Assembly (NCBI GenBank): GCA_902511405.1
Contig: CABXEZ010000002.1
Coordinates: forward strand, 22,304-86,303
DNA: 64,000 bases
DNA from: an uncultured Alphaproteobacteria bacterium
GTDB taxonomy: Bacteria; Pseudomonadota; Alphaproteobacteria; HIMB59; GCA-002718135
Reading direction: 5' to 3'
Positions 1 to 64,000 of this stretch are shown one piece after another; positions within the stretch are counted from its first letter, which is position 1, and the number at the start of each line of letters is the position of its first letter. The notes beneath the pieces are model-generated. The model worked only from the letters and a program-made list of their open reading frames with translations, was not told where the DNA came from and did no database searches. Both the position numbers and the translations under genes were made by a program.

Positions 1-552
1 AGACTCCTCTCGATCAAGAAATTCTGTGAATGTGTCAGATGACTCAAAATTTAAAGTCTCAACAATTCCAGAACCACCTTCTTTAGCAACAACATCAAAT
101 GAAGTTGGTCGTACAGTAATAACTTTCATAGCATCATTTGATTTTACAGTAGCAAGAGCATTTCCAGCATAAATAGGTCTTATAAAAGTATCTTCACTCT
201 CAATATTTATCACATCACTTATTTGTGCAACATCCAATTTTACAGCCACTCTTGGCATAACATTCTTTCCAAATGTAGTTGCAGGTGCAAAAATATGAGA
301 ATATTTCTCTGCCATAGAAACAATAACGGGATCAATTTTTTCAGCTATTGCATGTTCAAAGTTTTTATTATCCAAAGAAATTACTTTTGAGACATGTTGA
401 TAGTTTGCAATTTCTTTAGCAATATTTTCTATATCAGATCCTACAACCAAAACATCAATTTCACTTCCTACTTTTGAAGCTGCACTAATTGTATTTAATG
501 TTGATGATTTAACTTCTGTGTTATTGTGCTCTGCTAATATTAAGATACTCAT
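1..552 (-). CDS. etfA: electron transfer flavoprotein subunit alpha, N-terminal ~184 codons (gene runs off the left window edge)
   Basis: Own minus-strand translation from ATG 552-550 gives [40 protein letters not shown]...[22 protein letters not shown]...[12 protein letters not shown], the conserved EtfA N-domain. ATGA start/stop overlap with etfB. Absent from the ORF track because it is truncated. Confidence 0.9.
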
Positions 553-1298
553 ATAACTTTAGCCTCATATTTTAATTTTTGAACTAATTCAGCAACATCA
601 GCAACCATAACTCCTTTTTGTCTAGTTGGTGGTTCAGATATTTTTATGTTTTCGATTCTCGGCTTAATATCTACTCCTAATTCTTCAGCTGATTTAATAT
701 CAATTGGTTTCTTTTTTGCTTTCATAATATTTGGTAAAGAAGCATACCTTGGTTCATTTAATCTTAAATCACATGAGGCAATGAAAGGCATATTGACTTT
801 AACTCTCTCAAGCCCTTCATCAATTTCTCTTGTAACTATTGCTGTATTTTCTTCAATATCAATTTTTGAAGCAAATGTCGCCTGTGGCCAATTTAATAAG
901 GCACTAGTCATTTGAGCTGTCTGATTAGAATCATCATCTATTGCCTGCTTGCCCATTAATATCAAACCTGGTTTTTCAGCTTCTACAATTTTAGAAACTA
1001 ACTTTGATACTGCTAAAGGCTCAATATCATCAGTAGCTTTTATTAATATCCCTCTATCAGCCCCCATGGCAAGTGCTGTACGAATAGTTTCTTGACATTT
1101 TTCCTCACCAATTGATAAAATTATTATTTCATCAGCTTTTCCAGCTTCTTTAATTCTTAGAGCTTCCTCTACTGCATTTTCATCAGGAGGATTCATTGAC
1201 ATTTTTACATTTTCTTTTTCAACACCAGAGTTATCTGCTTTAACTCTTACCTGTACGTTATAATCTATTACTCTTTTTACCGTAACTAAGATTTTCAT
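549..1298 (-). CDS. etfB: electron transfer flavoprotein subunit beta
   Basis: 249 aa. [20 protein letters not shown]...[22 protein letters not shown]...[11 protein letters not shown] matches the EtfB family signature. Translationally coupled to etfA. Confidence 0.93.
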
Positions 1299-1301
1299 AT
1301 A

Positions 1302-3737
1302 TTAAGCTCTAATTTTTTCATTCATAGAATCATATGGGCTGTCTTCAATTACAACAACTTTATGTTTTTTATCCAAAATATCCATTTCTAATTCCGTTCC
1401 AACTTTACTAAATTTAGGTTTCACCATAGCAATTGCAAGAGATTTTTTCACCCTAAATCCATAGTTACCTCCTGTCGCACGTCCAATCACCTCACCATCA
1501 CTATAAATAGCATTATTGCCTAAAGCATCAGCATCATTAATATCAAAAACTTCCAAGGTAACCATTTTATTGTCAAACCCTTCTTGTTGCCACTTCACAA
1601 GAGAATCTCTACCAATAAAATTACCTTTATTTAAATGAACAAATCTATCAAGACCTGACTCATAAGCCGCATATTCAATAGACATTTCTGTACCTACCAG
1701 TTTATAACTTTTTTCTATTCTTAAACTATCCATTGCTCTAATTCCAAAAGGCTTTACACCAAACTCTTCTCCAGCTTCCATAAGTCTATCAAATATATGG
1801 TTTTGATATTCAATTGGATGGTGAAGTTCCCAACCCAGTTCACCAACAAAATTCATTCTCATAGCAATAGAAGGAGCTAGGCCAACATCTATTTTTTGTG
1901 CAGATAACCATGGAAAGGCTTTATTCGAAAAATCAGCATTAGAAATTTTATTTAGCAAGTCTCTTGATTTTGGTCCAGCCACAACAAGAACACCTATGCT
2001 GTTTGTAAGATTTTCAAAAGTAATCGATCTATCATTTGGCATCCATTTTTTTATCCAATCATGATCAAGTCTTTGGAAAGCTCCAGCTGAAACTAAATAA
2101 AAAGAGTCATCTGATTCTTTTGCAATTGTGAACTCTGAATGAACGCCTCCTTTACTATTTAATGCATGGCATAAATTAACTCTTCCATTTTTTTGAGGTA
2201 GTTTATTTGCTACTAAATTATCAAGAAAATCTTTTGCACCTGGCCCTGATATTCTGCACTTAGCGAATGCAGTCATATCAAGAATTCCAACATTATTTTG
2301 AACATTTAAGCATTCATTGCCCACATGATTAAACCAGTTAGATCTTCTAAAAGACCAATCATCAATTTGCTCAACACCTGTTGGAGCAAACCAGTTAGCT
2401 CTCTCCCAACCAAACTTTTGACCGAACACGGCCCCAAGATCCTTAAGTCTGTCATAGCATGGGGCTTGTCTTAATGGCCTTCCTGCTTCTCTCTCCTCAT
2501 CAGGGTAATGAGTTGTAAAAACATTTGCATATGCTTCTTCATTTTTTTCAATCAGATATGATTTAGTTGCATAATCGCCAAAACGTCTTGGATCTACACC
2601 GAGCATATCAATAGTAGGCTCACCATCAACTATCCATTCAGCTAGTTGCCAGCCTGCGCCTCCTGCAGCTGTAATTCCAAAACTATGACCTTCATTTATC
2701 CAGAAATTCTTCAAACCCCAAGCTGGTCCCACAATAGGACTTCCATCAGGGGTATAACAAATAGCTCCATTATAAACTTTTTTTACTCCCACTTCTCCAA
2801 ACACTGGCACTCTATGAATTGCAGATTCTATATGTGGTTCAATTCTCTCAATATCTTCTTGAAATAATTCAAACTCCGAGTTTTGACTTGGGCCATCTAC
2901 ATAACATGCTGGAGCTCCTTTTTCATATGGACCTAGGATTAACCCTCCTCTTTCCTCTCTCATATACCATGAACTATCTGAGTCACGGAGAACTCCCATT
3001 TCAGGTAAACCTTGCTCTTTTCTTTTTTGTATTTCATGATGAGGTTCAGTTACTATGTATTGATGCTCAACAGGTATAACTGGAATATCCAAACCAACCA
3101 TTCTTCCAGTTTGTCTTGCAAAATTTCCAGTGCAAGAAATTACATGCTCACATTCAATATTACCTTTATCTGTTTCAACAACCCACATTTCATTATCTAA
3201 TTGATTGATACCAGTTACATTTGTATTTCGATAAATTTCTGCACCTTTGTCTCTAGCACCTTTTGCCAAAGCTTGAGTTAAATCAGCTGGTTGTATGTAC
3301 CCGTCTTCTGGATGTTGAATTGCTCCAATTAATCCATCTGTGTTACATAAAGGCCAAATTTCCTTTACCTCATCTGGAGTTAAGAAGTTAACTTTAACTC
3401 CTATTGTTTTAGCAACAGCTGCATATTGATAATACTCATCCATACGATCTTTAGTTGTGGCTAGTCGAATATTACTAACAACACTAAAGCCAACATTTTG
3501 ACCTGTTTCTTCTTCTAAAGTTTTATAGAAATTAACAGCGTATTTATGAAGTTGGCCAACTGAATAGCTCATATTAAACAAAGGTAAAAGACCTGCTGCA
3601 TGCCATGTAGATCCTGATGTAAGTTCTTTTCTTTCAATTAGAACAACATCACTCCATCCTTTTTTTGCTAGATGATATAGAGCACTAACACCAACAACAC
3701 CTCCGCCTACTACGACTACTTTTGCTTTTGCTTTCAT
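1302..3737 (-). CDS. dimethylglycine/sarcosine dehydrogenase-family flavoprotein (FAD DAO domain fused to GcvT-type folate domain)
   Basis: 811 aa. N-terminal dinucleotide fold VVVVGGGVVGVSALYHLAKKG. Length and C-terminal aminomethyltransferase-like half are typical of DMGDH/SARDH. Sits next to etfBA, the usual electron acceptor. Confidence 0.85.
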   Translation of the reverse strand: MKAKAKVVVVGGGVVGVSALYHLAKKGWSDVVLIERKELTSGSTWHAAGLLPLFNMSYSVGQLHKYAVNFYKTLEEETGQNVGFSVVSNIRLATTKDRMDEYYQYAAVAKTIGVKVNFLTPDEVKEIWPLCNTDGLIGAIQHPEDGYIQPADLTQALAKGARDKGAEIYRNTNVTGINQLDNEMWVVETDKGNIECEHVISCTGNFARQTGRMVGLDIPVIPVEHQYIVTEPHHEIQKRKEQGLPEMGVLRDSDSSWYMREERGGLILGPYEKGAPACYVDGPSQNSEFELFQEDIERIEPHIESAIHRVPVFGEVGVKKVYNGAICYTPDGSPIVGPAWGLKNFWINEGHSFGITAAGGAGWQLAEWIVDGEPTIDMLGVDPRRFGDYATKSYLIEKNEEAYANVFTTHYPDEEREAGRPLRQAPCYDRLKDLGAVFGQKFGWERANWFAPTGVEQIDDWSFRRSNWFNHVGNECLNVQNNVGILDMTAFAKCRISGPGAKDFLDNLVANKLPQKNGRVNLCHALNSKGGVHSEFTIAKESDDSFYLVSAGAFQRLDHDWIKKWMPNDRSITFENLTNSIGVLVVAGPKSRDLLNKISNADFSNKAFPWLSAQKIDVGLAPSIAMRMNFVGELGWELHHPIEYQNHIFDRLMEAGEEFGVKPFGIRAMDSLRIEKSYKLVGTEMSIEYAAYESGLDRFVHLNKGNFIGRDSLVKWQQEGFDNKMVTLEVFDINDADALGNNAIYSDGEVIGRATGGNYGFRVKKSLAIAMVKPKFSKVGTELEMDILDKKHKVVVIEDSPYDSMNEKIRA

Positions 3738-3799
3738 AAAATAAAATCTCCAAAAAAATGCTGTACTTTCTAAATCATATTAAATAGATTGGGTCAATC

Positions 3800-4421
3800 A
3801 TGCGTTATTATCTTCTAAAAATTTCTGTGTTTATTTTTTTTATGCTTCCAGCTCACATATCATCTGCTGATATCACTCTTAATGAATTATTTTTTTGATG
3901 ACTCAAAGCCATACTATCTTAAAGTTTTAGATGCTCTTCCCGAGAGTGCAATTATAGCTATTGGACCTCAAGATGCTGAAAACACAATCATTGAATTTAT
4001 GGATTATTTTTGTGGTTATTGTAAAAAAATACATTCTGAACTTATTTCGGTCATTGAAAAACGTGATGATACGAGAGTTATATTTCTTCAACACCCAATA
4101 TTGAGTGACAGTTCAAATCTAATAGCTAAAATGGTTGTTGCTGCAAATCTCCAAGGTAAGGGATGGGATCTTCATCATGGTTTATTTACTGTAAAAGGAA
4201 GCCTAACTCAGCAAAAACTAGATCAAATAATAATTGATTCAGAAATTAATAAAACAAAACTTATGATTGATATGGGAAAAGATGAAATTGATAACACTGT
4301 TAAATTATCCTCTTTTTTAGCAATGGGCTCTGGGGCTAGAGGAACGCCAGCATTATTTATAAATGAAGAATTTGTTGGAGGTTATCTACCTCTTGAAAAA
4401 TTAGAAAGTATGTTAAAATAA
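3800..4421 (+). pseudogene. DsbA-family thiol:disulfide oxidoreductase; signal peptide and thioredoxin domain are in different frames (frameshift in a T7 run)
   Basis: ORF 3882-4421 carries the CGYC active site in ...IIEFMDYFCGYCKKIH.... A 32-codon ORF at 3800-3898 (MRYYLLKISVFIFFMLPAHISSADITLNELFF*) is a signal peptide in another frame. Removing one T from the run at 3890-3896 fuses them as ...NELFFDDSKPYY.... Confidence 0.7.
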
Positions 4422-4444
4422 AGCGCTCCTAAAAAGAAGCGCTT
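4421..4444. terminator. bidirectional hairpin between convergent genes
   Basis: AAGCGCT (4421-4427) / AGCGCTT (4438-4444) is a perfect 7-bp stem with a 10-nt loop. It lies in the 37-nt gap between the convergent DsbA-like and GcvT-like genes. Confidence 0.5.
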
Positions 4445-4458
4445 AAAATTAATTTTAT

Positions 4459-5796
4459 TTATTCGTTTGCGCCTGAGACTTCTCTTGTATTTGCATTAAA
4501 AGACTCAGTAAAAGGCACTGATACTACTTCAGCATCTACAGGAACACCTGGTGTATCACAGTATTGATCAGGAAGATGAACTTTATATTTAGTACCAACT
4601 TTGCCAATAGGAAAACCATTTTGACTCAATGAGCCATCGAAAGGCACATATCCCATTGCAATATTTCTTCCTTGCTCTGGATGATACCAAGGTGAAGTAA
4701 TAAAGCCGCATGGATCTTTTCCATCTTCAGAAATTAACCAAAAATCAGGTGCGTATTCTTCAATTGGTTTTCCGCCTAAAGATAATCCAACAAGCTGTAA
4801 TTGATACGGTTTATTTCCCGCTCTCAACTCATCTCTCATTTTCTCAAGAACTTCTTTTCCAACATAATCAGCCGTTTTGTTCCACTCACCTTTTCCTGAT
4901 AGAGATACTTGATATCCTAAGTTACACTGAAAAGGATTGTGTTGATTATCCATATCTTGACCCCATGAAAGAATACCTGCTTGAATTCTTCTATGATGAG
5001 CAGGTGCAATAACCATTAAATTATGTTTTTTTCCCGCTTCAAGGACAGCATTCCACATATCATCAGCATATAAAGTAGAGTCTCTAAGATAAATCTCATA
5101 ACCTGCTTCTCCAGAGAAACCAGATTGTGATATTATGCAATCCCTGCCTCCTACTTTAGCTGCAGCAAGTCCATAAAATGGCATATTATCTAATTCTATT
5201 TGGTCACCGATTAAGTCTTTCATTAATGCAAGAGATTTTGGGCCCTGAATCTGAACAGGAGAAACATCAATTTCATCAATCGTTACATCAAATCTGTTGT
5301 CATGATTAACACCCTGCAGATATAAACCAATGTCACTATCTGATAAACTAAACCAAAATTCATCTTTAGAGATTCTTAATAATATTGGATCATTAAGAAC
5401 GCCTCCGTATTGATTACATAGAATCACATACCTTGCTCTCATAGGAGAAATTTTAGTTGCATCTCTTGTAATAACATAATCAGTAAAAGCTTCCGCATCG
5501 GGACCTTTAACCTGAATCTGTCTTTCAACTGCAACGTTCCACATAGTAACGTGATTTTTAATTGCATCATACTCAACCATTGCACCGCCGTCTTCTGGCT
5601 TAACATATCCTCTTGGATGGTAGATACGATTATAAACAGTTGCTCTCCAACAACCAGCCTCCATAGAAAGATGCCAATATGGAGATTTTCTAACACGTGT
5701 AGAAATTAACATTTGTACAGGTGTAGAACCACTCTGTCTTAGATTGTATGGGACCTTTCTGTCTGATTGATCCACCGATGTAACATGTTTAATCAT
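4459..5796 (-). CDS. aminomethyltransferase (GcvT/DmdA) family protein, probable tetrahydrofolate-dependent demethylase
   Basis: 445 aa. N-terminal ...RKSPYWHLSMEAGCWRATVYNRIYHP... and central ...IQGPKSLALM...SQSGFSGEAGYEIYL... resemble the GcvT-fold motifs (GP..., TGYTGE.GFE). Substrate not assignable. Confidence 0.75.
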   Translation of the reverse strand: MIKHVTSVDQSDRKVPYNLRQSGSTPVQMLISTRVRKSPYWHLSMEAGCWRATVYNRIYHPRGYVKPEDGGAMVEYDAIKNHVTMWNVAVERQIQVKGPDAEAFTDYVITRDATKISPMRARYVILCNQYGGVLNDPILLRISKDEFWFSLSDSDIGLYLQGVNHDNRFDVTIDEIDVSPVQIQGPKSLALMKDLIGDQIELDNMPFYGLAAAKVGGRDCIISQSGFSGEAGYEIYLRDSTLYADDMWNAVLEAGKKHNLMVIAPAHHRRIQAGILSWGQDMDNQHNPFQCNLGYQVSLSGKGEWNKTADYVGKEVLEKMRDELRAGNKPYQLQLVGLSLGGKPIEEYAPDFWLISEDGKDPCGFITSPWYHPEQGRNIAMGYVPFDGSLSQNGFPIGKVGTKYKVHLPDQYCDTPGVPVDAEVVSVPFTESFNANTREVSGANE

Positions 5797-5955
5797 GCTT
5801 AGCTCCTTATAAAAAATAATAACAATGCGGTAACTAAACTTTTTTTCCTACGCAATGATAAAATCATCATAAATAAAAAAAACTGGGGAGCTTGTTAATC
5901 TTAAATTGAACTAAATTAAGTCTAACTTTTGACATTTTAGTTAATTAAGAAAGTT

Positions 5956-6865
5956 ATGATGAAACCTACAAAACTAATTTTATTAATACCTCTATTTTTT
6001 CTTATTGCCTGCTCAGCTGCTTATGAACAAGTCAAAGAAATCGATATAATAAACCCAAATACTTTTCAACAACACCTTTTAAATAATTATAAAATTAATG
6101 CATCTTTTGAAGCTGAAAAAAATGCACGATTGGAATTCTGCAAAACTATATTCAGAAAAAGCGCTAAGAGCTCTTGATGGAGAAAATATTTATCCAGAAG
6201 AAATAAACTATTGGAAACTTCCAACTAAAATAGCAAAAGATATTAGTTCCAGTTATAATAATTTATTATCTATTTATGATGAAGCAATTATCAAAAATCC
6301 AAAAAGTCTTGCAAAAGCAATAAGCTCATTAGATTGTTGGGCAGAACAAGAAGAGGAGAAATGGCAAACATGGGATATTGATAAATGTAAAAATGATTTT
6401 CACACAGCAATGCATGATATTTATAACTTTTTGACAGTAGTAGATGAAAAGAAAGAGGTTACTAAGGTAATTGAGCAAGAGGTAAAAGAAGATGAGACTC
6501 CACAAGTTGTCATTGTTACAGAAAATGAAAAAAAAGAAGTGATGCAAATTATTTATTTTGATTTTGACAACTCAAAATTGAGTGAGGTTAGTAAAAATAC
6601 ATTATTTAATTTTTTAGATAAAAATAAAAAGAAGCTTAGTAGATATATAATTTTTGGTCATACAGATACAAAGGGTTCTTCCAAATATAATATGAATCTC
6701 TCTATTAAACGTGCTGAGTCAGTTAAAGAGATATTATTAGATCAAGGAATTGCCCCTAATGATATCTCAATATTAGGCAAAGGAGAGAATGACTTAGCAA
6801 TTGATACTCCTGATAATACAAAACATCCTGCGAATAGAAGGGCTGAAGTTAAAATATTGAATTAA
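5956..6865 (+). pseudogene. OmpA-family lipoprotein interrupted by a frameshift in an A7 run
   Basis: ORF 5956-6177 has the lipobox LIAC after a signal peptide. ORF 6098-6865, in another frame, ends in an OmpA C-terminal domain (...GHTDTKGSSKYNMNLSIKRAESVKEIL...NRRAEVKILN). Deleting one A from 6116-6122 joins them as ...FEAEKMHDWNSAKLY.... Confidence 0.7.
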
Positions 6866-6918
6866 CTTTTGCTTTCTTTCAATTTGGTATATTGGACCTT
6901 CATAAAATAAACTTTTTT

Positions 6919-7311
6919 ATGTACTCCAAAAAAACAAGAAAAATTAATATTACTGTTAATCCATATTTTTTAGATGATCAGTCCGAACCAGAAGAGCAAC
7001 ACTTTGTGTGGGCCTATCAAGTGACTATTGATAATCAGGGAAATGAAAAAGTGCAGCTCAAAAATAGATATTGGAAAATTATTGACTCCAACGGTTCTGA
7101 ACAAGAAGTAAAAGGAGAGGGCGTTGTTGGAGAGCAGCCAATCTTAAATCCTGGTGAAAAATTTGAATATACAAGTGGGACGCCTTTATCTACCCCATCA
7201 GGGTTTATGGGTGGACACTATGAAATGGAAACTAAAGCGGGGAAAAAATTTGAAGCTATCATTCCGCAGTTTTCTCTTGATAGCCCTTTTATTAAAAATA
7301 ATTTAAATTAA
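6919..7311 (+). CDS. apaG: ApaG (DUF525) protein
   Basis: ...FVWAYQVTIDNQGNEKVQLKNRYWKIIDSNGSEQEVKGEGVVGEQPILNPGEKFEYTSG...GGHYEM aligns closely with E. coli ApaG. ATG at 6919 is preferred over the TTG at 6892. Confidence 0.9.
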   Translation: MYSKKTRKINITVNPYFLDDQSEPEEQHFVWAYQVTIDNQGNEKVQLKNRYWKIIDSNGSEQEVKGEGVVGEQPILNPGEKFEYTSGTPLSTPSGFMGGHYEMETKAGKKFEAIIPQFSLDSPFIKNNLN

Positions 7312-7325
7312 AATAAGAAAACAAA

Positions 7326-8775
7326 ATGCGAGATTTTCGCCCCATAATTAATATACTAGGTTTACTTCTCTGTATTGAATCAGTAGCCTTATTAATTCCC
7401 ATGTTTTTTGATTTGGTAAATCAAAATCAAGATTGGAAACTATTTTTCTTTATAAGTTGCTTAACATTTTTAATTGGTTTGGTTTTGTACGTTGGCTTTA
7501 AAAAAGAAAAAATTAAAATTAATCTAAGACAGGCTTTTTTATTAACTATTCTATCATGGTTTTTAATAGCTCTTTTTGGCTCTTTACCTTTTATTTACAC
7601 AAGCTCATCTCTAAGCTTTACTGATGCTTTTTTTGAAGCAGTAAGTGGAATTACTACTACTGGCTCAACAGTGATACCAAATTTAGAAATTTTATCAGAG
7701 GGAATACTTGTTTGGAGATCATTATTACAATGGTTTGGAGGTATTGGAATAATTGTACTTGCTGTTGCGATACTGCCAACTTTACAGATTGGAGGAATGC
7801 AATTATTACATATGGAGCATGATGATCCATATGAAAAAAACTTTACCAAAAATCAATAAATTTATTATTGAAATTGTAAGTCTTTATGTGGGCTTAACAA
7901 TTTTATGCCTCTTTTTTTATTATTTATTTGGAATGTCTGCTTTTGACTCCTTAATACATTGTATGTCAACTATCTCAACTGGCGGGTTCTCAAATCACGG
8001 TTCATCATTTGAATATTTTAAATCATACTCACTAGAAAATGTTTCAATAATATTTATGATTTTAGGAAGTTTACCTTTTGTAATTTTTATTCAATTTATT
8101 CATGGACAGAAAATGTCTATTTTTAAAGATGATCAAATAAAGCTTTTTTTATCCCTTCTTTTAATAATTATATTTATTACTTCAATTTGGTTAACAAATT
8201 ATCTGCAAGTTGATTTTTCGCAATCAATAAGACTGGCTACTTTTAATATAACCTCAATATTAACTGGGACCGGATATACTTCATCAAATTATAATAATTG
8301 GGGAGGGTTTGGGTTAATTATAATTTTAATGATAATGTTCATCGGTGGTTGTGCTGGATCAACAACAGGTGGAATAAAGATATTTAGATTTCAAATTCTT
8401 TTTAGAGGGGTAAGACTACAAATTAAAAAACTTACAAAGCCACATGCAGTTTTTTTGATGAAGTTTAATCACAAGACAGTTACTGAAATTACTTATTTAT
8501 CTATTATAAGTTTTTTCTTTATATACATTTTACTGTTCATTTTTACTGCAGTTACTTTAAGTTTATTTGGCTTAGATTTTTTAACGGCTTTATCAGCATC
8601 AGCTTCTGCTATTTCAAACGTAGGTCCTGGAATAGGTGAGATAATTGGACCAAATGGTAATTATGCCTCTATCAATGATGCAGCAAAATGGATTTTGGCT
8701 ATTACTATGTTAGTAGGAAGATTAGAGATTTTTACAATCTTGGTATTATTTTCTAAGAATTTTTGGAAAAAATAA
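7326..8775 (+). pseudogene. trkH: TrkH-type potassium uptake membrane protein interrupted by a frameshift in an A7 run
   Basis: ORFs 7326-7859 (...GITTTGSTV...GGIGIIVLAVAILP...GGMQLL) and 7753-8775 (...STGGFSNH...GGCAGSTTGGIKIFR...) are the two halves of TrkH in different frames. Deleting one A from 7834-7840 gives ...DDPYEKTLPKINKF.... Confidence 0.8.
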
Positions 8776-9345
8776 TTACAATATATAATTATCCATATAA
8801 TTAGTTAGCAGTTTTTCTGTCTCATTTGAAATATCAACGAGACTGTTGTAAATCAAATCATCAATAATTTTATCTTTTTCTTGAATAGAAATATAGATCC
8901 CAGAAGTAGTGGATCTAGAAGTTTCCACTAATGTTGAAGCAACTAAGTTACCTGAGTCATCAAACAAACTAAACTCAAGCAGATAAAATAATTCATATAT
9001 ATAATTGTTTTTTTCATCAAAATTCTTTGCATCTTTATTTTTAAATTGTGTTTGAGTTATTGAAGCATCAAGAATTGTAATATTAAAAATATTCTCATTA
9101 CCAATTGGCTTGAAATTTTCATTTATCCAACTGATTATTCTGTCAGATGGAGTAAATTTTAAGGTGTGCCCGATATAGGGATCAGATATTTTTTTTTCGA
9201 ATATTTCATTTATTTCAATAGAAGTTGAAAGGATATTAAAATGAGCAAATTGACTGTTATCAAATACAATATGGTTTACTTTTTCTATTGGCTGACAAGC
9301 ATTTAAAGTTAAAAAAAATAATAAGGTAATTAATAATTTTTTCAT
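8776..9345 (-). CDS. hypothetical lipoprotein
   Basis: 189 aa. Signal peptide with lipobox LNAC (MKKLLITLLFFLTLNACQP). No recognisable domain. Confidence 0.6.
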   Translation of the reverse strand: MKKLLITLLFFLTLNACQPIEKVNHIVFDNSQFAHFNILSTSIEINEIFEKKISDPYIGHTLKFTPSDRIISWINENFKPIGNENIFNITILDASITQTQFKNKDAKNFDEKNNYIYELFYLLEFSLFDDSGNLVASTLVETSRSTTSGIYISIQEKDKIIDDLIYNSLVDISNETEKLLTNYMDNYIL

Positions 9346-10226
9346 AATAATTCCAAAACTATGGCTTGTTGTACAAACATTCTATTTTGGGCTTGATGCC
9401 ACACAACTGATCTCTTACTATCTAATAACTCTGAAGAAACTTCTTCACCTCGATGAGCTGGAAGGCAGTGCATAAAAATTGCTTCCTTTGATGCAAATTG
9501 CATTAACTTACTATTTACTTGATAATTTTTAAAATATTTCTTTTTTGTTAATTTTTCCCCCATTGACACCCATGCATCAGTCATAACACAATCAGCATAT
9601 TTAACTCCATCCATTAATGAATTGGTAACAAACATTTGCTTGTTATTATGTTTGTTTATTTCAGTTTTATTTTTTTTTAAAATCTCTTTTGGAAGTACAA
9701 CATTGAGTTTGAAGTTATATAAAATTTGCAATTCAATTAATGATCTCAGAACATTATTATAATCTCCCACCCAAGTAATTTGTTTATTTTTTATATTTCC
9801 AATTTTTTCATTTATGGTGAGCATATCTGATAAGATTTGACAAGGATGACTCATGTCAGTTAATCCATTAATTATTGGCAGAGCATTTAACGCACTGAGC
9901 TTTTTAAGAAGTTCATGATTATCGTTTCTTATTACTAATATATCTATAAACTGGGCTAGAGTTCTTAAAATATCCTCAACACTTTCTCTTTTGCCAAACC
10001 CAATTGATTTGGTATTTAGCTCAAGAGTGTTGCCTCCTAATTTTTGAAAGCCAACTGTAAAACTTGCTCTTGTTCTTGTGGAGTCTTTCTGAAAAATCAT
10101 TCCAAGTGTTTTGTTTTTACATTTATTAGAGAATGATTTTGGGTTTCTTTTTATCTGTTTTGCTGTTTTAATAATAGAATCAATTTTTTTTAACTGAAAA
10201 TTAGATATATCTATAAAGTGTTTCAT
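9342..10226 (-). CDS. argF: ornithine carbamoyltransferase
   Basis: STRTR carbamoyl-phosphate motif (KDSTRTRASF), HPCQILSD and FMHCLPAHRGEEV motifs. Overlaps argD by 4 nt. Confidence 0.88.
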   Translation of the reverse strand: MKHFIDISNFQLKKIDSIIKTAKQIKRNPKSFSNKCKNKTLGMIFQKDSTRTRASFTVGFQKLGGNTLELNTKSIGFGKRESVEDILRTLAQFIDILVIRNDNHELLKKLSALNALPIINGLTDMSHPCQILSDMLTINEKIGNIKNKQITWVGDYNNVLRSLIELQILYNFKLNVVLPKEILKKNKTEINKHNNKQMFVTNSLMDGVKYADCVMTDAWVSMGEKLTKKKYFKNYQVNSKLMQFASKEAIFMHCLPAHRGEEVSSELLDSKRSVVWHQAQNRMFVQQAIVLELL

Positions 10227-11398
10227 ATTAACTTTTCAAAAGTTTCATTTAAAATTTTAATTGCTTCATCGACGTGTTTTTTATTTATAATTAATGGGGG
10301 GGCTAATCTAATGACATTATCTCCAGCCGGGACACTTAATAATTTATTTTTCCTTAACAAATTTGATATCATTACATTATTTTTTTTAGTTTTAATACCT
10401 AGGAGTAAACCCGCTCCTCGTATCTCAACTATTTCTTCATAATAGTGTTCTAATTTTTTTAATTTTTGCCAAAAATATCGAGATACAGTGTCTACATTTT
10501 TTAAAAATTTTTTATCAGAAATAATTGATAAAACTTCTCTCCCAACAGATACAGCTAAAGGATTTCCTCCATAAGTAGAACCATGTCTTCCCTGAACCAT
10601 ACCCTTACTAGCCTCATTTGTTGCTAAACAAGCTCCTAATGGAAATCCAGATCCAATCCCTTTTGCTGTGGCAAGAATATCGGGCTGAATTTTTGCCCAT
10701 TCATAAGAATATAGTTTACCAGATCTTCCAAAACCTGACTGCACCTCATCTAAAAAAAGGAGAATATTATTTTTATCGCAAACTTTTCTAAGATATTGTA
10801 AAAATTTAAGACTAGCAGGCTTAATGCCGCCTTCTCCCTGTATGGGTTCAATTAAAATTGCAGCAGTTTCTTTATTTATATTTTTAATGAGAGCGACCTC
10901 ATCGTTAAATGGTATATTTCTAAATCCTGTTAAAAGCGGCGTAAAACCTTCAGAGTATTTTTTATTTTTTTGGGCAGATAATGCGGCAAAAGTTCTTCCA
11001 TGAAATGCCCCTTTAAAAGTAATGATATTTTTTTTTCTTTTGTTTTTTAGATTCCAATAGCTTTTAACAACTTTTAGACCACATTCTATTGCTTCTGCAC
11101 CAGAGTTTGTAAAAAAAACTTTGTCAGCAAATGTTTTTTTACAAAGTTCTTTAGCGAATAACTCTTGATTATTATTCTTATATAGGTTTGATGTGTGCCA
11201 AAGAATTTCTGATTGTTTTTTTAAAACATTTACTAATTTTGGGTGACAATGACCAAGAGAATTGACAGCAATACCTCCTGCAAAATCTAAATACTTTTTA
11301 CCTGAAGGGGTATATAGATAAGATCCCTTCCCTTTAGAAAATAATAAATCTCTTTCGCCGTAAGTCGGCATTATAAAACTTTTTGATTTTTTACTCAT
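10223..11398 (-). CDS. argD: acetylornithine aminotransferase (class III PLP aminotransferase)
   Basis: 391 aa. ...TNSGAEAIE..., DEVQSGFGRSGKLYSYEW and the PLP-lysine context LATAKGIGSGFPLGA. Operonic with argF. Confidence 0.85.
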   Translation of the reverse strand: MSKKSKSFIMPTYGERDLLFSKGKGSYLYTPSGKKYLDFAGGIAVNSLGHCHPKLVNVLKKQSEILWHTSNLYKNNNQELFAKELCKKTFADKVFFTNSGAEAIECGLKVVKSYWNLKNKRKKNIITFKGAFHGRTFAALSAQKNKKYSEGFTPLLTGFRNIPFNDEVALIKNINKETAAILIEPIQGEGGIKPASLKFLQYLRKVCDKNNILLFLDEVQSGFGRSGKLYSYEWAKIQPDILATAKGIGSGFPLGACLATNEASKGMVQGRHGSTYGGNPLAVSVGREVLSIISDKKFLKNVDTVSRYFWQKLKKLEHYYEEIVEIRGAGLLLGIKTKKNNVMISNLLRKNKLLSVPAGDNVIRLAPPLIINKKHVDEAIKILNETFEKLI

Positions 11399-11405
11399 AA
11401 AATGA

Positions 11406-12176
11406 TTAAGATTTTAATTTGTACCCTTTTTCAAACATTAAATAACATAAAAAGAATAAACTAAAATTTAAAATAATTAGAAAAATTCCCCCTATAATTA
11501 ATTGACTATCTGACTGACCTATAAATGCATATCGAAATCCATCAATATTGTAAAAAAAAGGATTAAATAAAGCAAAATTTTGCCAAAATTCTGGCAATCT
11601 AGAAATTGAGTAAAATGTTCCAGAAAGAAAAGTTAAAGGTAAAACTATAAAATTAGTTATACCTTGTTGTTGGTCCCATTTATCAGCCCATATTCCAACC
11701 ATAGTACCCATACTACCCATCATTAAACAGCCCATAAAAGTATAAAACAAAAGAGCTGAGTAAGAGTAAACTGTAAGAGGAATAAATAATATAATACCAA
11801 GATAAGTAACAAAGCCACAAATTACTCCTCTGGCTAATGCTCCAAATATATAACCTATAGCAAGTTCATACTCAGATAAAGGTGCCATTAATATATCGAC
11901 TATGTTTCCTTGAAATTTGGATTGACCAATACTTGAGGCCGCATTTGCAAATGAGTTTTGAAGCATCGTCATCATGATTAGACCGGGTGCTATAAATTCT
12001 GCTAAATTTACATTATTGATTTGGTTTACTGATCTGCCTAAAGCAAGTGAAAATACAGCTAAAAATAAAAGAGAGCTGATTGCAGGACCTACCACAGTTT
12101 GAATACCTACTTTGAGAAATCTATGAACTTCTTTTTTAAATAAGGTAAACACACACAAATAATTATAAGAAAACAT
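11406..12176 (-). CDS. ABC-2 type transporter permease (YadH-like)
   Basis: 256 aa, about 6 hydrophobic segments. N-terminal ...LFKKEVHRFLKVGIQTVVGPAISSLLFLAVF... is typical of ABC-2 permeases. No ATPase partner adjacent. Confidence 0.7.
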   Translation of the reverse strand: MFSYNYLCVFTLFKKEVHRFLKVGIQTVVGPAISSLLFLAVFSLALGRSVNQINNVNLAEFIAPGLIMMTMLQNSFANAASSIGQSKFQGNIVDILMAPLSEYELAIGYIFGALARGVICGFVTYLGIILFIPLTVYSYSALLFYTFMGCLMMGSMGTMVGIWADKWDQQQGITNFIVLPLTFLSGTFYSISRLPEFWQNFALFNPFFYNIDGFRYAFIGQSDSQLIIGGIFLIILNFSLFFLCYLMFEKGYKLKS

Positions 12177-12223
12177 ACTATTTTATTTTTTTAAATTAAG
12201 TTAATTAAGATATAATTATTAAA

Positions 12224-12697
12224 ATGGATAATAAAGATAAATTATTAAAGTATGCAATTTACTATTTAAGCAAATACTCTTCAAGTAAAAAAAATTTAGA
12301 ATTTATATTAAAAAAAAAAATTAGAAGATTAAGTGATGAAAAGAAAATAAGATTTCATCTCTACAATGAAATTCAAATTATTATTGAGAAATTAGAAAAA
12401 CTTAACCTTATCAATGATCAGGTTTTTGTGGAGTCAAAAATACAATCTCTGCAATATCAGGCAAAATCAAAAAACTATATTAAGCAATATTTACTTCAAA
12501 AAGGAATAGATAAACAATTAATAGAAGAACAAATTTCTTTATTTTATGAAAATAATAAAAATCTTGAAAAAGAGAATGCTCTTAAATTTGCTAAAAAAAG
12601 AAATCTTCTAAATAACGATCAAGATTATCAGAAAAAGCTCTCAAAAATAGCGAGGGCAGGCTTTAGTTATGATATAGCAAAGGAAATTTTAAAATAA
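12224..12697 (+). CDS. recX: RecX-like regulatory protein
   Basis: 157 aa, lysine-rich and all-helical, with repeated ~45-aa helical units (...YLSKYSSSKKNLEFILKKK..., ...QYLLQKGIDKQLIEE..., ...IARAGFSYDIAKEIL) as in RecX. Confidence 0.55.
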   Translation: MDNKDKLLKYAIYYLSKYSSSKKNLEFILKKKIRRLSDEKKIRFHLYNEIQIIIEKLEKLNLINDQVFVESKIQSLQYQAKSKNYIKQYLLQKGIDKQLIEEQISLFYENNKNLEKENALKFAKKRNLLNNDQDYQKKLSKIARAGFSYDIAKEILK

Positions 12698-12698
12698 C

Positions 12699-13709
12699 CT
12701 AATCTTGTAAATGCACTTTGCCTTCTAATAATCTTGCTATTTGTCTAGTGGAGTCAAATCTTTCAAAGCTTACTCTTATGATTGCCGTAAGAGGTGCTGC
12801 AAGCAAAACACCTATAATTCCCCATATCATGCCCCAAAAAATTAAAGATAAAATAATTGTTATTGGGTGCAATCCAAAGGCATCACCAAAAATTTTTGGC
12901 TCCACAAAATTGCCAATAATTTGATGAATAATAGCTGGTAGAAATATAATTAACAAGACTGATGACATATCTGGATATTGCAAAATAGCAATTGGTATTG
13001 GTAATAGCACTGCTATAATAGAGCCTACTACAGGTATAAAATTTAATATAAATGTTAAAGACCCAAAGATAAAAGCAAGCTCTAAACCTAAAAACCAATA
13101 AATAAGACCTGCTGATACACCTGTGATTGAGGAAGTTATAAATTTTGTAAAAATATATTTTTTAACATGACCTATGATATCATTCCATACAGGTGATGTA
13201 TTTATGGATTTTTTTCCTAATAATAAAAAAAGTGTCATGATAACTACTAAAATAAATTTAGAAATAAAATTTGCACTATTACTTAAGATTGTTGATGCCC
13301 AATCTAAAAGAGGTAACTCATTAAGAGAATTTCTTATCGTTTCTCTATCAATATCGATGTTAAATTCTTTTAACTTAGCTATTCCTAAATCAATTAAAAT
13401 TAAAACTTTATTATTATAGTCATCAGCAGACTGAAGAAATGTAATAACTGAAGATCCAATGAAGGGAACAATAATTATAAATAAAAATATTATTAAACAA
13501 AGGCTAACAAAAACAGCAACAATTCTATGAACATGTAAAAAATTTATTTGATAATCTATAATGGGATCAATTAATATACGAATAAGCAATGCTAGCACAA
13601 GAGGCACCAAAAAGGGCTGAGCAAAGTTTAAAATGAAAGATACGGCAATAGTGGCTATTATAAATAATGAACCAGTAATAATTCTATTTGTTTCTAGAGT
13701 TTGTTTCAT
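12699..13709 (-). CDS. AI-2E family transporter (PerM/UPF0118)
   Basis: 336 aa polytopic membrane protein. The C-terminal ...GNFVEPKIFGDAFGLHPITIILSLIFWGMIWGIIGVLLAAPLTA... matches the family's conserved core. Confidence 0.75.
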   Translation of the reverse strand: MKQTLETNRIITGSLFIIATIAVSFILNFAQPFLVPLVLALLIRILIDPIIDYQINFLHVHRIVAVFVSLCLIIFLFIIIVPFIGSSVITFLQSADDYNNKVLILIDLGIAKLKEFNIDIDRETIRNSLNELPLLDWASTILSNSANFISKFILVVIMTLFLLLGKKSINTSPVWNDIIGHVKKYIFTKFITSSITGVSAGLIYWFLGLELAFIFGSLTFILNFIPVVGSIIAVLLPIPIAILQYPDMSSVLLIIFLPAIIHQIIGNFVEPKIFGDAFGLHPITIILSLIFWGMIWGIIGVLLAAPLTAIIRVSFERFDSTRQIARLLEGKVHLQD

Positions 13710-14839
13710 TTTGTATTTTTTGGATTAAAAATTTCTGATTTTTCGTTTGGAAATGACTCAACATAGAGCGATTGACTCGGGAATGCAAATCCGGCATTAT
13801 TGGCTTCAACTATTTCGATTATTGATACTGCCAACTCTTCTTTAATTTTCAGAAATTCTGACCAATCATTTGTAACTGTAAAAGCCTGCACCAACATATC
13901 AATTGAGCTGTCAGAAAAACTATCTATTCTCACAAAAAATCCACTATTCTTATTTTTAGCAAAATCATTTTTATCTGTAATTAATTGAGTAATAGCATCT
14001 CTTATTTTTTTTAATTGATTAATACTTGTTTTGTATTCAAGTCCTATAAGCCAACGTATTCTTCGATGATGTCTTCTCGAGTAATTTGTTACAGATTGTT
14101 CAGCAAATTTGTAATTAGGTATCATGACAGGTGTTGAGTCAAATCTTCTAACAAGAGTAGAGCGAAAACCAATCTGCTCAACAACACCCTCAACTTCATT
14201 AGATACTAAAATTACATCACCTATTGTAAATCTTTTTTCCATTAAAATCATTATTCCACTAATTAAGTTCTTGAATAAATCTTGTGCTCCTAGCGCAACG
14301 GCAACACCAAATAATCCTAGTCCAGCAATAACAGGTCCAACCTTAATTCCCCATAACTCCAAAACAGCCACAATACCTAAAACAATAATTATTATTTCTA
14401 ATCCTTTTAAGGTCCAATTAACGAGAGGTTTAGAAATTTTATCCTCAAAATTTCTTATAATAAATGAAAAAGGGATAACTAATTGATGAAGCAGCCAAAA
14501 TATAAATACTGTAATCAAGGTTCTATTTAATAAGTCTATAAAACTTTGCACTTCAGTTGATAGGTTAATATATGAAGTGGCTATAAAGAAACCTAGAACA
14601 ACAGGAAGAAATTTAAGAGGTCCTTCTATTACCTCTACAACAGTGTTATCAATTTTAGTGGTTGTCTTATTAACGATCTTGTTAAGTCTACTTATAATAA
14701 ATCTGGCGAAAAGCCTTCTTAAAACATAGAATATAAGGAAGATAACAATACCTATTATAATTTCTGATGCATTTAAACCAAAAACACCTTCTTTCCAGAC
14801 TTCTAAAAAAAGTTCTCCAAACCTATTGATAGCTTCCAT
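13706..14839 (-). CDS. mechanosensitive ion channel (MscS family)
   Basis: 377 aa. TM helices followed by the MscS beta-domain ...FTIGDVILVSNEVEGVVEQIGFRSTLVRRFDSTPVMIPN.... Confidence 0.85.
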   Translation of the reverse strand: MEAINRFGELFLEVWKEGVFGLNASEIIIGIVIFLIFYVLRRLFARFIISRLNKIVNKTTTKIDNTVVEVIEGPLKFLPVVLGFFIATSYINLSTEVQSFIDLLNRTLITVFIFWLLHQLVIPFSFIIRNFEDKISKPLVNWTLKGLEIIIIVLGIVAVLELWGIKVGPVIAGLGLFGVAVALGAQDLFKNLISGIMILMEKRFTIGDVILVSNEVEGVVEQIGFRSTLVRRFDSTPVMIPNYKFAEQSVTNYSRRHHRRIRWLIGLEYKTSINQLKKIRDAITQLITDKNDFAKNKNSGFFVRIDSFSDSSIDMLVQAFTVTNDWSEFLKIKEELAVSIIEIVEANNAGFAFPSQSLYVESFPNEKSEIFNPKNTK

Positions 14840-14859
14840 TTTCTGTTTATTTATAAGTT

Positions 14860-15408
14860 ATGAGTAATAATACCATCAAATTCGCTAGATTAATCACTTT
14901 TTTATTAGTGTTTATCTATTCATATGCAGGATATACAAAAAATATGACTATATACGATTTTTCTTTTGAAGACATTGACGGAAACTTAGTAAATCTCAAT
15001 AAATTTAAGGGTAAACCAATATTTATGGTTAACACAGCGTCAAGATGTGGATTTACTCCACAATATGAGAATCTTCAAAATCTTTTTATTAATTACAGAA
15101 ATACCGATTTAACAATTTTGGCAATAACAAGTAATTCTTTTAATCAAGAATATACTTCAAATGAAGATATTAAAAAAATTTGTTTAGTTAATTATGATGT
15201 TGGTTTTGTAACTTCGTCACCTATAAATGTTAAGGGTGAAAATACGCATGAAATTTTTAGCTGGCTTAATGATGAATATGGAAAAATACCAAAATGGAAT
15301 TTTTATAAATACCTTTTTGATAAAAATGGAAATTTAACATCATCTTGGTCCTCCATGACAAAACCAGATAGTTCAAAAGTATTAGAAGAAATAAATAACG
15401 TATTATAA
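14860..15408 (+). CDS. glutathione peroxidase family protein
   Basis: VNTASRCGFTPQYENLQ (active-site Cys motif) and WNFYKYLFDKNG (WNF.KFL motif). The hydrophobic N-terminus may be a signal peptide. Alternative start ATG at 14944. Confidence 0.85.
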   Translation: MSNNTIKFARLITFLLVFIYSYAGYTKNMTIYDFSFEDIDGNLVNLNKFKGKPIFMVNTASRCGFTPQYENLQNLFINYRNTDLTILAITSNSFNQEYTSNEDIKKICLVNYDVGFVTSSPINVKGENTHEIFSWLNDEYGKIPKWNFYKYLFDKNGNLTSSWSSMTKPDSSKVLEEINNVL

Positions 15409-15415
15409 AAAAAAA

Positions 15416-15431
15416 CCCCCTATAAAGGGGG
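15416..15431 (-). terminator. rho-independent terminator of groEL (hairpin plus U-run on the minus strand)
   Basis: CCCCCT-ATAA-AGGGGG is a perfect 6-bp GC stem. It is flanked by an A-run on the plus strand, which reads as a T-run after the hairpin on the groEL strand. Confidence 0.7.
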
Positions 15432-15460
15432 CTAATAAATATTATATTCAAACCTGTAGA

Positions 15461-17128
<1,668 letters not shown>

Positions 17129-17148
17129 TTAATCCTCTCTTATTTTAA

Positions 17149-17457
17149 TTATTTTTTCTTTTTTTTACTTGGAGTAATTATTCCCATAATATCAGACTCT
17201 TTCATTATTAAATAATCTGCTCCGTTCATTTTTACTTCTGTTCCAGACCACTTACCAAAAAGAATTTTATCTCCTTTTTTCACGTCTAGTGGTACAAGTT
17301 TACCAAGTTCATCTCTTGCTCCAGATCCCACTTCTAGGACTTCACCTTCCATAGGTTTTTCTTGAGCAGTATCAGGAATAATTATTCCTCCTGCAGTTTT
17401 TTGATCAGATTCTACTCGAGATACGAGCACTCTGTCATGTAATGGTTTAAAGTTCAT
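17149..17457 (-). CDS. groS: co-chaperonin GroES
   Basis: 102 aa. [12 protein letters not shown]...[20 protein letters not shown]. Lies immediately upstream of groEL. Confidence 0.97.
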
Positions 17458-17498
17458 ATTTTCCTCAATTTAAATTATTGAAAATTAACATTTTTTTA

Positions 17499-17525
17499 TT
17501 AGCACTCTTGCTAATAGAGTGCTAA
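17499..17525 (-). promoter_or_regulatory. CIRCE operator (HrcA binding site) upstream of groES
   Basis: TTAGCACTC-TTGCTAATA-GAGTGCTAA is a perfect match to the CIRCE consensus TTAGCACTC-N9-GAGTGCTAA. It lies 42 nt upstream of the groES start. Confidence 0.9.
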
Positions 17526-17598
17526 TCATGTAATCATTATTTAACTGTAATCAAGAGTTTGCTTTAATTTTTTTAATTTTTTCTATAAGTCCTAAAAA

Positions 17599-18621
17599 AT
17601 GTCTATTTTTCTGAATGTTTTTATTAAATCAATAGCCTTTTTTGTATCAATTTTAACTATTGTAATAGTAACTTCATTATTAATAAACTTGCTTGGTGAA
17701 AGAAATAATGAATTCAATACAATCTCTGGTGACGAAAATTCATCAAATATTATCGCTATAATCGAATTAAATGGCCTGATTATTGAGACGACTACAACAC
17801 TCTCAAATTGGACAAACCAATATATTATCTCACCAAAAAAAATAAGAAAAAAACTTGAGGTTGTAAAAAAAATTTCTCCAAACACAATTATTTTTTCAAT
17901 CAACTCTCCAGGAGGTACTGTAAGTGCTTCCAAAGAAATTTATGACATGATAAATAATTATAAAGAAAATAATCGAGATACAAAAATTTTTATTCACACA
18001 GATGAGCTTTTGGCCTCGGGCGGCTATTGGGTTGCATCAGCTGGTGATGGTATTTATGCAAGTTATGGTGCTATTACTGGCAGTATAGGAGTCAAGGGTC
18101 CAGATTGGTTTTTTTATGATAAGCCAACAACACTCTCTACAGGTATATTTGGAAATAAAGTTGAAACAGAAAATGGAATTAAAGTCTTTTCTAGCACAGC
18201 AGGAAAATCTAAAGACATTTTTAACCCTTTTAGAAAACCAACTAGAAATGAATTGGAGCATTTACAAAGTATGGTCAGTGAAATTTATAATGATTTCATT
18301 AGAATTGTTTCAAAGGAAAGAAAGATAGAAGTTTCTACATTGAAAGAAGATATTGGTGCCCTAATTTTTAATTCAACAAATGCAGCTCAACTTCATTTGA
18401 TTGACGATGAATTAAATTTAAGAGAATTAATAAATAAAATAATAAAAGAAAATAATTTTACTGATTATAAAGTTATTGAAATGATGAATGAGAGAGATTC
18501 ACTAATAAAAGAAATTTTAAGAAGCTCATCTGATATTAAAGAAAAATACTTTAATCAAAAATGTCTTAATCTTCGCTCAAGTATATCAAGCATATTAAGC
18601 TATGAAGCTACAGGTTGTTAA
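17599..18621 (+). CDS. sppA: signal peptide peptidase SppA (36K type, S49 family)
   Basis: 340 aa. N-terminal TM, then ...FSINSPGGTVSAS..., ...LLASGGYWVASAGD... and ...AITGSIGV..., typical of S49 peptidases. Confidence 0.85.
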   Translation: MSIFLNVFIKSIAFFVSILTIVIVTSLLINLLGERNNEFNTISGDENSSNIIAIIELNGLIIETTTTLSNWTNQYIISPKKIRKKLEVVKKISPNTIIFSINSPGGTVSASKEIYDMINNYKENNRDTKIFIHTDELLASGGYWVASAGDGIYASYGAITGSIGVKGPDWFFYDKPTTLSTGIFGNKVETENGIKVFSSTAGKSKDIFNPFRKPTRNELEHLQSMVSEIYNDFIRIVSKERKIEVSTLKEDIGALIFNSTNAAQLHLIDDELNLRELINKIIKENNFTDYKVIEMMNERDSLIKEILRSSSDIKEKYFNQKCLNLRSSISSILSYEATGC

Positions 18622-19657
18622 AATTTCTTTCAATATCACTCACCTTTAAAATCATATTTTTATAATAATTACTATTTTTTAAAATTTTAGCATTAATATA
18701 TTTTGTTGATAGCTCTGAATGATTTACCACATCAACACTATCTGCTTTAATTATTTGATATTTTAAATTTAAACTGTCAGCAATATCATTGTATCTTTTT
18801 GAAATATTTTTTTCATGTAAATTATTAAGTTCAGGTGCAATCTCTATAATTTTTGTGCCTTTTTTACAAAAAATTATATTTGACATGTTAGATCCATGAG
18901 GAGACATTACTATTTCTGCATTTGAAAAAATTTTCATTTGTTCAAGGATTTCATAATGTTGAGGATTAATTATTTCAAATTCAAGTTTTCTTAATTTACT
19001 AATTAAATCGGCCTCATTTAAGATTTTTCTATAACTTGCATCTTCTCTTCTAATATAAATTTTAGGTTTGAATTCAGGAACTTTGATATTAATTAAAATG
19101 TTTTCAAGAAAATATTTTAAAATTTTTATAGATTTTTTTATATTAAAGAATTCAGGAATGGAGCAATTATTAAAACTATAAAAATTATCATCTAAATAAT
19201 TAAACGAGATCTCTATACCTCTAAGAACACATATTGTTTCGATAAACTTTCTCAGTTTGTTTGAAAGATTTCTATGAATAGTTAAATGAATTTTTTTTTC
19301 ATTAATAAAAAAAATTCTTGGTAAAAAATGAATAAGATTTGAGAAATAATTATCTGAAGGACTACTACCTATAACTAAACTATCTTTAATAACTTTAAAA
19401 TTATCTTTCTTATCTATGAAATTTTTATAGAAATCTTGTGTATAGAAATGATGTATTGAATTATCATCTTCACGTTTAAATAAATTAGCAAATGTCTCAT
19501 TGTTCTTGGTAATTGGAAAGTAGTTAAAGGAATCTAAATAGAAACCTGAGTTTAATATTTTACAATTTTCATTAATATCATTTAAAGTAGCTGATTTAAA
19601 TAAATTACTCAAATTTGGTGTCTGCAAGATTTTAGCTTCATTATTATCTACAAGCAT
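18608..19657 (-). CDS. glycosyltransferase family 61 / DUF563 protein
   Basis: 349 aa. ...IYIRREDASYRKILNE... and ...VMSPHGSNMSNIIFCKKGTKIIEI... resemble the GT61/DUF563 C-terminal motif (G.HGAGLTN..F......IEI). Confidence 0.65.
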   Translation of the reverse strand: MLVDNNEAKILQTPNLSNLFKSATLNDINENCKILNSGFYLDSFNYFPITKNNETFANLFKREDDNSIHHFYTQDFYKNFIDKKDNFKVIKDSLVIGSSPSDNYFSNLIHFLPRIFFINEKKIHLTIHRNLSNKLRKFIETICVLRGIEISFNYLDDNFYSFNNCSIPEFFNIKKSIKILKYFLENILINIKVPEFKPKIYIRREDASYRKILNEADLISKLRKLEFEIINPQHYEILEQMKIFSNAEIVMSPHGSNMSNIIFCKKGTKIIEIAPELNNLHEKNISKRYNDIADSLNLKYQIIKADSVDVVNHSELSTKYINAKILKNSNYYKNMILKVSDIERNFNNL

Positions 19658-19670
19658 ATTTTACCTTTCT

Positions 19671-19717
19671 TGGCGTGCCCGAGAAGAGTCGAACACCTAA
19701 CATTCAGATTCGTAATC
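19671..19717 (-). repeat. decayed copy of the tRNA-Arg 3' end (att-scar 1, most distal)
   Basis: TGGCGTGCCCGAGAAGAGTCGAACACCTAACATTCAGATTCGTAATC aligns without gaps to 26565-26611 with about six mismatches. Confidence 0.8.
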
Positions 19718-19832
19718 CGTTATCCGTGCACTAAATTTCAGTACATATATGGTATTACAGGAAAAATCATTTGTTAAATAAAAAAAATTGATTTTTGTAA
19801 TTTGTATGAGTGGAACTTTTCCATCAATTTAT

Positions 19833-19885
19833 TGGCGCACCCAAGAAGAGTTGCAATCCTAACCTCCAGATCCGCAGTCTGAGGC
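19833..19885 (-). repeat. decayed copy of the tRNA-Arg 3' end (att-scar 2)
   Basis: TGGCGCACCCAAGAAGAGTTGCAATCCTAACCTCCAGATCCGCAGTCTGAGGC aligns without gaps to the tRNA, with six mismatches in the first 48 nt. Confidence 0.8.
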
Positions 19886-20184
19886 TAGAAATCCAGATTT
19901 CTCGTCTGCACTATTGCTTATTAACTTTTTTTCTTTCTATAATAACACTTTTCTTGTTTCTATTTTAGCCCATATATTATCCAACAATAAAGTAAAATTA
20001 ATATTTAAGTATAAAAAAAATCAATCATAGTTAATTAAATTTTCTAAAACAAATTTTAAAAATTCATTATTGATTCTAGTTTCACGTAAAAAATTTTTTG
20101 ATTCTCCTTTTTTTTAATAAGAATAATATTCCGAGATTGAATCGATTTACTTTACAAAGTATGTTAGCAAAGGTAATAATATTT

Positions 20185-21516
20185 ATGAAAAGATTTAAAA
20201 AATTATTTATTTTTTTTATTATCTTTTTTTTTGTTTTAATTACCTTATCAATAAATTTTAATTCAGAATTTAAAAATATAATAAAAAAAGCATCTATTAA
20301 AATAGGCTTGATTGATCTTAAATTAACTTCGATAGAAAAAGAAAATGAAAGCCTAAGAGGAGTTATAAATAGAATTGCAAATAACAATTTAAGTTCAAAA
20401 AATTTACAGCTAAATCATGTCAGTTTGCCATTTGTTAGTAGAAATATATCAGGCAAATCAACTGCTTTTTTAGAAGTAGTCTTAGACAAAATTTTATTAG
20501 TTTCAGCATATGGAGATATTAGATATTTAAATACAAATGCACTCAATGAAGATAAAATAAAAATTCTTAAAAGTAATTTAAAAGAAATTATATCAGACAA
20601 ATTATTTTATGATTTTCTAGGCTCTTATGATAATTCAAGTGCCGTAAGTATTAAAGATATTCTTGTTTTTAATAATAAAGTTTATTTTTCATATATTAAA
20701 AAAAATTTAAATTTACAAAATAATTGCTACAATAGCGCAATACTATCAGCAGATTTAAATTTTGATTTTTTAATTTTTAGTGAGTTTTTTAGTTATGACC
20801 AATGTATTGAAAACTTTTATAGTAAGCAACTTGGTGGAAGAATGGCGGTAGATGAAAAAAATAATAATATATTTTTTACTATCGGTGATTTTAATAATAA
20901 AACAGTTAATGCTTCAGAATATACAAGAGCTCAAGATGAAAATTCTATATTTGGTAAAATAATATCTATTGATATTGATACAAAAGATTATTCAATTATT
21001 TCTAAAGGCCATAGAAATCCCCAAGGTTTATTTTATGTTGCAGATAAAGATATATTATTATCTACAGAGCATGGTCCAGATGGGGGAGATGAAATAAATA
21101 ATATAGAGATAGGAGGAAATTACGGATGGCCAATCTCTTCTTATGGCACACACTATGATGGATATGAAAAATTTATTAATGTTGCTCCCTTGCATAAATC
21201 ACATGAAAAATTTGGTTTTATAGAACCAATTAAACATTTTACTCCATCCATAGGCATTTCTGAAATTATAGAAATCCCTAGAAGTTTTTTAAATCAAAAA
21301 AAACGATATTTTTTATTAACTTCACTCTCAGGCAAAGTTGGACTTTCAATTTTTATAATATCTTTTGATGATTCTTTTCAAAAAGTAATCACTTTAAGAA
21401 AAATTATTATTGGAGATAGGGTTAGGGATGTTGCTTACGATTCTGCAAATAATGTTTTTTATTTAATTTTAGAACTATCAAACAGTCTGGGTGTTTTATC
21501 AAAATTAGAAAATTAA
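20185..21516 (+). CDS. PQQ-dependent sugar dehydrogenase-like (soluble glucose/sorbosone dehydrogenase family) with N-terminal membrane anchor
   Basis: ...KGHRNPQGLFYVADKDILLSTEHGPDGGDEINNIEIGGNYGWP... matches the SGDH/YliI motif GHRNPQGL...HGP.GGDE.N.I..G.NYGWP. The track ORF opens at 20098; ATG at 20185 (MKRFKKLFIFF...) is the likelier start. Confidence 0.72.
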   Translation: MKRFKKLFIFFIIFFFVLITLSINFNSEFKNIIKKASIKIGLIDLKLTSIEKENESLRGVINRIANNNLSSKNLQLNHVSLPFVSRNISGKSTAFLEVVLDKILLVSAYGDIRYLNTNALNEDKIKILKSNLKEIISDKLFYDFLGSYDNSSAVSIKDILVFNNKVYFSYIKKNLNLQNNCYNSAILSADLNFDFLIFSEFFSYDQCIENFYSKQLGGRMAVDEKNNNIFFTIGDFNNKTVNASEYTRAQDENSIFGKIISIDIDTKDYSIISKGHRNPQGLFYVADKDILLSTEHGPDGGDEINNIEIGGNYGWPISSYGTHYDGYEKFINVAPLHKSHEKFGFIEPIKHFTPSIGISEIIEIPRSFLNQKKRYFLLTSLSGKVGLSIFIISFDDSFQKVITLRKIIIGDRVRDVAYDSANNVFYLILELSNSLGVLSKLEN

Positions 21517-21533
21517 GTTTTGGACAGATTACT

Positions 21534-21586
21534 TGGAGCGCAAGAGAAAAATCTAACTCCTAAACTCAAGATCTAGTCCGTTGCTC
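21534..21586 (-). repeat. heavily decayed copy of the tRNA-Arg 3' end (att-scar 3)
   Basis: TGGAGCGCAAGAGAAAAATCTAACTCCTAAACTCAAGATCTAGTCCGTTGCTC aligns to the tRNA 3' half with many substitutions and one small indel. Same orientation as the others. Confidence 0.55.
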
Positions 21587-21698
21587 AGGATCCGAATTAT
21601 ATTATTTATACGCAATTAGAGAACAATAATTCGTAAATTAAAAAAATGATTTTACAGTTTTACTGATTTGCACCTATAATTAGAGTATGGAAGGTTGA

Positions 21699-22280
21699 TT
21701 ATTTTTTATTAAGAAGTTTAATTAATAATTGTGCGTACTCTCTTGCATCATCTATTGCCTTGTGTGTATGCTTGGTATTATCATACAATTCCTTAGGATA
21801 ATTTTCTCTATTTATTTCTCTATAGTCCTTTTCGAGTACAGCTGCGGCATAGGATTTAATATCGAAGGCTGACTCCCCCTTGATATCAAAAAAAGGCATA
21901 GAGTAAGGAACTTTTTCTAAACGGTCAGCAAGAAAAGTTTGAATGTACCAATTGATCCACATAAAATCAAAAGGCGCAGGGTGAGCTGCCATAACTCTAG
22001 GTTTTGGTAATGTTAGAAGCCAGTTTCCAAATTTATTCATTCCTTCTTTTGGCGAAACTTGATTTTGTTTGCTAAGTTCCAATGCTTCTGGTGCGTGTGC
22101 TGCAAACCACTTCATTGTACTTGGGTGGGTTGTAGCGTTCTCTAATGGAAGAAAATTAATTTCAAAATCTCCAAGCTCTTCGCCTTCCCGATTAACAGCA
22201 ACAGCAGCTAAACTAATCATTGAATGAGGTCCTGGAATCGGACCGTCAGCCTCAATGTCACATACAACATAAGTTATCAT
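21699..22280 (-). CDS. DEDDh (DnaQ-like) 3'-5' exonuclease domain protein
   Basis: 193 aa with Exo I VVCDIEADG, Exo II ...HPAPFDFMWINWY... and Exo III ...HTHKAIDDAREYA... (H-x4-D). Visibly less AT-rich than its neighbours. Confidence 0.7.
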   Translation of the reverse strand: MITYVVCDIEADGPIPGPHSMISLAAVAVNREGEELGDFEINFLPLENATTHPSTMKWFAAHAPEALELSKQNQVSPKEGMNKFGNWLLTLPKPRVMAAHPAPFDFMWINWYIQTFLADRLEKVPYSMPFFDIKGESAFDIKSYAAAVLEKDYREINRENYPKELYDNTKHTHKAIDDAREYAQLLIKLLNKK

Positions 22281-22405
22281 AACAAACCTTTATCACCAAA
22301 ATGTATATAAGCTTAGATTTAAAAAATTAAAATAAAAGTGTTTTATGGAAACGTTACGTATAAGTTTTATAAATTCGTAACAACTTTAAAAAGTAGCATA
22401 GAATA

Positions 22406-22452
22406 TGGCGCACCCGAGAAGAGTCGAACTCCTAACCTCCAGATCCGTAGTC
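22406..22452 (-). repeat. copy of the tRNA-Arg 3' end (att-scar 4)
   Basis: TGGCGCACCCGAGAAGAGTCGAACTCCTAACCTCCAGATCCGTAGTC is 46 of 47 nt identical to 26565-26611. Confidence 0.9.
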
Positions 22453-22649
22453 CAATGCTCGAGCACCAGATTGCCTTCGAAGGTTATCCTCGTTACACGT
22501 TTTTTCTTTTCTTTCCCTGACTATTCTTCTTTCTTTTTCCATATTTAATTTAACATACTTTAATAAAAAAGAATCATTGAAAGAGACAAAAAAGAATCAC
22601 GCTTAAAAACGTTTAAATATCCAATGTTAATGGGACACGGATGTATGAA

Positions 22650-23165
22650 TTTTGAATCTTAAAAAATTGAGGAATAGATGAATTATTAAATCTATAAAAT
22701 TGATCATCTATATAATAAAATTGAGGTTTAACATTTCTTATTTCACATATAGTTTTTAATAAATTTCTAAATTTATTTTATAAATTTCTATGAATTACTA
22801 AATTTATTTCTTTTTAATGATTAAAAAAAATCCTTGGCAAGAAATAGATAAGATTTGAAAAATAATTATCTGCAGGCTACTTTCAAGAACATAACAATTA
22901 TCAAAATTTTTAAAAGATTTTTGGTTATTTTTTAAATTTTTAAAAATATTTCAGTATAAAAATGCTCAATAGAATTGTTGTCTTCTCTTTTAAAAAAATG
23001 ATGAAATATTTGATAATTCAAAGTTACTGGATAATAATTAAAGTAGTCTATATAAAAACTATTCTTTAAAATTTTACAATTTTGATTAATATCTGAAAAT
23101 GATGCTGATACAAAACTATTATATAAAATTGTATCTTTATTTAGATAATAATAAATAAGTTTTTA
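22650..23165 (-). pseudogene. degraded duplicate of the 5' half of the GT61 gene
   Basis: Nucleotide similarity by eye to 19140-19657. For example 22830-22880 ...AATCCTTGGCAAGAAATAGATAAGATTTGAAAAATAATTATCTGCAGG compares with 19310-19365 ...AATTCTTGGTAAAAAATGAATAAGATTTGAGAAATAATTATCTGAAGG. Translation keeps ...DINQNCKILKNSF... and ...IHRNL... but contains stops. Confidence 0.7.
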
Positions 23166-23243
23166 TTACAAAGATTACATTAAAGTAATTACATATAATT
23201 AATTAATAAGAAATAATTATATAATATAAAATTTAAATTTTGA

Positions 23244-24077
23244 CTATTTATGAGCAAATATATAATTTATAATATTTGGCAAACTTTGCTCAACAACCTT
23301 CTTTGATATTTCTTGATATCCATAATTACTTAAAAAAGAAATAATTTCTTTGTTTTGATCTTTACCAATATCAATCTCTATTAAAATATTTTTTATAGAT
23401 CTGTTTTTTAATAAGTTCTCCATTCCCATAATGACTTTAAATTCATTTCCATCAACATCAATTTTTACATAATCAGGCAAAAAATTAGCTTCAGTTGTTA
23501 AATCATCTAAACTGATTCCGTAACTACCTTGTTTATATTTTACTTTGTCATTATTTTGTTTGTTAAAATTATGACCAGATTTACCCCAATTTAATTCAGA
23601 TAACTCCAATTTTCCTATTTTTTTTTCACAGTCAATTGAGAAAGGAAATGCAGTAATATTTGAGTTAAAATTATTATCATTAATATTAATATTCAAAGCA
23701 GCAAAATTTAAACTTTCTGGCTCAATACTAAGAACATTATGATTTTTATTAGCAGCATATAGAGAGAAAATTCCAATGTTTGCACCAACATCTAAAAAAT
23801 TTGATTTAGGAGCAAAACTGTCTATCCATGAGATGGTGTCTGTTTCTTTAATAAAAAAAAATTTTCCTCGTGAGATTGAACTGTTACCTAAATCTCTTAA
23901 TGAAAATAACATCTCTGATTTTTTAATAACAAAAAACTTACGTTTATTAAAAACATCCATCATACTTCTATATTTTTTTGATTTTATAATTAATCGTCTA
24001 ATTATTGATAACCAATATAAAATATTATGAGCAGTTTGAATTTCAAAAAATCTATTAATGATTTTTTTTATGATCAT
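23244..24077 (-). CDS. FkbM-family SAM-dependent methyltransferase
   Basis: 277 aa. SAM motif I ...FLDVGANIGIFSLYAA... and the FkbM-type ...YVKIDVDGNEFKVIMG... motif. Confidence 0.75.
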   Translation of the reverse strand: MIIKKIINRFFEIQTAHNILYWLSIIRRLIIKSKKYRSMMDVFNKRKFFVIKKSEMLFSLRDLGNSSISRGKFFFIKETDTISWIDSFAPKSNFLDVGANIGIFSLYAANKNHNVLSIEPESLNFAALNININDNNFNSNITAFPFSIDCEKKIGKLELSELNWGKSGHNFNKQNNDKVKYKQGSYGISLDDLTTEANFLPDYVKIDVDGNEFKVIMGMENLLKNRSIKNILIEIDIGKDQNKEIISFLSNYGYQEISKKVVEQSLPNIINYIFAHK

Positions 24078-24279
24078 TAAAAAATAATATATTTTTTTTC
24101 ATCATTATAAATAATTATATTAACTCAATTGTAGATAAATTATTTAATTTGTTTGAATTGCATTTAATATTCTTCTTATATTAGGAATTTTCACTAACTT
24201 TCTGAAAGTAGGAAGCATCATATAAGCGTCAAAAGAAAAAATTTGAACTTGTCACAATCGCAAAAAATCAAGCGGTACT

Positions 24280-24327
24280 TGGCGCGCCCGAGAAGAGTCG
24301 AACTCCTAACCTCCAGATCCGTAGTCT
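24280..24327 (-). repeat. perfect copy of the tRNA-Arg 3' end (att-scar 5, most proximal)
   Basis: 48 of 48 nt identical to 26565-26612, from the CCA end through the anticodon. About 40 nt of the flank beyond the CCA end (AAATTTGAA(A)CTTGTC...) is also shared with the flank of the intact gene. Confidence 0.95.
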
Positions 24328-24450
24328 CTCACCCAAGCTCCAGATTGAAGTACATATACGGAATTACGGGAAAAATCATTTGTTAAATAAAAAAATTAAA
24401 TTTTTAAAGAGACAAATGAGAGACAATCCATTTTTTTTAAAATATTTCTA

Positions 24451-25725
24451 TTATGGACAATCTGACCATTTGTAACGGACTCCATATACAGAGAAGCCAC
24501 TTGTCTCCAAATTTTGTTCTGGTTTATTATCACAATATTGCATAATTTTTTGATAATCTTCAAGGTCTCGTACATCTTTCCAATCATCAAATACACAAGT
24601 TCCATCACTACAATTTATTGCATCATTTACTTCAGCCATAGCTTCTATAATTTCGTTAGATTGCTGCTCTAACTGATAATTATCATATTTCCCTGGTTCC
24701 CAACTATCCCAATCTACATGAGTTGCAAAGTTTGTTGCAAGTGACATATCAAATTTGCCAGAGGAAATCCAATTTGCTAAAGCTGATGCTTCCTCTGTAA
24801 TACTTGAGGCTGCCTCTGCTATTTCTGAAGTGGCTTCTGTAATCTCACTCACAACTTCATTTATACTTTCTGCTACTTGACTTACCTCTTCTGCTACTTG
24901 ACTAACTTCTTCTGCTACTTGACTTACCTCTTCTGCTACTTGACTGACTTCTTCTGTTACTTGTGATATCTCTTCTGTTACTTGACTAACTTCTTCTGTT
25001 ACTTGACTAACTTCTTCTGTTACTTGACTAACTTCAAGGATACTTTCATTAGAGGCGGCAAAATTGATAGAAGAATCAATATTTGTCTTAGGATTATTAT
25101 TTCTAGTAATACTAATATTCTTATCCGCACTAGTCATTAAAGTATCAACTTCAACATTTAATTCTGATGCCATATCTTTTTTAAATTTTTCAAAATCTTT
25201 AATTGCAAAAGCTTGATCAATTGTTTCAAATTTTTCTAATGTAGCTACAATTTCAAAAGAAGTTTGATTAATTCTTGTTATACTCTCTGAAAGTTCAACA
25301 GATTTTTCTAATTTTATCTGTTTTAAATCAGACATAGTTAATGTTAACAACTCTTGCTCTTCTGATGAGAATTGTTCCATATCAAGATCATCCATATTGT
25401 GAGAGATTTCTTTTGGCAAAGAACCTGCAATATTGCCAACCAAACTTTCAAAAATATTTAGCTGATCAAAAATTTCTATTTCTTCAAAATTTATATTCTC
25501 ATTACTCAAAGCGTTCATACTAAGATATAAAGTATTAATTGCTTCATCAAAATTTTTCTCTAAGTCAGAAGTCGCTTTAGGCAAATTATTAATATTTTTC
25601 TTTAACTCTTCATTTATTTCTATGAAGTCTTCTTTGAATTTTGGCAAATCATATTCTTCAGCGTAACAATAAATTGAGAGAAAAAATGCGCTAGTTAAAA
25701 ATATAAAAGATCTAAAAATTATCAT
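24451..25725 (-). CDS. secreted acidic repeat protein with cysteine-rich C-terminus (hypothetical)
   Basis: 424 aa. Signal peptide, eight VSQV[TA]EE heptads, then a C-terminal ...CSDGTCVFDDW...YCDN...WSDCP. Confidence 0.6.
   Translation of the reverse strand: MIIFRSFIFLTSAFFLSIYCYAEEYDLPKFKEDFIEINEELKKNINNLPKATSDLEKNFDEAINTLYLSMNALSNENINFEEIEIFDQLNIFESLVGNIAGSLPKEISHNMDDLDMEQFSSEEQELLTLTMSDLKQIKLEKSVELSESITRINQTSFEIVATLEKFETIDQAFAIKDFEKFKKDMASELNVEVDTLMTSADKNISITRNNNPKTNIDSSINFAASNESILEVSQVTEEVSQVTEEVSQVTEEISQVTEEVSQVAEEVSQVAEEVSQVAEEVSQVAESINEVVSEITEATSEIAEAASSITEEASALANWISSGKFDMSLATNFATHVDWDSWEPGKYDNYQLEQQSNEIIEAMAEVNDAINCSDGTCVFDDWKDVRDLEDYQKIMQYCDNKPEQNLETSGFSVYGVRYKWSDCP
24871..25038 (-). 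repeat. 8 x 21-bp in-frame tandem repeat (encodes VSQV[TA]EE heptads)
   Basis: TGCTACTTGACTTACCTCTTC and its variants occur head to tail eight times at exact 21-nt phase. Confidence 0.95.
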
Positions 25726-26458
25726 CTAAAATTTCTTTCTTTTTATTCTTATATTCATTTTCATCTATTAAATTTAGATCATATAATTTTTTTAAATCAG
25801 ATAATTGTTCAAAATATTTAGGATTTTTTTTCAAAATTTGATTGGTTTCTTTTTGATCATTTACTGATGAAGCATTATTTATATCACCCTCTGATAAAAC
25901 TGCTGGTTTATCTGAAATTAAGTTTTCTTCGTAAATATTTTCTTTATATTTTTTCTTTAATTTGCTTATTGAGCCCTTAAGATTATTAGCAACTTTTTGC
26001 CTTTCACTTATACTTTCATCTATCTCATTGATTTCAAGTTTTCCAAAGCCAAGCAATTTTGAAAAAAGGATAAATCTGTCAATACAATCTTGAGCAGAAG
26101 CATTTTCATCTAAACCTACACTTTTTCTCATTTGATTTCTTATATTAAAAAGATTTTCAACATCATCATCTTTTTTAGTTTCAGGACGTTTTACCATTTC
26201 ATTATACAAAATTTCTAACCAAGCCATTGCTAGCATTGCTTTATGAGGATATTTATCTAAAGAATGTTGTTTTTTTACAAATCTAAAAACTACCTCCTGT
26301 CCTGCTTTACGCTGTAAATTTACGAATTCTAAATTTCCAAAAATTGTAGGGTAATTAATCTCTTCATAGGTAGAATATTTGCTACTTAATTGCGCACTTA
26401 AATTAAAAGAGTAAAACATTAAAATAAAAATAAAAATAAAAATAAATTTAATTTTCAT
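25712..26458 (-). CDS. secreted hypothetical protein with SHOCT-like C-terminal motif
   Basis: 248 aa. Signal peptide MKIKFIFIFIFILMFYSFNLSAQ. The C-terminal ...LSDLKKLYDLNLIDENEYKNKKKEIL resembles the SHOCT short C-terminal domain. Confidence 0.55.
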   Translation of the reverse strand: MKIKFIFIFIFILMFYSFNLSAQLSSKYSTYEEINYPTIFGNLEFVNLQRKAGQEVVFRFVKKQHSLDKYPHKAMLAMAWLEILYNEMVKRPETKKDDDVENLFNIRNQMRKSVGLDENASAQDCIDRFILFSKLLGFGKLEINEIDESISERQKVANNLKGSISKLKKKYKENIYEENLISDKPAVLSEGDINNASSVNDQKETNQILKKNPKYFEQLSDLKKLYDLNLIDENEYKNKKKEILDDNF

Positions 26459-26564
26459 AATAAAAAAATATCATAATTTACTTAAAAATTTAATTTAAAA
26501 GCGACATTAAAGCGACAAATTAAAAATTTGAAACTTGTCCCATTTACTTTTTTGGCAGATTGTT

Positions 26565-26641
26565 TGGCGCGCCCGAGAAGAGTCGAACTCCTAACCTCCA
26601 GATCCGTAGTCTGGCGCTCTATCCAATTGAGCTACGGGCGC
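26565..26641 (-). tRNA. tRNA-Arg (anticodon ACG), CCA encoded
   Basis: The reverse complement GCGCCCGTAGCTCAATTGGATAGAGCGCCAGACTACGGATCTGGAGGTTAGGAGTTCGACTCTTCTCGGGCGCGCCA folds by hand into a 77-nt cloverleaf. It has a 7-bp acceptor stem, anticodon loop CUACGGA and a TTCGA T-loop. Confidence 0.93.
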
Positions 26642-26690
26642 TTCTTATTTTTCAACCCTTTATCAAGTTATCTATGAATATACAATATTC

Positions 26691-26712
26691 ATGGTACCAC
26701 CATGGTACCACC
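26691..26712. promoter_or_regulatory. two tandem copies of an 11-bp unit, each containing the 8-bp palindrome TGGTACCA (operator-like)
   Basis: ATGGTACCACC ATGGTACCACC. The palindromes sit at 26692-26699 and 26703-26710 with centres 11 bp apart. The site is 50-70 nt upstream of the tRNA-Arg 5' end, in the divergent intergenic region. Confidence 0.4.
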
Positions 26713-26823
26713 ATTTATTCATTTTAACATATTATAGGTTGTTTTACTCCTAATTAAACTAAACAATGTTTTAACTTAGTGTTATGATGGAAAATTGTAT
26801 TTTGAACTTTTAGTAACCATATA

Positions 26824-27939
26824 ATGAATATAAAATCTTTTAATGTTTTCTTTATTTTAATATTTTTGAACACAAGTTTGTTCTCAAAAGATTTATCTTT
26901 TGAAGAATTTAATGAGCTCAAAAAAGCGCTTAAAAATAATGATGTCACATTAGAACAATTTAATGAAACAATTGATGAGTTTGAAATTTCATCAGAAATT
27001 TTTAAAATTTCAAAAGATCTTTTCTTGAATAATGCAATAGAATTAGACGATTATTTAGTTGTTATTGAAAATTCTTTGGTATCTGGAAGCTCTTCTAATT
27101 CTAATAATAAAGAAAATGAAACTATTAATTTAAATGAAAATAGTAATAATATATTTGATGGTGAATTTTTGTTTCAAACAGAAGTTACAAAACTAAGTAA
27201 GTACATAACAGACATGAAATATGGCCAACTATTTGACAACAAAATAATATTTGAAAACAATAAAATAAAAAAAATAAATATTTCTGAAAATAATGAGGAT
27301 GTACTAAAGTTTAGAAAGCCAAAGTTGACCATTTTAGATAATGGAAAATTTTATATTAAATCCAATATTACTGATCCAAAAGACCCATCAGCACCTCTTA
27401 AATATAGGTTTGATGGTCAAATTGATAAAAATCTAATTAATGGAAAAATTCAAATAATTTATAATGGAAGTGAAATGCCTGGAATGGTCTTACTGGAGTT
27501 AGAGACTAAAGGAAAAGCAGTTTTAAATAATAATTCTGATAACATTATGACTGATTTTACAGACAATAAATTATCTTTAAAATTTAAAATTATTGAGGTG
27601 AACAATAGAGTTCCATCATCTCTTAATGCTAAAGTGAATAATATTGAAAACTTGACATTTGTCATAGAGGAAGATCAGGTTAAGGAAATACTTTTTGAAG
27701 AAAAATCAAATAATCTTTTTACTAAAAAAATAATAAAATCATTTAAAAATATAAAAATAAAATTAACCAATCAAACAACCTTAAAAGGGAAATCTAAATT
27801 AGTTCTTAATGAATTAAGAGGTGAAAATGTTGTCATTTGGTGGGATTTAAATTTATCCCAAAATAATCTATCTGGAAAAGTTGAAATAGAATTAGTCGGA
27901 AAAGGGCCACAGATTAGACTTATCCCAGTTAATGAATAA
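26824..27939 (+). CDS. secreted hypothetical protein (Asn/Lys-rich)
   Basis: 371 aa. Signal peptide MNIKSFNVFFILIFLNTSLFS. No recognisable domain. Confidence 0.55.
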   Translation: MNIKSFNVFFILIFLNTSLFSKDLSFEEFNELKKALKNNDVTLEQFNETIDEFEISSEIFKISKDLFLNNAIELDDYLVVIENSLVSGSSSNSNNKENETINLNENSNNIFDGEFLFQTEVTKLSKYITDMKYGQLFDNKIIFENNKIKKINISENNEDVLKFRKPKLTILDNGKFYIKSNITDPKDPSAPLKYRFDGQIDKNLINGKIQIIYNGSEMPGMVLLELETKGKAVLNNNSDNIMTDFTDNKLSLKFKIIEVNNRVPSSLNAKVNNIENLTFVIEEDQVKEILFEEKSNNLFTKKIIKSFKNIKIKLTNQTTLKGKSKLVLNELRGENVVIWWDLNLSQNNLSGKVEIELVGKGPQIRLIPVNE

Positions 27940-28024
27940 ATAATCATTTTATTTGTTGTTTTTTCTTATTTTTTTTAAGTTTAATGTATTTTATATTAAA
28001 GAACTTAATAATTACTAATTTTTA

Positions 28025-31000
28025 ATGAAACTAATTTTTAAAATATTATCACTAATCATTTCTATTGGAATTCTTTTATCAGGAAATGCAGCTTTTGCTG
28101 CTAAAGAAAACCCCTTACTCTTAGCAATGAAAATTGAATGTAGTGGAAATAATGCTGGTAGGAGTTCATGGAGTGATAATTTTTTTGGTTTTACAACTGA
28201 TCATACTTTTCATGGAAGTAGATGGTGGTATGAATCTGGGGATAGACTAGGGGAAATCGGACAACATACCTTTAATGGGTCAAGAACAAAAAAATCTCTT
28301 CTTATAGAAGGAGAAGGAAGATGGTTAGAAGATAATAGAAAAAAACCATGGAAACTTCAATTCATATCCAAAGGGGATAAGCCCATGTTAAAACATTTAG
28401 AAGATGGTGTTGGCGGATATGAGGGTTCTGGGCAAGATAAAAGAGATTGCACGATAACACTACTTAATAAAGTAAAAGCAAATGAAGCTATTCGGTTAGA
28501 TTCCTACACTAGAGTTATTTCAGGACTAAAAAATCGAATAGATAATTTAAATAAAAGAGAAAAAGATAAAGAAAACAATCAAGCAAATACCAATCAAGAC
28601 AGAGAAATTATATTGTTAAAAAATCGAATAGATAATTTAAAGTATGAATTGAAGAAACAGGATTCAAATACCAACCAAGATGTTGATGTAAGTCAATTAC
28701 AAAAAAATGAAGAAGAAATTCAAAACCTTACCAAGAAATATGAAAAAGAAATTACATTGTTAAAAAATGAAATTACCTCTCTTAAGGATGAAAACAAAAT
28801 TAGTGGTAAAAAAATTAAAGAATTAAATGATGAAGTAATTGCAACTAAAAACAATACTGAGTTTGAACTTAAATATGAAAAAATATTAAAACAAATTGAT
28901 GATGTTAAAATAAAATTAGAAAGTTCTAAGTCAGATAATACAAGTTTAGAAAAACAGTTATCATCTTTAAAAGACTCAGAAATTTCTCTAAATACCTCTT
29001 TAGATAATCAAAGCAAAGAAATTGTATCTCTAGAAAATTTAAATTTAGAATTAAAAAAAGAAATAGAAATATATAAGCAAAAAGAAGAAGAATTAATTCA
29101 AATCATAGAAACAACTGAAAATCAAAAATTACAAGAACAGCAACTTGCTGAGGAGAAAAGACAAGCTGAAGAAAGAAAAATTGAAGAAGAAAGAATAGCA
29201 AATGAAAAAAAATTAAAAGAACAACAAGAAGCAGAAAGATTAGCTCAAGAAGAAATTAATAAAAAATTATCTATACTTACACAGGAAACAGATTTAGAAA
29301 AAGCACAAAACTTTTTAACTAATCTTGAGAGCTTTGTTAAACAATATCCAAATGAATTTGATATCATCACAATATCGGAATATTTCATTGCCACTAGATC
29401 AATACTGGATGGAAATTTGAATTTTACCAATGAGACAAAATTAAAAGAATTTAGAGATTATGTAAGTGAAACGAGTGAACTTTATCTAAAATATAACAAA
29501 GAGATTTTTCAAAAAAATCAGACTGAAAGATTAAATACAATAAATCAAGCCATCTTGGGATTAGAAACAAGTATTAATGAGTTGAAATTAATAATGGTCA
29601 ATAATACGCAATCAGTCAATTTACAAAAATGGACAGATGCAATTAAAATTGCGGAAATTACTTTAAAAGAACTGAATGGTTATGATGAGCTCATAAATGC
29701 TAGCAAAAACATTAATGATCTTATTAAATTAAAGGCAGAAGTAGATGGGGCTATTGTTTTTTTAAATGAAACCAAAGATGAATTAAAAATTTATTTACAA
29801 GAAAATTTAACTACTGATTTAGCGCCATTAATTTTAGATCAAATTAAAATAATAGATGAATCCATTAAAAATGAAGATATTAGAGAAATTACAGATACGA
29901 CTGAAAAATCTAAAGAATTCATTTTAAAAAAAATTATTGAACCAAAAAAACTAAAAAAAGCTGAAGAGATTGAAAATGAAAGAAAAAAACTAGCTGAAGA
30001 ACAAAATAAGGAGTTTGAGGAAATATTTAATAAATACAACGCAAAAAATGATTATCAAAAGCAAATCGTAAAACTACTTTACTTTCTAGAAGTGCCATTT
30101 GAAAATATAGCTTTTTCTAACATGGACAACGTGATTTCAATTTCTGGAATTGGGGATGAGTCTATAAAATTAGATGAATTAAAAATTACTAAAATAAATA
30201 AAAAATACTTAAATGAGTGGTTTCAACTAAATGAAAAATATAAATTATTTTCAGATGTATCAAATTCAAATTTTGAAATACCAGAACTTAAGTATTTAGG
30301 AAAAATTGCTGATGATATTAAATTTAGTGGTTTAAACATTTACGATTTAATGGGTTATGCTGAGCTAAGGATAGAAGAGGTAGGAATAAAAAATCTTGAT
30401 TTTGAAAATTTTGGTAAAATTAAAAATATCTTAAGTACAAGTATAGGTAGAGGAGAAGAACATGAGGTTTTAAGTCTCATTTTAAGTGCTAAATTTGATA
30501 AAATTTATTTTAAAAATTCTACATTATCAGAGCCGGAGCCAGCCTCACTTAAATATTTTGAAATTACTAATTGGAATGAATTCTCATTTAAAAAAATTGA
30601 ATTTAAAGATTACAAGTTACAAGAAGAGTTCAATGAATTTCATTTAGAAAATTTTAAAATAAGTAACTTTGCTTTAGATAATAATTTTACCTACGACCTG
30701 CTTGGTTCTCCAGAATCTCAAGAATTGCTTTTAAATGGAGATTACTCAGAAATATTCAATTCATTTGTATCATTGGATAATCTAGAGATTAAAAACTTTT
30801 CAGCAAAAATAAATAATGAAGATGTATTTATTTTAGATAGTGCAAAAATTAATAATATAAAATTTGATTACTTTGGCGCTAACAACAATATCAAGGTTCC
30901 AACTAGTTTTAATTTTGAGATTAAAGGAGCTGATTTTAATTATAATCAAGTGCGTGAAATAAGTGGAGGATTAGCGCCCTTAGATGGTTTAATTGATGAA

Positions 31001-31531
31001 TTAGGATATGAAAAAATTAAGTTTGATTTCAAAACAGGCTGGAAATGGAACACTGAAGCTAATGATATTCTGTTTAATTTAGATTTAGGTATAACTGATG
31101 CTGCATCATTAGCTATTTCAACTAAATTAATAGATCTAGATACAAATATCCTAACATTGCAAGGAGCGCCATTACTGACATACCTTATGACAGAGCCAAA
31201 ATTAAAAAAGCTTAATATATCTTTAGTAGATAGTTCTTTTAGAGATAAATTCATAAATTATGCAGCAAAAGAACAAGGAATGACAGCTGAGCAACTTAAA
31301 GATTTTGTAATTCAATCAATGGATATTTATTCTAATACATTTGGAATTGATCAGAGTCTGGTAAAACAGTTTATAGACGCTACCTCAAACTTTATTAATG
31401 GAAGTAATAAGATTGTTTTATCTATTAAACCTTCAGAACCTGTCTCTATTAATAGCTTAACACCTGATGTGATGGGTCAAAATTATGAAGGATTAGTTGA
31501 TAAACTAAATGTTCATATTAGTAACTTTTAA
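28025..31531 (+). CDS. large secreted coiled-coil protein (hypothetical)
   Basis: 1168 aa. Signal peptide ...LLSGNAAFA, then a globular Trp/Gly-rich N-domain. Next comes about 270 aa of heptad-like E/K/L/N-rich sequence with a repeated LKNRIDNL unit, then a ~500-aa C-terminal region with repeated ...NF/IKNF... segments. Confidence 0.6.
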   Translation: MKLIFKILSLIISIGILLSGNAAFAAKENPLLLAMKIECSGNNAGRSSWSDNFFGFTTDHTFHGSRWWYESGDRLGEIGQHTFNGSRTKKSLLIEGEGRWLEDNRKKPWKLQFISKGDKPMLKHLEDGVGGYEGSGQDKRDCTITLLNKVKANEAIRLDSYTRVISGLKNRIDNLNKREKDKENNQANTNQDREIILLKNRIDNLKYELKKQDSNTNQDVDVSQLQKNEEEIQNLTKKYEKEITLLKNEITSLKDENKISGKKIKELNDEVIATKNNTEFELKYEKILKQIDDVKIKLESSKSDNTSLEKQLSSLKDSEISLNTSLDNQSKEIVSLENLNLELKKEIEIYKQKEEELIQIIETTENQKLQEQQLAEEKRQAEERKIEEERIANEKKLKEQQEAERLAQEEINKKLSILTQETDLEKAQNFLTNLESFVKQYPNEFDIITISEYFIATRSILDGNLNFTNETKLKEFRDYVSETSELYLKYNKEIFQKNQTERLNTINQAILGLETSINELKLIMVNNTQSVNLQKWTDAIKIAEITLKELNGYDELINASKNINDLIKLKAEVDGAIVFLNETKDELKIYLQENLTTDLAPLILDQIKIIDESIKNEDIREITDTTEKSKEFILKKIIEPKKLKKAEEIENERKKLAEEQNKEFEEIFNKYNAKNDYQKQIVKLLYFLEVPFENIAFSNMDNVISISGIGDESIKLDELKITKINKKYLNEWFQLNEKYKLFSDVSNSNFEIPELKYLGKIADDIKFSGLNIYDLMGYAELRIEEVGIKNLDFENFGKIKNILSTSIGRGEEHEVLSLILSAKFDKIYFKNSTLSEPEPASLKYFEITNWNEFSFKKIEFKDYKLQEEFNEFHLENFKISNFALDNNFTYDLLGSPESQELLLNGDYSEIFNSFVSLDNLEIKNFSAKINNEDVFILDSAKINNIKFDYFGANNNIKVPTSFNFEIKGADFNYNQVREISGGLAPLDGLIDELGYEKIKFDFKTGWKWNTEANDILFNLDLGITDAASLAISTKLIDLDTNILTLQGAPLLTYLMTEPKLKKLNISLVDSSFRDKFINYAAKEQGMTAEQLKDFVIQSMDIYSNTFGIDQSLVKQFIDATSNFINGSNKIVLSIKPSEPVSINSLTPDVMGQNYEGLVDKLNVHISNF

Positions 31532-31689
31532 AAAAATTCTTTAAAAGATATAACTGAATTACAATTAAGTTTGTATAATAACCCTAATCTATTACTCTAT
31601 TCATTCGACCTACGGCAAAATATTTTTAGCTAATACTCGTAATAACTAATAACACGCAGTGGCTATAATGTTATAAGGTATATATTAGA

Positions 31690-32238
31690 ATGAAAATAAT
31701 ACCTTTAATTTTATTTTTCTTAATTAGTTTCAATTTGTTCGCAAAAACTGGATCAGTTACAGGACTTGAAATACCTAGGTTTGTTTCTCTTAAATCAAAT
31801 GAAGTTAACTTGCGAGTGGGACCGAGTACAAACTACCCTATTGAACTCACATATGTGACTAAGAACTTACCAATAGAAATAATTGATGAATTTGATGCAT
31901 GGAGAAAAATAAAAGATCATAAAGGAATAAAAGGTTGGTTACATAAAAGCTTAATTCAAGGAGATAGATTTGTTCTTACAGGTTATAAAAATAACAATGA
32001 TATTGATCTTTACAACAGACCTAATGGAAGTATCATAGGAGCAATCAAAAAAAATAATATTTTAGATCTTAAAAACTGTATTTTGTATTGGTGCAAAGTA
32101 AGTCATCAGAACACTAATGGTTGGGTGCTTAAAAAAAATATTTGGGGCATTTATGAGTTTGAAATTTACAATGATAAATTTTATCAACCTGCATTAAACA
32201 TATATTGGAGAATATTGAATAGTAAATTGTTTAATTAA
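31690..32238 (+). CDS. SH3b-domain (DUF1058-like) periplasmic protein
   Basis: 182 aa. Signal peptide, then ...VNLRVGPSTNYPIELTYVTKNLPIEIIDEFDAWRKIKDHKGIKGWLHKSLI... is a bacterial SH3-like repeat, followed by a second copy (...WCKVSHQNTNGWVLKKNIW). Confidence 0.7.
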   Translation: MKIIPLILFFLISFNLFAKTGSVTGLEIPRFVSLKSNEVNLRVGPSTNYPIELTYVTKNLPIEIIDEFDAWRKIKDHKGIKGWLHKSLIQGDRFVLTGYKNNNDIDLYNRPNGSIIGAIKKNNILDLKNCILYWCKVSHQNTNGWVLKKNIWGIYEFEIYNDKFYQPALNIYWRILNSKLFN

Positions 32239-32240
32239 AA

Positions 32241-32293
32241 TGGCTGGGGCGGCAGGATTCGAACCTGCGAATGTCGACTCCAAAAACCGATGC
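32241..32293 (-). repeat. perfect 53-nt direct repeat of the tRNA-Gln 3' end (distal att site / pseudo-tRNA)
   Basis: Identical to 33930-33982. Beyond nt 53 only weak tRNA-like similarity remains (AGTACCAAAATGGCCATGCCCAA versus CTTACCGCTTGGCGACGCCCCAA) and no acceptor stem can form. Confidence 0.93.
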
Positions 32294-32591
32294 AGTACCA
32301 AAATGGCCATGCCCAATGGCGGAATACTTAGGTTTATTTTTCTACAAATTTAAAAAATGAGTGTGTGAGTGTGGCCATAGTGTGACCATTATTTTTTTCA
32401 TTTTATTATCCTAGCACCAACCAAGGAGATTGTTAAGTGTGGCGTATGCATGACCATTGTGGACATGTCCATAGTTCACCATTTTTATAAATTATATATA
32501 TTTTACGAATGTTTTTTTACCCCCCCATGTTTCACTGTGGCATCCTCTCCGTCCTCCTTGCGTGTCACAGTGAATCACTTGTATAGTCATA

Positions 32592-32804
32592 ATGGTTAAT
32601 ATTTTTAAACAGACACGGCTTGACAAAAAAATTCTTATCTCCGAAGTAGTGGAGAAACTTTGCTATCCATCAAACGTTATTGAATCACTTGAAAAGGATA
32701 AAATTGACTTTTTACCAAAACCATACAATTATTATTTTGCTAAATATTATGCGGAATTTCTTAAATTAGATAATATTCCTGATTTATTGAAAAAATACAG
32801 ATAA
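32592..32804 (+). CDS. XRE/RodZ-type helix-turn-helix protein (70 aa)
   Basis: ...IFKQTRLDKKILISEVVEKLCYPSNVIESLEKDKIDFLPKPYNYYFAKYYAEFLKLD... follows the RodZ N-terminal HTH pattern (L...R....S...V.......I..LE......LP.....GF...YA..L.LD). Confidence 0.55.
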   Translation: MVNIFKQTRLDKKILISEVVEKLCYPSNVIESLEKDKIDFLPKPYNYYFAKYYAEFLKLDNIPDLLKKYR

Positions 32805-32837
32805 ATTAATTATAATGAATAAAAATATTATTTAAAA

Positions 32838-33383
32838 ATGAGTGGAAAGTATAGCTTATATTATGATTGGATAATGGAAGTAGGTGAAGAGAGATTAGTT
32901 GAGCAAAAATTTTTAAAAGAAAATTTTTATTCACGAGAAGATTACACGGTGTTTTTGTTCATTCTGCTGCGTTTCTCAAAAAAATTGTCTTCAGAAATAA
33001 GAGATAGCACGGCTAATAAATCTGATAACAAATTTATTAAAAGTACATTTCCCAATCCAAACATTACAGGTGATGAGTTGGATAGATTCATTATGCAATA
33101 TTATGAAAAAGTAAAACATTTGAAACATTATGGCACCACTCGCCGAGCCATTTCTCAGCAAACTAATATTCCACGCACGAGTGTAAAACGCATACTTGAT
33201 CGATTAATGAAAAGAAAATTAGTGACAGCAACAAAAAATGATAATTTAATTGTGCCAACCGCTTTAGCGAGGAAAAAATTTTCAGATTATAGAAAATATT
33301 TATTTGCATCTTTCAAGAGACTCAATAAAATTTTTAATGATTCACATTTAGAATATCTTAATCCAAATGATCCAGGTCTATGA
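32838..33383 (+). CDS. hypothetical protein with winged-helix-like DNA-binding segment (181 aa)
   Basis: ...TTRRAISQQTNIPRTSVKRILDRLMKRKLVTATKNDNLIVPT... looks like a MarR/ArsR-type wHTH. The rest is unassignable. Confidence 0.45.
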   Translation: MSGKYSLYYDWIMEVGEERLVEQKFLKENFYSREDYTVFLFILLRFSKKLSSEIRDSTANKSDNKFIKSTFPNPNITGDELDRFIMQYYEKVKHLKHYGTTRRAISQQTNIPRTSVKRILDRLMKRKLVTATKNDNLIVPTALARKKFSDYRKYLFASFKRLNKIFNDSHLEYLNPNDPGL

Positions 33384-33423
33384 GTTATCAAATAGTTTTT
33401 GAGGTCGTTACCTATAAGGATAT

Positions 33424-33819
33424 ATGCGTTTTTTAAGTAAATTTTTAATTCTTTTTCTTTCACTCCACGTTGCAATTACTGTGGTTGCTTATTTTTATGG
33501 TTTTTCATTTACCTTCCCTTTTATCATGACAGAAGGCACTTATGTGCCTGAACATCGTTTACAAGCTTTACGTTTATCAACTTTTACCACTTTTGTTTAT
33601 TTTAGTTTTCGATATTTACTTTTTGGTTCAGAAAAGTTGCATCCAATACAATTCTTAGGTGTTTCTTTGTTTAACTTAGGTGTTCTAGGTGGTCTATGCC
33701 TTTATGTTAATGATATTAATGATCCTTCAGAATATTTTTTAGTACCTTTTTTTATACTTTCATCAATAATTTTATATAACGCTACTAAACCGCAATATAG
33801 AAAATACTTTCAAAAATAA
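33424..33819 (+). CDS. small integral membrane protein (131 aa, ~4 TM)
   Basis: Four hydrophobic stretches (LILFLSLHVAITVVAYFYGF, FTTFVYFSFRYLLF, FLGVSLFNLGVLGGLCLYV, FLVPFFILSSIILY). No recognisable family. Confidence 0.45.
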   Translation: MRFLSKFLILFLSLHVAITVVAYFYGFSFTFPFIMTEGTYVPEHRLQALRLSTFTTFVYFSFRYLLFGSEKLHPIQFLGVSLFNLGVLGGLCLYVNDINDPSEYFLVPFFILSSIILYNATKPQYRKYFQK

Positions 33820-33929
33820 CCTTCAGATTATCTTACCACCAACAATGTGAAATGTAGATCAAAAAAACACTCACAAGTGTGGCCTATGTGTAGCCAAAAT
33901 CGATAAAAGGAAAATTGTGTTGGAATTTT

Positions 33930-34004
33930 TGGCTGGGGCGGCAGGATTCGAACCTGCGAATGTCGACTCCAAAAACCGATGCCTTACCGCTTGGCGACGC
34001 CCCA
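33930..34004 (-). tRNA. tRNA-Gln (anticodon UUG), CCA encoded
   Basis: The reverse complement TGGGGCGTCGCCAAGCGGTAAGGCATCGGTTTTTGGAGTCGACATTCGCAGGTTCGAATCCTGCCGCCCCAGCCA is very close to E. coli tRNA-Gln. Shared parts are UGGGG..UCGCCAAGCGGUAAGGCA, anticodon loop UUUUGGA and GGUUCGAAUCC. Confidence 0.9.
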
Positions 34005-34127
34005 ATAACTTAAGCCTAACTATCAAAATTAATCTTTTTAACAAGAAATTTATTGTTAAATAATATATTTGATTATCTAGGTTTTTATTACTATATTCAT
34101 ATAAAACTCTAACAAAAATTATTAATA

Positions 34128-35117
34128 ATGATTGAAGAAAGTAAATTTGGATTTAGGGATAAAAGAGGACATTTTGTTCCAAAAGAAGCTGCTGATAAAA
34201 ATCCATTATGGGTTTTGCCAATTAATCTAAAAAAAATAATAAATTGGTTTATTTTTTCTTATATTTTTTCTTGGAACCTTTTTTATCTCTTCATTGCATT
34301 TATAGCCTATTATTTTTTTACCCCACCAATGTCAGAAATGAAAATATTATCTGTTGGTTGGATTTCAGAAATACTTCTTAGAAACTATGTAATGGGAACA
34401 ATTTTTTTTAGTCTCATTCATATTCCTCTTTATATTAGTAAATCTCAAGGAATTAAATTTAAGTTTAATCCAAACTGGCCTGAAAAAATTCAAAAATTAT
34501 TTACTTTTAATAAACAAATTTTTGATAATTTGTTTTGGAGTTTATTTTGGGGTGTTCCAATTTGGACGGCTTATGAAGTAATATCATTATGGCTTTATGC
34601 ATCTGGAAGAATACCTTTTATTGAATTCGGTGAGTCACCAGTTTATTTCTTTTTAATACTTTTATTAATTCCAGCATTTAGAGATGCACACTTTTATTTA
34701 GTACATCGTTTTTTACATTTTAAATTTATGTATAAAATTGCTCACTCCGTTCATCATAGAAATATAAATCCTGGTCCATGGTCGAGTCTTTCCATGCATC
34801 CTGTCGAACATCTACTATATTTCTCTGGAGTCATAATTCATTGGATTATACTTTCTCATCCACTTCATGCCATTTACCATTTGTTTCATGCGGGACTTGG
34901 TTCAGCTAATGGCCATATTGGTTTTAAGCAAATGCTTTTAAATGATAAACATGCGATTGATCTCAGCAATTATAATCATTATCTTCACCACAAATATTTT
35001 GAAGTAAATTATGGAAACTTGATGATTCCCTTCGATCAGTGGTTTGGAACCTACCATGATGGTTCAGACGAGCTTCATCGAAAAATGCTGGAAAGATTTA
35101 AAAAAACTTCAAACTAA
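34128..35117 (+). CDS. fatty acid hydroxylase / sterol desaturase superfamily membrane protein
   Basis: 329 aa. TM segments plus histidine boxes HRFLH, HSVHH and HHKYF. Confidence 0.75.
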   Translation: MIEESKFGFRDKRGHFVPKEAADKNPLWVLPINLKKIINWFIFSYIFSWNLFYLFIAFIAYYFFTPPMSEMKILSVGWISEILLRNYVMGTIFFSLIHIPLYISKSQGIKFKFNPNWPEKIQKLFTFNKQIFDNLFWSLFWGVPIWTAYEVISLWLYASGRIPFIEFGESPVYFFLILLLIPAFRDAHFYLVHRFLHFKFMYKIAHSVHHRNINPGPWSSLSMHPVEHLLYFSGVIIHWIILSHPLHAIYHLFHAGLGSANGHIGFKQMLLNDKHAIDLSNYNHYLHHKYFEVNYGNLMIPFDQWFGTYHDGSDELHRKMLERFKKTSN

Positions 35118-35267
35118 TAATAATGTAACTTTTTTTACATATAAAAGATGAAATTAAATATAGAAAATCAATAAAAACTCCATTTTAGTTGTTATGTTTT
35201 CAATATAGGCTTGTCTCTATGACTAGTTTATGTTTATAGTAATTTACTTAAATTAACTGGAGGAAAT

Positions 35268-36878
35268 ATGAAAAAACTTATTGCGGTTATTTCTTTAGTT
35301 TTAGCTCAACTGTTATTTGTATCAACAGTATCAGCTCAAGCTACTAATAGTAACCAATTATCAGACCCAAGAGTTAGACAAGCGCTTTGTATGGCAATTG
35401 ATATGGAGCTTATCAAATCAACATTATTTGAAGATCAAATAATTGTTGCAGATAGTCTTCTGCCAAATGGCCCTATGAAGTCTCCTAACTTACCTGATTA
35501 CAGCTACAACCCAGAAAAAGCTAAGGCTCTTTTAGCTGAAGCTAATTGGGATAATGATCGTGTTTTAGATACGGTTTTCTATTATGGAGATCAACTTACT
35601 TCGGATCTTATGGCTGCAATCCAAGGAATGTTTGCTGACGTTGGCGTAAAAATGACTTACCGACTTCTTCAAGGAGATGTTGGTGCACAATTAAATTCAG
35701 TTCCTGAAGATGGAGTGAATGGACCTGCTGCCGTAGATTACGATCTAGGTTATGGTGCAAGAGGTGCAATGGTTATGCAAGAGTATTATAATACTTTTAA
35801 AACTGGCCTAAACCCTCAAACTCCTGGCAATCCAAAAATGGATGCTATGATTGAAAAAATTAATTCAAGTGCTGATCCTGAAGTTTTAAAGCCTTACTTC
35901 TTTGAAATTCAAGAGTATCAAATGAATGAAGTAAACATTTGTCCATTATACTATCAAAAATTATTTATTTATGAGAGTGACAATGTTGACAGAAACGGTG
36001 GTGCTTACGGTAACGCTCAGTACAATTACAATTGGGATATAACTAATTGGAAAGTTAATACTGGCACTATGCAAACAAATACTGGACCAACTGAATTCTT
36101 TGAACAACCTTGGTATAACTTAGGTTTATGGATTCATAATAAAATTGTATTCGACAGATTACTTGTATCTGGTGGAGCAATCGGAACAGATATTGGTGTT
36201 TCAATGGCAGAAAGCTATGAAATGTCAGCTGATGGCCTAAACTTAAGTTTCAAACTTAAACCAGGTCTAAAATGGCATGATGGTACTGACTTAACTGTTA
36301 AGGATGTTGCATTCAGTCTTAGACTTGCAATGAAGTCACCTCAAATGCATGCACTTGTTGGAAATACTGTTTCATCAATTGTAGGAGCTGAAGCTTTTGC
36401 TAACGGTTCTACTGATGATGTATCTGGTATTAAATACAATATTGCTAATAGAGAAATTTCAATAGAATTTGCAAAACTTGATCCAAATGTATTAACTACA
36501 TTTACTCAGTTTGCTATTCTTCCTGAAAGTCAATTAGCAGGTATTGATCCAGCACAACTACAACAGCATCCATTCTGGCAGTTCCCGATTGGATCTGGTG
36601 CATTTAAACTTGAAGAAGTTAAAATGAATGATTTTGCAAAATTTGTTCCTAATGAAGATTATCATGGTGGAGTTGCAAACTTTGACGTTCTAGCTTACCC
36701 AAGTTATGATGGAGATGGAAACTTAATCAAAAATGCTGCGGCAGGTAAAATGGATTATGGTTTTACTAAAAACGTAGCTGACGTTGGCGCGCTTAATGCA
36801 ATGTCAAATATGATGACTAAGGCTGTTGATATACCTTACACTCGTATGCTTTGGATTATGCAATATCCAAAACCATAA
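35268..36878 (+). CDS. ABC transporter substrate-binding protein, family 5 (Dpp/Opp/Nik type), apparently circularly permuted
   Basis: 536 aa with a signal peptide. D-PRVRQAL...YSYNPEKAKALLAEA, normally at about residue 300, follows the signal peptide directly. ...MAESYEMSADGLNLSFKLKPGLKWHDGTDLTVKDVAFS... and ...PIGSGAFKLEE..., normally N-terminal, lie at residues 310-450. Confidence 0.8.
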   Translation: MKKLIAVISLVLAQLLFVSTVSAQATNSNQLSDPRVRQALCMAIDMELIKSTLFEDQIIVADSLLPNGPMKSPNLPDYSYNPEKAKALLAEANWDNDRVLDTVFYYGDQLTSDLMAAIQGMFADVGVKMTYRLLQGDVGAQLNSVPEDGVNGPAAVDYDLGYGARGAMVMQEYYNTFKTGLNPQTPGNPKMDAMIEKINSSADPEVLKPYFFEIQEYQMNEVNICPLYYQKLFIYESDNVDRNGGAYGNAQYNYNWDITNWKVNTGTMQTNTGPTEFFEQPWYNLGLWIHNKIVFDRLLVSGGAIGTDIGVSMAESYEMSADGLNLSFKLKPGLKWHDGTDLTVKDVAFSLRLAMKSPQMHALVGNTVSSIVGAEAFANGSTDDVSGIKYNIANREISIEFAKLDPNVLTTFTQFAILPESQLAGIDPAQLQQHPFWQFPIGSGAFKLEEVKMNDFAKFVPNEDYHGGVANFDVLAYPSYDGDGNLIKNAAAGKMDYGFTKNVADVGALNAMSNMMTKAVDIPYTRMLWIMQYPKP

Positions 36879-36893
36879 TACGACAATTCTTAA

Positions 36894-36921
36894 AAGTACT
36901 GAGGCATAAGCCTCAGTACTT
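36894..36921 (+). terminator. strong hairpin after the binding-protein gene (intra-operon attenuator/terminator)
   Basis: AAGTACTGAGGC-ATAA-GCCTCAGTACTT is a perfect 12-bp stem. It starts 15 nt after the stop codon and ends 29 nt before the permease start. Confidence 0.6.
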
Positions 36922-36949
36922 ATAATTACATACAAATTTAGAAACATCA

Positions 36950-37915
36950 GTGGCAACGTATTTTATTCAACGATTAATCATTTTTATTCCTATGATTTTC
37001 GTGATTAGTTTCTTAGTATATTTTGGACTCGACTTAACACCAGGGGATGCTGTTTCTCATATGATCAGTCCTGAACTCGCCGCAACTATCACACCCGAAA
37101 AATTAGAAGCGATGAGAGAAGCTTATGGATTAAACGCCACTTTTTTAGAGAGATATTGGATATGGCTTACTAGCTGCTTAAAAGGTGACTTTGGTTATTC
37201 TATGGCAGGCGGCGTAGCGATAAAAGATATTATGGTTAAAACAATCCCTGCTACTCTAGAGCTTTCTATTGTAGCATTAATTATTTCTACCATCTTAGGA
37301 TGTTCTTTAGGTATTTTAAGTGCCTTAAAAAAAGGATCTGCTACAGATAGTGGACTTACTGTTGCTGGTATGGCTGGCGTATCCATACCTGAATTTTTCT
37401 TTGCTTTAGTAGCTATATTAATATTTGGGATGCACTTTCAATGGTTACCAGTTGGAGGTAGACTGCTCCCTCACTATGAAACTTTACTTGATCGAATTCC
37501 AAATATTATCATGCCGTCTATGGTTTTAGCTTTAGCTTTAACAGCAGGCGCAATGCGCTATTCTCGGTCATCAATGCTTGATGTACTGTCTCGTGAATTC
37601 ATTAAAACAGCTCGATCAAAAGGATTACCGGAATGGAGAATCAATATCTTACATGGATTTAGAGTCGCCCTTACTCCTGTTGTAGTTTTAATAGGTTTCA
37701 GATTACCTTTATTAATAGGTGGTTCAACTATCATAGAACAAGTATTTCAATGGCCTGGAATTGGTAATATGTTCATAAGATCTGTTCGGGCCTCAGATTA
37801 TCCTTTGGTAATGATGATATCACTGATGTACGTTTTTGTTGTTTTAACAGCAAGTTTACTAATAGATTTGTTAACCGCTTTAATTGATCCTCGAGTTAGA
37901 TTAGGAAAAGAATAA
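36950..37915 (+). CDS. ABC transporter permease (DppB/OppB type)
   Basis: 321 aa, GTG start. N-terminal MATYFIQRLIIFIPMIF... and ...FIKTARSKGLPEWRINILHGFRVAL... are typical of DppB-type permeases. Confidence 0.88.
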   Translation: MATYFIQRLIIFIPMIFVISFLVYFGLDLTPGDAVSHMISPELAATITPEKLEAMREAYGLNATFLERYWIWLTSCLKGDFGYSMAGGVAIKDIMVKTIPATLELSIVALIISTILGCSLGILSALKKGSATDSGLTVAGMAGVSIPEFFFALVAILIFGMHFQWLPVGGRLLPHYETLLDRIPNIIMPSMVLALALTAGAMRYSRSSMLDVLSREFIKTARSKGLPEWRINILHGFRVALTPVVVLIGFRLPLLIGGSTIIEQVFQWPGIGNMFIRSVRASDYPLVMMISLMYVFVVLTASLLIDLLTALIDPRVRLGKE

Positions 37916-37916
37916 A

Positions 37917-38831
37917 ATGAAAAAAACTTCATTAGATAAAAAATTTGATAAATTAAGATTTCTTGAAGAAAATAATAAATTGGTTTCTAAAGATCAAAAT
38001 AGATTAATTAGTAAGTTCCTAAATAATAAATTAGCTGTCTTAGGTTTAATAATATTTTCTATAATAATACTTGCAACTATTTTTGCGCCCCTACTGACCT
38101 CCTATGATCCAATAAGGACTGATTTAAGATCAATGAGACAATCTCCTTCTCTAGACCACTGGTTTGGAACTGATAATACTGGAAGAGATGTTTTTTCAAG
38201 AGTATTGTACGGTGGTAGAGTCTCTATATTTGTTGGTTTGGGAAGTTCGCTAATGGCTGCATTGATAGGATTAGCAATAGGATGTTATGGAGGTTACAAA
38301 GGTGGATGGGTTGATGTAATCGCATTAAGAATATCTGAAATTTTTATGTCTTTTCCTCAAATTATTTTAGTTTTATTATTAGTTTCCATTACTGGTCAAA
38401 GTTTAACAAACTTATTTGTAATATTTATTTTAACTGGCTGGGGAGGTATGTACCGACTATCTCGAGCCAGAATGTTGTCTTTAAGAGAAGAAGAATATGT
38501 TCAAGCCTTAGAGAGTTTTGGCATTTCTACTTTTACGATTTGTTATAAACATATGTTACCAAACGCTCTTGGGCCAATAATGGTAATGATAACATTATCA
38601 ACAGCAATGTTTATTTTAACTGAAGCAGGTTTAAGCTTTTTAGGCTTAGGAGTGCCTCTTAATGTTCCTACTTGGGGTAATATTTTAAATGTCGCAACAG
38701 ATATTGTTGTGCTTCAAAATTATTGGTGGATGTGGGCGCCAGTTGGAATTGTTATTTCGGTATTTGTATTAGCTGTTAATTTTATAGGAGATGGTCTGAG
38801 AGATTCTACTGATCCATCACAACAAGGTTAA
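37917..38831 (+). CDS. ABC transporter permease (DppC/OppC type)
   Basis: 304 aa. ...HWFGTDNTGRDVFSRVLYGGRVS... is the hallmark DppC/OppC N-terminal motif. Confidence 0.88.
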   Translation: MKKTSLDKKFDKLRFLEENNKLVSKDQNRLISKFLNNKLAVLGLIIFSIIILATIFAPLLTSYDPIRTDLRSMRQSPSLDHWFGTDNTGRDVFSRVLYGGRVSIFVGLGSSLMAALIGLAIGCYGGYKGGWVDVIALRISEIFMSFPQIILVLLLVSITGQSLTNLFVIFILTGWGGMYRLSRARMLSLREEEYVQALESFGISTFTICYKHMLPNALGPIMVMITLSTAMFILTEAGLSFLGLGVPLNVPTWGNILNVATDIVVLQNYWWMWAPVGIVISVFVLAVNFIGDGLRDSTDPSQQG

Positions 38832-38832
38832 G

Positions 38833-39840
38833 ATGAGACACAATAAAAATATTGCTCTTTCAGTTAAAGATCTAAAGACATATTTCTATACTAATAACAG
38901 ATGCAATAAAGCAGTTAATGGGGTGTCGTTTGATATAGAAAAAGGCAAAACATTATGTGTCGTTGGTGAAAGTGGTTGTGGTAAAAGTGTAACTGCCTCA
39001 ACAATAATGCAACTCCTTCCTACTCTTTCTCGAATAGAAGAAGGGGAGATTATTTTTCACAAAGACAATGAAAAAATTAATATCGAGAAACTTGAACGTA
39101 ACGGAAAAGAAATGAGAGAAATTCGTGGTTCTGATATTGCAATGATTTTTCAAGACCCTATGACAGCACTTAACCCTGTCTATACTGTTGGTTTTCAAAT
39201 TGCTGAAAATTTAAAATATCACACCACATTGAGTAAAAAGGAAATACGAGAAAAAACAATTAGACTTTTAGATGATATGGGTATTCCGCTTCCTGAACAA
39301 AGAGTTGATGAATATCCACATAGTTATTCGGGAGGTATGCGTCAACGAGCAATGATTGCAATGGCAATGGCCTGTAATCCAAAAATATTAATAGCTGATG
39401 AACCTACAACAGCACTTGATGTTACTATTCAAGCTCAGATTTTTGAACTAATGGATAATCTCAAAAAAAATTACAACACTGCAATAATGCTTATTACTCA
39501 TGACATGGGTGTTGTTGCAGAATTAGCAGATAATGTTGCTGTTATGTATATGGGAAATATTGTTGAGTCGGGTACTGCTGATGATGTTCTGCGAAGACCT
39601 ACCCACCCTTATACAAAAGCATTACTCGATTCAGTTCCCGTTCTTGGCAGAGGAAGAGATCAAGATATCAAACCAATAAAAGGATCTACACCTGACCCAT
39701 ATGATAGACCTATTGGGTGTCAGTTTGCGCCAAGATGTAATTGGAGAACGGAGAGCTGTGATATAATGCCAGAAATTTCTAATATCAGTGAAACTCATGA
39801 AATTAGATGCCATAAATATAAGGAGATTTTTCAGTATTGA
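38833..39840 (+). CDS. ABC transporter ATP-binding protein (DppD/OppD type)
   Basis: Walker A GESGCGKS, signature YSGGMRQR, Walker B LIADEPTTALD and an oligopeptide-type C-terminal extension with Cys residues. Confidence 0.9.
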   Translation: MRHNKNIALSVKDLKTYFYTNNRCNKAVNGVSFDIEKGKTLCVVGESGCGKSVTASTIMQLLPTLSRIEEGEIIFHKDNEKINIEKLERNGKEMREIRGSDIAMIFQDPMTALNPVYTVGFQIAENLKYHTTLSKKEIREKTIRLLDDMGIPLPEQRVDEYPHSYSGGMRQRAMIAMAMACNPKILIADEPTTALDVTIQAQIFELMDNLKKNYNTAIMLITHDMGVVAELADNVAVMYMGNIVESGTADDVLRRPTHPYTKALLDSVPVLGRGRDQDIKPIKGSTPDPYDRPIGCQFAPRCNWRTESCDIMPEISNISETHEIRCHKYKEIFQY

Positions 39841-40853
39841 GTATCAATAAAGACATAGCGCTTACACTAAAAGGTGTAGAGGTTCACTTTCCTGTTAAAG
39901 CAGGGGTTTTCAAGCGCACTGTTGCTCATGTAAAGGCAGTAGATGGTGTAGACATTGATATCTACCGGGGCGAGGTGTTAGGATTAGCTGGTGAGAGTGG
40001 TTGTGGTAAAACTACTTTAGGTAAAGCCATCTTAAGATTAGTGGAGCCAACAGCAGGGAGTGTTACTTATAATTCAACTGAAAATAATACTACTGAACTT
40101 ACTTCTTTATCAAAAAAAGAGATGGATCCGTTTAGAAAAAAATTACAAATTGTTTTTCAAGACCCACACTCATCATTAAATCCTTCTTTCACCATTTTTG
40201 GATCCTTAGAAGAGCCTCTTAAAAAATATGGTGTAAGTAAAAGAAGTGAAAGAAGAAAAATTATTGGCGATTTATTAGAGGCAGTAAATATGCGTCCTGA
40301 ATATATGGATCGCTACCCACATGAATTTTCTGGAGGTCAACGACAAAGAATTGGTATTGCCAGAGCATTATGTATTGATCCTGAAATTATTGTTTGTGAT
40401 GAAGCGGTAAGTGCACTTGATGTTTCTATTCAAGCACAAGTATTGCAACTTTTAATGAAATTACGAAAAGAGAGAAATTTAACATATTTATTTATTACGC
40501 ATGACTTAAGTGTAACAGAATATTTATGTGATAGAATCGCGGTAATGTACTTGGGGAGAATTGTTGAGCTCTGCAAGTCAGAAGATTTATATAAAAACAC
40601 CCTTCACCCCTATTCGGAAGCTCTTATTTCAGCAATACCGGTGGCAGATCTAGATAAAAAAACGAAGAGAATTGTTTTAGAAGGCGATGTCCCTAGTCCT
40701 GTTAACCCACCCTCAGGCTGTCCTTTTCATCCGCGTTGTCCTAAAGCGCAAGATATATGTAAAACTAAGGTTCCTGAATTAAAAAAATATACCACAGACG
40801 GAAATGAGCATTATGCATCATGTCACTTAATTAATTTACCAGAAATATCATAA
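39837..40853 (+). CDS. ABC transporter ATP-binding protein (DppF/OppF type)
   Basis: TTG start overlapping the upstream stop. Walker A GESGCGKT, signature FSGGQRQR, Walker B IVCDEAVSALD and a C-terminal ...PSGCPFHPRCP... motif. Confidence 0.9.
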   Translation: MSINKDIALTLKGVEVHFPVKAGVFKRTVAHVKAVDGVDIDIYRGEVLGLAGESGCGKTTLGKAILRLVEPTAGSVTYNSTENNTTELTSLSKKEMDPFRKKLQIVFQDPHSSLNPSFTIFGSLEEPLKKYGVSKRSERRKIIGDLLEAVNMRPEYMDRYPHEFSGGQRQRIGIARALCIDPEIIVCDEAVSALDVSIQAQVLQLLMKLRKERNLTYLFITHDLSVTEYLCDRIAVMYLGRIVELCKSEDLYKNTLHPYSEALISAIPVADLDKKTKRIVLEGDVPSPVNPPSGCPFHPRCPKAQDICKTKVPELKKYTTDGNEHYASCHLINLPEIS

Positions 40854-41783
40854 ATGAAAAAATTTTTAGCTGAAGATTTGAATGGTGTTATGCCTGCAAT
40901 GATTACATCTTTTAATAAAGATGAAAATATAAACAAAGAAGGAATTAGAAAAACCGTAAACTATTTAGTCTCTCAAAATGTTCATGGTCTCTACATTACA
41001 GGTAGCACAGGTGAGACTTTTTTAATGTCACCAGGTGAAAAGAAGGAAGTCATCGATATTATTGTTGAAGAAGTTAATGGCAGAGTGCCGGTCATTGCGC
41101 ATATTGGATCTATTGGCACTAAGATTACAATTGAGCTTGGTCAGCATGCAGAAAAAAGTGGTGTTAATGCTTTATCAGCCCTACCCCCTTTCTATTATGG
41201 TTTCTCCAATAATGAAATTTATAATTATTATAATGATATTTCAAACTCATCAAATTTACCGATAATAGTTTATAATATCAGCCAAGCAAACTTAATGGAT
41301 TTAGATACGTTAAAAAAATTAGCATCTATTAAGAATATAAAAGGTGTAAAGTATACAGCACCGACACACTTTAATTTTAGTAAAATTAAAAAAGAAATAA
41401 GTAATGACTTTAAAATCTACTCAGGAATGGATGAGATGGCTTTATCAGGAATTATTTCAGGAGCAGATGGAATGATAGGATCATTTTATAATCTAATGCC
41501 AGAAATGTTCGTTAGCCTTTTTAATCAATTACAAAAGGGGGATATTAATGAAGCAAAAAAAATCCAGGAAAAAATCAATATTATCATCGTATATGCTTTA
41601 GAAAAATCAGGGTATCCTTTTATCAAAATGGGCATGAACTGGTTAGGCATTGACTCTGGTTATGTTAGAAGACCTTTTGTAAGTATTACCGATACAGACG
41701 TAGAGAATGAAATAAAAAAAGATTTGAAGATATTAAGTAAAGAAAATGATTTATCGGGTATTAAATTTTTAGAGGGATTATAA
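40854..41783 (+). CDS. DHDPS/N-acetylneuraminate lyase family class I aldolase (NanA-like)
   Basis: ...GLYITGSTGE..., ...PFYYGFS..., ...IVYNIS..., the Schiff-base lysine context KGVKYT, and ...YSGMDEMALSGIISGADGMIGSFYNLM...GDINEAKKIQ.... It aligns along its whole length with E. coli NanA as I recall that sequence. Confidence 0.75.
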   Translation: MKKFLAEDLNGVMPAMITSFNKDENINKEGIRKTVNYLVSQNVHGLYITGSTGETFLMSPGEKKEVIDIIVEEVNGRVPVIAHIGSIGTKITIELGQHAEKSGVNALSALPPFYYGFSNNEIYNYYNDISNSSNLPIIVYNISQANLMDLDTLKKLASIKNIKGVKYTAPTHFNFSKIKKEISNDFKIYSGMDEMALSGIISGADGMIGSFYNLMPEMFVSLFNQLQKGDINEAKKIQEKINIIIVYALEKSGYPFIKMGMNWLGIDSGYVRRPFVSITDTDVENEIKKDLKILSKENDLSGIKFLEGL

Positions 41784-41785
41784 TA

Positions 41786-43087
41786 ATGAGTAAGGGTCAA
41801 AAATTATATTCTAAAGCCAAAAAAATTGTTGCTGGTGGAAATATGCTCCTATCCAAAAGACCTGAAATGTTCTTACCTGAACATTGGCCTTCATATTTTT
41901 CTAAAACGAAGGGTTGTGAAGTTTGGGACCTAGACGGAAATAAATATATTGATACCCTAATGATGCCTGGAACAAATTCTCTTGGATACAATAATGCTGA
42001 AATTGATGAGGCTGTAATAGAAACTATTAGTAATGGGAACATGTCTACTTTAAATGCTCCTGAAGAAGTAGAGCTGACAGAAAAACTTGTCGAGTTGCAC
42101 CCTTGGGCAGATATGGCGCGGTTTGCAAGATCAGGGGGCGAAGCAAATTCAGTAGCCATCCGATTAGCAAGAGCTGCATCTGGTAAAGATAATGTTGCTT
42201 TTTGTGGTTATCACGGTTGGCATGATTGGTATTTGGCATCAAATTTATCTGATTCTAAAGGGCTTGATGGTCATTTACTTCCAGGATTGGACCCTCATGG
42301 CGTACCTCAAAATTTAAAAGACAGTGTTCATCCATTTGAATATAATAATTTTGCGAAACTTGAAGAGCTTGTTAAAACAAAAAATATCGGTGTAATTAAA
42401 ATGGAGGTCTTTCGTAACAAAGAGCCTGAAAATAATTTTTTACAACAGGTAAGAAAATTAGCTGATGATAATAACATTGTATTGGTGTTTGATGAATGTA
42501 CTTCTGGTTTCAGAAAAAATTTTGGGGGACTGCATAAACTGTATGGGGTCGAACCTGATGTAGCTATGTTTGGTAAAGCTCTTGGAAACGGATATGCTGT
42601 TACTGCTGTGTTAGGAAAAAGAGATGTCATGAAAGCTGCAGAAAAATCTTTTATTAGCAGTACCTTTTGGACAGAGAGAATTGGATCAAGTGCTGCTCTT
42701 GCTACATTAAAAGTGATGGATAAAGAAAAATCTTGGGAAAAAATAACGACTATGGGTGAAAAAATAAATAAAGAATGGATATCTTTGTCTCAAGAATTTG
42801 AGCTACCTATATCAATAAGTGGTTTAGCTGCACTCACTACTTTTAGTTTTAAAAGTAAGAATGCCCTCGCGTACAAAACTTTAATTACTCAAGAAATGCT
42901 TAAAAAAGGTTATCTTGCTGCAACAGCAGTTTATGTTTGTACTGAACACACGCCATCAATTATAAATGAGTATCTAGAGAATTTAAAACCTATCTTTCAA
43001 ACAATCAAAGAATGTGAAGAAGGACGTGATGTAATGGATTTGTTAGAAGGTCCTATTGCACACAATGGCTTTAAAAGACTTAATTAA
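41786..43087 (+). CDS. class III PLP aminotransferase (glutamate-1-semialdehyde aminomutase-like)
   Basis: 433 aa. ...ARFARSGGEANSVAIRLAR..., ...VFDECTSGFR... and the PLP lysine in ...AMFGKALGNGYAV.... Confidence 0.8.
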   Translation: MSKGQKLYSKAKKIVAGGNMLLSKRPEMFLPEHWPSYFSKTKGCEVWDLDGNKYIDTLMMPGTNSLGYNNAEIDEAVIETISNGNMSTLNAPEEVELTEKLVELHPWADMARFARSGGEANSVAIRLARAASGKDNVAFCGYHGWHDWYLASNLSDSKGLDGHLLPGLDPHGVPQNLKDSVHPFEYNNFAKLEELVKTKNIGVIKMEVFRNKEPENNFLQQVRKLADDNNIVLVFDECTSGFRKNFGGLHKLYGVEPDVAMFGKALGNGYAVTAVLGKRDVMKAAEKSFISSTFWTERIGSSAALATLKVMDKEKSWEKITTMGEKINKEWISLSQEFELPISISGLAALTTFSFKSKNALAYKTLITQEMLKKGYLAATAVYVCTEHTPSIINEYLENLKPIFQTIKECEEGRDVMDLLEGPIAHNGFKRLN

Positions 43088-44571
43088 TCTATAGCAATAA
43101 TCTTAGCACCAATTTTTTTGAAAGGTAGTCTATTAAGATTACTCGTGCACAATCCCTGGCTATCAATGTAAAAACTATGCGATGCAATAGAATCATAAGC
43201 ATCCTTATGCGATACAGCGGCTTTGATAATTATTAACTTAGCATCTTCTGGATTAATATCTTGTGAAATTAATTGCCCTAAATCCATTGGTGGTGTTTTA
43301 ATTGATGTTAATAAAAGTGTTAATTTTTCATTTTTAATAACAGCTGATAACCCCATATTTATATTCATGCCCATCATCGATGCTAAGTGTGACTGTTTAT
43401 TTTTCAATTTAAATTTACCATCAGATAGTTTTTTAATCTTGGCTTTTAATAAAATCGGAGATCCATGATATTCATCAAATTTAGCTCCAATATTGAGTTC
43501 TATTTCATCTCCCACATTATTTTGATGACACTCTCTCACAGCATCAGGATCATTAATGATTGCAACTATTCCATCATGATCAGTTTGTAATAACCGACTT
43601 AATAAATCTGTAGCATCTCCAGGAGTGCCTCCACCAATATTGTCAGATGGCTCTATAAGTAAGATGGGTTTTGATAAAGGAGGTAGAGATTGAATTTTTA
43701 CTAACGCTTCCTCTAAAGTGTTTTCTTTGGGGTAAGCAAAATTTATTTTTGACTCAAGAATAGTGGCAAGAGATGCTAAATACTTCTTAGCAGCTTTTAC
43801 ATCTCCTTTAGTACAGCAATTTAAACTAAATCCACAATCTGCAATGTCAGCATAAGAATAACCAGCCATTACATTGATGCATAAAATATTAGTATCATTT
43901 TGCTCTATTTTTTTAGCTTCTTGTAAAATAGACTTCATAGGATCATTTGCCGTCCCAACACCTGTAGGGGGTAAAATATATTTAGTTTGATAGTTAACTT
44001 GGTTTACATTTGGAGTTTCAAATAAATCATCAAGAATTGAAGTAGCCTTAATCGCTGCTTCTCTTGAGTCACTGTGTGGATTTTTTCTATATGCATAAAC
44101 GCACGTAGTATTTTCAATCATTTTATCAGAAACATTTGCATGAAGATCTAAAACAGCAACTATCGGGATAATTATTTTTTTTTGTTTTAAAAAATAATTA
44201 ATTTTTTCTAAAAAATCGCCTTCAAAATCATCATGATTTTTACTAACCATTGCTCCATGAAGAATTAAAAATATTGCATCTATATTTTTGCAGTGTTGAT
44301 CTAATTTTTCGAAAAATGTTGTATCAAAGTATTGTTCAGCTTCATGATCCACTGTTCCAGATGGTCTTGCGGACATTTGAATGCCTGGAATTATTTTCCA
44401 ATTCTTCTTAGAGGCAAATTCAATGAAGCCATCAGTTGGTGATCCATTGCCGGTATTTTCTTTGATAATATCATCACCAATATTAATTATAAAGTCATTC
44501 AAAGTTGTTGGTTGACTTAAAAATGTATGTGTTTCGTGATATATTCCTGATAAAAAAATATTTTTAGTCAT
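43084..44571 (-). CDS. M81 family metallopeptidase (MlrC/microcystinase C-like)
   Basis: 495 aa. N-terminal ...FLSGIYHETHTF... and ...LILHGAMV... / ...DLHANVS... motifs are characteristic of the MlrC N-domain, with the MlrC C-domain following. Confidence 0.72.
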   Translation of the reverse strand: MTKNIFLSGIYHETHTFLSQPTTLNDFIINIGDDIIKENTGNGSPTDGFIEFASKKNWKIIPGIQMSARPSGTVDHEAEQYFDTTFFEKLDQHCKNIDAIFLILHGAMVSKNHDDFEGDFLEKINYFLKQKKIIIPIVAVLDLHANVSDKMIENTTCVYAYRKNPHSDSREAAIKATSILDDLFETPNVNQVNYQTKYILPPTGVGTANDPMKSILQEAKKIEQNDTNILCINVMAGYSYADIADCGFSLNCCTKGDVKAAKKYLASLATILESKINFAYPKENTLEEALVKIQSLPPLSKPILLIEPSDNIGGGTPGDATDLLSRLLQTDHDGIVAIINDPDAVRECHQNNVGDEIELNIGAKFDEYHGSPILLKAKIKKLSDGKFKLKNKQSHLASMMGMNINMGLSAVIKNEKLTLLLTSIKTPPMDLGQLISQDINPEDAKLIIIKAAVSHKDAYDSIASHSFYIDSQGLCTSNLNRLPFKKIGAKIIAID

Positions 44572-45481
44572 TCATTAACTCTGGCAATTCTTTTTTAGCA
44601 ATTATTCTTATTTTTTTTACCTCATCTAATGTTGCTCCTTCATAAGGCCATAAAACTTTTTCAGAAACTGGGCCCCACCCTCCTACACAAGCAAGTAACT
44701 TATCCAAGCCCGTATTGGATAATCTAGTTGCAAGTGGAAGAATATGTGTTTTCATAAAATTCACAACTCTCATTTCAATTTGTTTGGCTTTTTCATAATC
44801 CTTATTAATTAAATCCCAAATCATTACTGCTCCATTTGGACTAAAGCAGGCAACATTTGAGTATGAGCCATTGGCGCCAAGTGGTTTACCAAAAACAACA
44901 CTATGTCCAGGGACAAAAACTGAAAAATTTTTTAATAAAGTCCTTCTATTCTTGTACCAATCCTCATCTCCTCCTGCACATTTTATTCCTATAAGATTTG
45001 GTGCTTTATCATTTAACTGTGAAATTTCTTCCAGACTAAGCAATACTTTTGCGTGCGGGGGATTGTATAAAATAAGATATATATCCTCCACCACTTCTTG
45101 TATTCCCATAATAAAATTTAAAGACTCTTGATAAGTAGGTGGCCACCAATCAGGAAGCGTAATTTGAAAACCATTAGGTTTTAGCGAGGTTAATCTTATT
45201 GCTCTCTCACGACAAATACGAGGATTTGTATGACTTAAACCTAATTGAAATTTTTTATTTTTTTTTAAAGCTATCGATGAAACTATATTTGATAATTTAT
45301 CAAACTCTTCTTCAGTTTGATTATGACATTCTGCTGCTGTACCGTTGGTATAGACGCCATGCACATCAGAGTCACATAAAATATTGACCTGCTCTTCAAA
45401 AGCAACCCAATCAATTTTACCATTTTTTACTGGTAATAAAATTGCTCCCCAAATTCCCTCAGGTCTTTGTAAAATACTCAT
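44564..45481 (-). CDS. DHDPS-family class I aldolase/lyase
   Basis: 305 aa. ...GVYTNGTAAECHNQTEEEF... stands in the GTTGE position and ...LIGIKCAGGD... is the lysine context. A divergent member. Confidence 0.6.
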   Translation of the reverse strand: MSILQRPEGIWGAILLPVKNGKIDWVAFEEQVNILCDSDVHGVYTNGTAAECHNQTEEEFDKLSNIVSSIALKKNKKFQLGLSHTNPRICRERAIRLTSLKPNGFQITLPDWWPPTYQESLNFIMGIQEVVEDIYLILYNPPHAKVLLSLEEISQLNDKAPNLIGIKCAGGDEDWYKNRRTLLKNFSVFVPGHSVVFGKPLGANGSYSNVACFSPNGAVMIWDLINKDYEKAKQIEMRVVNFMKTHILPLATRLSNTGLDKLLACVGGWGPVSEKVLWPYEGATLDEVKKIRIIAKKELPELMND

Positions 45482-45485
45482 TGAG

Positions 45486-46406
45486 TTAATGCTTATGCAA
45501 CTGTTCTTCTGCTTGTTTCACTATATCTAATCCTACTCTATCACTCCAACCTTGAAGCAATTTTTTTGTGATTGGACCTACTTTACCATCAGCTATTGTT
45601 AAACCGTTATATTTAGTAGCTGGCATTATAGAATAAGGAGTGCTTGTCATAAATAACTCATCAGCAGTTGATAAATCGTAAGGTTGAATAACTGCTTCAA
45701 TCACCTCAATGTCTAATGACTTTGCAACTTCAATTGTTGTGGCACGCGTTAAACCTTCTAAACAATTAGCTGTAGTTGGTGTAATTAATTTACCATCTCT
45801 GACCATAAATATATTGCCCCCCTTATTTTCAGCAACATTTCCATAAATATCAAGCATTATACTTTGTGCATCAGGGTCAACGAGTTTAGCTTCCATTTCT
45901 CCAAGCGTATAAAACAATCGACTTCTATTTTTAAGCCGTGGATCAAGAGACTGTGATGGTATTACTCTACTTGAAGGGGTAACAGCATGACAACCTTCCT
46001 TATAAAATTTAGCCCAAGGAAGTAAAATCATTGGTTGTGTGTAAATCATTATCGTTGCCTTACTCACTTGCAATGTTGGATTACCTCCTGTGATTGATAA
46101 TCCTCTTGATATATTGTGAACTAACCAACAATCTTCATTATCACCATATGTTTCTTTATTTACTTCAAGTAAATTTTCACTGACTTCAATCATTTCATCT
46201 TTCGTCATTCCTGGATCAATACGAGTCAATTTTAAAGATTTATATAATCGGTCAACATGCTCAATCAATTTAAAAGGTTTATAATTAAATGTACGTGTTG
46301 ACTCTGTAACAGTATCACCCAATAAAACGGCACTGTCATAAATAGATATCTTAGCTTCATTGTCAGTTACTAAATCTCCCGAAATATAAACTTTTCTATT
46401 TTTCAT
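45486..46406 (-). CDS. class IV PLP aminotransferase (branched-chain / D-amino-acid aminotransferase family)
   Basis: 306 aa. ...EAKISIYDSAVLLGDTVTESTRTF..., ...HVDRLYKSLK... and ...PGMT.... Fold-type IV pattern. Confidence 0.75.
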   Translation of the reverse strand: MKNRKVYISGDLVTDNEAKISIYDSAVLLGDTVTESTRTFNYKPFKLIEHVDRLYKSLKLTRIDPGMTKDEMIEVSENLLEVNKETYGDNEDCWLVHNISRGLSITGGNPTLQVSKATIMIYTQPMILLPWAKFYKEGCHAVTPSSRVIPSQSLDPRLKNRSRLFYTLGEMEAKLVDPDAQSIMLDIYGNVAENKGGNIFMVRDGKLITPTTANCLEGLTRATTIEVAKSLDIEVIEAVIQPYDLSTADELFMTSTPYSIMPATKYNGLTIADGKVGPITKKLLQGWSDRVGLDIVKQAEEQLHKH

Positions 46407-46409
46407 AAA

Positions 46410-47186
46410 TTAAATTATTTTTTTTTCTTTCAGCTCATCATGTAATTTTTTTTGATAAGCTTTTCCTTTTTCTACATCATGCTTTGCTGAGACACCATGA
46501 TACACAAAACCAAATGCTCTTCTGGAGCGCACAGATGATTTATTTGAACTTGCAAAATGTATAATCTTTGCATCATGCATTAAAAACATGCCAGCCTTTC
46601 CTTCAAACTTAACTGTATTTATTTTATCTTCTTCTGTACCAAAATCGGTCACACCTTGAGAGAAGCCTAAAATTTCTGATTTTCCGTGAGGTCTATAATC
46701 TTTTTTATGAGATCCTTTAACATAATGAATGCATCCATTTTCATCATCAACATCCTCTAAAGCCAACCAACCAGTTACAGCTTTATCATTATGTAAATTA
46801 AAATAATATCCATCTTGATGTGGAGGTGTCGGATTACTTTTTCCTGGAGGCTTATTAAAATATTCCATCGCTCGAGGACTCACATCTTCTCCTAGAGCAT
46901 TTGCAGCAAGATCTTTAATTTTACTATTGTAAAATAAATCATAAAAAAAACCATCGTACTCTTCTAATTTTTGCATTTGCATCAAAGTATCTTTATTTGA
47001 TTTATCGACGTAATAAACCTCTTGGTCTTTCATCTTTGGTACACAATCTTTTACGTATCGATTAAATTCTTTATTAAGAATGTCCATATCAGCAGGAGAG
47101 AATAATTCAGAGATATGATTATAACCATCTTCATCATAAGATTTTTTTAAATCACCTAGGTCTGGAATATTGAACTCAAGTCTCAT
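46410..47186 (-). CDS. phytanoyl-CoA dioxygenase (PhyH) family Fe(II)/2-oxoglutarate oxygenase
   Basis: 258 aa. H-x-D in ...PTPPHQDGYYF... and a distal His in ...AKIIHFASSN.... Close paralog of the next gene. Confidence 0.75.
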   Translation of the reverse strand: MRLEFNIPDLGDLKKSYDEDGYNHISELFSPADMDILNKEFNRYVKDCVPKMKDQEVYYVDKSNKDTLMQMQKLEEYDGFFYDLFYNSKIKDLAANALGEDVSPRAMEYFNKPPGKSNPTPPHQDGYYFNLHNDKAVTGWLALEDVDDENGCIHYVKGSHKKDYRPHGKSEILGFSQGVTDFGTEEDKINTVKFEGKAGMFLMHDAKIIHFASSNKSSVRSRRAFGFVYHGVSAKHDVEKGKAYQKKLHDELKEKKII

Positions 47187-47947
47187 ATTAAATTTTTTTC
47201 TTCCATTTCTTTACGTAGCTTAAGTTGATAAGCTTCATATGCCACCTTATCTTCTTCTGCACTCTCTCCATAATATATAAAACCAAGAGCTTTTCTAGTT
47301 CTGGTTTGAGATTTATTACCCTCCGCCCAGTGTATAGTCTTGGCATTATGTATAAGAAAAGTCCCAGCTTCACCTGGAAATGATACTGTATTGAGTTTAT
47401 CATCCTCAGTACCAAAATCAGTAACACCTTGAGAAAATCCAAGTATATTTGATTTACCATGGGGTCTATATTCTTCCTTTAAATGAGAACCTTTAACATA
47501 ATGGATACATCCATTTTCTTTATCAACTTTTTCAAGAGCTAACCAACAAGTTACAGCATTGTGTTTTTTTAACATAAAATAATATCCATCCTGATGCGGT
47601 GGTGTTGGTTTGCCAACTCCTGCTGGTTTGTTAAAGTATTGTAAATTTTTAGGAATTGCCTTTTCTTGTAAAAGAAACGAAGCGACTTCCTGTATAGAGC
47701 TTTCTTCAATTAATTTTTTAAAATAATCATCGTAGTTAAACATTTGCTGAAGATTTTTAATGGTACTCTTGTCTGATTTGTCCTCATAAAAAACATGATG
47801 ATTTGGCAGTGTTGGAACTACATCATTTATATACCTATCTATCTCATTCCTAATTTCTTGAATTTTATCTTCATTAAAAAATGAATAAATTGAGGCATAT
47901 CCATTTGAATTAAACTCTTCTTTAATTTTATTATCATTAAAATTCAT
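47183..47947 (-). CDS. phytanoyl-CoA dioxygenase (PhyH) family Fe(II)/2-oxoglutarate oxygenase
   Basis: 254 aa. ...PTPPHQDGYYF... and ...CIHYVKGSH...YRPHGKS.ILGFSQGVTDFGTE.DK.NTV.F are shared with 46410-47186, so this is a tandem duplicate. Confidence 0.75.
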   Translation of the reverse strand: MNFNDNKIKEEFNSNGYASIYSFFNEDKIQEIRNEIDRYINDVVPTLPNHHVFYEDKSDKSTIKNLQQMFNYDDYFKKLIEESSIQEVASFLLQEKAIPKNLQYFNKPAGVGKPTPPHQDGYYFMLKKHNAVTCWLALEKVDKENGCIHYVKGSHLKEEYRPHGKSNILGFSQGVTDFGTEDDKLNTVSFPGEAGTFLIHNAKTIHWAEGNKSQTRTRKALGFIYYGESAEEDKVAYEAYQLKLRKEMEEKNLI

Positions 47948-48034
47948 ATATTTACCTTGATTTAAGTTATTATGTTTATATGATAACTAAATAAATTTAT
48001 AAATCTAGCTAAAAATTAATGTAGTATAAATTTT

Positions 48035-48889
48035 ATGCACAAAAAATACAAAAGAGTTTTTTCAATCAACAATGATCTTGGATATCGTAATTATACAGTA
48101 AGAGATATTATTGATTTAAAGGGCAAAAAAAAGCTCAGCCAAATAAGAGTTACCAGCCCCCAAGAAGCTGCTGCAGCTGAAGAGGCAGGAATAGATTTAT
48201 TACTAACAGGCCCTGGTCCTGAATTAGCTGAAATACGAAAAGCTGCTGCCAAAACCTTTATGACAGTTGGAGTGCCATTTATTGAAAATCCTTCAAAAAG
48301 AGAAGCAACTAAAAAAGCTTTTGAAATTATTGAAGCTGGCGCTGATTCATTAATGTGTCAAAATTGGAATTTAGATTGGATGAAACATTTAAGTAAATTT
48401 AGAATTCCTTTTCAAAGTCATGTTGGTTTCATTCCTCGTAGAACAACTTGGATTGGAGGTATTCGATCTTTTGGCAAAACCGCAAAAGAAGCAATGGAAC
48501 TACTAAAAGATATTAAAGATATAGAAAATACAGGGGCATGGGGAATTGAAGTAGAATTAGTGCCACAAAATATGTTAGCTGAAATTACAAAAATGACCTC
48601 CTTAGTAACTATTTCTATTGGTTCTGGAAATTCTGCTGATGCACAATTTTTATTTGCTGAAGATATTTTAGGTCAAAGTCAAATACAATTTCCACGACAT
48701 GCAAAACAATATGCAAATTTTGATAATCTAATGCAAAATCTGCAAAAAGAGAGAGTAAACGCATTTAAAGAATTTCAATCAGATGTTAAAAAAAATAAAT
48801 TTCCAACAAAAAAACATTCAATTTCATTAGAAAAAAAAGAGTTACTAAGTTTTAAAAAATTTTTGAACAATCAAAAAGTGAATATTTAA
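48035..48889 (+). CDS. PanB-like (3-methyl-2-oxobutanoate hydroxymethyltransferase family) protein, paralog 1
   Basis: 284 aa. ...IPFQSHVGFIPRRTTWIGG...GKT...A...GAWGIEVELVPQNMLAEIT...VTISIGSGNSADAQFLFAEDILG...PRHAKQY...FP..KH parallels E. coli PanB: VPVCGHLGLTPQS..GGY...AGA..LVLECVP...A..IT....IGIGAG...DGQ.LV..D..G...PKFAK. Confidence 0.65.
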   Translation: MHKKYKRVFSINNDLGYRNYTVRDIIDLKGKKKLSQIRVTSPQEAAAAEEAGIDLLLTGPGPELAEIRKAAAKTFMTVGVPFIENPSKREATKKAFEIIEAGADSLMCQNWNLDWMKHLSKFRIPFQSHVGFIPRRTTWIGGIRSFGKTAKEAMELLKDIKDIENTGAWGIEVELVPQNMLAEITKMTSLVTISIGSGNSADAQFLFAEDILGQSQIQFPRHAKQYANFDNLMQNLQKERVNAFKEFQSDVKKNKFPTKKHSISLEKKELLSFKKFLNNQKVNI

Positions 48890-48892
48890 TAA

Positions 48893-49753
48893 ATGAAAAA
48901 AAAATACAAGAAAGTATATTCGCTGGCTCATCAAGCAGGTTACAGGAACTACACTGTCAGAGATTTACTCAATCTTAAGGGTAGAAAGAAACTAACACAA
49001 ATAAATGTGATTACGCCTAATGAAGCAGCGGCGGCAGAATTGGCAGATATTGATTTATTAATAACAGGTGCTGATAGATTAAAAGAAATTCGTGAAGCTG
49101 CTCCAAATACATTTCTAACTTGTGGAATAAAATATACAGAACATGAATCAAAAGAGAGTATTGCTAAAAAATGTTTTGAACTAATTGAATTAGGGGTGGA
49201 CTCCATTCATACAAATTCATGGAATATAAATTTTATAAAATACATAAGTGAATTTAATATTCCTCTTCAGGGACATGTAGGTTTTGTTCCAATGAAATCT
49301 ACTTGGACAGGTGGCGTAAAACCAGTAGGAAAAACACTTAAAGAAGCCATTAAAATTTATGAAGATATTAAAGAATTAGATAACATTGGATGTTGGGCAG
49401 TAGAAGTAGAATGTATCCCAGCGGATATATTGGCTGAAATTAGCAAAATAACTAAAATGCTAACTATATCTATAGGCTCTGGAAGCAAAAGTGACGTACA
49501 GTTTTTATTTGCTGAGGATATATTAGGTTATCACAATGACTCATCAAAAACACCAAGACATGCAAAAAGTTATAGAAATTTTGATAAAATTTTTCAAGAT
49601 ATTCAAAAAGAGAGAATTAAAGCATTTAAAAAATATCAGGCAGATGTAGAATTTAAGAAATTTCCCTCAAAAAAACATTCTGTTCTAGCTGATCAAAAAG
49701 AATTAATGAAATTTAAAAAATTAATGACAGATTACATCAATGAAAATAAGTAA
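48893..49753 (+). CDS. PanB-like protein, paralog 2
   Basis: 286 aa, collinear with 48035-48889 (...YRNYTVRD...LKG.KKL.Q..V..P.EAAAAE...IDLL.TG...). A tandem duplicate. Confidence 0.65.
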   Translation: MKKKYKKVYSLAHQAGYRNYTVRDLLNLKGRKKLTQINVITPNEAAAAELADIDLLITGADRLKEIREAAPNTFLTCGIKYTEHESKESIAKKCFELIELGVDSIHTNSWNINFIKYISEFNIPLQGHVGFVPMKSTWTGGVKPVGKTLKEAIKIYEDIKELDNIGCWAVEVECIPADILAEISKITKMLTISIGSGSKSDVQFLFAEDILGYHNDSSKTPRHAKSYRNFDKIFQDIQKERIKAFKKYQADVEFKKFPSKKHSVLADQKELMKFKKLMTDYINENK

Positions 49754-50552
49754 TAATATTCGAAGGTTAAGTAAATCTGAAATTTCACAATATGATAGTG
49801 AGGGTTTTATAAAAAACCTACCAGTTTTTTCTAAAAGAGGAGTTGAAGAATTACAAACTTTTTTTAATGAATTAAAAAATCGTTTACCAAGTAACGTCGA
49901 TATTAATAAAACAAATATGTGGCACAAGGCGAGTAAAAAATTTTATGACGTAGCACACACTCCTGAAATTTTAGATTATGTAGAAGATTTACTAGGGCCA
50001 AATTTTTATTTGTGGGGTGGACAATTTTTTTATAAACCCGCACTAAGTCAAAGTATTGTTCCTTGGCATCAAGATTCTCAGTATTGGCCACTAAAACCTT
50101 CAAACTCTGTAACTGTTTGGCTTGCAATTTTTAATACAGACAAAGACAATTCAGCAATGAAAATTGTTTCAGGTAGTCATAAGACAAAAAAATATTTACA
50201 TAATGAAAACAACAACAAAGATTATATACTTAATCAAGAAGTTGACGATGAGCAAATCGATAAAAATAAAATTGTGTATATGAGTTTAAAAGCAGGAGAA
50301 ATATCTCTTCATTCTGATGCTCTTTTGCACGGATCTGATGCTAATACATCTGATCGACCAAGATGTGGTATAACTTTTAGATATTCGCCTTCACATGTAA
50401 AAGCAGACCTTAATGAATGGCCTTTTTTTTCAATACAAACAGCTAGAGGTTCTAAAATACATACATTAAATCCAGTAGCTCCAATACCTCGCGGAGAGGC
50501 AACACCTATTAGAGGATTTCAATTTCATCAAGAGTTTGAGAGTCAATGGTAA
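49740..50552 (+). CDS. phytanoyl-CoA dioxygenase (PhyH) family oxygenase (third copy, divergent)
   Basis: 270 aa. ...VPWHQDSQYWP... (H-x-D) and ...LHSDALLHGSDAN... (distal His). Confidence 0.72.
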   Translation: MKISNNIRRLSKSEISQYDSEGFIKNLPVFSKRGVEELQTFFNELKNRLPSNVDINKTNMWHKASKKFYDVAHTPEILDYVEDLLGPNFYLWGGQFFYKPALSQSIVPWHQDSQYWPLKPSNSVTVWLAIFNTDKDNSAMKIVSGSHKTKKYLHNENNNKDYILNQEVDDEQIDKNKIVYMSLKAGEISLHSDALLHGSDANTSDRPRCGITFRYSPSHVKADLNEWPFFSIQTARGSKIHTLNPVAPIPRGEATPIRGFQFHQEFESQW

Positions 50553-51634
50553 TGAAAAAAGAAGAAGAAATAATAGTATATCAAAACCCTGACCCTCTTC
50601 TGGTGAGCAGACAAGGAATTTTTCCAGGTGTAAGTTTGTTGCCCAATAACGATTTATTAATAATTTTTTCTATTGGCCAGGCATTTGACTCTTCAGATCA
50701 AAGAGCATTTGTAACAAAAAGTAGGGATAATGGAAGAACTTGGTCAAAACCAAAAGAATTACATAATCATATATATGATAATCACGAAGAAACAGATACG
50801 TTAAAACCTTTGCTTTTACAAAATGGAGAAATGATCGCAACTGGTTATGCTTTTGTAAGGCCAGATGTCCTGACCCCAATTGTAGATCCTGTTTCATTTG
50901 ATGTTTTACCCTTAAAAAATAAAATAAGTTTTTCAAAAGACTCCGGTGAAAGCTGGAGTGTGCCTAATATTTTTAATGTCTTAGATAAACCATTAGAAAT
51001 TTCAGGGCCATGTATTCAGCTGGCAACGGGAAGAATTCTTGCAGCGTGTCCTCCTTTTCATTTAGGTGAAACAGGTCACTCAGGCTGGATTATTTATAGC
51101 GATGATAATGGAAAAAGCTGGAATAAATTATCTGAATTTTTTAACAGCCCTAATGGTGAAATAGCTGCTTGGGAATGCAGGCTATGTGAAATAGATAACA
51201 ATGGTGTTGCTGTTATTTTTTGGACTTATGATAATGTCAAAAAAATAAATTTAAATAATCATATTGTTTTTTCACATGATGGTGGGAAGAGTTTTGGTAA
51301 AGCAATAGATACAGGCGTAAAAGCACAAGCATCTAACTTACTTTGGCTTGAAAAAAATATTATTTTAACAATTCATTCTCATAGAGAATCTCCTTCAGGA
51401 TTAATAATAAGAAAAATTAATATTGAAAATGATAAGTTTGAAATTTTGAGTGAACTAGATTTATTTAAAAATGATAATATGGAGAGTGATTCAACAAATA
51501 TAAGTAAACAATTTGGGAGTCTTAAATTTGGGCAACCTTCACTTATCAAACTTCAGAATAATGAAATATTTGCCACCTGTTGGTGCTATGAAAATACCCA
51601 GCACATCATCAAATCCTTCATAGTAAATTTATAA
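50546..51634 (+). CDS. BNR/Asp-box repeat protein (sialidase-like beta-propeller)
   Basis: 362 aa with four Asp-box motifs: SRDNGRTWS, SKDSGESWS, SDDNGKSWN and SHDGGKSFG. No signal peptide is evident. Confidence 0.7.
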   Translation: MVMKKEEEIIVYQNPDPLLVSRQGIFPGVSLLPNNDLLIIFSIGQAFDSSDQRAFVTKSRDNGRTWSKPKELHNHIYDNHEETDTLKPLLLQNGEMIATGYAFVRPDVLTPIVDPVSFDVLPLKNKISFSKDSGESWSVPNIFNVLDKPLEISGPCIQLATGRILAACPPFHLGETGHSGWIIYSDDNGKSWNKLSEFFNSPNGEIAAWECRLCEIDNNGVAVIFWTYDNVKKINLNNHIVFSHDGGKSFGKAIDTGVKAQASNLLWLEKNIILTIHSHRESPSGLIIRKINIENDKFEILSELDLFKNDNMESDSTNISKQFGSLKFGQPSLIKLQNNEIFATCWCYENTQHIIKSFIVNL

Positions 51635-51644
51635 TATTTAATAA

Positions 51645-52970
51645 ATGTATAAACTTATTTCCAGTGAGCCAGAAAAATTAAAATTTATGAACTACTTTCA
51701 TTTTTCTACAGCGCTTCAAATGTGTGCAGTTATTGGAACTGTAGCTGCTCCTCTTACTCTCTATTCTGTAGAATTAGGATTAAATTCCGATGAAATAGGT
51801 ATTTTGGGAAGTTTGATGGCTTTTTGTCAAGTATTAGCATTAATCAGTATTCCTGTTACAATATATTTTGGTAGCAAATTAGTTTCAATAACTGCATTAT
51901 TTACTCGTTACATTTTTCTTGTAATTTTTTTACTAGTTCCATTTTATAAAGAAAATCTAACAATTGTTTTTTACTTGTTGTTTTTTTCCATGCTCATGTT
52001 TGCAATATGCAGATCATTATCAGAGGCAGCTTTTGTTCCCTGGATGCAGGAATTTATACCACGCGATGTAAGAGGAAGGATCATTGGCATTAATGGAATT
52101 ATTTGTACTCCTTTTGCTCTAGCTACTTCCTATGGGATTAAAATTTGGCTAGATAGCAGAGTGGGCCTAGAGAGGTTCTATCCAGTATTTATTATTGCAA
52201 TTTTACTTGGACTTATATCAGCATTATTACTAATTAAGATGCAGGGTGGGGAAAAAATTATTAACAGAGAAAATGATCAGGGTTATATTAAAAATTTATT
52301 TACTGCATCAAAAGATAAAAATTTTAATTTATTTTTAATTTCATCTGGTACGCAATATTTAGTCATTACAGTACTCGCAATATTTCTTACACTTTTTTTT
52401 AAAATTCGAATGAATATTCCTACCGGTGAGTTAGTATTTTCATCAACATTAGTTTTAATAGGAGGGACATGTAGTGGTTTTGTAGTTGGTAAGATAACTG
52501 ACAATTATGGCTGCAGAGGTATAAGAGTAATATTTCAAAGTTTACAGATTATACTTCTTTTAGTTTTACTTTTTATTGATTCAGATACACCTTATTTAAG
52601 TTATGTAATCGGAGTTGTTTTCTTTTTATTTGGTTTTTTAATGTGGGGCAGTGCCTCCATAGGTTATATTTTTATGTTAAATTATGTGCCAAGCAATAAT
52701 AAAGAGTCATTTATGTCACTTGCTTATAGTCTGGATGGACTAATTGCAGGAATAACAACAGTTTTAGCAGGTTATTTAATTCTATGGCTAGATACAAGTA
52801 ACATTGTAGTTTTGGGCACGACTCTTGGTAGTTATGAAGTTTTGTTTATAATTTGTGCTTTCATAATTTTAGTATCTATGAATGCTTTTATCCTTATTAA
52901 AGAAGAAGGAGCAATGGGTGTAAGAACTTTCTTAAGACAATTAATATTTTCTCGACGTCAACTTCCTTAA
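51645..52970 (+). CDS. MFS-type transporter
   Basis: 441 aa, about 12 hydrophobic segments in a 6+6 arrangement around a central hydrophilic loop (...KMQGGEKIINRENDQGYIKN...). Confidence 0.6.
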   Translation: MYKLISSEPEKLKFMNYFHFSTALQMCAVIGTVAAPLTLYSVELGLNSDEIGILGSLMAFCQVLALISIPVTIYFGSKLVSITALFTRYIFLVIFLLVPFYKENLTIVFYLLFFSMLMFAICRSLSEAAFVPWMQEFIPRDVRGRIIGINGIICTPFALATSYGIKIWLDSRVGLERFYPVFIIAILLGLISALLLIKMQGGEKIINRENDQGYIKNLFTASKDKNFNLFLISSGTQYLVITVLAIFLTLFFKIRMNIPTGELVFSSTLVLIGGTCSGFVVGKITDNYGCRGIRVIFQSLQIILLLVLLFIDSDTPYLSYVIGVVFFLFGFLMWGSASIGYIFMLNYVPSNNKESFMSLAYSLDGLIAGITTVLAGYLILWLDTSNIVVLGTTLGSYEVLFIICAFIILVSMNAFILIKEEGAMGVRTFLRQLIFSRRQLP

Positions 52971-52972
52971 AA

Positions 52973-53482
52973 TTATTTTTTACCCGGCCAACCCATTAAT
53001 AGTTTAACATTTTTTTCTTCTTCAATAGCTTTTTCTTTATCTTTAAATATTTTGACAACACATTGAGGTTTGCTTCGATCAATAACATCATACACTAAAT
53101 GATAACCAACTTTATCCATTATTGGACCAATCCAACCTGCACAATGATCGCAATATCTTTTCATTGGCTCAGCATCATTATCCAAAACCTTACTTAAACT
53201 TGGACAGACATTCATTTTCAATTCTAATTTATCATCTTCTAATTTTAAATCTAAATCACAATTTTCCTCTATTCGTATGTGATCCCAGTATTCATACATA
53301 CCTTTTAACCCTTTTTCTCTAAATAAATCTAAAGTATGTTTTTCTTGATTTTTACTTATTTCTAACCAATATTGTTTTAAATCTTCCTCACCTTGCTTTT
53401 CTAAAAATTTAAATACTTCATTATAAAAACGTGTAAAATGATCACTTGGTATCATAATCTCTTTCGAATAATTTGTTTGCAT
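52973..53482 (-). CDS. hypothetical cysteine-motif protein (paralog A)
   Basis: 169 aa. ...YWDHIRIEEN...LKMNVCPSLSKV...YCDHCAGWIG...PQCVVKIF. Collinear with the upstream 166-aa ORF. Confidence 0.5.
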   Translation of the reverse strand: MQTNYSKEIMIPSDHFTRFYNEVFKFLEKQGEEDLKQYWLEISKNQEKHTLDLFREKGLKGMYEYWDHIRIEENCDLDLKLEDDKLELKMNVCPSLSKVLDNDAEPMKRYCDHCAGWIGPIMDKVGYHLVYDVIDRSKPQCVVKIFKDKEKAIEEEKNVKLLMGWPGKK

Positions 53483-53952
53483 GAAGCTTCACCTAGTATT
53501 TCTGTTTTAATTTCATAGGGTGTACCTTCGGCTATCGCTTCATTAGTTTTTATAGTTTGGTCACAAAAATTTGGCGATACTTTACCAACTAATTTTTTAA
53601 CATGTTCATAAGCAGTGCATTTTTTAACAGTTAAAATAATCTCATTCTCTTTTATGGATATAGAAAAATCAGCACCCTCTCGATCAAAAAAATGTTGCCA
53701 ATGTTCAGCAAGTACTTTGATATTTCCAGACTGTATATGTTTCTTGATATCTGCATAAACATCATTTCCTACTTTTTTAAAAATATCATTCATTGTTTTA
53801 ATGCCATATTTTTCTATGATAAAATTTATAGTGGTATTTGTAGCTCCATGAAAATCCATATGGACATTTCCTTTATCGTGATAACGTAAAGATGTAGGAT
53901 TTTTATCAGTCACTTTTGTAAACTGACTTTCCTGCAATGAATGTTTCTGCAA
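53452..53952 (-). CDS. hypothetical cysteine-motif protein (paralog B)
   Basis: 166 aa. ...HWQHFFDREG...LTVKKCTAYEHV...NFCDQTIK...ASCKQIIRK. The start may instead be the internal ATG at 53859, which would remove the overlap with the upstream gene. Confidence 0.5.
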   Translation of the reverse strand: MQKHSLQESQFTKVTDKNPTSLRYHDKGNVHMDFHGATNTTINFIIEKYGIKTMNDIFKKVGNDVYADIKKHIQSGNIKVLAEHWQHFFDREGADFSISIKENEIILTVKKCTAYEHVKKLVGKVSPNFCDQTIKTNEAIAEGTPYEIKTEILGEASCKQIIRKRL

Positions 53953-55084
53953 TTTCTAAATCATTTTTTCTTAATAAGATAAAATCAGCAAGTTTATTTT
54001 TTTCAATACTACCCATCTTATGATCCAATCCTATTACTCGTGCAGGGACTAAACTTGCTGCAATAGAAACCTGACCAATAGTTTTTTTTGAGTATTTTAA
54101 ATAATTTTGTAAACCTTCTAATGAAGTTAAAGATGATCCAGCCAATAGACCATCATAAGTTGATGCTTTTCCCTTTTCTACCGTACACCAACGACCTGGA
54201 TAGAATTCAAATTTTACAGGAACAGGTGAGCCTGATCCTTTTACAGAGTCAGTTTCTAAGAAAACTCTATCACTTGGAAGATGAGATAATAGCTCAACTA
54301 ATTGTGGATGAACGTGAATGCCGTCGCATATTAACCCAAGAGCAATGCGCGACTCAGCTATTAACGCATCAGTTAAAGAGAGAACGTGCACACCTGTATC
54401 ATCTGCAGGATAAGTCGGTAATGCATCATACATATGAGTAACTGCATCTACACCCCAATCGGCAAACATAGGAACATCTTTAGGATTTGCGCCACTATGT
54501 CCTAAATGAATAGATACATTATCTTTTTTTAATCTTTTGATGAATGCCTCCGAGCCTTCCATTTCAGGAGCAATAGTTACTGCTTTTAATTTACCATGCG
54601 TTGCATCAATAAGCTCTTCTGCTAATTCTACAGATGGATTACGCAAATTTTTAGGATTGTGAGCTCCTGGTAAAGCAAAACAAGGACCCTCTGAATGAAT
54701 GCCAAGAATTCTTGCTCCTTCATTAGATTTATCAATATCATTTGATAAATTATTTAGTAGTTGATGTGTTTGTTCTGGAGGTAGACAAGGTGTTGCTGGT
54801 AAAAAACCTGTTACCCCTACTCCAGGTAAAAGTTTTGCGTTATCGACTGTACAATTTTCTTCAGCATGACCATACAAGTAATTTAAAAAACCATGTTGAA
54901 GAATATCAATCATACCTGGAAAAATATAATTATCTTGTCCATCAAAAATTTGGAATTCATCACTTAATAGAGTCTCCCTATCAACAATATCCACAATTAG
55001 CTCATCCTCAACTAACAGATCTTGGTTTATTTCACCAAATGGTGTAACTAAAGTCACATTAGTAAAGCGTTGTTTAGCTTGCAT
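53906..55084 (-). CDS. NagA-like amidohydrolase (N-acetylglucosamine-6-phosphate deacetylase family)
   Basis: 392 aa. ...FPGMIDILQHG..., ...GIHSEGPCF..., ...VTHMYDA..., ...LICDGIHVHP... and ...LETDSV... follow the NagA motif order. Confidence 0.7.
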   Translation of the reverse strand: MQAKQRFTNVTLVTPFGEINQDLLVEDELIVDIVDRETLLSDEFQIFDGQDNYIFPGMIDILQHGFLNYLYGHAEENCTVDNAKLLPGVGVTGFLPATPCLPPEQTHQLLNNLSNDIDKSNEGARILGIHSEGPCFALPGAHNPKNLRNPSVELAEELIDATHGKLKAVTIAPEMEGSEAFIKRLKKDNVSIHLGHSGANPKDVPMFADWGVDAVTHMYDALPTYPADDTGVHVLSLTDALIAESRIALGLICDGIHVHPQLVELLSHLPSDRVFLETDSVKGSGSPVPVKFEFYPGRWCTVEKGKASTYDGLLAGSSLTSLEGLQNYLKYSKKTIGQVSIAASLVPARVIGLDHKMGSIEKNKLADFILLRKNDLEIAETFIAGKSVYKSD

Positions 55085-55164
55085 ATAAAAAGCCTTCCTA
55101 TTATGTTATAATATTAATCAAGTAGGCAAAAAATACAAGGGATTCAAAAGAAAGAAACAAAAAT

Positions 55165-55929
55165 ATGAAGGATCAATGTGTATGTATTTCTGGATCAACT
55201 CATGGGATTGGTTATGGCATAGCAGAGGCTTTTGCAAAAAAAGGGGCAAGATTAGTCATTAATTCACATCTTGATGATAATGGAGCTCTTAAAAAATTAA
55301 GTGATATGACTGAATGTCATTATGTAAAATCAGATTTATCAACAGTTGCAGGTGCAGAATATTTTGTTGATAAATCTTTTGAGTTACTAGGAAACTTAGA
55401 TACTTTAGTAAATAACGCGGGAACTTTCTTAGATCAAGATTTTGAAAATATATCTGAGGAGAATTTTAATAAAACAATCAATTTGAATGTCCGTGGTTAT
55501 ATGTTTGCATCAAAAGCTTTTGCAAAAAAAATAACACAGAACAATAAAAATAAAAGTATACTTTGTATTGGCTCTTCCAATTCGAAAGCTGCAGAAAAAA
55601 ATAGTGTTATTTATGATACTTCTAAAGGAGCAGTGTTAATGATGATTAGATCTCTTGCTATCTCTCTCGCAGAAAAAAATATTAGGGTTAATGGAATTGG
55701 TCCAGGAATATTAGAAACACCTCTAACAAAGGATGGATTAGAAAAAGGAAATAACAAACAAGTTTTAAAATCGCAAATACCTCTTGGTCGAATTGGATTA
55801 CCAAAAGATATTGGAGGAGCGGCTGTTTTCTTATCTTCTGAAGAAGCAGAATATATAACTGGTCAAATGCTCTATATCGATGGTGGAATATTAGCCAATC
55901 AAATGAATTGGGACGAAACTCTATTATGA
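55165..55929 (+). CDS. short-chain dehydrogenase/reductase (SDR)
   Basis: ...ISGSTHGIGYGIA... cofactor motif, NNAG, and the catalytic YDTSKGAV (YxxxK). Confidence 0.85.
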   Translation: MKDQCVCISGSTHGIGYGIAEAFAKKGARLVINSHLDDNGALKKLSDMTECHYVKSDLSTVAGAEYFVDKSFELLGNLDTLVNNAGTFLDQDFENISEENFNKTINLNVRGYMFASKAFAKKITQNNKNKSILCIGSSNSKAAEKNSVIYDTSKGAVLMMIRSLAISLAEKNIRVNGIGPGILETPLTKDGLEKGNNKQVLKSQIPLGRIGLPKDIGGAAVFLSSEEAEYITGQMLYIDGGILANQMNWDETLL

Positions 55930-56921
55930 AAAAACCCCTTTTAAGTAGGCATCTTCAATTAAGAAATATGCTTTTTAAACATTGGAAAACTAAGGGTTTG
56001 AAAAAAGGAGAAAAAATAGAATCTCAAAATGACATCAAATCTTTCTGTGATTTTTCCCTAATTACAATTATCAAAACTCTTAACGATTTGCAGGCTGAGG
56101 GAATTATTGAAAGAAAAGTTGGCAAAGGGTCTTATCTTCAAAATGCACCATGGTTCACATCTCATTTACGTATAGGTTTTTTTTATAATCGTGAAGTTGT
56201 AGGTGGTGGTATATTCCATAATAGCTTCTATACTAAACTCGTAGTCGCTTTTGAAAAACAAGTGATTTCTGATGGGCATGAATTTATTTTAGGAAGTTTT
56301 ACACATAAACAAAAACCTGTTCTTTTATGGGATGATCTAGATGCAGCAGTTTTAACAGGTATTACTGAAAAAACTGAAATTAATGATTTTAAAAAAACTT
56401 CTTGTTTATTAAATATATTGGATACGCAAAATAGTAAACTTAACAACAACAACTATCGTATTAATCTTAAACCTGCATTTATTGAAATGCTAAAATCTAT
56501 AAAAGGAAAAAAAAGTAATATCTTGTATTTAGACTCTGTTATTAAATCACCTGAACAAACCGCAAGACTAAATGATTTTAAGAATATTTTTAATAATAAA
56601 TCAAAGAACTTAAAATTAAAATTTATAAATGTTGATCAAGAATTTGACTTCAAAAAAACAGACAACATTGTAAAAGCCATACTTAGCTTCAAGCCTGACT
56701 TAGTATGCGGTTCTATTCATTCTGAATGGTATGAGCTAATAGAGAAAGTATCTAGCAAACAAGTAAATATTTATTCATTATTAATTGACTCAAACAAGCA
56801 AGGATTTATTGTTGACTCAAATAAATGGATGAAAGAAATTTTACCTGATATTTATTCAAGATTGGATAACAGAAAAATAACAAATCAACCAAAGCCCTAT
56901 ACAGCGGTCTTTGTTAAATAA
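55926..56921 (+). CDS. GntR-type HTH transcriptional regulator with periplasmic-binding-protein-like effector domain
   Basis: N-terminal wHTH ...SQNDIKSFCDFSLITIIKTLNDLQAEGIIERKVGKGSYL..., then a ~250-aa sugar-binding-like domain. ATG at 55926 forms an ATGA overlap with the SDR stop. Confidence 0.65.
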   Translation: MKKPLLSRHLQLRNMLFKHWKTKGLKKGEKIESQNDIKSFCDFSLITIIKTLNDLQAEGIIERKVGKGSYLQNAPWFTSHLRIGFFYNREVVGGGIFHNSFYTKLVVAFEKQVISDGHEFILGSFTHKQKPVLLWDDLDAAVLTGITEKTEINDFKKTSCLLNILDTQNSKLNNNNYRINLKPAFIEMLKSIKGKKSNILYLDSVIKSPEQTARLNDFKNIFNNKSKNLKLKFINVDQEFDFKKTDNIVKAILSFKPDLVCGSIHSEWYELIEKVSSKQVNIYSLLIDSNKQGFIVDSNKWMKEILPDIYSRLDNRKITNQPKPYTAVFVK

Positions 56922-56935
56922 TAAAAGGAGATAGT

Positions 56936-57325
56936 ATGATAAAAATTATTAATACCGGTGCAAAATCAGTTTTACCCTTTAGTCCCGCAATTAAGGCAGG
57001 TGATTTTGTGTATGTTTCTGGTCAAGCCTCTGTTGACAGAGAGAATGGTTCAATCATTGAAGGAACATTTGAAGAAGAAATGCGAAGATCAATTGAAAAT
57101 TTAGAAGTTATTTTGAAAGAGGTAGGCTTAACACTCAATAATGTTATCAATATAAAAAGTTATGTAGCTGATCAAAAAGATTTAAAAGAATATAACAAAA
57201 TTTATCCAGAATATTTTAAAGATCCACAACCTACAAGAAGTACAATTGTAAATGTATTGCCTACTTTTTTAAAATTTGAACTTGATTGTGTTGCTTACGT
57301 GCCAAACACAAGACAGGAAGGATAA
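56936..57325 (+). CDS. RidA/YjgF family reactive-intermediate (enamine/imine) deaminase
   Basis: 129 aa. ...SPAIKAGDFVYVSGQ... and ...PTRSTI.V..L.....E.D... are typical of YjgF/RidA. Confidence 0.85.
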   Translation: MIKIINTGAKSVLPFSPAIKAGDFVYVSGQASVDRENGSIIEGTFEEEMRRSIENLEVILKEVGLTLNNVINIKSYVADQKDLKEYNKIYPEYFKDPQPTRSTIVNVLPTFLKFELDCVAYVPNTRQEG

Positions 57326-58606
57326 TCAAAAATAAGTTAGTATTCCATCAACGACATTGTAGTCATCATCAACAACAGGGATAAATTTCCATTTATCAAA
57401 TGCTGTGCATGGATGAGAAATTCCTGAACAAATCATATCGCCTATTTTCCATTTATGATTATCGGGAAGTCTAACAAAAGCATGTTGGTCATTTGTGCTA
57501 AAGATCTCTACTTCACCAACATCTAAAAAACCTTCGCCAGGTCTAAATCTTTTAATAGGCTTGGGTAAACCGGCATCGTAAGGAGCATCTCTTTTCCCCA
57601 TAGTTAAAAAGGCTAAATTTTTCTCAGGAATAGATTGGACATAAGACCAAATTTCAAGTGCTGGTTTTAAAGATTGATCCCATTGTCTATTTACGTCATC
57701 TTTAGCTGTTTTAAGCGCATCAAAATAAGGTCCATGGTCATGGGTAATGTAGCAACCACTTCTAAGTAAAACTTTAATTGGTACGTTAAGTTTAATTTTA
57801 GAAAATCTCTCTCCCACAATGTCAAAATGAGTAGAGCCACCTGCTGTTATTAATAACTCATCGAGATTAGAATAATAATTTAATGGAATGTCATTAATAA
57901 TATCCTCAATTTTTGAACAAAAATCATGAACAACATTTGAACCCTTCATTGCAACTGCAGCTATACCTTCATAAGATGAAATTCCTGCAAATTTAAAATT
58001 TTTTGATTGATCATTTCCAATCTCATTAACTAGTTGTAAAAAATCTTCTTTTTTACGAATACCCGTTCGACCATTTTCAGCACCTATTTCAGGAAGTAAA
58101 TTTATTGGATTGATTAAATTGTAATTACCTAGATTTTTTTTCATATTAAGAAATTGATCAATAGAATCAACAAAGCAATAAAAAGAAAAGTTTATATTTT
58201 GATTAATATACGATGCTATTGTTTCTAAATGTGATTTACCGAGTAGCTGGTTGGCAAGTAAAACTTTATTAATACCAAAATTAAACATAACTTGAATTTG
58301 ATTAATTGCCCCAGCAGTAATTCCCCAAGCGCCGTACTTAATTTGATCCGCATAAATTTGAGGTGCCATCGTTGTTTTACCGTGAGGTGCAATCTCTAAA
58401 TAATGTTTTTCCAAATATTTAGAAAAAGTTTTTAAATTATGAAAATAATTTTTTTGTTTTAACACCATTAAAGGCATCGGCATGTCTTCATTTAAAATAT
58501 TCCATTTTTTATTTTTTAATTCCTTCAGAGGAAATGGTTCGACTGAACCTGGAATACCTTTGATGCACCTATCTAAAATAGTATTTTGAATTCCTTCTAA
58601 ATCCAT
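57326..58606 (-). CDS. alanine-racemase-fold PLP enzyme, D-serine dehydratase-like (DSD1) family
   Basis: 426 aa. ...IAPHGKTTMAPQI... is the PLP-lysine context. The TIM-barrel N-domain plus the C-terminal ...DQHAFV...GD.....ISHPCTAFDKW... resembles DSD1/D-threonine aldolase-type enzymes. Confidence 0.6.
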   Translation of the reverse strand: MDLEGIQNTILDRCIKGIPGSVEPFPLKELKNKKWNILNEDMPMPLMVLKQKNYFHNLKTFSKYLEKHYLEIAPHGKTTMAPQIYADQIKYGAWGITAGAINQIQVMFNFGINKVLLANQLLGKSHLETIASYINQNINFSFYCFVDSIDQFLNMKKNLGNYNLINPINLLPEIGAENGRTGIRKKEDFLQLVNEIGNDQSKNFKFAGISSYEGIAAVAMKGSNVVHDFCSKIEDIINDIPLNYYSNLDELLITAGGSTHFDIVGERFSKIKLNVPIKVLLRSGCYITHDHGPYFDALKTAKDDVNRQWDQSLKPALEIWSYVQSIPEKNLAFLTMGKRDAPYDAGLPKPIKRFRPGEGFLDVGEVEIFSTNDQHAFVRLPDNHKWKIGDMICSGISHPCTAFDKWKFIPVVDDDYNVVDGILTYF

Positions 58607-59430
58607 TAGGATTTAAATTTCTCAAATTCGTTTACTAAATTTTCAGCATAATCTGCAAGTGCAATTACATCTGCACCAATATTTAAAAGATTATAGCCCA
58701 TATCAATTAACTGTTTTGCAATTTTAGGACTCCCTTGAGTCGCAGCAATTTTATTATTCTTTCTTGCCACTTCAGCAACTTTTTTTCTTGCGCCAACAAC
58801 ATCTGGGTGATCCATTTGACCAGGAAAGCCAAGTGAAAGTGAGTAATCTCCTGGTCCAAAAAATAGTGCATCCACTCCATCCATTTCAGCTATAGCCTCA
58901 ACATCATTTATTACTTCTGGTGTTTCTATTTGATAAATTACTAATCTTTCTTGATTTGCTTGTTTGATATAATCTAACATATTAAGTTTTGTATATTTTC
59001 CATCATTATTACCTCCATCAACTCCTCTTTTTCCTATAGGTGGAAATTTTGTAAACTCTTCAATTTCTTTTGCGTCTGATAAACTTTTTATTTGAGGTAT
59101 TATTAAACCTGTACAATCAACTTCGAAACCTCTGATGTAATTACTATAACTACCTCTATTAACACGAAGTAAAGTATCAACATCATAAATTTTTGCAGCA
59201 TTGCTCTGATTTTCAGCTTGGTTGAAATCTGATGATCCATGCTCCATATCCAGCCATATTCCATCAGGTTGAGCAAGAGCAAATATTTCTGCTATTTTAG
59301 TATCTACAGTATTACATTTAAGAGTTGTTGCTACTTTACCTTGATCAATTGTCCTTTTAATTCTACTTTTACGAAAAATATTAAAAGGCCTAGAGTCATT
59401 ATCACTTAAAGTATTATCATATTTAGTCAT
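58606..59430 (-). CDS. HpcH/HpaI family aldolase
   Basis: 274 aa. ...DGIWLDMEHGS..., ...LLRVN... and ...QIETPE...N..EIA...GVDALFFGPGDYS... are class II aldolase (HpcH/HpaI) motifs. Confidence 0.75.
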   Translation of the reverse strand: MTKYDNTLSDNDSRPFNIFRKSRIKRTIDQGKVATTLKCNTVDTKIAEIFALAQPDGIWLDMEHGSSDFNQAENQSNAAKIYDVDTLLRVNRGSYSNYIRGFEVDCTGLIIPQIKSLSDAKEIEEFTKFPPIGKRGVDGGNNDGKYTKLNMLDYIKQANQERLVIYQIETPEVINDVEAIAEMDGVDALFFGPGDYSLSLGFPGQMDHPDVVGARKKVAEVARKNNKIAATQGSPKIAKQLIDMGYNLLNIGADVIALADYAENLVNEFEKFKS

Positions 59431-59444
59431 ATTTTTATCCTTTG

Positions 59445-60236
59445 TTATTTTGCAGTATAACCACCATCAACTGCGATGATTGTTCCAGTTAAATAGGCTG
59501 AAGAATCTGATGCTAAAAAGATTATTGGTCCTTTTAAATCACTACTGTTTGCCATTCTCCCTAACTGTGTTCTCTTACTATAATTTTCAACAAAACGCTG
59601 AGGATGTGATGGAACCTTAAAACCACCTGGAGCCAAGCAATTCACACGAATGTTAAATGGACCTAACATACTTGCAGCCCATCTAGTAAAATTATGCATT
59701 CCACCTTTTTCATAGAAATAAAGTGGTGATGTTGCAGGGGTAAAATCCGTTCCTTCATAATTGCCATTTTCCACTCCAACAGTACCCATCATAGAACCAA
59801 TATTTATAATTGATCCAGAGTTGTTTTTTTTCATATCTTCCGAAAACATTTGGGTTATCTTAAATAATGCTGAAGCGTTAATACGTAAACTTTTATCAAA
59901 ATCATCTAAAGTATTTTTCCAACCTGCACTTCCAAATTCCCTTGAAACAGCATTGTTAATTAAAATGTCACATTTGCCACTTTTCTCAATAATATCACGA
60001 TGAAGACTTTCTATAGATTCATCTTCAGATAAGTCTAATTTCATTGCTGTAACATTATGACCTCTTTCAAATTCTTCTTTAGCCACTTGCTGTAAGCTCT
60101 CTAAATTTCGAGAAGCAGTATAGGTTTCTGCGCCTGCCTCTGCCAACGCTTCCACAATTTGCCTGCCATATAAACCTGCACCACCTGTAACAAGCGCTAC
60201 TTTACCTTTTAAAGAAAAACTCTCTAATACATTCAT
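59445..60236 (-). CDS. short-chain dehydrogenase/reductase (SDR)
   Basis: ...VALVTGGAGLYGRQI..., NNAV, and a C-terminal ...YLTGTIIAVDGGYTA. Confidence 0.85.
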   Translation of the reverse strand: MNVLESFSLKGKVALVTGGAGLYGRQIVEALAEAGAETYTASRNLESLQQVAKEEFERGHNVTAMKLDLSEDESIESLHRDIIEKSGKCDILINNAVSREFGSAGWKNTLDDFDKSLRINASALFKITQMFSEDMKKNNSGSIINIGSMMGTVGVENGNYEGTDFTPATSPLYFYEKGGMHNFTRWAASMLGPFNIRVNCLAPGGFKVPSHPQRFVENYSKRTQLGRMANSSDLKGPIIFLASDSSAYLTGTIIAVDGGYTAK

Positions 60237-61196
60237 TTATTTACCTCCATTAAAAGATATTTTAACTCCACCCTTATCTCTACTTTCAATACCAGCTGCA
60301 ACTAGCTGTATTAGTTCATAAGTTTCACTCCAAGGAAAAGGTCTTATTCCAGTTCGTAGATAATCTACAAATGCCACTAATTGTTTTTTAAAAGCATAAA
60401 ATGTGTCTTTATGTTGAAATTGTATATTGTTAATAGTTCCAACTAGTGACACAAGTCCAAAACCACCATACATATCATATATATCAGCAATATTAATATC
60501 TATACTTGATTTATGCCTTATATGAAGAAAATTTCTATTTTTACGACCAGTATTTTGAATAGACTCAAACCCTGGTCCTAAAATAGGATACATTAATTCT
60601 AAAGCATGAATTCCATAAGTCTCCCAACTTTTTGCCATGGTCACGCTTACATATTGCAACTTACCTAATTCATAGGTCGATTGATGATATGGTTCTGCTT
60701 CTTTTGCATACCTCATTGCAGAGGAGCTAAGTATATTACTACCTTCTTTAACCCATTTATCAAAAGTCTCTAAATCGGCTAAACTATCACAAAGAGGCTT
60801 ATCAACAAAAATAGGGATGCCAGCCTCTACAAATGGCCTACACCTTGATACGTGTTCTGAACCTATATCTGTTGAGATTAAAACAGCATCGACTTTTCCA
60901 ATTACATCTTCAGGTTTCTCGACAATATTAGGAATTTTTGCAATATCTGAAACTAATTTTGATTCTTTCACATCTTCTGTCCAGACATGGGTTACTTTAG
61001 TATTTTTTATACCAAGTGTATTTTTTGGTTGTTTAGAAATATAATCAATTATTCCTGGATAAGGGCATTTTGATAATGATTTTAAGTCATAATCACCATT
61101 TATTATAATACTCCATGAATAAGCGTGACCATTTCCTTCAGTCATTCCTAACATTGCTAATTTAATATCTTTATTGTGAAATGGAAAATTCAACAT
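60237..61196 (-). CDS. Gfo/Idh/MocA-like oxidoreductase (divergent)
   Basis: 319 aa. ...KLAMLGMTEGNGHAYSW... N-terminus and ...PIFVDKPLC... (EKP-like motif). Confidence 0.55.
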   Translation of the reverse strand: MLNFPFHNKDIKLAMLGMTEGNGHAYSWSIIINGDYDLKSLSKCPYPGIIDYISKQPKNTLGIKNTKVTHVWTEDVKESKLVSDIAKIPNIVEKPEDVIGKVDAVLISTDIGSEHVSRCRPFVEAGIPIFVDKPLCDSLADLETFDKWVKEGSNILSSSAMRYAKEAEPYHQSTYELGKLQYVSVTMAKSWETYGIHALELMYPILGPGFESIQNTGRKNRNFLHIRHKSSIDINIADIYDMYGGFGLVSLVGTINNIQFQHKDTFYAFKKQLVAFVDYLRTGIRPFPWSETYELIQLVAAGIESRDKGGVKISFNGGK

Positions 61197-61208
61197 ATTA
61201 TTTTATAC

Positions 61209-61988
61209 TTACCATGATGTCCAACCTCCATCAACTTTTAGTACTTGGCCAGTTATATAACTAGAAGCTTTAGATAATAAAAAAATTATTGGGCCTGCTA
61301 TTTCTTTAGATTCTCCTAATCTTTTTAGCATTGTTGAGTCTCTAAGATTATCTAAAAATTCTTTATTATAATTATCATTTTTTTTAATGTCTGGAAAAGG
61401 TCCTGGTGCAATTGCATTTACTCTTATATTTTTGGGACCATAATGAGATGCAAGATACTTTGTTAATTGAATTAGTCCTGCTTTTCCTGCTCCATACTCA
61501 ATTGGATTTGGATTAATTCCCTCTGGATATAAATTTGGTTTGGGAGAAACTATTCCATACATTGATGTAAACATGATAATACTTCCACCCTCTTTCATTT
61601 TAGTTATTGCGTGTCGCGATAATAAAAAAGATCCAGTGAGGTTAATTTCATTAGCATTATTAAATTCTTCTGCAGTAAGTTCTTCCAATGCCTTACCTGT
61701 AGCACCGTAGGTCGCATTAATTAAGCCATTAATATTCTTGAAGTACTCATTTGTTTTATTAACACTTTCGATGATAGATTTTTCATTTTTTATATCTAAC
61801 ATAGTTGAAAAAATTTTACTGTCTGGAAATTTTTGAGTTAATGAATTTTTTAAAGAATTAATTTTTTCTACATTTATATCAGCGATACATATATTTCCAT
61901 TATGTAAAAGGATAGCTTCACATAACTGTGAACCTAAATATCCAGCACCACCTGCTACTAAAATTGTTTTATTTGTTAAATCAAACAT
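61209..61988 (-). CDS. short-chain dehydrogenase/reductase (SDR)
   Basis: ...ILVAGGAGYLGSQL..., the catalytic YGAGKAGL, and ...YITGQVLKVDGGWT. Confidence 0.85.
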   Translation of the reverse strand: MFDLTNKTILVAGGAGYLGSQLCEAILLHNGNICIADINVEKINSLKNSLTQKFPDSKIFSTMLDIKNEKSIIESVNKTNEYFKNINGLINATYGATGKALEELTAEEFNNANEINLTGSFLLSRHAITKMKEGGSIIMFTSMYGIVSPKPNLYPEGINPNPIEYGAGKAGLIQLTKYLASHYGPKNIRVNAIAPGPFPDIKKNDNYNKEFLDNLRDSTMLKRLGESKEIAGPIIFLLSKASSYITGQVLKVDGGWTSW

Positions 61989-61991
61989 AAT

Positions 61992-62996
61992 CTATTCTAT
62001 TGAAATAATTTTTTTTTCTTGCCACGATTGTTTAGCTGCAAACACAACTTTAAGATTTAATTTTGCCTCTTCTAATGTTGCTAAATCACATTCTTTTCCT
62101 TCAAGACCATTTAGAATTCTCTCTGCTTGTAATAAAAAATTATTTTGATGCATCTCCATTGGGTCTAGTCCTTGCATATAATCTTTTTCCTCTTTCCACT
62201 TTCCCGAATCATCATCTGCAAATCGCAAAATAGAATGATCTAGTTTTAAATTACCTTTAGTCCCAATGAACTCATAAGAATTAACATTAGGTTTTTGAAA
62301 TTGATTAACAGTGATATTAGCCATAATACTATTCTCAAAACGAATATTTATTAAGCAAGTATCTTCTGTATTAATTCCTTTTAAAACTAATCGATCAAAC
62401 ATACAGCTTACCTCTTTTGGTTTTCCAATTATCCAAATTAATTGATCTATCATATGTGTTGCTGCATCAAGTATTGCTCCTCCTCCCATCTCTGGGTGTG
62501 CGTAATATATCGTTTGATAATCAGGTCTATATTTTGGAAATTCTTGAGAAGAGTTGATGTATACTAACTTTACATCACCAACTTTATTATTATCAATTTG
62601 ATCCTTTAAAGCTCTAGATACATGGCTGTTCCTTCTCGTATAACCAACTCTTGCAAATAAATTATTTTTTTCTACTAATTGAATGATTTCATCAACTCCC
62701 TCCATACTAGTTGAAAGAGGTTTTTCTACCATGAATGATAAGTTATTTTGAGCACATATTTTCATCGCATCGACATGCATATTTGCAGGGGAACAAATGA
62801 CAGCGAGATCAAAATGATCTAAGTTTGCTTGCTCAATGCTCGTATAAGTTTTGTCTATAGAAAATTCTTTTTGAATAATATTTATTTTTTTATCATCAGG
62901 CTCAACAATAGAAAGGGTTGCCCTGTTAGTAGATAGATATCCCTTTATATGACGTCTTCCAATTCCACCGGCACCTATTATTAATACATTTTTCAT
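61992..62996 (-). CDS. Gfo/Idh/MocA family oxidoreductase
   Basis: 334 aa. Rossmann motif VLIIGAGGIGRRH and the EKPLS motif (...FMVEKPLSTS...). Confidence 0.8.
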   Translation of the reverse strand: MKNVLIIGAGGIGRRHIKGYLSTNRATLSIVEPDDKKINIIQKEFSIDKTYTSIEQANLDHFDLAVICSPANMHVDAMKICAQNNLSFMVEKPLSTSMEGVDEIIQLVEKNNLFARVGYTRRNSHVSRALKDQIDNNKVGDVKLVYINSSQEFPKYRPDYQTIYYAHPEMGGGAILDAATHMIDQLIWIIGKPKEVSCMFDRLVLKGINTEDTCLINIRFENSIMANITVNQFQKPNVNSYEFIGTKGNLKLDHSILRFADDDSGKWKEEKDYMQGLDPMEMHQNNFLLQAERILNGLEGKECDLATLEEAKLNLKVVFAAKQSWQEKKIISIE

Positions 62997-63102
62997 CTTT
63001 TATTTTTTGAAAACCTTAATTTTATTGACCAATTTTAAATAGTATGTTGTTATATTAAAGAGATAACTTAAAGTGTCAATTAATTAGAATTTTATAAAAA
63101 CC

Positions 63103-63759
63103 ATGAATAACAATATCGATGTATACAAAAAAAACTTATATTCTGCAGTTATAGCAGATACTTTAGACTCTCTTGGATATCACAAACAGGTTTTAACACC
63201 TGGCATCACTTCCTTAGATCCAAATGTAAAAATTTGTGGATTAGCAAGAGTGGGATTATATATGCCCATTTATCATGACGATGAACATGTCAATGTTTAT
63301 GAACATGAAATTGCTTTAGTAGATAGTCTACAAGAAAATGAAGTTGCCGTATTATGTTGTCATGGTAATAAAAAAATTGCACCTTGGGGTGAATTACTCT
63401 CAACGAGAGCAAGTTATCTAAAGTCTGCTGGCTGCCTTACTGATGGATGTGTCAGAGATGCAGATATGATTAGAGAAATGAATTTTCCAGTTTTCTCTAA
63501 AGGAACAAATCCTGTAGATACAAAATTTCGTGGAAAAATGATGATGGCTGATGTTCCTGGTGAAATTAGTGATGTTAGAGTGGAAAGTGGTGACTTGGTA
63601 TTTGGCGATAATGATGGGGTAGTGATTGTTCCATCAAAAATAATTGAAGAAGTTACTTCAAAAGCTCTTGATAAAGTAAATAGTGAAAATACTGTGAGAG
63701 ATGAAATTAAACAGGGTGAAAAACTCACCGATATTTTTGAAAAACACGGAATATTATAA
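63103..63759 (+). CDS. RraA family protein (4-hydroxy-4-methyl-2-oxoglutarate aldolase / oxaloacetate decarboxylase-like)
   Basis: 218 aa. ...GELLSTRASYLKSAGCLTDGCVRD... and ...VFGDNDGVVIVP... match the RraA-family motifs. Confidence 0.75.
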   Translation: MNNNIDVYKKNLYSAVIADTLDSLGYHKQVLTPGITSLDPNVKICGLARVGLYMPIYHDDEHVNVYEHEIALVDSLQENEVAVLCCHGNKKIAPWGELLSTRASYLKSAGCLTDGCVRDADMIREMNFPVFSKGTNPVDTKFRGKMMMADVPGEISDVRVESGDLVFGDNDGVVIVPSKIIEEVTSKALDKVNSENTVRDEIKQGEKLTDIFEKHGIL

Positions 63760-63765
63760 ATTTTT

Positions 63766-64000
63766 TTATAAAAAATTATTTTCTACAACTACTGCCCAAT
63801 GATCAGGAAATCTTTCCTTAAAAAGGTTTAATGCTTTTTCAGCACTGTCTTTTTTTTCAAAGGCGGAATAAATACAAGACCCACTTCCTGTTAATCTAGA
63901 AAAGATAACATCAGAAAACCCTCTCATAAATTTTAACAACGTTGCAATTTCTGGGTATTTACGATCAGCAATTACTTCAAAATCATTTCCCATATCAAAT
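63766..64000 (-). CDS. ispE: 4-diphosphocytidyl-2-C-methyl-D-erythritol kinase, C-terminal part (gene runs off the right edge)
   Basis: ...NDFEVIADRKYPEIATLL.......SRLTGSGSCIYSAF... parallels the E. coli IspE C-terminus (NDCEVIARKRFREV...SRLTGTGACVFAEF). The reading frame stays open to position 64000. Confidence 0.8.
   Translation of the reverse strand, partial: FDMGNDFEVIADRKYPEIATLLKFMRGFSDVIFSRLTGSGSCIYSAFEKKDSAEKALNLFKERFPDHWAVVVENNFL

Follow-up and report, generated by a model that had tools for sequence, protein, structure and literature searches.

The 64,000-nucleotide stretch of DNA analyzed here (the window), from a SAR11-like marine bacterium, contains a tRNA-Arg(ACG) gene whose 3′ end anchors an additive genomic island. 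Five small cassettes (A to E), 115 bp to 2.2 kb long and holding one or two genes or none, are delimited in the island by partial copies of that tRNA. In related loci, the same chromosomal position beside the tRNA is either empty or occupied by cassettes of differing content, with partial tRNA repeats recurring, and the site between the tRNA and a neighboring GT61 glycosyltransferase gene is a hotspot of turnover. We give about an even chance to the reading that these are nonautonomous, att-bounded cassettes which a tyrosine integrase acting in trans inserts and homologous recombination reshuffles.

The live tRNA-Arg(ACG) gene lies at 26565-26641 on the minus strand and, as initially annotated, is the sole tRNA among the six copies (ARAGORN call; Rfam score, 64.7 bits); its sequence is identical at 77/77 nt across all related loci. 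The repeated block corresponds to tRNA positions 31 to 77, beginning at the anticodon stem-loop and ending with CCA. The live copy of the block (26565-26611) would be the recombination block and would form the tRNA-side junction of the newest cassette. Local alignment of the 48-nt block to both strands of the 64 kb recovered five further copies, all on the same strand as the tRNA (starting at positions 24280, 22406, 21534, 19833, and 19671), and no sixth partial copy elsewhere in the window on either strand. The five co-oriented repeats noted previously are thus all far above chance and confined to this site within the window. Even the most decayed of them, R3, scores 26 to 30, and no score above 16 was obtained when the whole window was shuffled 20 times. 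In most cassettes the partial copy starts at tRNA position 31, immediately before the anticodon loop on its 5′ side, and every cassette with a perfect scar has this start. This location is the one classically reported for tyrosine integrases that target tRNA genes.

The five scars, all on the minus strand, differ widely in their degree of decay. R5 (24280-24327) is identical to the live gene at 48/48 positions and shows no difference from the live 47-nt block, and R4 (22406-22452) shows one, a C-to-T change predicted to yield a G3.U70 pair. R3 (21534-21586) is heavily decayed, with about 13 differences plus a 2-nt indel. R2 (19833-19880) has six differences, among them the C-to-T change common to R4, and R1 (19671-19717), located 14 nt from the GT61 start, also has six. 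The proposal that identity falls with distance from the live gene stands as a rough gradient but not as a monotonic one, R3 being worse than the older R2 and R1. R1 can be aligned with the corresponding half of the intact tRNA gene of empty-site relatives, keeps the same spacing to GT61, and represents the tRNA's original 3′ half, since displaced, in agreement with the serial insertion at the tRNA that had been suggested.

The cargo of the cassettes is small and unrelated, and the functional calls of the initial annotation were upheld by Pfam matches and by signal-peptide-like N termini. Cassette A (cargo at 24451-26458, minus strand) contains two open reading frames (ORFs) of 424 and 248 aa with signal-peptide-like N termini, the first of which includes 7-aa tandem repeats. 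Cassette B (22656-24077, minus strand) encodes an FkbM methyltransferase (23244-24077) next to a GT61 pseudogene (about 22656-23109) with 71% identity to the resident GT61, the latter confirmed as previously described. Cassette C carries an RNase_T-family exonuclease gene (21699-22280, minus strand) and cassette D a glucose/sorbosone dehydrogenase gene (GSDH; 20185-21516, plus strand), the only cargo gene of the window on the strand opposite the tRNA; genes so oriented are also found outside the window, i.e., NmrA in L026 and genes in L011, L012, and L013. Cassette E is a cargo-less mini-cassette of 115 bp. The GT61 gene at the outer edge of the island (18608-19657, minus strand; Pfam), previously taken as cargo lying beyond the last scar, is in fact a chromosomal neighbor of the tRNA conserved in the related loci.

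Comparison of about 25 related loci with this tRNA-Arg/GT61 site revealed that in about 13 of them the site is empty, with 14 nt separating the tRNA from GT61 and no insert. In L002, L016, L019, L026, L011, L013, and L041, it is occupied by one or two different cassettes. Cassette presence or absence thus reflects real turnover, and an invariant syntenic structure is ruled out over these loci. In L016, the GT61 gene differs from that of the window at only 9 of 1,050 nt, yet a single, unrelated sulfotransferase cassette stands where the window has five cassettes. The scar adjoining this near-identical GT61 flank nevertheless differs between the two at 7 of 47 positions, which, together with the outlier R3, speaks against the clean age gradient first envisaged. 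This mismatch and the nonmonotonic decay point to homologous recombination or to the import of ready-made array segments. Another relative, L018, contains three full-length tRNA-Arg copies plus segmental duplications, features that simple site-specific integration does not produce.

The block is flanked by two conserved, element-borne arms, both containing short repeated motifs. The distal arm, about 75 nt long, is well conserved, and the proximal one, about 80 nt long, is structured. The type 1 distal arm of cassette A (24328-24405, minus strand) is shared by at least 11 cassettes whose cargo is unrelated and recurs in the cargo-less cassette E (19718-19796, minus strand) and, in decayed form, in cassette C (21587-21650, minus strand). 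Between cassettes with unrelated cargo the distal arms are 85 to 92% identical, compared to only 78 to 90% for the core flank of the same lineages. The proximal arms have a common layout, with a conserved start followed by an inverted motif and two direct motifs in cassette A (26485-26564, minus strand), where the start reads AACAATCTGCC (AGTAATCTGY in others). The proximal arm of cassette B (24200-24279, minus strand) has 76% identity to that of the L002 cassette, and that of cassette C (22326-22405, minus strand) contains a GTTACG...CGTAAC hairpin motif. The sequence of the proximal arm hairpin varies while its pairing is partly kept, with compensatory changes in five of seven pairs; it is weak, with a consensus energy of -1.05 kcal/mol and modest z-scores. 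The two arms with the block between them resemble an attP site, although the conservation of the arms could alternatively reflect expression signals (a tRNA terminator, a GT61 promoter) or common descent.

A parallel cassette with the same organization and its own arm family is present in the window at a tRNA-Gln(TTG) gene (32241-34004, minus strand). It comprises the live tRNA (33930-34004), a 59-nt partial copy (32241-32299), Gln-specific arms (32300-32433 and 33820-33929), and three cargo genes, encoding an HTH_25 protein (32592-32804), a MarR-like protein of 181 aa (32838-33383), and a membrane protein of 131 aa (33424-33819), all on the minus strand. This three-gene module is 95% identical to one found in a tRNA-Arg cassette in L002 and L019, while the flanks are 88 to 90% identical.

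No integrase, resolvase, or transposase was detected among the window ORFs of at least 140 aa (PF00589 included), as previously claimed, nor was any recombinase found within 10 kb of the site in the about 25 related loci. About 14 cassettes contained neither an integrase nor an integrase fragment. Seven of these, regarded as the perfect-scar set (cassette A of the window and those of L002, L019a, L026a, L013, and L015, with 47/47 scars, plus that of L016, with one difference), have no room for an integrase either. Searches of 2.9 million viral contigs with the block or arm patterns gave no exact matches, no pelagiphage matching the block was found in phage records, and the arm pattern matched only cassette loci in genome and metagenome collections. 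The pairing of block and arm with a tyrosine or serine recombinase, by which the mobilizing element might have been recognized, was thus not encountered in genomes or viromes, and the viral, phage, genome, and metagenome scans revealed no helper element with an integrase using the same att site. PHROGs matches in the cassettes were only generic or low-complexity, with no phage structural or replication genes, and none of the short contigs examined had overlapping ends indicative of a circular junction. The sole hint of a helper is a relic tyrosine-integrase C terminus on one metagenome contig (L036), where it abuts the three-gene module at a different tRNA.

Under the favored mechanism, a circular cassette and the tRNA gene would recombine through the block. 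The block copy that the cassette brings would make the gene whole again, while the former 3′ half would be displaced outward and persist as a scar. A helper element outside the cassettes would provide the recombinase in trans, most likely a tyrosine integrase, as for the cis-mobilizable elements of streptococci. Host homologous recombination between the approximately 200-nt junction modules would then delete, swap, and import cassettes.

The strongest competitor, which we regard as possible but clearly less probable, dispenses with the integrase altogether. Block-bearing circles or fragments would be taken in either through a RecA-dependent single crossover of the Campbell type or through a double crossover between junction modules, and the arms would be extended homology derived from one ancestral cassette. 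SAR11 bacteria are known for very high recombination, which fits such a scenario, as does the absence of a recombinase from every locus and cassette examined. The 7/47 scar divergence beside a flank with only 9/1,050 differences, the nonmonotonic decay of the scars, and the inclusion of full-length tRNAs in the L018 duplications are likewise in its favor, and so is the mosaicism of the arms, a decayed Arg-type arm occurring within a Gln cassette and a piece of a Gln arm within an Arg mini-cassette. However, insertion into an empty site would then depend on just 47 nt of identity. Homologous recombination also does not need a conserved arm family for each tRNA, with repeated short motifs, or a block boundary that, across three arm types, falls at the classical anticodon-loop position.

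That the intervals are a graveyard of once-autonomous elements, such as temperate pelagiphages or tycheposon-like islands with their own integrase, eroded to a gene or two, was raised in the initial annotation but is unlikely. Prochlorococcus tycheposons do show tandem arrays, partial tRNAs, and degraded elements (10.1101/2020.12.28.424599), and the relic integrase beside the three-gene module in L036 could be read in the same sense. As in tycheposons, the 3′ part of the island tRNA is targeted, tandem elements are separated by partial tRNAs, and the element lies between a complete tRNA and a direct, partial copy of its 3′ part; the way in which tycheposon newcomers push older elements inward can be likened to the displacement described here. 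Tycheposons, though, span 4 to 200 kb and encode a tyrosine recombinase themselves, often alongside genes for replication or packaging (10.1101/2020.12.28.424599), whereas the present cassettes measure 0.1 to 5 kb and lack all of these, with no element-encoded recombinase in about 14 cassettes and no relics of one in the window. Temperate pelagiphages of the HTVC019P type share the host group and the use of tRNA attachment sites, integrating into SAR11 tRNA genes, and HTVC120P targets tRNA-Arg, but with a core in midgene and the phage complementing the 5′ part of the tRNA (10.1101/410191). In contrast, the 3′ block was carried by no sequenced phage or viral contig scanned, and the generic PHROGs matches do not indicate phage genes in the cassettes. 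Erosion is also difficult to reconcile with the seven perfect-scar cassettes devoid of an integrase, a fragment, or space for one and with arms that are intact and conserved on either side of small cargo.

Very improbable is a true integron-type platform with an IntI-like integrase, an attI-like primary site, and the tRNA block as attC equivalent: the cassette sizes (0.1 to 5 kb), the recombination module as the only conserved cassette part, and the compensatory changes in the proximal arm hairpin can be cited in its favor, but there is no integrase within 10 kb in about 25 loci or in the 64-kb window, gene orientation is mixed, and the hairpin is weak. The integron-style cassette array initially envisaged therefore holds only as a likeness, in that small cassettes sharing only a recombination site are added serially with the newest nearest the insertion point; the repeat here is a tRNA 3′ block, with no intI, attI, Pc, or attC consensus.

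Partial-tRNA cassette islands without mobile-element genes have already been published for SAR11, and the locus is less new than was first assumed (PMC11796062, PMC10872708). The SAR11 gMED islands GI-20/30/50/58 are additive flexible genomic islands next to tRNA genes (PMC11796062), and in fGI-2 of "Ca. Methylopumilus" the last 20 bp of tRNA-Lys recur (PMC10872708). Like these, the present island has a tRNA anchor, partial tRNA repeats marking the cassettes, and strain-variable content without canonical mobile-element genes. It differs in the unusual length of the array (five cassettes, six copies), and we found no description in those two reports of attP-like arms, a cargo-less mini-cassette, or cargo shared with a second tRNA site. 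Tentatively, SAR11-like bacteria may possess a recombinase-free cassette system, with cassettes of 0.1 to 5 kb in which only an attP-like module of about 200 nt is conserved, separate tRNA-Arg and tRNA-Gln families exchanging cargo, and an unlinked recombinase or folded arm structures as the driving machinery. Functionally, such a system would be a tRNA-based counterpart of the integron, and it could explain gene gain in genomes without classical mobile elements.

For the preferred trans-mobilization reading, a parallel is provided by the CIMEs of Streptococcus thermophilus, which are said to undergo site-specific accretion with ICESt1/ICESt3. Like CIMEs, the cassettes are integrase-less, bounded by att sites (putative in our case), and arranged in tandem at one site, and their movement is proposed to occur via a related integrase-bearing element. 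The helper of CIMEs is known and demonstrated, while none was found here in the scans described above. The attachment site is a tRNA gene in the present island and fda in CIMEs, and the host and the element sizes also differ.

Two tRNA genes were identified in the window by ARAGORN and confirmed by Rfam, tRNA-Arg(ACG) at 26565-26641 and tRNA-Gln(TTG) at 33930-34004, both on the minus strand. A repeat finder, together with local alignment of both strands, placed additional copies of the 3' 47-48 nt of tRNA-Arg at 24280, 22406, 21534, 19833, and 19671 (partial copies, or scars, R5 to R1, R1 being outermost); all five are oriented as tRNA-Arg, and the alignment found no further copies elsewhere in the 64 kb. 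The repeated block extends from two bases 5' of the anticodon loop to the CCA end (tRNA positions 31-77). The repeats reported in the initial annotation are all real, the weakest partial copy scoring 26-30, whereas 20 shuffled versions of the window gave at most 16, a difference that places even the decayed copies above shuffled sequence; among the six Arg copies, ARAGORN and Rfam support 26565-26641 as the tRNA gene. The proposed fall in identity with distance from the live gene holds only roughly, the mismatches to the live block forming a non-monotonic series of 0 (R5), 1 (R4), about 13 plus a 2-nt indel (R3), 6 (R2), and 6 (R1). R4 and R2, both of which follow a second type of distal arm (see below), have in common a C-to-T change (at 22411 and 19838, respectively) that would create a G3.U70 pair. 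Since G3.U70 is an alanine identity element, these two blocks probably never served as part of a live tRNA; alternatively, the shared change is a coincidence, with a chance likelihood of roughly 5-10%.

About 25 related loci were gathered from marine single-cell genomes and metagenomes by exact-sequence look-up, with GroES first and then with homologues of the GT61 protein; a search anchored on SppA in genome contigs gave no match. The core flank of these loci is 78-91% identical to the window, and from the G+C content of about 30%, the gene content, and the source we infer that they belong to SAR11. In about 13 of them the site is empty, with tRNA-Arg lying 14 nt upstream of the GT61 start codon and nothing between. 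The GT61 gene beyond the last scar (18608-19657, minus strand), initially listed as cargo, is therefore a conserved chromosomal neighbor. The alignment of the window with the empty-site relatives is unbroken between groEL and the end of R1 at 19717, GT61 included, and R1 is evidently the original 3' half of tRNA-Arg, displaced by the first insertion.

Other relatives are differently filled between tRNA-Arg and GT61: a single cassette of 1.7 kb in locus L002, a single 1.0-kb sulfotransferase cassette in L016, a single four-gene cassette of 5 kb with two perfect blocks around it in L013, two cassettes each in L019 and L026, and a 341-bp mini-cassette in L041. L012 has a 454-bp cassette with a 73-aa open reading frame (ORF). 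The window array, with five cassettes (A, beside the live tRNA, to E, between R2 and R1), is the longest among the loci compared. The GT61 genes of L016 and the window differ at 9 of 1,050 nt, and their cassette content is wholly different. Such near-identity next to different content, together with the varied filling, indicates that the array is neither fixed nor ancient; the cassette turnover initially proposed is thus supported by empty sites and alternative fillings among the relatives, where an invariant syntenic array was not seen.

Two loci are arranged unusually. On the 306-kb metagenome contig L018, positions 4398-9986 hold three full-length tRNA-Arg copies, a tandem 372-bp duplication comprising the tRNA and its upstream flank, and duplicated sppA, GT61, SH3, and tRNA-Gln scar fragments, reflecting either recombination-driven rearrangement or an assembly artifact. 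In L012 (single-cell genome AG-414-E06, positions 2600-2700), the tRNA lacks its 5' half, and a perfect 3' block with a mini-cassette adjoins the core genes ribA, hemB, and thrS, the result of either rearrangement or chimeric assembly.

Every cassette opens, directly after CCA in tRNA orientation, with a roughly 80-nt proximal arm, in which a conserved start (either AGTAATCTGYCAAAAA or a variant with a T run) is followed by a 6-8 nt motif in one inverted and two direct copies and often by a terminal TTTCAGAA. The motif sequence varies among cassettes while its layout is constant (e.g., GCGATG..CATCGC..CATCGC, GAGACAG..TGTCTCT..TGTCTCT, or GTTCCG..CGGAAC..GGAAC), and pairing potential is kept despite the sequence change. 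The layout was found in the window at 26485-26564, 24200-24279, and 22326-22405 as well as in L002 (4593-4672), L019 (5517-5596), L026 (8080-8160), and L012 (reverse strand). The motifs could form a hairpin, a long-loop terminator, or protein sites. RNAalifold predicted a 7-bp hairpin with compensatory changes at 5 pairs, with a consensus energy of only -1.05 kcal/mol and modest single-sequence z-scores, and we regard this predicted structure as unexplained rather than established.

At the other end of each cassette, immediately 5' of the next partial tRNA, is a distal arm. Its most common type (type 1, consensus TTTTTTTTCATTTAACGAATGATTTTTCCYGTAATTCCGTATATGTACTTCAATCTAGTGCACGGGTAACG) is 85-92% identical among at least 11 cassettes whose cargo is unrelated, namely, A, E, and C (a decayed copy) in the window and those in L002, L011, L012, L013, L015, L016, L019, and L026. 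There are two other types, one in window cassettes B and D and another in L026b and L041, both with faint similarity to the D-arm region of tRNA-Arg. Between R1 and R2, the 115-bp interval is a cassette of arms alone; a type 1 distal arm makes up its first 70 nt and aligns continuously with the L002 counterpart. A likeness of the arms to the XerD half of dif was rejected as a short AT-rich coincidence.

The cargo initially assigned to the cassettes was borne out by Pfam. The 424-aa secreted-looking protein of cassette A contains 11 tandem 21-nt units (24826-25056) encoding an EEVSQVT-type heptad repeat, which explains its spurious coiled-coil and tape-measure matches in Pfam and PHROGs. In cassette B, 22656-23109 corresponds to the 5' half of a GT61 gene with 71% identity to the resident one, a relationship that suggests that it was captured from this locus in a distant lineage, for example, via imprecise excision. 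A promoter and terminator scan across the array gave chance-level results only, and exact-protein look-up returned no record for the exonuclease or the SH3 protein.

A parallel cassette of 1,689 bp adjoins tRNA-Gln(TTG) (32241-34004), with a 59-nt partial copy of that tRNA. Rfam reports a tRNA match at 32244-32316 (30.9 bits, just above threshold) that has no ARAGORN call; it was rejected as a third tRNA gene, being the partial tRNA-Gln scar. The cassette carries three genes, encoding an HTH_25 protein, a 181-aa winged-helix (MarR-like) protein, and a 131-aa membrane protein, while tRNA-Gln cassettes elsewhere carry a DUF4268 gene set, a trypsin-like protease, or PAD_porph. Two arms of about 100 nt, each with a tandem GGYYACAC motif, are common to the window, DUF4268, and trypsin cassettes. 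The three-gene module is also present at tRNA-Arg in L002 and L019, between Arg-type arms and inverted relative to the tRNA; these copies are 95% identical to the window Gln copy compared to only 88-90% for the flanking core DNA. Identical copies of the 181-aa protein are encoded on 21 marine metagenome contigs, and arm fragments of one family (Arg or Gln) lie inside cassettes of the other. The presence of the module at both tRNAs and the mixed arm fragments indicate that cargo and arms are modular and have recently moved between lineages and between the two sites.

The initial annotation saw no recombinase in the window, in agreement with our searches: known recombinase families matched no window ORF of at least 140 aa, the remaining ORFs being orthologues of genes with precomputed Pfam matches, and tblastn and a box-II motif search detected no integrase relics in the window. 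About 14 cassettes, seven of them with perfect or near-perfect scars, contain no integrase, resolvase, or transposase, nor room for one, and none of the ~25 related loci has a recombinase within 10 kb of the site. The suggested search for core and arm next to a recombinase gave no recombinase-linked match in genomes, metagenomes, viral contigs, or phages. In 2.9 million viral contigs, there were 0 exact matches to 34-mer and 25-mer patterns from the block or to a 40-mer from the arm; blastn searches of 50,697 phage records, with the block and its arms or the whole tRNA as the query, returned only unrelated tRNA-Arg genes or att sites and no pelagiphage. The only loci matched by an arm 24-mer (2 in a collection with each species represented by one genome, 3 in JGI metagenomes) were cassette loci lacking an integrase.

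The 181-aa protein was considered as a hidden recombinase and rejected, Pfam placing it among winged-helix domains of the TrmB/MarR type. It had no significant match to PDB sequences, and the best Foldseek matches of its AlphaFold model (pLDDT 67) were MarR-family regulators (E ~0.01); it is predicted to be a MarR-like DNA-binding protein. Neither it nor the exonuclease has relatives among the viral contigs. The sole integrase-like sequence of the survey is a relic of about 57 codons on the 2-kb Tara contig L036 (1642-1991), which contains LLGHSNLDMVRRYTK and lies between the three-gene module and tRNA-Asp(GTC). Support from tblastn extends to a tyrosine-integrase C terminus and nothing more, a word search found no homologues, and the contig may be chimeric.

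The best-supported reading of these comparisons treats the cassettes as non-autonomous units bounded by att sites. In this reading, a circular cassette with distal arm, block, and proximal arm would recombine with the tRNA, whereby the cassette's own block would restore the tRNA gene and the earlier 3' half would become the next scar; the recombinase would be a tyrosine integrase acting in trans. The block boundary at the anticodon loop, the arm families specific to each tRNA, the short repeated arm motifs, and the lack of integrase remnants in recent cassettes are arguments for such an enzyme, none of them proof. A cis-mobilizable element of Streptococcus thermophilus is a mechanistic analogue. 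The main rival is homologous recombination alone, without an integrase, which is favored by the complete lack of a recombinase, the non-monotonic scar decay, a scar differing at 7 of 47 positions between the window and L016 beside a 99%-identical flank, the mosaic arms, and the L018 duplications with their full-length tRNA copies. We think that both processes are at work, integrase-type insertion into empty sites being followed by recombination between junction modules of about 200 nt, which would lead to cassette deletion, swapping, and import of array segments. Insertion with later module recombination would explain why R3 and its arm appear older than the junctions outside them. The initially proposed alternative of a graveyard of eroded elements is unlikely, perfect scars being found alongside a complete absence of mobility genes. 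The comparison with an integron-style cassette array fails as to integron membership on integrase and gene orientation and probably on attC.

No bacterial group in the ocean is more abundant than SAR11, which has an open pangenome almost without recognizable mobile elements. The locus provides a concrete handle on how SAR11 acquires its flexible genes: the attachment block is defined, both arms are conserved, sites are documented in empty and filled states, and one module is present at two tRNAs above genome-level identity. These features make a vague "tRNA-linked island" searchable for circular junctions, a trans-acting integrase, and crossovers. In a 2025 study of Mediterranean SAR11, seven islands adjoin tRNAs, and the set lacks canonical mobile elements, with one integrase overall (PMC11796062); in freshwater "Ca. 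Methylopumilus," the last 20 bp of tRNA-Lys recur as marks in an additive island (PMC10872708). The tycheposons of Prochlorococcus likewise form tandem arrays with partial tRNAs between but, unlike the cassettes here, encode recombinases of their own (10.1101/2020.12.28.424599). The HVR2 island of "Pelagibacter, resolved" (10.64898/2026.04.03.716430) was rejected as the same locus, being a different one flanked by rRNA genes. The array first described is real and was well characterized, and alone it is a good example of a phenomenon known from SAR11 and freshwater methylotrophs, its point of interest being the missing recombinase. To this, our analysis adds the conserved attP-like arms, the evidence from empty sites and alternative content, the cargo-less mini-cassette, and the parallel, cargo-sharing tRNA-Gln family.

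The 5' side of tRNA-Arg (26642-31689) is variable too and contains two large ORFs of 371 and 1,168 aa with signal-peptide-like N termini and no Pfam match; no repeats flanking this insert were found. The ORFs are present in the window, L001, L018, and L041 (those of L001 and L018 at about 85% identity) and absent in L005, L008, L010, and L027, where an SH3-domain gene adjoins the tRNA. About 50 nt upstream of tRNA-Arg, at 26692-26710, lies a perfect palindrome, TGGTACCACCATGGTACCA, whose conservation in the distant relative L041 points to a probable function, perhaps as a regulatory element or terminator of the tRNA region.

Follow-up and report, generated by a model that had tools for sequence, protein, structure and literature searches.

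A recombinase-less cassette with exchangeable cargo at a tRNA-Gln gene of a SAR11-like alphaproteobacterium

The window, the whole stretch of 64,000 nucleotides that was analyzed, carries an intact tRNA-Gln(UUG) gene on the minus strand at 33930-34004, which was called by ARAGORN as tRNA-Gln(ttg) and reached 59.9 bits with the Rfam tRNA model. A repeat search revealed a direct repeat (32241-32299 and 33930-33988), the first 53 nt of which are identical in both copies; the exact identity over this length is therefore not due to chance. The left copy at 32241-32293, also on the minus strand, corresponds to 33930-33982, i.e., to the exact 3′ 53 nt of the tRNA, which form the core of attL on the left side and the core of attR within the intact gene. 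Judged from its sequence, the left copy is a degenerate tRNA and a non-functional duplicate, in agreement with the first-pass annotation, which had described the minus-strand tRNA-Gln with its exact repeat and had called the left copy a pseudo-tRNA devoid of an acceptor stem. With the Rfam tRNA model it scored 30.9 bits over 32244-32316 (gathering score 29), it was not called by ARAGORN, and four of the seven acceptor pairs are possible on reading of the sequence, with a 4-bp stem in the RNAfold structure. In most contigs of the L004-type population the left 53-nt copy has a G to A change, indicating that the left core is free to mutate. The perfect repeat, which had been regarded as evidence for a recent event, is not universal and does not by itself argue for recency.

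The interval 32241-33929 (1,689 bp) is bounded by these att sites in the 3′ part of the tRNA-Gln gene. Clean empty sites were found in two relatives (L016 and L058), in which the SH3 gene and the FA-hydroxylase gene enclose a single tRNA-Gln gene. The attL core is the sole tRNA-Gln sequence that is missing from them, so that the occupied site has a tRNA direct repeat with one intact tRNA and the empty attB has one copy less. The interval 32241-33929 is thus a real attL/attR-type insertion into the 3′ part of the tRNA-Gln gene, as had been proposed, and the element is not present in all relatives. The same structure was found in many independent assemblies (L001, L004-L006, and L050-L055), and it is therefore not an assembly artefact. 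The SH3 and FA-hydroxylase proteins encoded in the window were looked up by exact match, and no record was obtained for either. Direct repeats of tRNA-Arg were also sought around a neighboring 5-kb insertion, and none were found.

Both cores are accompanied by non-coding arms. The left arm (97 nt, 32294-32390) starts with a degenerate tRNA-Gln-like 5′ part (32294-32316), which is followed by an AT-rich spacer and the first copy of an arm repeat (32368-32388). It continues into an inner extension (32391-32437), which carries a junction motif, ATCCTAGCACCAACCAAGGAGA, at 32408-32429 and, on the minus strand, a predicted sigma-70-like promoter match (TTAACA-17-TAGGAT) facing the pseudo-tRNA. The right arm (33820-33929) consists of an inner part (33820-33854) and of conserved 75 nt (33855-33929), which include the third copy of the arm repeat (33876-33896). 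The GC-rich repeats that had been noticed in the non-coding ends are represented by a 21-nt motif, AGTGTGGCCATAGTGTGACCA, which is present at three places (32368, 32436, and 33876). Comparison of the conserved non-coding parts with Rfam yielded tRNA matches only and no other known RNA family, and a repeat search revealed neither terminal inverted repeats at the element ends nor an attC-like inverted-repeat end.

Between the repeats lie three small ORFs, which are intact and co-oriented on the plus strand, and all three had been annotated before. They are preceded by a control region (32438-32591) with an arm-repeat-like copy of the motif (copy 2, 32436-32456), the perfect palindrome TGGACATGTCCA at 32460-32471, and a GC-rich hairpin (TGTTTCACTGTGGCA/TGTCACAGTGAATCA, 32528-32577). 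The control region is conserved in seven of seven contexts of the three-gene cassette. The conserved hairpin shows no covariation, and therefore an RNA structure and a DNA operator are indistinguishable; the palindrome is probably the operator of the cassette.

The first gene (32592-32804) encodes a 70-aa HTH_25 (XRE/RodZ-type) DNA-binding protein (PF13413, E = 7.7e-9). It is intact in every copy examined, and its dN/dS against the window copy ranged from 0 to 0.47 in five comparisons and reached 0.89 for L013/L014. The second gene (32838-33383) encodes a 181-aa protein, for which Pfam gave sub-threshold matches to TrmB, MarR_2, and HTH_24 within residues 95-135. The AlphaFold2 model had a mean pLDDT of 66.9, and values above 85 were reached in blocks at approximately residues 101-130. 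Most of the structures retrieved in a fold search with this model against the PDB, and every top-ranking one, belong to the MarR family (E about 0.01, probability 0.9-1.0, TM 0.3-0.45). Only 20 matches at E <= 0.001 were obtained among 1.84 billion representatives, and no relative was found in 2.9 million IMG/VR contigs. On the basis of the predicted fold, the protein counts as a putative MarR-like winged-helix regulator of an orphan family, and as cargo rather than mobility machinery. A cryptic recombinase, Rep, or excisionase, for which the first-pass annotation had suggested a test, was rejected after the structure prediction, as the MarR-like fold comes without a catalytic domain.

The third gene (33424-33819) encodes a small membrane protein of 131 aa with two strong hydrophobic peaks and, on reading of the sequence, three to four hydrophobic segments. 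It had no family match in Pfam, PHROGs, NCBIfam, or PADLOC, and at L014 its place is taken by a 283-aa SBF-family transporter. Most dN/dS estimates for the cargo ORFs against the window copy were in the range of 0.2-0.75; values above 2 for the 181-aa gene of L013/L014 were disregarded, because a 3-aa indel makes the codon alignment unreliable. For the cargo proteins as a whole, PHROGs gave only weak HTH matches and PADLOC nothing meaningful. From the sequences we infer that the HTH_25 protein, the MarR-like regulator, and the small membrane protein form a self-contained regulatory unit. A phage moron or superinfection-exclusion module was considered as well and was rejected, since all three proteins are without relatives in the INPHARED phage genomes.

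Domain searches of the element with Pfam, PHROGs, NCBIfam, and PADLOC revealed no integrase, excisionase, Rep, or structural domain, and an HMM derived from 25 tyrosine integrases of phages had no match in the 64-kb window, so that the earlier statement that a recombinase is lacking was confirmed. The fetched host loci were also devoid of an integrase, except for a stump at L003 (see below). Exact-pattern scans of IMG/VR with the Gln-arm sequences gave no match, INPHARED matched the tRNA itself only, and BLAST of the element against 31 integrase-bearing viral loci was negative; the cargo protein of L017, a locus described below, had no viral relative. No parent element, integrase stump, or phage with Gln arms was found in these searches. 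Neither a circular junction nor a tandem accretion was seen in the fetched loci. Fetched contigs of 1.4-2.0 kb with the 181-aa gene (L001 and L059) were considered as a circular form, and they turned out to be linear fragments that run into host sequence or are broken off.

Unrelated cargo was also found within this 53-nt repeat and these arms, which measure about 97 nt (left) and 75-105 nt (right), and the tRNA-Gln site harbors at least four further cargos. The element at L063 (958 bp) contains one ORF of 226 aa, and the element at L060 (1,291 bp) contains a trypsin-like protease; the left end of the protease element was also found at L062 and L065. At L017 the core and the left arm are followed by a set of genes for proteins of 350, 92, and 51 aa, and one contig, represented by gene calls only, has a sulfotransferase and a 77-aa gene at the tRNA-Gln site. 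None of the elements of this tRNA-Gln family shows an integrase, and the alternative cargos (the protease, the 226-aa ORF, and the 350/92/51-aa set) have no called DNA-binding gene. The hosts of L060 and L063 have an identical SH3 protein. The right arms of the two elements are nearly identical, in contrast to their left arms and their cargo, and the elements are therefore mosaic. Taken together, the tRNA-Gln inserts form a family of cassettes that lack a recombinase and hold exchangeable cargo.

The three-gene cargo was also found elsewhere. At L003 it lies between a 41-nt direct repeat of tRNA-Asp, and the combination of L002 and L007 reveals the same cargo between copies of a 52-nt repeat of tRNA-Leu(CAA) that match at 51 of 52 positions. 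L008 has the cargo with yet another right flank. At least four loci contain it without a visible tRNA; these include L009-L012, L013/L014, and L059, where the cassette occurs without att arms. The view of the first-pass annotation that the DNA-binding proteins belong to a mobility kit had to be given up, because the same arms hold cargo without a called DNA-binding gene and because the cassette also exists arm-less.

At L003 an ORF of 60 aa (11105-11287) is a C-terminal integrase stump, which matches positions 137-171 of 172 of Phage_integrase (E = 5.5e-6). The arms of L003 match contiguously the int 3′ end and the attP flanks of the phage contig L018 (147/153 and 229/242 positions). Among the further products of this contig are a holin, an endolysin, and an integrase of 336 aa, which has only 30% identity to its single isolated-phage match, a Roseobacter phage. 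The stump and the match of both arms to the int-attP region of L018 argue that the elements are deletion derivatives of integrase-type insertions. The proposal of a stump of a larger element thus holds directly for the tRNA-Asp sibling, including the phage origin of its arms. For the Gln element both the phage origin of the arms and the deletion history would follow by analogy, because no parent with Gln arms was found.

The left arm is 94-99% identical across elements with four different cargos, compared with 75-90% nucleotide identity of the host SH3 genes. Its inner extension is common to L004 and L017, which differ in cargo, and it is missing in L060 and L063. In the tRNA-Asp (L003) and tRNA-Leu (L002) siblings the junction motif likewise lies where the left arm ends on its inner side, and in L058 it is present upstream of the SH3 gene; an assignment as phage sequence was rejected, as the motif is absent from IMG/VR. 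The right arm is 83-92% identical across hosts and aligns with its counterparts in L004, L060, and L063, the cargo of which differs, and its inner part is shared with L060 from about 33826. An arm repeat is present on both arms in a version of its own for each tRNA, i.e., GTGTGGCC for Gln, TGACACAnTTTGTGnCA for Asp, and AAAGCGTCGTA for Leu, and the Asp version is also found in the phage attP. The arm repeats move with the arms and not with the regulators, and they are best read as putative arm-type sites of a recombinase.

The element is 94.5-100% identical to its counterparts at L004-L006, compared with 76-78% for the flanking SH3 gene, 85% for the FA-hydroxylase gene, 77% for the SBP gene, and 83% for intergenic sequence. 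The synonymous divergence of the element genes from the L004 copy is 0.025-0.07. As the element is near-identical despite flanks of 76-85% identity, it is not an old relic; it has been shared recently between distantly related hosts, and this comparison shows a recent horizontal spread. The right arm has one mismatch to L004 in its inner 82 nt and five in its outer 28 nt (Fisher p = 0.004), and the outer part is indistinguishable from the host intergenic divergence (p = 1.0). The limit of the shared tract thus lies about 28 nt into the right arm, a position that favors homologous recombination between occupied sites; the boundary is drawn from six mismatches and assumes that the core-proximal 28 nt are not simply fast-evolving.

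Our preferred reading, to which we assign a probability of roughly 0.55, is that the locus is an integrase-less slot at tRNA-Gln similar to a cis-mobilizable element (CIME), which arose by deletion and is spread mainly by homologous recombination. At its origin, the tRNA-like attP of a phage-type tyrosine-integrase element would have recombined with the host tRNA-Gln gene, whereby the 53-nt core was duplicated, and an internal deletion would have left only the attP-sized arms and a small cargo. The remainder would be a portable slot, consisting of the core with about 97 nt as its left part and of 75-105 nt with the tRNA as its right part, in which cargo of one to three genes could be exchanged among SAR11-like lineages. 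Host homologous recombination in the core and arms, replacing cargo between occupied sites, would be the main route of spread, and the 53-nt repeat would now and then permit insertion or loss of the Campbell type. Supply of an integrase in trans by a temperate phage would be an alternative route. It counts against the preferred reading that a truly empty site would offer homologous recombination only 53-75 nt of homology.

Tentatively, and with a clearly lower probability, the element could be an active non-autonomous hitch-hiker. The tyrosine integrase of a temperate phage or island that is resident in the same cell or infects it, with or without an excisionase, would recognize attL and attR in trans, and the element would excise as a 1.69-kb circle and re-integrate into the tRNA-Gln genes of new hosts, with integron-like swaps of the cargo. 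The attP-sized arms (about 97 nt and 75-105 nt around the 53-nt core), their conservation around at least four unrelated cargos, the specific repeat on both arms in its Gln, Asp, and Leu versions, and the higher identity of the left arm than of host DNA look like selection for recombinase recognition, and the arm conservation fits mobilization in trans better than passive homology anchors. Furthermore, the identity step on the left falls at the core, and tRNA-targeting pelagiphage integrases that supply partial tRNA ends have been documented (bioRxiv 10.1101/410191). However, several observations speak against mobilization in trans, one of the two alternatives of the first-pass annotation. A helper with Gln arms was found neither in the exact-match scans of IMG/VR nor in INPHARED, where the tRNA was the only match, and the window and the fetched host loci yielded no integrase apart from the L003 stump. 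Neither circular junctions nor tandem accretions were encountered, the tract shared by the window and L004 ends inside the right arm and not in the core, L060 and L063 are mosaic, and the cassette also moves without att arms. A possible, similarly tentative generalization is a SAR11-like system of tRNA-anchored cassettes that depends on a phage integrase in trans and is an analogue of integron cassettes. In such a system, phage-derived attL/attR arms with a total length of about 250 bp might serve as a conserved, portable docking module at tRNA-Gln, -Asp, and -Leu, and cargo of one to three genes might be swapped across species-level lineages without a recombinase encoded by the element.

It is improbable that the element is an inert stump, i.e., the dead remnant of one ancient integration that was inherited vertically, with a patchy distribution caused only by losses through the 53-nt repeat. 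Such losses would regenerate clean empty sites, a recombinase is lacking, the outer right arm has lineage-specific variants, and the sibling L003, which keeps an integrase stump, clearly arose by deletion. However, the high identity of the element compared with its flanks already contradicts vertical descent, and so do the low synonymous divergence from the L004 copy, the occupation of the same arms by unrelated cargos, which extends to hosts with identical SH3 proteins, and the presence of the same cassette at three tRNAs and several other loci. Self-mobilization by one of the small proteins, likeliest the 181-aa protein, as a cryptic recombinase, excisionase, or Rep, with the arm repeats as binding sites or iterons, is very improbable: the control region of the cassette contains motif copy 2, which is similar to the arm repeats, and there are weak matches to DnaD_N, RPA_C, and resolvase-type HTH domains, but the predicted structure is MarR-like without a catalytic domain, the same arms and repeats occur in L060 and L063, whose cargo lacks these proteins, the cassette is found without arms at L009 and L059, and the tRNA-Asp and tRNA-Leu siblings have the same proteins with different arm repeats.

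SAR11 has a very large open pangenome and very few recognizable mobile elements. For the movement of small accessory genes among SAR11 lineages the locus provides a sequence-defined example, i.e., a recombinase-less cassette of less than 2 kb with phage-type att arms and a near-identical copy despite a flank difference of 15-24%. It links the integration of temperate phages into tRNA genes to lasting cargo slots, and it supplies defined attL, attR, attB, and candidate attP sequences for the integrase-in-trans and the homologous recombination routes. Lasting cargo slots derived from phage integration at tRNAs have been proposed in general terms for the SAR11 hypervariable region in a recent preprint.

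Several known classes of elements differ from the one described here. Integrase, alpA-type regulator, replication, and packaging genes, by which a phage satellite (PICI or PICMI) would be recognized, are lacking, and an IS or MITE does not fit an element without terminal inverted repeats that is flanked by 53 nt of tRNA. Integron gene cassettes and ccr-less pseudo-SCC elements are also small recombinase-less cargo between recombination sites at a fixed site, with the recombinase encoded elsewhere. In contrast to them, the element has no attC, attI, IntI, or Ccr; its sites are phage-type attL/attR in a tRNA, and its boundaries are tRNA-derived direct repeats without an attC-like end or an integrase.

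Temperate pelagiphages of the HTVC019P type encode a tyrosine integrase, have attP just downstream of int, use cores located in tRNA genes, and supply a partial tRNA end (bioRxiv 10.1101/410191). The pair L018/L003 has exactly this layout, whereas no phage genes are left in the window element, and the 3′ 53 nt of tRNA-Gln are not reported as a target there. The tycheposons of Prochlorococcus are alike in tRNA targeting, in the delivery of cargo to an abundant marine bacterium, and in their degenerated remnants, in which tRNAs are partial and integrases are fragmented (bioRxiv 10.1101/2020.12.28.424599). The element is not a tycheposon, because the defining genes are absent; it lacks a tyrosine or serine recombinase and a replication, primase, or helicase module and belongs to a size class of 1-2 kb, compared with 4-200 kb quoted for tycheposons. 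In fGI-2, an additive flexible genomic island at tRNA-Lys of ‘Ca. Methylopumilus’, likewise a streamlined planktonic host, strain-variable genes are found by copies of the tRNA 3′ end (PMC10872708). In contrast to fGI-2, the locus described here has only one slot, which is bounded by a 53-nt repeat and conserved att arms of about 100 nt. A sibling documents that such arms stem from a phage, and near-identical elements are present in hosts of species-level divergence.

The CIMEs of Streptococcus, which are derived from ICEs or IMEs, have retained attL and attR without a recombinase, are located at a tRNA 3′ end, and represent the decay of an integrase-bearing element. The element resembles them in all of these points: both att sites are retained and the genes are absent, and the decay is exemplified by the sibling L003, which keeps an integrase stump. 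In contrast to CIMEs, the parent was phage-like and not conjugative, no accretion with a functional partner was seen, and the elements are much smaller (0.96-1.7 kb); the same arms carry different cargo of one to three genes, and the host is a streamlined marine oligotroph.

Two tRNAs were predicted in the window with ARAGORN, and the tRNA-Gln(ttg) lies at 33930-34004 on the minus strand. A repeat search revealed a direct repeat of 32241-32299 and 33930-33988, the first 53 nt of which are identical. Past these 53 nt the left copy is degenerate, yet tRNA-like. It was not called by ARAGORN, but the Rfam tRNA model scored 32244-32316 with 30.9 bits (gathering score 29; true gene 59.9); 4/7 acceptor pairs are possible when read by eye, and the RNAfold structure contains a 4-bp stem. 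Between the repeats lie three intact ORFs in the same orientation. The 70-aa protein matched HTH_25 (E=7.7e-9), the 181-aa protein had winged-helix matches below threshold at residues 95-135, and the hydrophobic 131-aa protein had no family match in the libraries searched. The element was found to lack domains of recombinases, excisionases, replication and structural proteins, and an HMM derived from 25 tyrosine integrases of phages had no match anywhere in the 64-kb window. The window is syntenic with SAG and metagenome contigs, and its local G+C is low (mostly 0.22-0.40), which suggests an origin in Pelagibacterales. The recombinase-less structure of three ORFs and a 53-nt repeat was confirmed, and the interpretation given to it in the first-pass annotation, a stump of a larger element or a non-autonomous element mobilised in trans, was supported in part.

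Relatives were found via homologues of the neighbouring SH3-domain protein, and their contigs were inspected. Clean empty sites, consisting of the SH3 gene, a single tRNA-Gln and the fatty-acid hydroxylase gene, were present in the contigs L016 (SAG AG-457-A08; SH3 gene 81% identical at the nucleotide level) and L058 (SH3 gene 87% identical). The arrangement that had been suggested as a check, the SH3 gene followed by a single tRNA-Gln, thus exists, and the site is polymorphic. Other relatives were occupied and carried the same 53-nt repeat and the same arms, i.e., the non-coding ends inside the repeat cores, around different occupants. These were one 226-aa ORF in an element of 958 bp (L063), a trypsin-like protease in an element of 1,291 bp (L060; left end also visible in L062 and L065), ORFs of 350, 92 and 51 aa in an incomplete element (L017), and a sulfotransferase-like gene with a 77-aa gene in an element of about 1.7 kb (on a contig known from gene calls only). 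L060 and L063 encode an identical SH3 protein and differ in cargo. An integrase was not found in any occupant of the tRNA-Gln site. The occupants have in common roughly 97 nt on the inner side of the left core (32294-32390) and 75-105 nt on the inner side of the right core (33826/33855-33929). A core with both arms has the size of a typical attP.

The neighbourhood is variable as well. From tRNA-Arg(acg), at 26565-26641, to the SH3 gene there are about 5 kb (26642-31640), which contain an ORF of 371 aa and one of 1168 aa, the latter coiled-coil, with a signal-peptide-like N-terminus and no Pfam match. Because the distance from tRNA-Arg to the SH3 gene is only 68-141 nt in L004, L016 and L058, this stretch is a second strain-specific insertion beside a tRNA; a tRNA-Arg direct repeat around it was looked for, and none was found. 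A 424-aa ORF at 24451-25725 (minus strand), likewise next to the variable region, has a signal-like N-terminus and a block of tandem (EEVSQVT/A)n repeats; its product, too, is probably secreted or located at the surface.

L004-L006 belong to another lineage, in which the same element occupies the tRNA-Gln site, and the window was aligned to them. The identities of host sequences were 76-78% (SH3 gene), 83% (intergenic region right of the tRNA), 85% (fatty-acid hydroxylase gene) and 77% (SBP gene). Within the element they were 98-100% (left core), 97-99% (left arm), 96% (control region), 99.5% (HTH gene), 97.8% (181-aa gene), 96.5% (membrane-protein gene) and 94.5% (right arm), and the synonymous divergence of the cargo genes from L004 was 0.025-0.07. 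The element is thus far younger than the host split, indicating horizontal transfer. The ORFs are intact in all copies, and most dN/dS estimates against the window copy range from 0.2 to 0.75 (that of the 181-aa gene in L013/L014 was set aside because of an indel). An old relic was ruled out by element identities far above those of the host flanks.

It had been suggested that the 181-aa protein might be a cryptic recombinase, and that the DNA-binding proteins might serve mobility. The AlphaFold2 model of the 181-aa protein (mean pLDDT 66.9, blocks >85 over roughly residues 101-130) contains a winged helix-turn-helix between helices at the N-terminus and one long helix at the C-terminus, and its best PDB matches were all MarR-family repressors (ZitR, MarR, CouR, HpaR; E about 0.01, probability 0.9-1.0, TM 0.3-0.45). 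As modelled, the protein is a MarR-like regulator, and this fold argues against a recombinase. The DNA-binding proteins turned out to be cargo, because the same arms hold other genes and the cassette also occurs without arms. The gene order of the cassette is HTH_25 protein, MarR-like protein and small membrane protein; in L013/L014 the third gene is swapped for a 283-aa SBF-family transporter (L014 2217-3068; PF01758, E=3.5e-10). Judged from these gene orders, the two regulator genes form the constant part, and the membrane gene can be exchanged. The invariant control region upstream of the cargo genes contains a perfect palindrome of 12 nt at 32460-32471; at 32528-32577 it also has a GC-rich hairpin, for which no covariation was found. 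The cassette may thus be an autoregulated unit controlling a membrane function; defence-system models had no convincing match to the cargo. A tiny His/Cys-rich ORF (MHDHCGHVHSSPFL, 32447-32491) overlaps the palindrome TGGACATGTCCA. Read by eye, it is kept in several contexts apart from slight alterations, which could be a coincidental effect of conservation of an operator.

The 181-aa family is tiny. A word-indexed search yielded 16 clusters (90% identity level) that are 66-98% identical to the query, the top one with 700 member sequences, and a profile search of 1.84 billion representatives yielded 20 matches with E<=0.001, most of them fragments. Among the full-length relatives, the most distant one (P0138, 171 aa, E=2e-29; L049 281-796) is encoded next to a convergent bacteriorhodopsin-family gene on a 1.8-kb contig.

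The cassette resides at tRNA-Gln in the window, L001, L004-L006 and L050-L055. At tRNA-Leu(CAA), L002 has the intact tRNA at the left end, and L007 ends in 52 nt of the tRNA 5' part (51/52 identical). L003 has the cassette in the interval from tRNA-Val to tRNA-Asp, and 41 nt of the tRNA-Asp 5' part are repeated perfectly on its two sides. As L003 and L016 both stem from SAG AG-457-A08, this cell is occupied at tRNA-Asp and empty at tRNA-Gln. Further copies have unrelated genes on either side and neither a tRNA nor a repeat (L009-L012), lie downstream of a DUF2306 gene (L059), or adjoin a right flank that differs from all other contexts (L008). The block common to all contexts corresponds to about 32426-33823, i.e., the control region and the three ORFs, and, judged from this distribution, the cargo moves independently of the tRNA-Gln arms. 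The arms differ by tRNA version, and a short repeat specific to each set is present in both of its arms (GTGTGGCC..TGTGACCA for Gln, TGACACAnTTTGTGnCA for Asp, AAAGCGTCGTA for Leu). A 22-nt junction motif, ATCCTAsCrCCAACCAAGGAGA, marks the inner end of the left arms in Gln, Asp and Leu elements (window 32408-32429, L003 9563-9584, L002 3143-3164, L017 821-842). It is also present just upstream of the SH3 start at the empty site of L058 (1552-1573, minus strand), and it was not found in IMG/VR. Its opposite strand contains a predicted sigma-70-like promoter (TTAACA-17-TAGGAT), whose orientation in the Leu element would let it transcribe the intact tRNA-Leu. A hairpin, GGGnnAGTG-GTAAGGCCTAT-CACTnnCCC, lies near the cassette in three contexts (L002 about 3205-3233, L014 about 1089-1117, L008 about 1225-1251), with apparently compensatory stem changes.

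Movement could be explained in two ways, either by a trans-acting integrase or by homologous recombination of the host, acting on the conserved core and arms. In the right arm, the window and L004 differ by 1 mismatch in the inner 82 nt and by 5 in the core-adjacent 28 nt (Fisher p=0.004). In divergence, these outer 28 nt stand apart from the remaining element (p=0.0005) and are indistinguishable from intergenic DNA of the host (p=1.0), and the tract of high identity stops short of the right core. An integrase crossover is expected in the core, and thus a boundary inside the arm points to recombination between two already occupied sites. With six mismatches to go by, homologous recombination is tentatively favoured for this traceable event. 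An integrase in trans would account for the attP size of the arms, the specific repeat on both of them, and a left arm that is 94-99% identical across cargos while the hosts' SH3 genes are 75-90% identical. However, this route seems less likely given where the tract ends, and also because the outer right arm has lineage-specific variants, one of which is shared by L060 and L063; as these two differ in cargo and left arm, the elements are mosaics. In addition, the cassette occurs without att arms, and in L013/L014 a fragment of a Gln-type left arm is fused to it.

The origin of the arms could be traced for the tRNA-Asp element. Just inside attR, L003 contains a 60-aa ORF (11105-11287) whose match to Pfam Phage_integrase (E=5.5e-6) covers the final 35 positions of the model. 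With this fragment as query, IMG/VR yielded a viral contig, L018, with 96% identity across 48 aa; it codes for a complete integrase of 336 aa (phrog_1, E=9e-41) as well as a holin and an endolysin. Both L003 arms align to L018, where they are contiguous: the int 3' end and right arm match at 229/242 positions, the left arm at 147/153 (about 140 nt in a row identical), and a 41-nt tRNA-like core lies between them. By sequence this region of L018 is the phage attP, and the L003 element is thus a prophage of the L018 type that has kept the left arm and the last ~50 codons of int, while all that lay between them was lost or gave way to the cassette. As in L018 and L003, int of HTVC019P-type pelagiphages reads into attP, and the phage supplies the partial 5' tRNA end (bioRxiv 10.1101/410191). 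Despite near-identical arms the cores differ, L018 6253-6293 resembling a tRNA-Val(GAC) 5' half and L003 9330-9370 tRNA-Asp; cores seem to have been swapped between otherwise identical int/att modules. Exact IMG/VR scans with the arm sequences and BLAST against all fetched viral loci revealed no parent of the Gln arms. Hence it is by analogy with its L003 sibling that the window element would derive from an integrase-type insertion, an origin supported by the tRNA-like extension of its left arm. The earlier idea of a stump of a larger element therefore holds for L003, with its integrase stump and phage-matching arms, and extends to the window element by analogy only. Taken together, the element is a real insertion without a recombinase, of probable stump-type origin and still horizontally exchanged.

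Tycheposon, satellite, integron cassette and IS/MITE were each ruled out, because the defining genes or sites are absent. In the literature searched, no description was found of a recombinase-less family <2 kb that combines conserved attP-sized arms, interchangeable cargo of 1-3 genes, the same cargo at three tRNAs, and near-identity across hosts of species-level divergence. As a locus, the site resembles the additive flexible genomic islands of streamlined Methylophilaceae, which are marked by repeated tRNA 3' ends (PMC10872708), and the degenerated tycheposon remnants of Prochlorococcus. For Pelagibacter, it has been proposed in a preprint that phages integrate at tRNAs, leave cargo and then decay (10.64898/2026.04.03.716430), and the L003/L018 pair represents, at the sequence level, a case of this process.

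Follow-up and report, generated by a model that had tools for sequence, protein, structure and literature searches.

Sequence comparisons confirm that the first gene of a Dpp/Opp-type transporter operon, lying in a 64,000-nucleotide stretch of DNA from an uncultured alphaproteobacterium (the whole of which is hereinafter called the window), encodes a natural circular permutant of a family-5 binding protein, in which a half of the C-terminal type (residues ~28-264) precedes a half of the N-terminal type (residues 265-536). The product (the window protein) is very probably a genuine periplasmic substrate-binding protein (SBP) of the Dpp/Opp/Nik type (family 5, cluster C), predicted to be functional, in which the canonical chain order has been circularly permuted. 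Few bacterial proteins have been studied as thoroughly as the family-5 binding proteins, for which hundreds of structures exist, and those structures that were compared in this study all display the same canonical chain order. In the literature searched we found no prior description of a natural permuted family-5 binding protein, and searches for a solved structure or a dedicated NCBIfam model of such a form likewise recovered none.

Organization of the gene and its product

The initial annotation had described an intact open reading frame with a GGAGGA ribosome-binding site at the head of a dppBCDF-like operon, and the reading frame, the sequence itself and the Pfam matches of the downstream genes are all in agreement with this description (Table 1). 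The encoded chain begins with a predicted Sec signal peptide followed by most of lobe 2, starting from the 'LSDPRVRQA' helix, and then passes through a hinge crossover (~237-238) into the ancestral C-terminal segment of lobe 1, which ends in 'NWKVN'. From there a TGT linker leads into the ancestral mature N-terminus and all of lobe 1, including domain 1b, after which the chain returns through the other hinge (519-520) to the first strand of lobe 2 and terminates.

The signal peptide shows a KK pair in the n-region, a hydrophobic core and an AQA motif (…VSAQA|TN), after which cleavage probably occurs; about residues 1-25 have a pLDDT below 50 in the predicted structure, and in the family alignment the leader of the permuted homologs is variable. 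The helix from which the succeeding segment starts lies at about residue 300 in canonical proteins, and the segment as a whole matches canonical chain residues ~270-470, with residues 302-506 of Escherichia coli MppA aligning to 28-231 of the window protein. The MppA hinge residues 507-508 align with 237-238, within a long strand (224-237, from DSSP on the model), and the adjoining piece of lobe 1, ending '…NWDITNWKVN', maps to MppA 509-537. The junction reads 'NWKVN-TGT-MQTNTGP', i.e. a canonical C-terminus followed by a canonical N-terminus, and the sequence spanning it contains NWKVNTGTMQTNTGPTEFF. In the lobe 1 region that follows, MppA landmarks place the first segment of domain 1a at ~265-294, domain 1b at 295-433 and the second segment of domain 1a at 434-518, with both 'MAESYEMSADGLNLSFKLKPGLKWHDG' and 'PIGSGAFKL' falling within this region. 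The first hinge crossover is located inside the long C-terminal strand of the predicted model (515-530), and the C-terminus itself, 'DIPYTR…(F/Y)P', is kept family-wide in the alignment of the permuted homologs.

Table 1. Features of the permuted binding-protein gene and its operon (coordinates in the window)
Feature	Coordinates	Strand	Remarks and basis
Shine-Dalgarno-like GGAGGA	35259..35264	+	3 nt 5' of ATG; read from sequence
Binding-protein gene	35268..36878	+	536 aa + stop, ATG start; ORF list, Pfam SBP_bac_5
Signal peptide, residues 1-25, MKKLIAVISLVLAQLLFVSTVSAQA	35268..35342	+	Sec/SPase I type
Residues 26-231, bulk of lobe 2 (MppA domain 2 equivalent)	35343..35960	+	
Residues 232-238, second hinge crossover	35961..35981	+	Alignment to E. 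coli MppA
Residues 239-264, ancestral C-terminal segment of lobe 1 (domain 1a, third segment)	35982..36059	+	
Residues 265-267 'TGT', linker joining ancestral C-terminus to ancestral mature N-terminus	36060..36068	+	
Residues 268-518, lobe 1 in ancestral N-terminal order	36069..36821	+	Matches canonical chain residues ~35-285
Residues 519-520, first hinge crossover (MppA 286-287)	36822..36827	+	Alignment to MppA
Residues 521-536 'IPYTRMLWIMQYPKP', first beta-strand of lobe 2, at protein C-terminus	36828..36875	+	
Intercistronic stem-loop	36890..36925	+	12-bp G+C-rich stem, without T-tract; RNA fold
Permease 1 (OppB/DppB type)	36950..37915	+	Pfam BPD_transp_1, BPD_transp_1_N; synteny
Permease 2 (OppC/DppC type)	37917..38831	+	Pfam OppC_N, BPD_transp_1; synteny
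ATPase 1 (OppD/DppD type)	38833..39840	+	Pfam ABC_tran, oligo_HPY; synteny
ATPase 2 (OppF/DppF type)	39837..40853	+	Pfam ABC_tran, oligo_HPY; synteny
NanA-like DHDPS-family aldolase	40854..41783	+	Pfam DHDPS 254 bits; directly downstream of ATPase 2

Evidence for the swapped order of the two halves

Two partial matches to the SBP_bac_5 profile in swapped order had been predicted, and these were indeed recovered both with Pfam and in searches of the PDB. SBP_bac_5 (PF00496), the only binding-protein family matched by the window protein, was detected in two stretches with 173 bits (E 1.3e-50; cutoff 32.4), and the best stretch places residues 313-510 on profile positions 6-186 of 368, which means that the N-terminal part of the profile sits in the C-terminal half of the protein. 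In the phmmer search of the PDB the solved family-5 structures all showed this swapped pattern: query residues 286-477 aligned to 35-220 of the PDB chain 8upi_A (i-E 5.6e-15) and residues 31-134 to 283-385 of the same chain, while in AapF (7kz8) residues 284-352 corresponded to 36-101 and 30-236 to 266-468, and in DppA (1dpp) residues 28-99 corresponded to 273-345. The NCBIfam family-5 models all match in the swapped order too, with scores far under their cutoffs.

As a reciprocal test the sequence was rearranged in silico as 265-536 followed by 24-264 and searched again against the same PDB chains. The un-permuted sequence then aligned in one collinear stretch with 8efz (49-513 to 56-497, in a chain of 497), AapF (21-485 to 37-468) and 5isu (48-481 to 61-470). 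This collinearity, together with a confident structure prediction, upholds the reading of the protein as a circular permutant, and the proposed limits of its halves (31-264 and ~270-536) are accurate to within a few residues. The swapped segments cover the whole domain, the old termini are fused, and the site of the new termini is contiguous in canonical proteins; in place of the canonical linear order 1a-1b-1a-2-1a the window protein has the order 2(minus first strand)-1a-1a-1b-1a-(first strand of 2). Comparison of the two halves of the window protein with each other revealed no similarity, which rules out an internal duplication as their source.

A direct comparison is afforded by sisters with the canonical order, namely the Clostridia family C13, comprising P0124 (from a Lachnospiraceae MAG), P0125 and P0372 (Hungatella hathewayi), and the additional protein P0128, all with lipoprotein signal peptides. 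The canonical sisters are 40-45% identical to the permuted proteins and form one clade with them at 200/200 bootstraps; their transporter genes are likewise orthologous to those of the permuted proteins (clade 300/300). P0124 and P0125 run straight through the positions of the window protein's termini and start and stop at its internal junction: their C-terminal ends ('…WDIQNWTLK*' and '…WHIQDWVIG*', respectively) match residue 264 of the window protein, and at the cut site the canonical sisters go on into 'NPLSDxRVRQA'. That the window protein ends where a canonical one continues into D..VRQAL, as had been stated, can be read off P0124, which has '…VNYTRWFMVNQYPK-AAGET-NPLSDKRVRQAIAYAID…' across both termini of the window protein.

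Position of the cut and the predicted fold

In MppA domain 1a is made up of residues 23-65, 197-285 and 509-540 (PMC6022919), and each of the published domain limits finds a residue in the window protein, thereby delineating lobe 1 (1a and 1b), lobe 2 and the two hinge segments. These limits are in accord with the earlier remark that the native termini of the fold lie in one lobe. In the alignment the permutation cut falls between MppA 301 and 302, in a loop of lobe 2 approximately 14 residues past hinge 1; a cut at hinge 1 itself, with contiguous lobes and a single covalent crossover, is ruled out by this alignment. Since the cut lies in a surface loop inside lobe 2, the termini shift from lobe 1 to lobe 2, and the protein should retain its two hinge crossovers as well as the bilobed Venus-flytrap fold. 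This expectation draws on the sequence mapping, on the confidence of the AF2 model and on half-length Foldseek matches, with the qualification that AF2 may lean to the canonical fold. Hence, the permutation put forward in the initial annotation stands, with two points to be added: the cut falls ~14 residues into lobe 2 and not at the hinge, and the order may have arisen more than once (see below).

The AF2 model of the window protein has a pLDDT of 88.3 and a pTM of 0.85, with residues 261-270, which include the junction, at pLDDT 93. In sequential Foldseek searches of the PDB the window protein aligned over ~240 columns at a TM of ~0.35, with one half matched at probability 1.0, and none of the PDB chains gave an end-to-end alignment, whereas a canonical sister (42% identical) aligned fully to the same chains, over 520-545 columns with TMt 0.73-0.87. 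Permuted proteins of this kind therefore run the risk of being taken for fragments or fusions during annotation, because profile tools return two partial matches and structure searches half-length ones.

Phyletic distribution and reality of the permuted form

Whether the swapped order represents a lineage-specific event or an unrecognised subfamily had been raised at the outset, and the homolog search points to a large, multi-phylum subfamily. All 118 classifiable proteins among the best 120 homologs have the same permuted order, at 49-97% identity and with both termini conserved, and collinear homologs are carried by more than 300 species genomes. Among species-representative genomes a relative is encoded in 310 matched stretches, and the 80 best of these are all essentially full-length. 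Homologs occur in SAR11, the most abundant bacteria of the ocean, as well as in Devosia, Rhodobacteraceae, SAR324, Spirochaetes and KSB3, with isolate genomes represented by Devosia spp., Oceanicola granulosus HTCC2516 and Rhodobacteraceae CP179201. The window protein is 96-97% identical to proteins encoded on other contigs (P0001, L001).

Two groups can be distinguished. Group A unites the versions from SAR11, Proteobacteria, Spirochaetes, KSB3 and others; members other than the window protein carry a linker of eight residues ('EPDExGKK' type), and the SAR11 clade shows a 5-residue deletion. A second permuted group (group B), with 119/119 members permuted, is common in gut Clostridia (Enterocloster, Lacrimispora and others) and includes Enterocloster bolteae, where the gene is on a 6.57 Mb contig. 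The permuted family thus spans SAR11 and common human-gut Clostridia, and by the evidence of these sequences the permuted form is an intact, conserved and widespread family and not an error.

Tandem binding-protein genes do exist in this clade and the window is a single sequence, and the reading frame might accordingly be suspected of being a collapsed or chimeric assembly of two such genes. The probability of this is vanishingly small, given that the order, termini and junction recur throughout the close homologs and the matched stretches of species genomes, which come from separate projects and include single-cell genomes as well as closed isolate chromosomes; mis-assembly is excluded because hundreds of independent genomes, isolate chromosomes included, share the form. 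It is also very improbable that the gene is a decaying remnant, be it a non-functional fusion or a binding protein that has ceased to work with the transporter (e.g. a chemoreceptor only): the frame is intact and conserved across phyla with ~130 invariant positions in the permuted-family alignment, the gene is always the first in an intact transporter operon, the fold is confidently predicted and the position of the intercistronic hairpin is conserved.

Evolutionary origin of the permutation

Trees were constructed with distance methods (neighbour-joining) for the SBP, using four column sets, and for the four concatenated transporter genes; first, thinly sampled neighbour-joining trees left the inner branching undecided and were not used as a basis. 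The SBP and transporter-gene trees favour two topology-changing events. Our tentative preference is for at least two independent permutations at one and the same lobe-2 loop, in group A and in the gut-Clostridia group B, with canonical sisters persisting beside each.

The principal rival is a single origin, with A and B descending from a common permuted ancestor and their separation in the trees being an artefact of short internal branches and of neighbour-joining. The cut sites of A and B lie in one loop, no more than a few residues apart, and the mean identities are ~2 points apart (A-C13 43.4, A-B 41.7, B-C13 39.6), both of which would suit a single origin, as would the fact that the tree evidence comes from distance methods only. 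Yet monophyly of A and B was recovered in just 0/200, 1/200, 0/200 and 3/200 SBP bootstraps for the four column sets and in 0/300 for the concatenated transporter genes, whereas group A joined the canonical C13 in 182/200 (SBP) and 297/300 (transporter genes). Quartets are sensitive to the outgroup: with distant ones 34% of the SBP quartets support (A,B), and with E. coli outgroups the permease B quartets do so at 62%, but the close outgroup P0128 gives 93-100% for A with C13. A compositional artefact would be expected to join the two Clostridia groups (B and C13), which the trees do not show. Moreover, the linkers of the permuted groups differ (8 residues, 'EPDExGKK', versus 5 residues, 'DNTDG/DREDK'), as do their C-terminal tails (2-4 versus 6-16 residues). 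On balance, a single origin is somewhat less likely.

Alternatively, one permutation might have been followed by a second that restored the canonical order in C13. On the transporter topology (P0128,(B,(C13,A))) such a reversion requires two events, equal to two independent gains, and the former junction linker, being a loop, might lend itself to a new cut. However, the SBP topology ((P0128,B),(C13,A)) raises its cost to three events against two; furthermore, C13 has its termini where every canonical outgroup has them, and no remnant of a leader sequence is left in the C13 loop that corresponds to the cut site. We hence regard a reversion as unlikely. If the preferred reading of two independent permutations is true, the lobe-2 loop would be a permutation hot-spot of the family-5 fold, and selection for placing the chain ends, and with them the lipoprotein membrane tether, on lobe 2 would be implied.

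Each permutation could have started with a tandem duplication, followed by an in-frame fusion of the copies and the loss of both outer halves, while the original signal peptide was retained. This route is made more plausible by the tandem same-strand binding-protein paralogs found in the canonical sister family (L099). It is unproven, since no fused double-length intermediate was found among the best 150 representatives, in which P0223 (806 aa) and P0224 (668 aa), the sole long proteins, owe their length to repetitive N-terminal linkers and contain no second copy. A chimeric origin, with halves from different paralogs, is ruled out as both halves give the same groupings.

Relationship to other binding proteins, natural and engineered

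The window protein shares PF00496, domains 1a, 1b and 2 and both hinges with DppA, OppA, MppA and NikA of E. coli, CtaP (5ISU) of Listeria monocytogenes and AppA (1XOC) of Bacillus subtilis. Its partners, OppB/C permeases and OppD/F ATPases with oligo_HPY, its signal-peptide export and presumably its Venus-flytrap mechanism are also those of canonical family-5 proteins. Unlike these, it starts at ~MppA 302 and ends at ~301, with linkers of 3-8 residues fusing the ancestral termini across the permuted family, and has its termini on lobe 2 rather than lobe 1.

The one natural circularly permuted ABC-transporter binding protein that we found in the literature searched is TpMglB-2 (Tp0684) of Treponema pallidum, a glucose binder that defines the 'Type Ic / Cluster Bc' family and keeps ligand binding and closure (PMC4990184). 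In this protein about three N-lobe strands have been moved, creating a fourth hinge crossover, and the permuted part is poorly similar to canonical proteins (PMC4990184). The window protein differs in being a family-5 protein rather than a cluster B sugar binder, in being rotated by about half with clear similarity throughout, and in having an unchanged number of crossovers (two sites, as in canonical family 5). As it matched only PF00496, it is analogous to TpMglB-2 and not a member of its cluster.

Engineered permuted periplasmic binding proteins, such as those used for biosensors (e.g. PMC6335823), indicate that these folds tolerate new termini and the fusion of the old ones; those are laboratory constructs of other binding-protein classes, whereas the present family is natural, conserved and transporter-linked. 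An apparent precedent in which permutation is mentioned along with SBP_bac_5 (PMC8461474) in fact concerns a cyclically permuted mutarotase domain and not a binding protein. Because permuted and canonical proteins at 40-45% identity belong to orthologous transporters, such pairs offer a rare natural experiment in which the influence of connectivity on folding, export, hinge dynamics and affinity could be followed; permutation that had recurred at one loop would be an even rarer case.

Operonic context and potential ligand

The order SBP-permease-permease-ATPase-ATPase holds wherever a related locus extends far enough to be read (80 loci), and the transporter genes are 60-79% identical. The aldolase gene recurs beside the transporter across phyla, accompanying it in the majority of lineages, and probably belongs to the same pathway; its product scores 278.2 bits with the NCBIfam N-acetylneuraminate lyase model NF003164, just under the cutoff of 281. 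Like any family-5 protein, the window protein would hold a small ligand in its cleft and pass it to the downstream permeases; this ligand might be an acidic sugar or an amino-acid-derived compound that is cleaved by the neighboring NanA-like aldolase. For SAR11 this suggestion is weak, because the island there lacks NanE and NanK, carrying instead aminotransferases, PhyH dioxygenases and an MlrC-like peptidase.

The canonical sisters are embedded in classic nan clusters (NanA, NanE, ROK/NanK, RpiR and YhcH), with the NanA-like aldolase adjoining. The nanAKE locus of Hungatella has been validated by experiment for growth on sialic acid, the transporter there being putative (PMC13228529). Since a canonical sister adjoins this validated locus, the clade may constitute an unrecognised sialic-acid-type ABC transporter family, absent from current classifications of sialic-acid transporters. 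The SAR11 version might point to uptake in the ocean of a related compound. A family-5 protein already tied to sialic-acid catabolic genes, SatA of Haemophilus ducreyi (ST3, PDB 5Z99), has the canonical order; it is outside the top 60 PDB matches of the window protein and is recovered with the canonical sister P0125 at E 1e-10 (rank ~28), behind CtaP, DppA and peptide binders, indicating that the present clade is a separate lineage.

Between the binding-protein and first permease genes lies a hairpin with a dG of -20.6 kcal/mol (z -7.2). The consensus scan did not call it as an intrinsic terminator, and no Rfam families were found near the binding-protein gene. In 10 related loci a hairpin occupies the corresponding position, although its sequence differs.

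Swapped halves in a family-5 substrate-binding protein

The family-5 substrate-binding protein (SBP) encoded at 35268-36878 carries its C-terminal-type half ahead of its N-terminal-type half, as the initial annotation had claimed. The ribosome-binding site that it read, GGAGGA, is present ahead of the gene. The first residues of the protein form a typical Sec leader (MKKLIAVISLVLAQLLFVSTVSAQA) and are disordered in the structure model. Self-comparison recovered no similarity between the two halves. The match to the Pfam SBP_bac_5 profile (173 bits; cutoff 32.4) is split into two stretches, the better of which aligns residues 313-510 with profile positions 6-186; thus, as predicted, the N-terminal part of the profile falls in the C-terminal half of the protein. 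A sequence search of all PDB sequences recovered as good matches only family-5 SBPs, in two stretches of swapped order: chain residues 35-220 and 283-385 of 8upi correspond to query residues 286-477 and 31-134, residues 36-101 and 266-468 of AapF to 284-352 and 30-236, and residues 273-345 of DppA to 28-99. NCBIfam models (Opp4A, NikA, GsiB, DppA, SapA and others) match in the same swapped manner, and as none of those tested reaches its own cutoff, the protein lacks a model of its own. Once un-permuted in silico (residues 265-536 followed by 24-264), the sequence matches the same PDB chains in one collinear stretch over nearly the whole chain (8efz 56-497, AapF 37-468, 5isu 61-470). The swapped order noted at these coordinates is correct, and far beyond chance.

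An AlphaFold2 model built with a 33-sequence alignment (mean pLDDT 88.3, pTM 0.85) has a pLDDT of 93 in the junction-holding residues 261-270 and places long strands (224-237 and 515-530) at the mapped hinge crossings. Foldseek searches with this predicted model against 350,542 PDB chains returned exclusively family-5 proteins at probability 1.0, with alignments of just ~235-280 columns each (TM 0.30-0.37), and no solved structure with its topology among these chains. The canonical-order sister P0124, modelled as a control with equal quality (pLDDT 88.2), aligns with the same chains over 520-545 columns (TMt 0.73-0.87; 529 columns and 0.86 for 5isu), which argues that the half-length matches of the predicted model are a signature of permutation.

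Spread of the permuted family

A search of 5.8 billion proteins yielded 1,328 hits. The best 120 of these are 527-572 aa long (save one fragment), with 49-97% identity to the query over 95-100% of its length; all 118 of these that a motif-order classifier could assign are permuted, revealing a large multi-phylum family where the initial annotation had proposed looking for homologs of the same order. Both ends are conserved across the 33-member alignment, with all mature N-termini starting with 'N-x-LSDxRVRQA' and all C-termini closing with 'DIPYTR…(F/Y)P'. When a single genome from each species was scanned, 310 of the 359 matched stretches proved to encode a relative. The best 80 of these are all essentially full length, and include ~20 SAR11 single-cell or MAG genomes, cultured Devosia species, Oceanicola granulosus HTCC2516, a closed Rhodobacteraceae chromosome, and representatives of SAR324, Spirochaetes, KSB3/Vecturithrix, Marinimicrobia and gammaproteobacteria. 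As full-length relatives occur across many species genomes, including isolates, the earlier concern about mis-assembly is excluded, and the permuted SBP is a family rather than an accident. The window, with a G+C content of 30.7%, shares 96% identity with a Pelagibacteraceae MAG. An entire SAR11-type operon (79-88% protein identity to the window) is also present in NYXO01000056.1, a contig from a MAG labelled 'Methanobacteriota archaeon'; the contig is almost certainly bacterial and was mis-binned.

While many engineered permutants have been reported, the only natural permuted ABC binding protein found in the literature, within an incomplete coverage, is Treponema pallidum TpMglB-2 (PMC4990184), which belongs to another structural class and shows another kind of rearrangement. 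No permuted family-5 SBP was found in that same incomplete coverage, and a systematic study of SAR11 binding proteins (PMC11485210) makes no mention of a permuted SBP; hence, the family is provisionally regarded as not previously described. The finding is solid and widespread and offers a useful natural experiment, to which possible repeated permutation adds value.

Residue-level anatomy and origin

An exhaustive phmmer search over 1.84 billion cluster representatives recovered additional permuted proteins (P0121, P0122, P0123, P0127, P0145), and canonical-order proteins that are almost as close (P0124 and P0125 with 41-42% identity, P0128 with 35%). P0124 runs continuously across the cut site ('…VNYTRWFMVNQYPK-AAGET-NPLSDKRVRQAIAYAID…'), at which both the C-terminus of the window protein ('…IPYTRMLWIMQYPKP*') and its mature N-terminus ('…NSNQLSDPRVRQALCMAID') fall. 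Both ends of P0124, the start 'GEKILYSNTGPVEFFEVPWWNLG' and the finish 'WDIQNWTLK*', are joined in the window protein as 'WDITNWKVN-TGT-MQTNTGPTEFFEQPWYNLG'. At the level of sequence, P0124, P0125 and P0128 settle the permutation to the residue.

Alignment with E. coli MppA (sequence from K-12), using its published domain limits (PMC6022919), places the cut at MppA 301/302, within the loop that connects the first strand of lobe 2 to its first helix (see table). Both hinge crossovers would thereby be kept, with the chain ends shifted from lobe 1 to lobe 2. A cut at the hinge, the first guess, is ruled out by this alignment. Compared with all other members of group A, the permuted assemblage that includes the window protein, the SAR11 clade (the window protein, P0003, P0004 and P0007) has lost 5 residues from the junction linker, at residues 262-268 of the window protein; the linker is 'TGT' or 'GG' in place of 'PDxxGKx', showing that a very short connection between the fused ancestral termini is tolerated.

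The permuted form might have arisen by tandem duplication, followed by fusion and then truncation. This route requires tandem genes, which the canonical sister family has: a Lachnospiraceae MAG (L099, 6081-9749) encodes two same-strand paralogous canonical-order family-5 SBPs (595 and 582 aa), separated by 132 bp, ahead of one permease set. In group A, the linker ('…DEQGKK-IMRTN') is similar to the sequence just ahead of the first strand in the canonical sisters ('…AEGEK-ILYSN'). No fused double SBP intermediate was found among the best 150 matches checked from the phmmer search.

One permutation or several

The canonical sister group is C13, a large family of Clostridia (Hungatella hathewayi, Roseburia, Anaerobium, Lachnospiraceae) with canonical order in 103/103 classifiable matches. 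The equally large group B (Enterocloster bolteae, E. aldenensis, Lacrimispora, Caproiciproducens, Oribacterium) is permuted in 119/119. In a neighbor-joining tree of 59 thinned SBPs (492 columns, BLOSUM-based distances, 200 bootstraps), all permuted proteins, C13 and P0128 form a clade in 200/200 replicates. Group A joins C13 in 182/200, and in 169/200 once ±20 residues at the cut, junction and ends are removed; either half alone gives the same groupings. The four co-transcribed transporter genes (1,265 columns), which need no un-permuting, unite A with C13 in 297/300. Polyphyly of the permuted order, by two gains or by a gain and a reversion, is on balance the probable reading. A single origin has a smaller though real chance. 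Quartets give a more guarded picture than the bootstraps: (A,B) is obtained in 34% of SBP quartets with distant outgroups (54% for (A,C13)), and Permease B quartets rooted on E. coli favour it. Internal branches are short and the methods are distance-based throughout. Against a single origin, A and B are united in 0-3/200 replicates in every SBP partition and in 0/300 for the transporter genes. The (A,C13) grouping is also recovered by SBP quartets with P0128 as outgroup (93%) and by the transporter concatenate (87% and 100%).

Operon and working model

Wherever a locus extends far enough, the same permease-permease-ATPase-ATPase set comes after the SBP gene; the genes of this set are 60-79% conserved versus 49-59% for the SBP. 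The SBP gene always heads an OppBCDF-type operon, and its product, intact, conserved and exported, is a family-5 protein of rotated connectivity that would act as an ordinary Venus-flytrap receptor for this translocator. During export lobe 2 would come out first, nearly complete; the strand crossing hinge 1 would have a free C-terminus 16 residues on, and hinge dynamics could change; in lipoprotein members the tether would be on lobe 2 rather than lobe 1.

Ten related loci, drawn from several orders, have hairpins of unrelated sequence at the same relative position as the strong stem-loop of the window. Since it is without a T-tract, the window hairpin probably stabilises the mRNA or acts as a partial attenuator instead of terminating fully, and by analogy with other such operons probably sets the SBP-to-permease ratio. 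The hydroxylase-family gene directly upstream of the SBP gene is conserved there in SAR11-clade loci only (86-89% identity), and its product has no NCBIfam match. The middle of three upstream tRNA genes is barely over the Rfam threshold (30.9 vs 29 bits).

Features of the window and segments of the SBP (segments from the MppA alignment)
Feature	Position	Strand	Remarks
tRNA genes, three	26568-26641, 32244-32316, 33933-34004	minus	Rfam
ORF	28025-31531		1,168 aa; between tRNA genes
Bacterial SH3-domain protein	31690-32238		between tRNA genes
Fatty-acid-hydroxylase-family membrane protein	34128-35117		329 aa
GGAGGA	35259-35264	+	ahead of SBP ORF
SBP ORF	35268-36878	+	536 residues
G+C-rich stem-loop	36890-36925		between SBP and first permease genes; dG -20.6 kcal/mol, z -7.2
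NanA-like aldolase	40854-41783		
Class-III aminotransferase	41786-43087		
M81/MlrC-like peptidase	43084-44571	minus	
Second DHDPS-family gene	44564-45481	minus	
Class-IV aminotransferase	45486-46406	minus	
PhyH dioxygenases, two	46410-47947	minus	
Ketopantoate-hydroxymethyltransferase-like genes, two	48035-49753		in tandem
Lobe 2	residues 28-231 + 521-536		
Hinge 2	residues 237-238		
Domain 1a, third segment	residues 239-264		
Junction linker	residues 265-267		
Domain 1a, first segment	up to residue 294		
Extra domain 1b	residues 295-433		
Domain 1a, second segment	residues 434-518		
Hinge 1	residues 519-520		

Substrate clues and the catabolic island

The canonical sisters sit in nan clusters, with DHDPS, NanE and ROK beside P0124; RpiR, YhcH/DUF386, DHDPS, GlcNAc 2-epimerase, NagB and esterases beside P0125; and NanA, NanE, ROK, a GDSL esterase and RpiR beside P0372 from Hungatella. 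Group B neighbors are GntR and DHDPS, or DHDPS and DUF386. A recent study validated the nanAKE locus of Hungatella for growth on sialic acids, its adjacent ABC transporter being predicted only (PMC13228529). This locus is one of several in gut Clostridia (L098 from Hungatella hathewayi; L082, L086 and L097, Enterocloster bolteae) where C13 or group-B SBPs adjoin nan-type sialic-acid genes. As the clade of the window protein is distinct from the sialic-acid SBP family SatA/ST3, the permuted proteins and C13 may constitute a sialic-acid-type transporter family absent from the current ST1-ST8 classification.

The aldolase downstream in the window scores 278.2 with the N-acetylneuraminate lyase model, under its cutoff of 281, and is 29% identical to Hungatella NanA; NanE and NanK are absent from the SAR11 island. 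Our best guess, held with low confidence, is that the ligand is an acidic sugar or hydroxylated amino-acid derivative giving pyruvate on aldol cleavage. The conserved island around the transporter (40854-49753) combines aminotransferases of two classes, dioxygenases, a peptidase and a second DHDPS-family gene, a gene set suggestive of a pathway in which some compound is hydroxylated, transaminated and split by aldol cleavage. In Rhodobacterales, Hyphomicrobiales and SAR324, many of these genes again lie beside the transporter, though their order varies.
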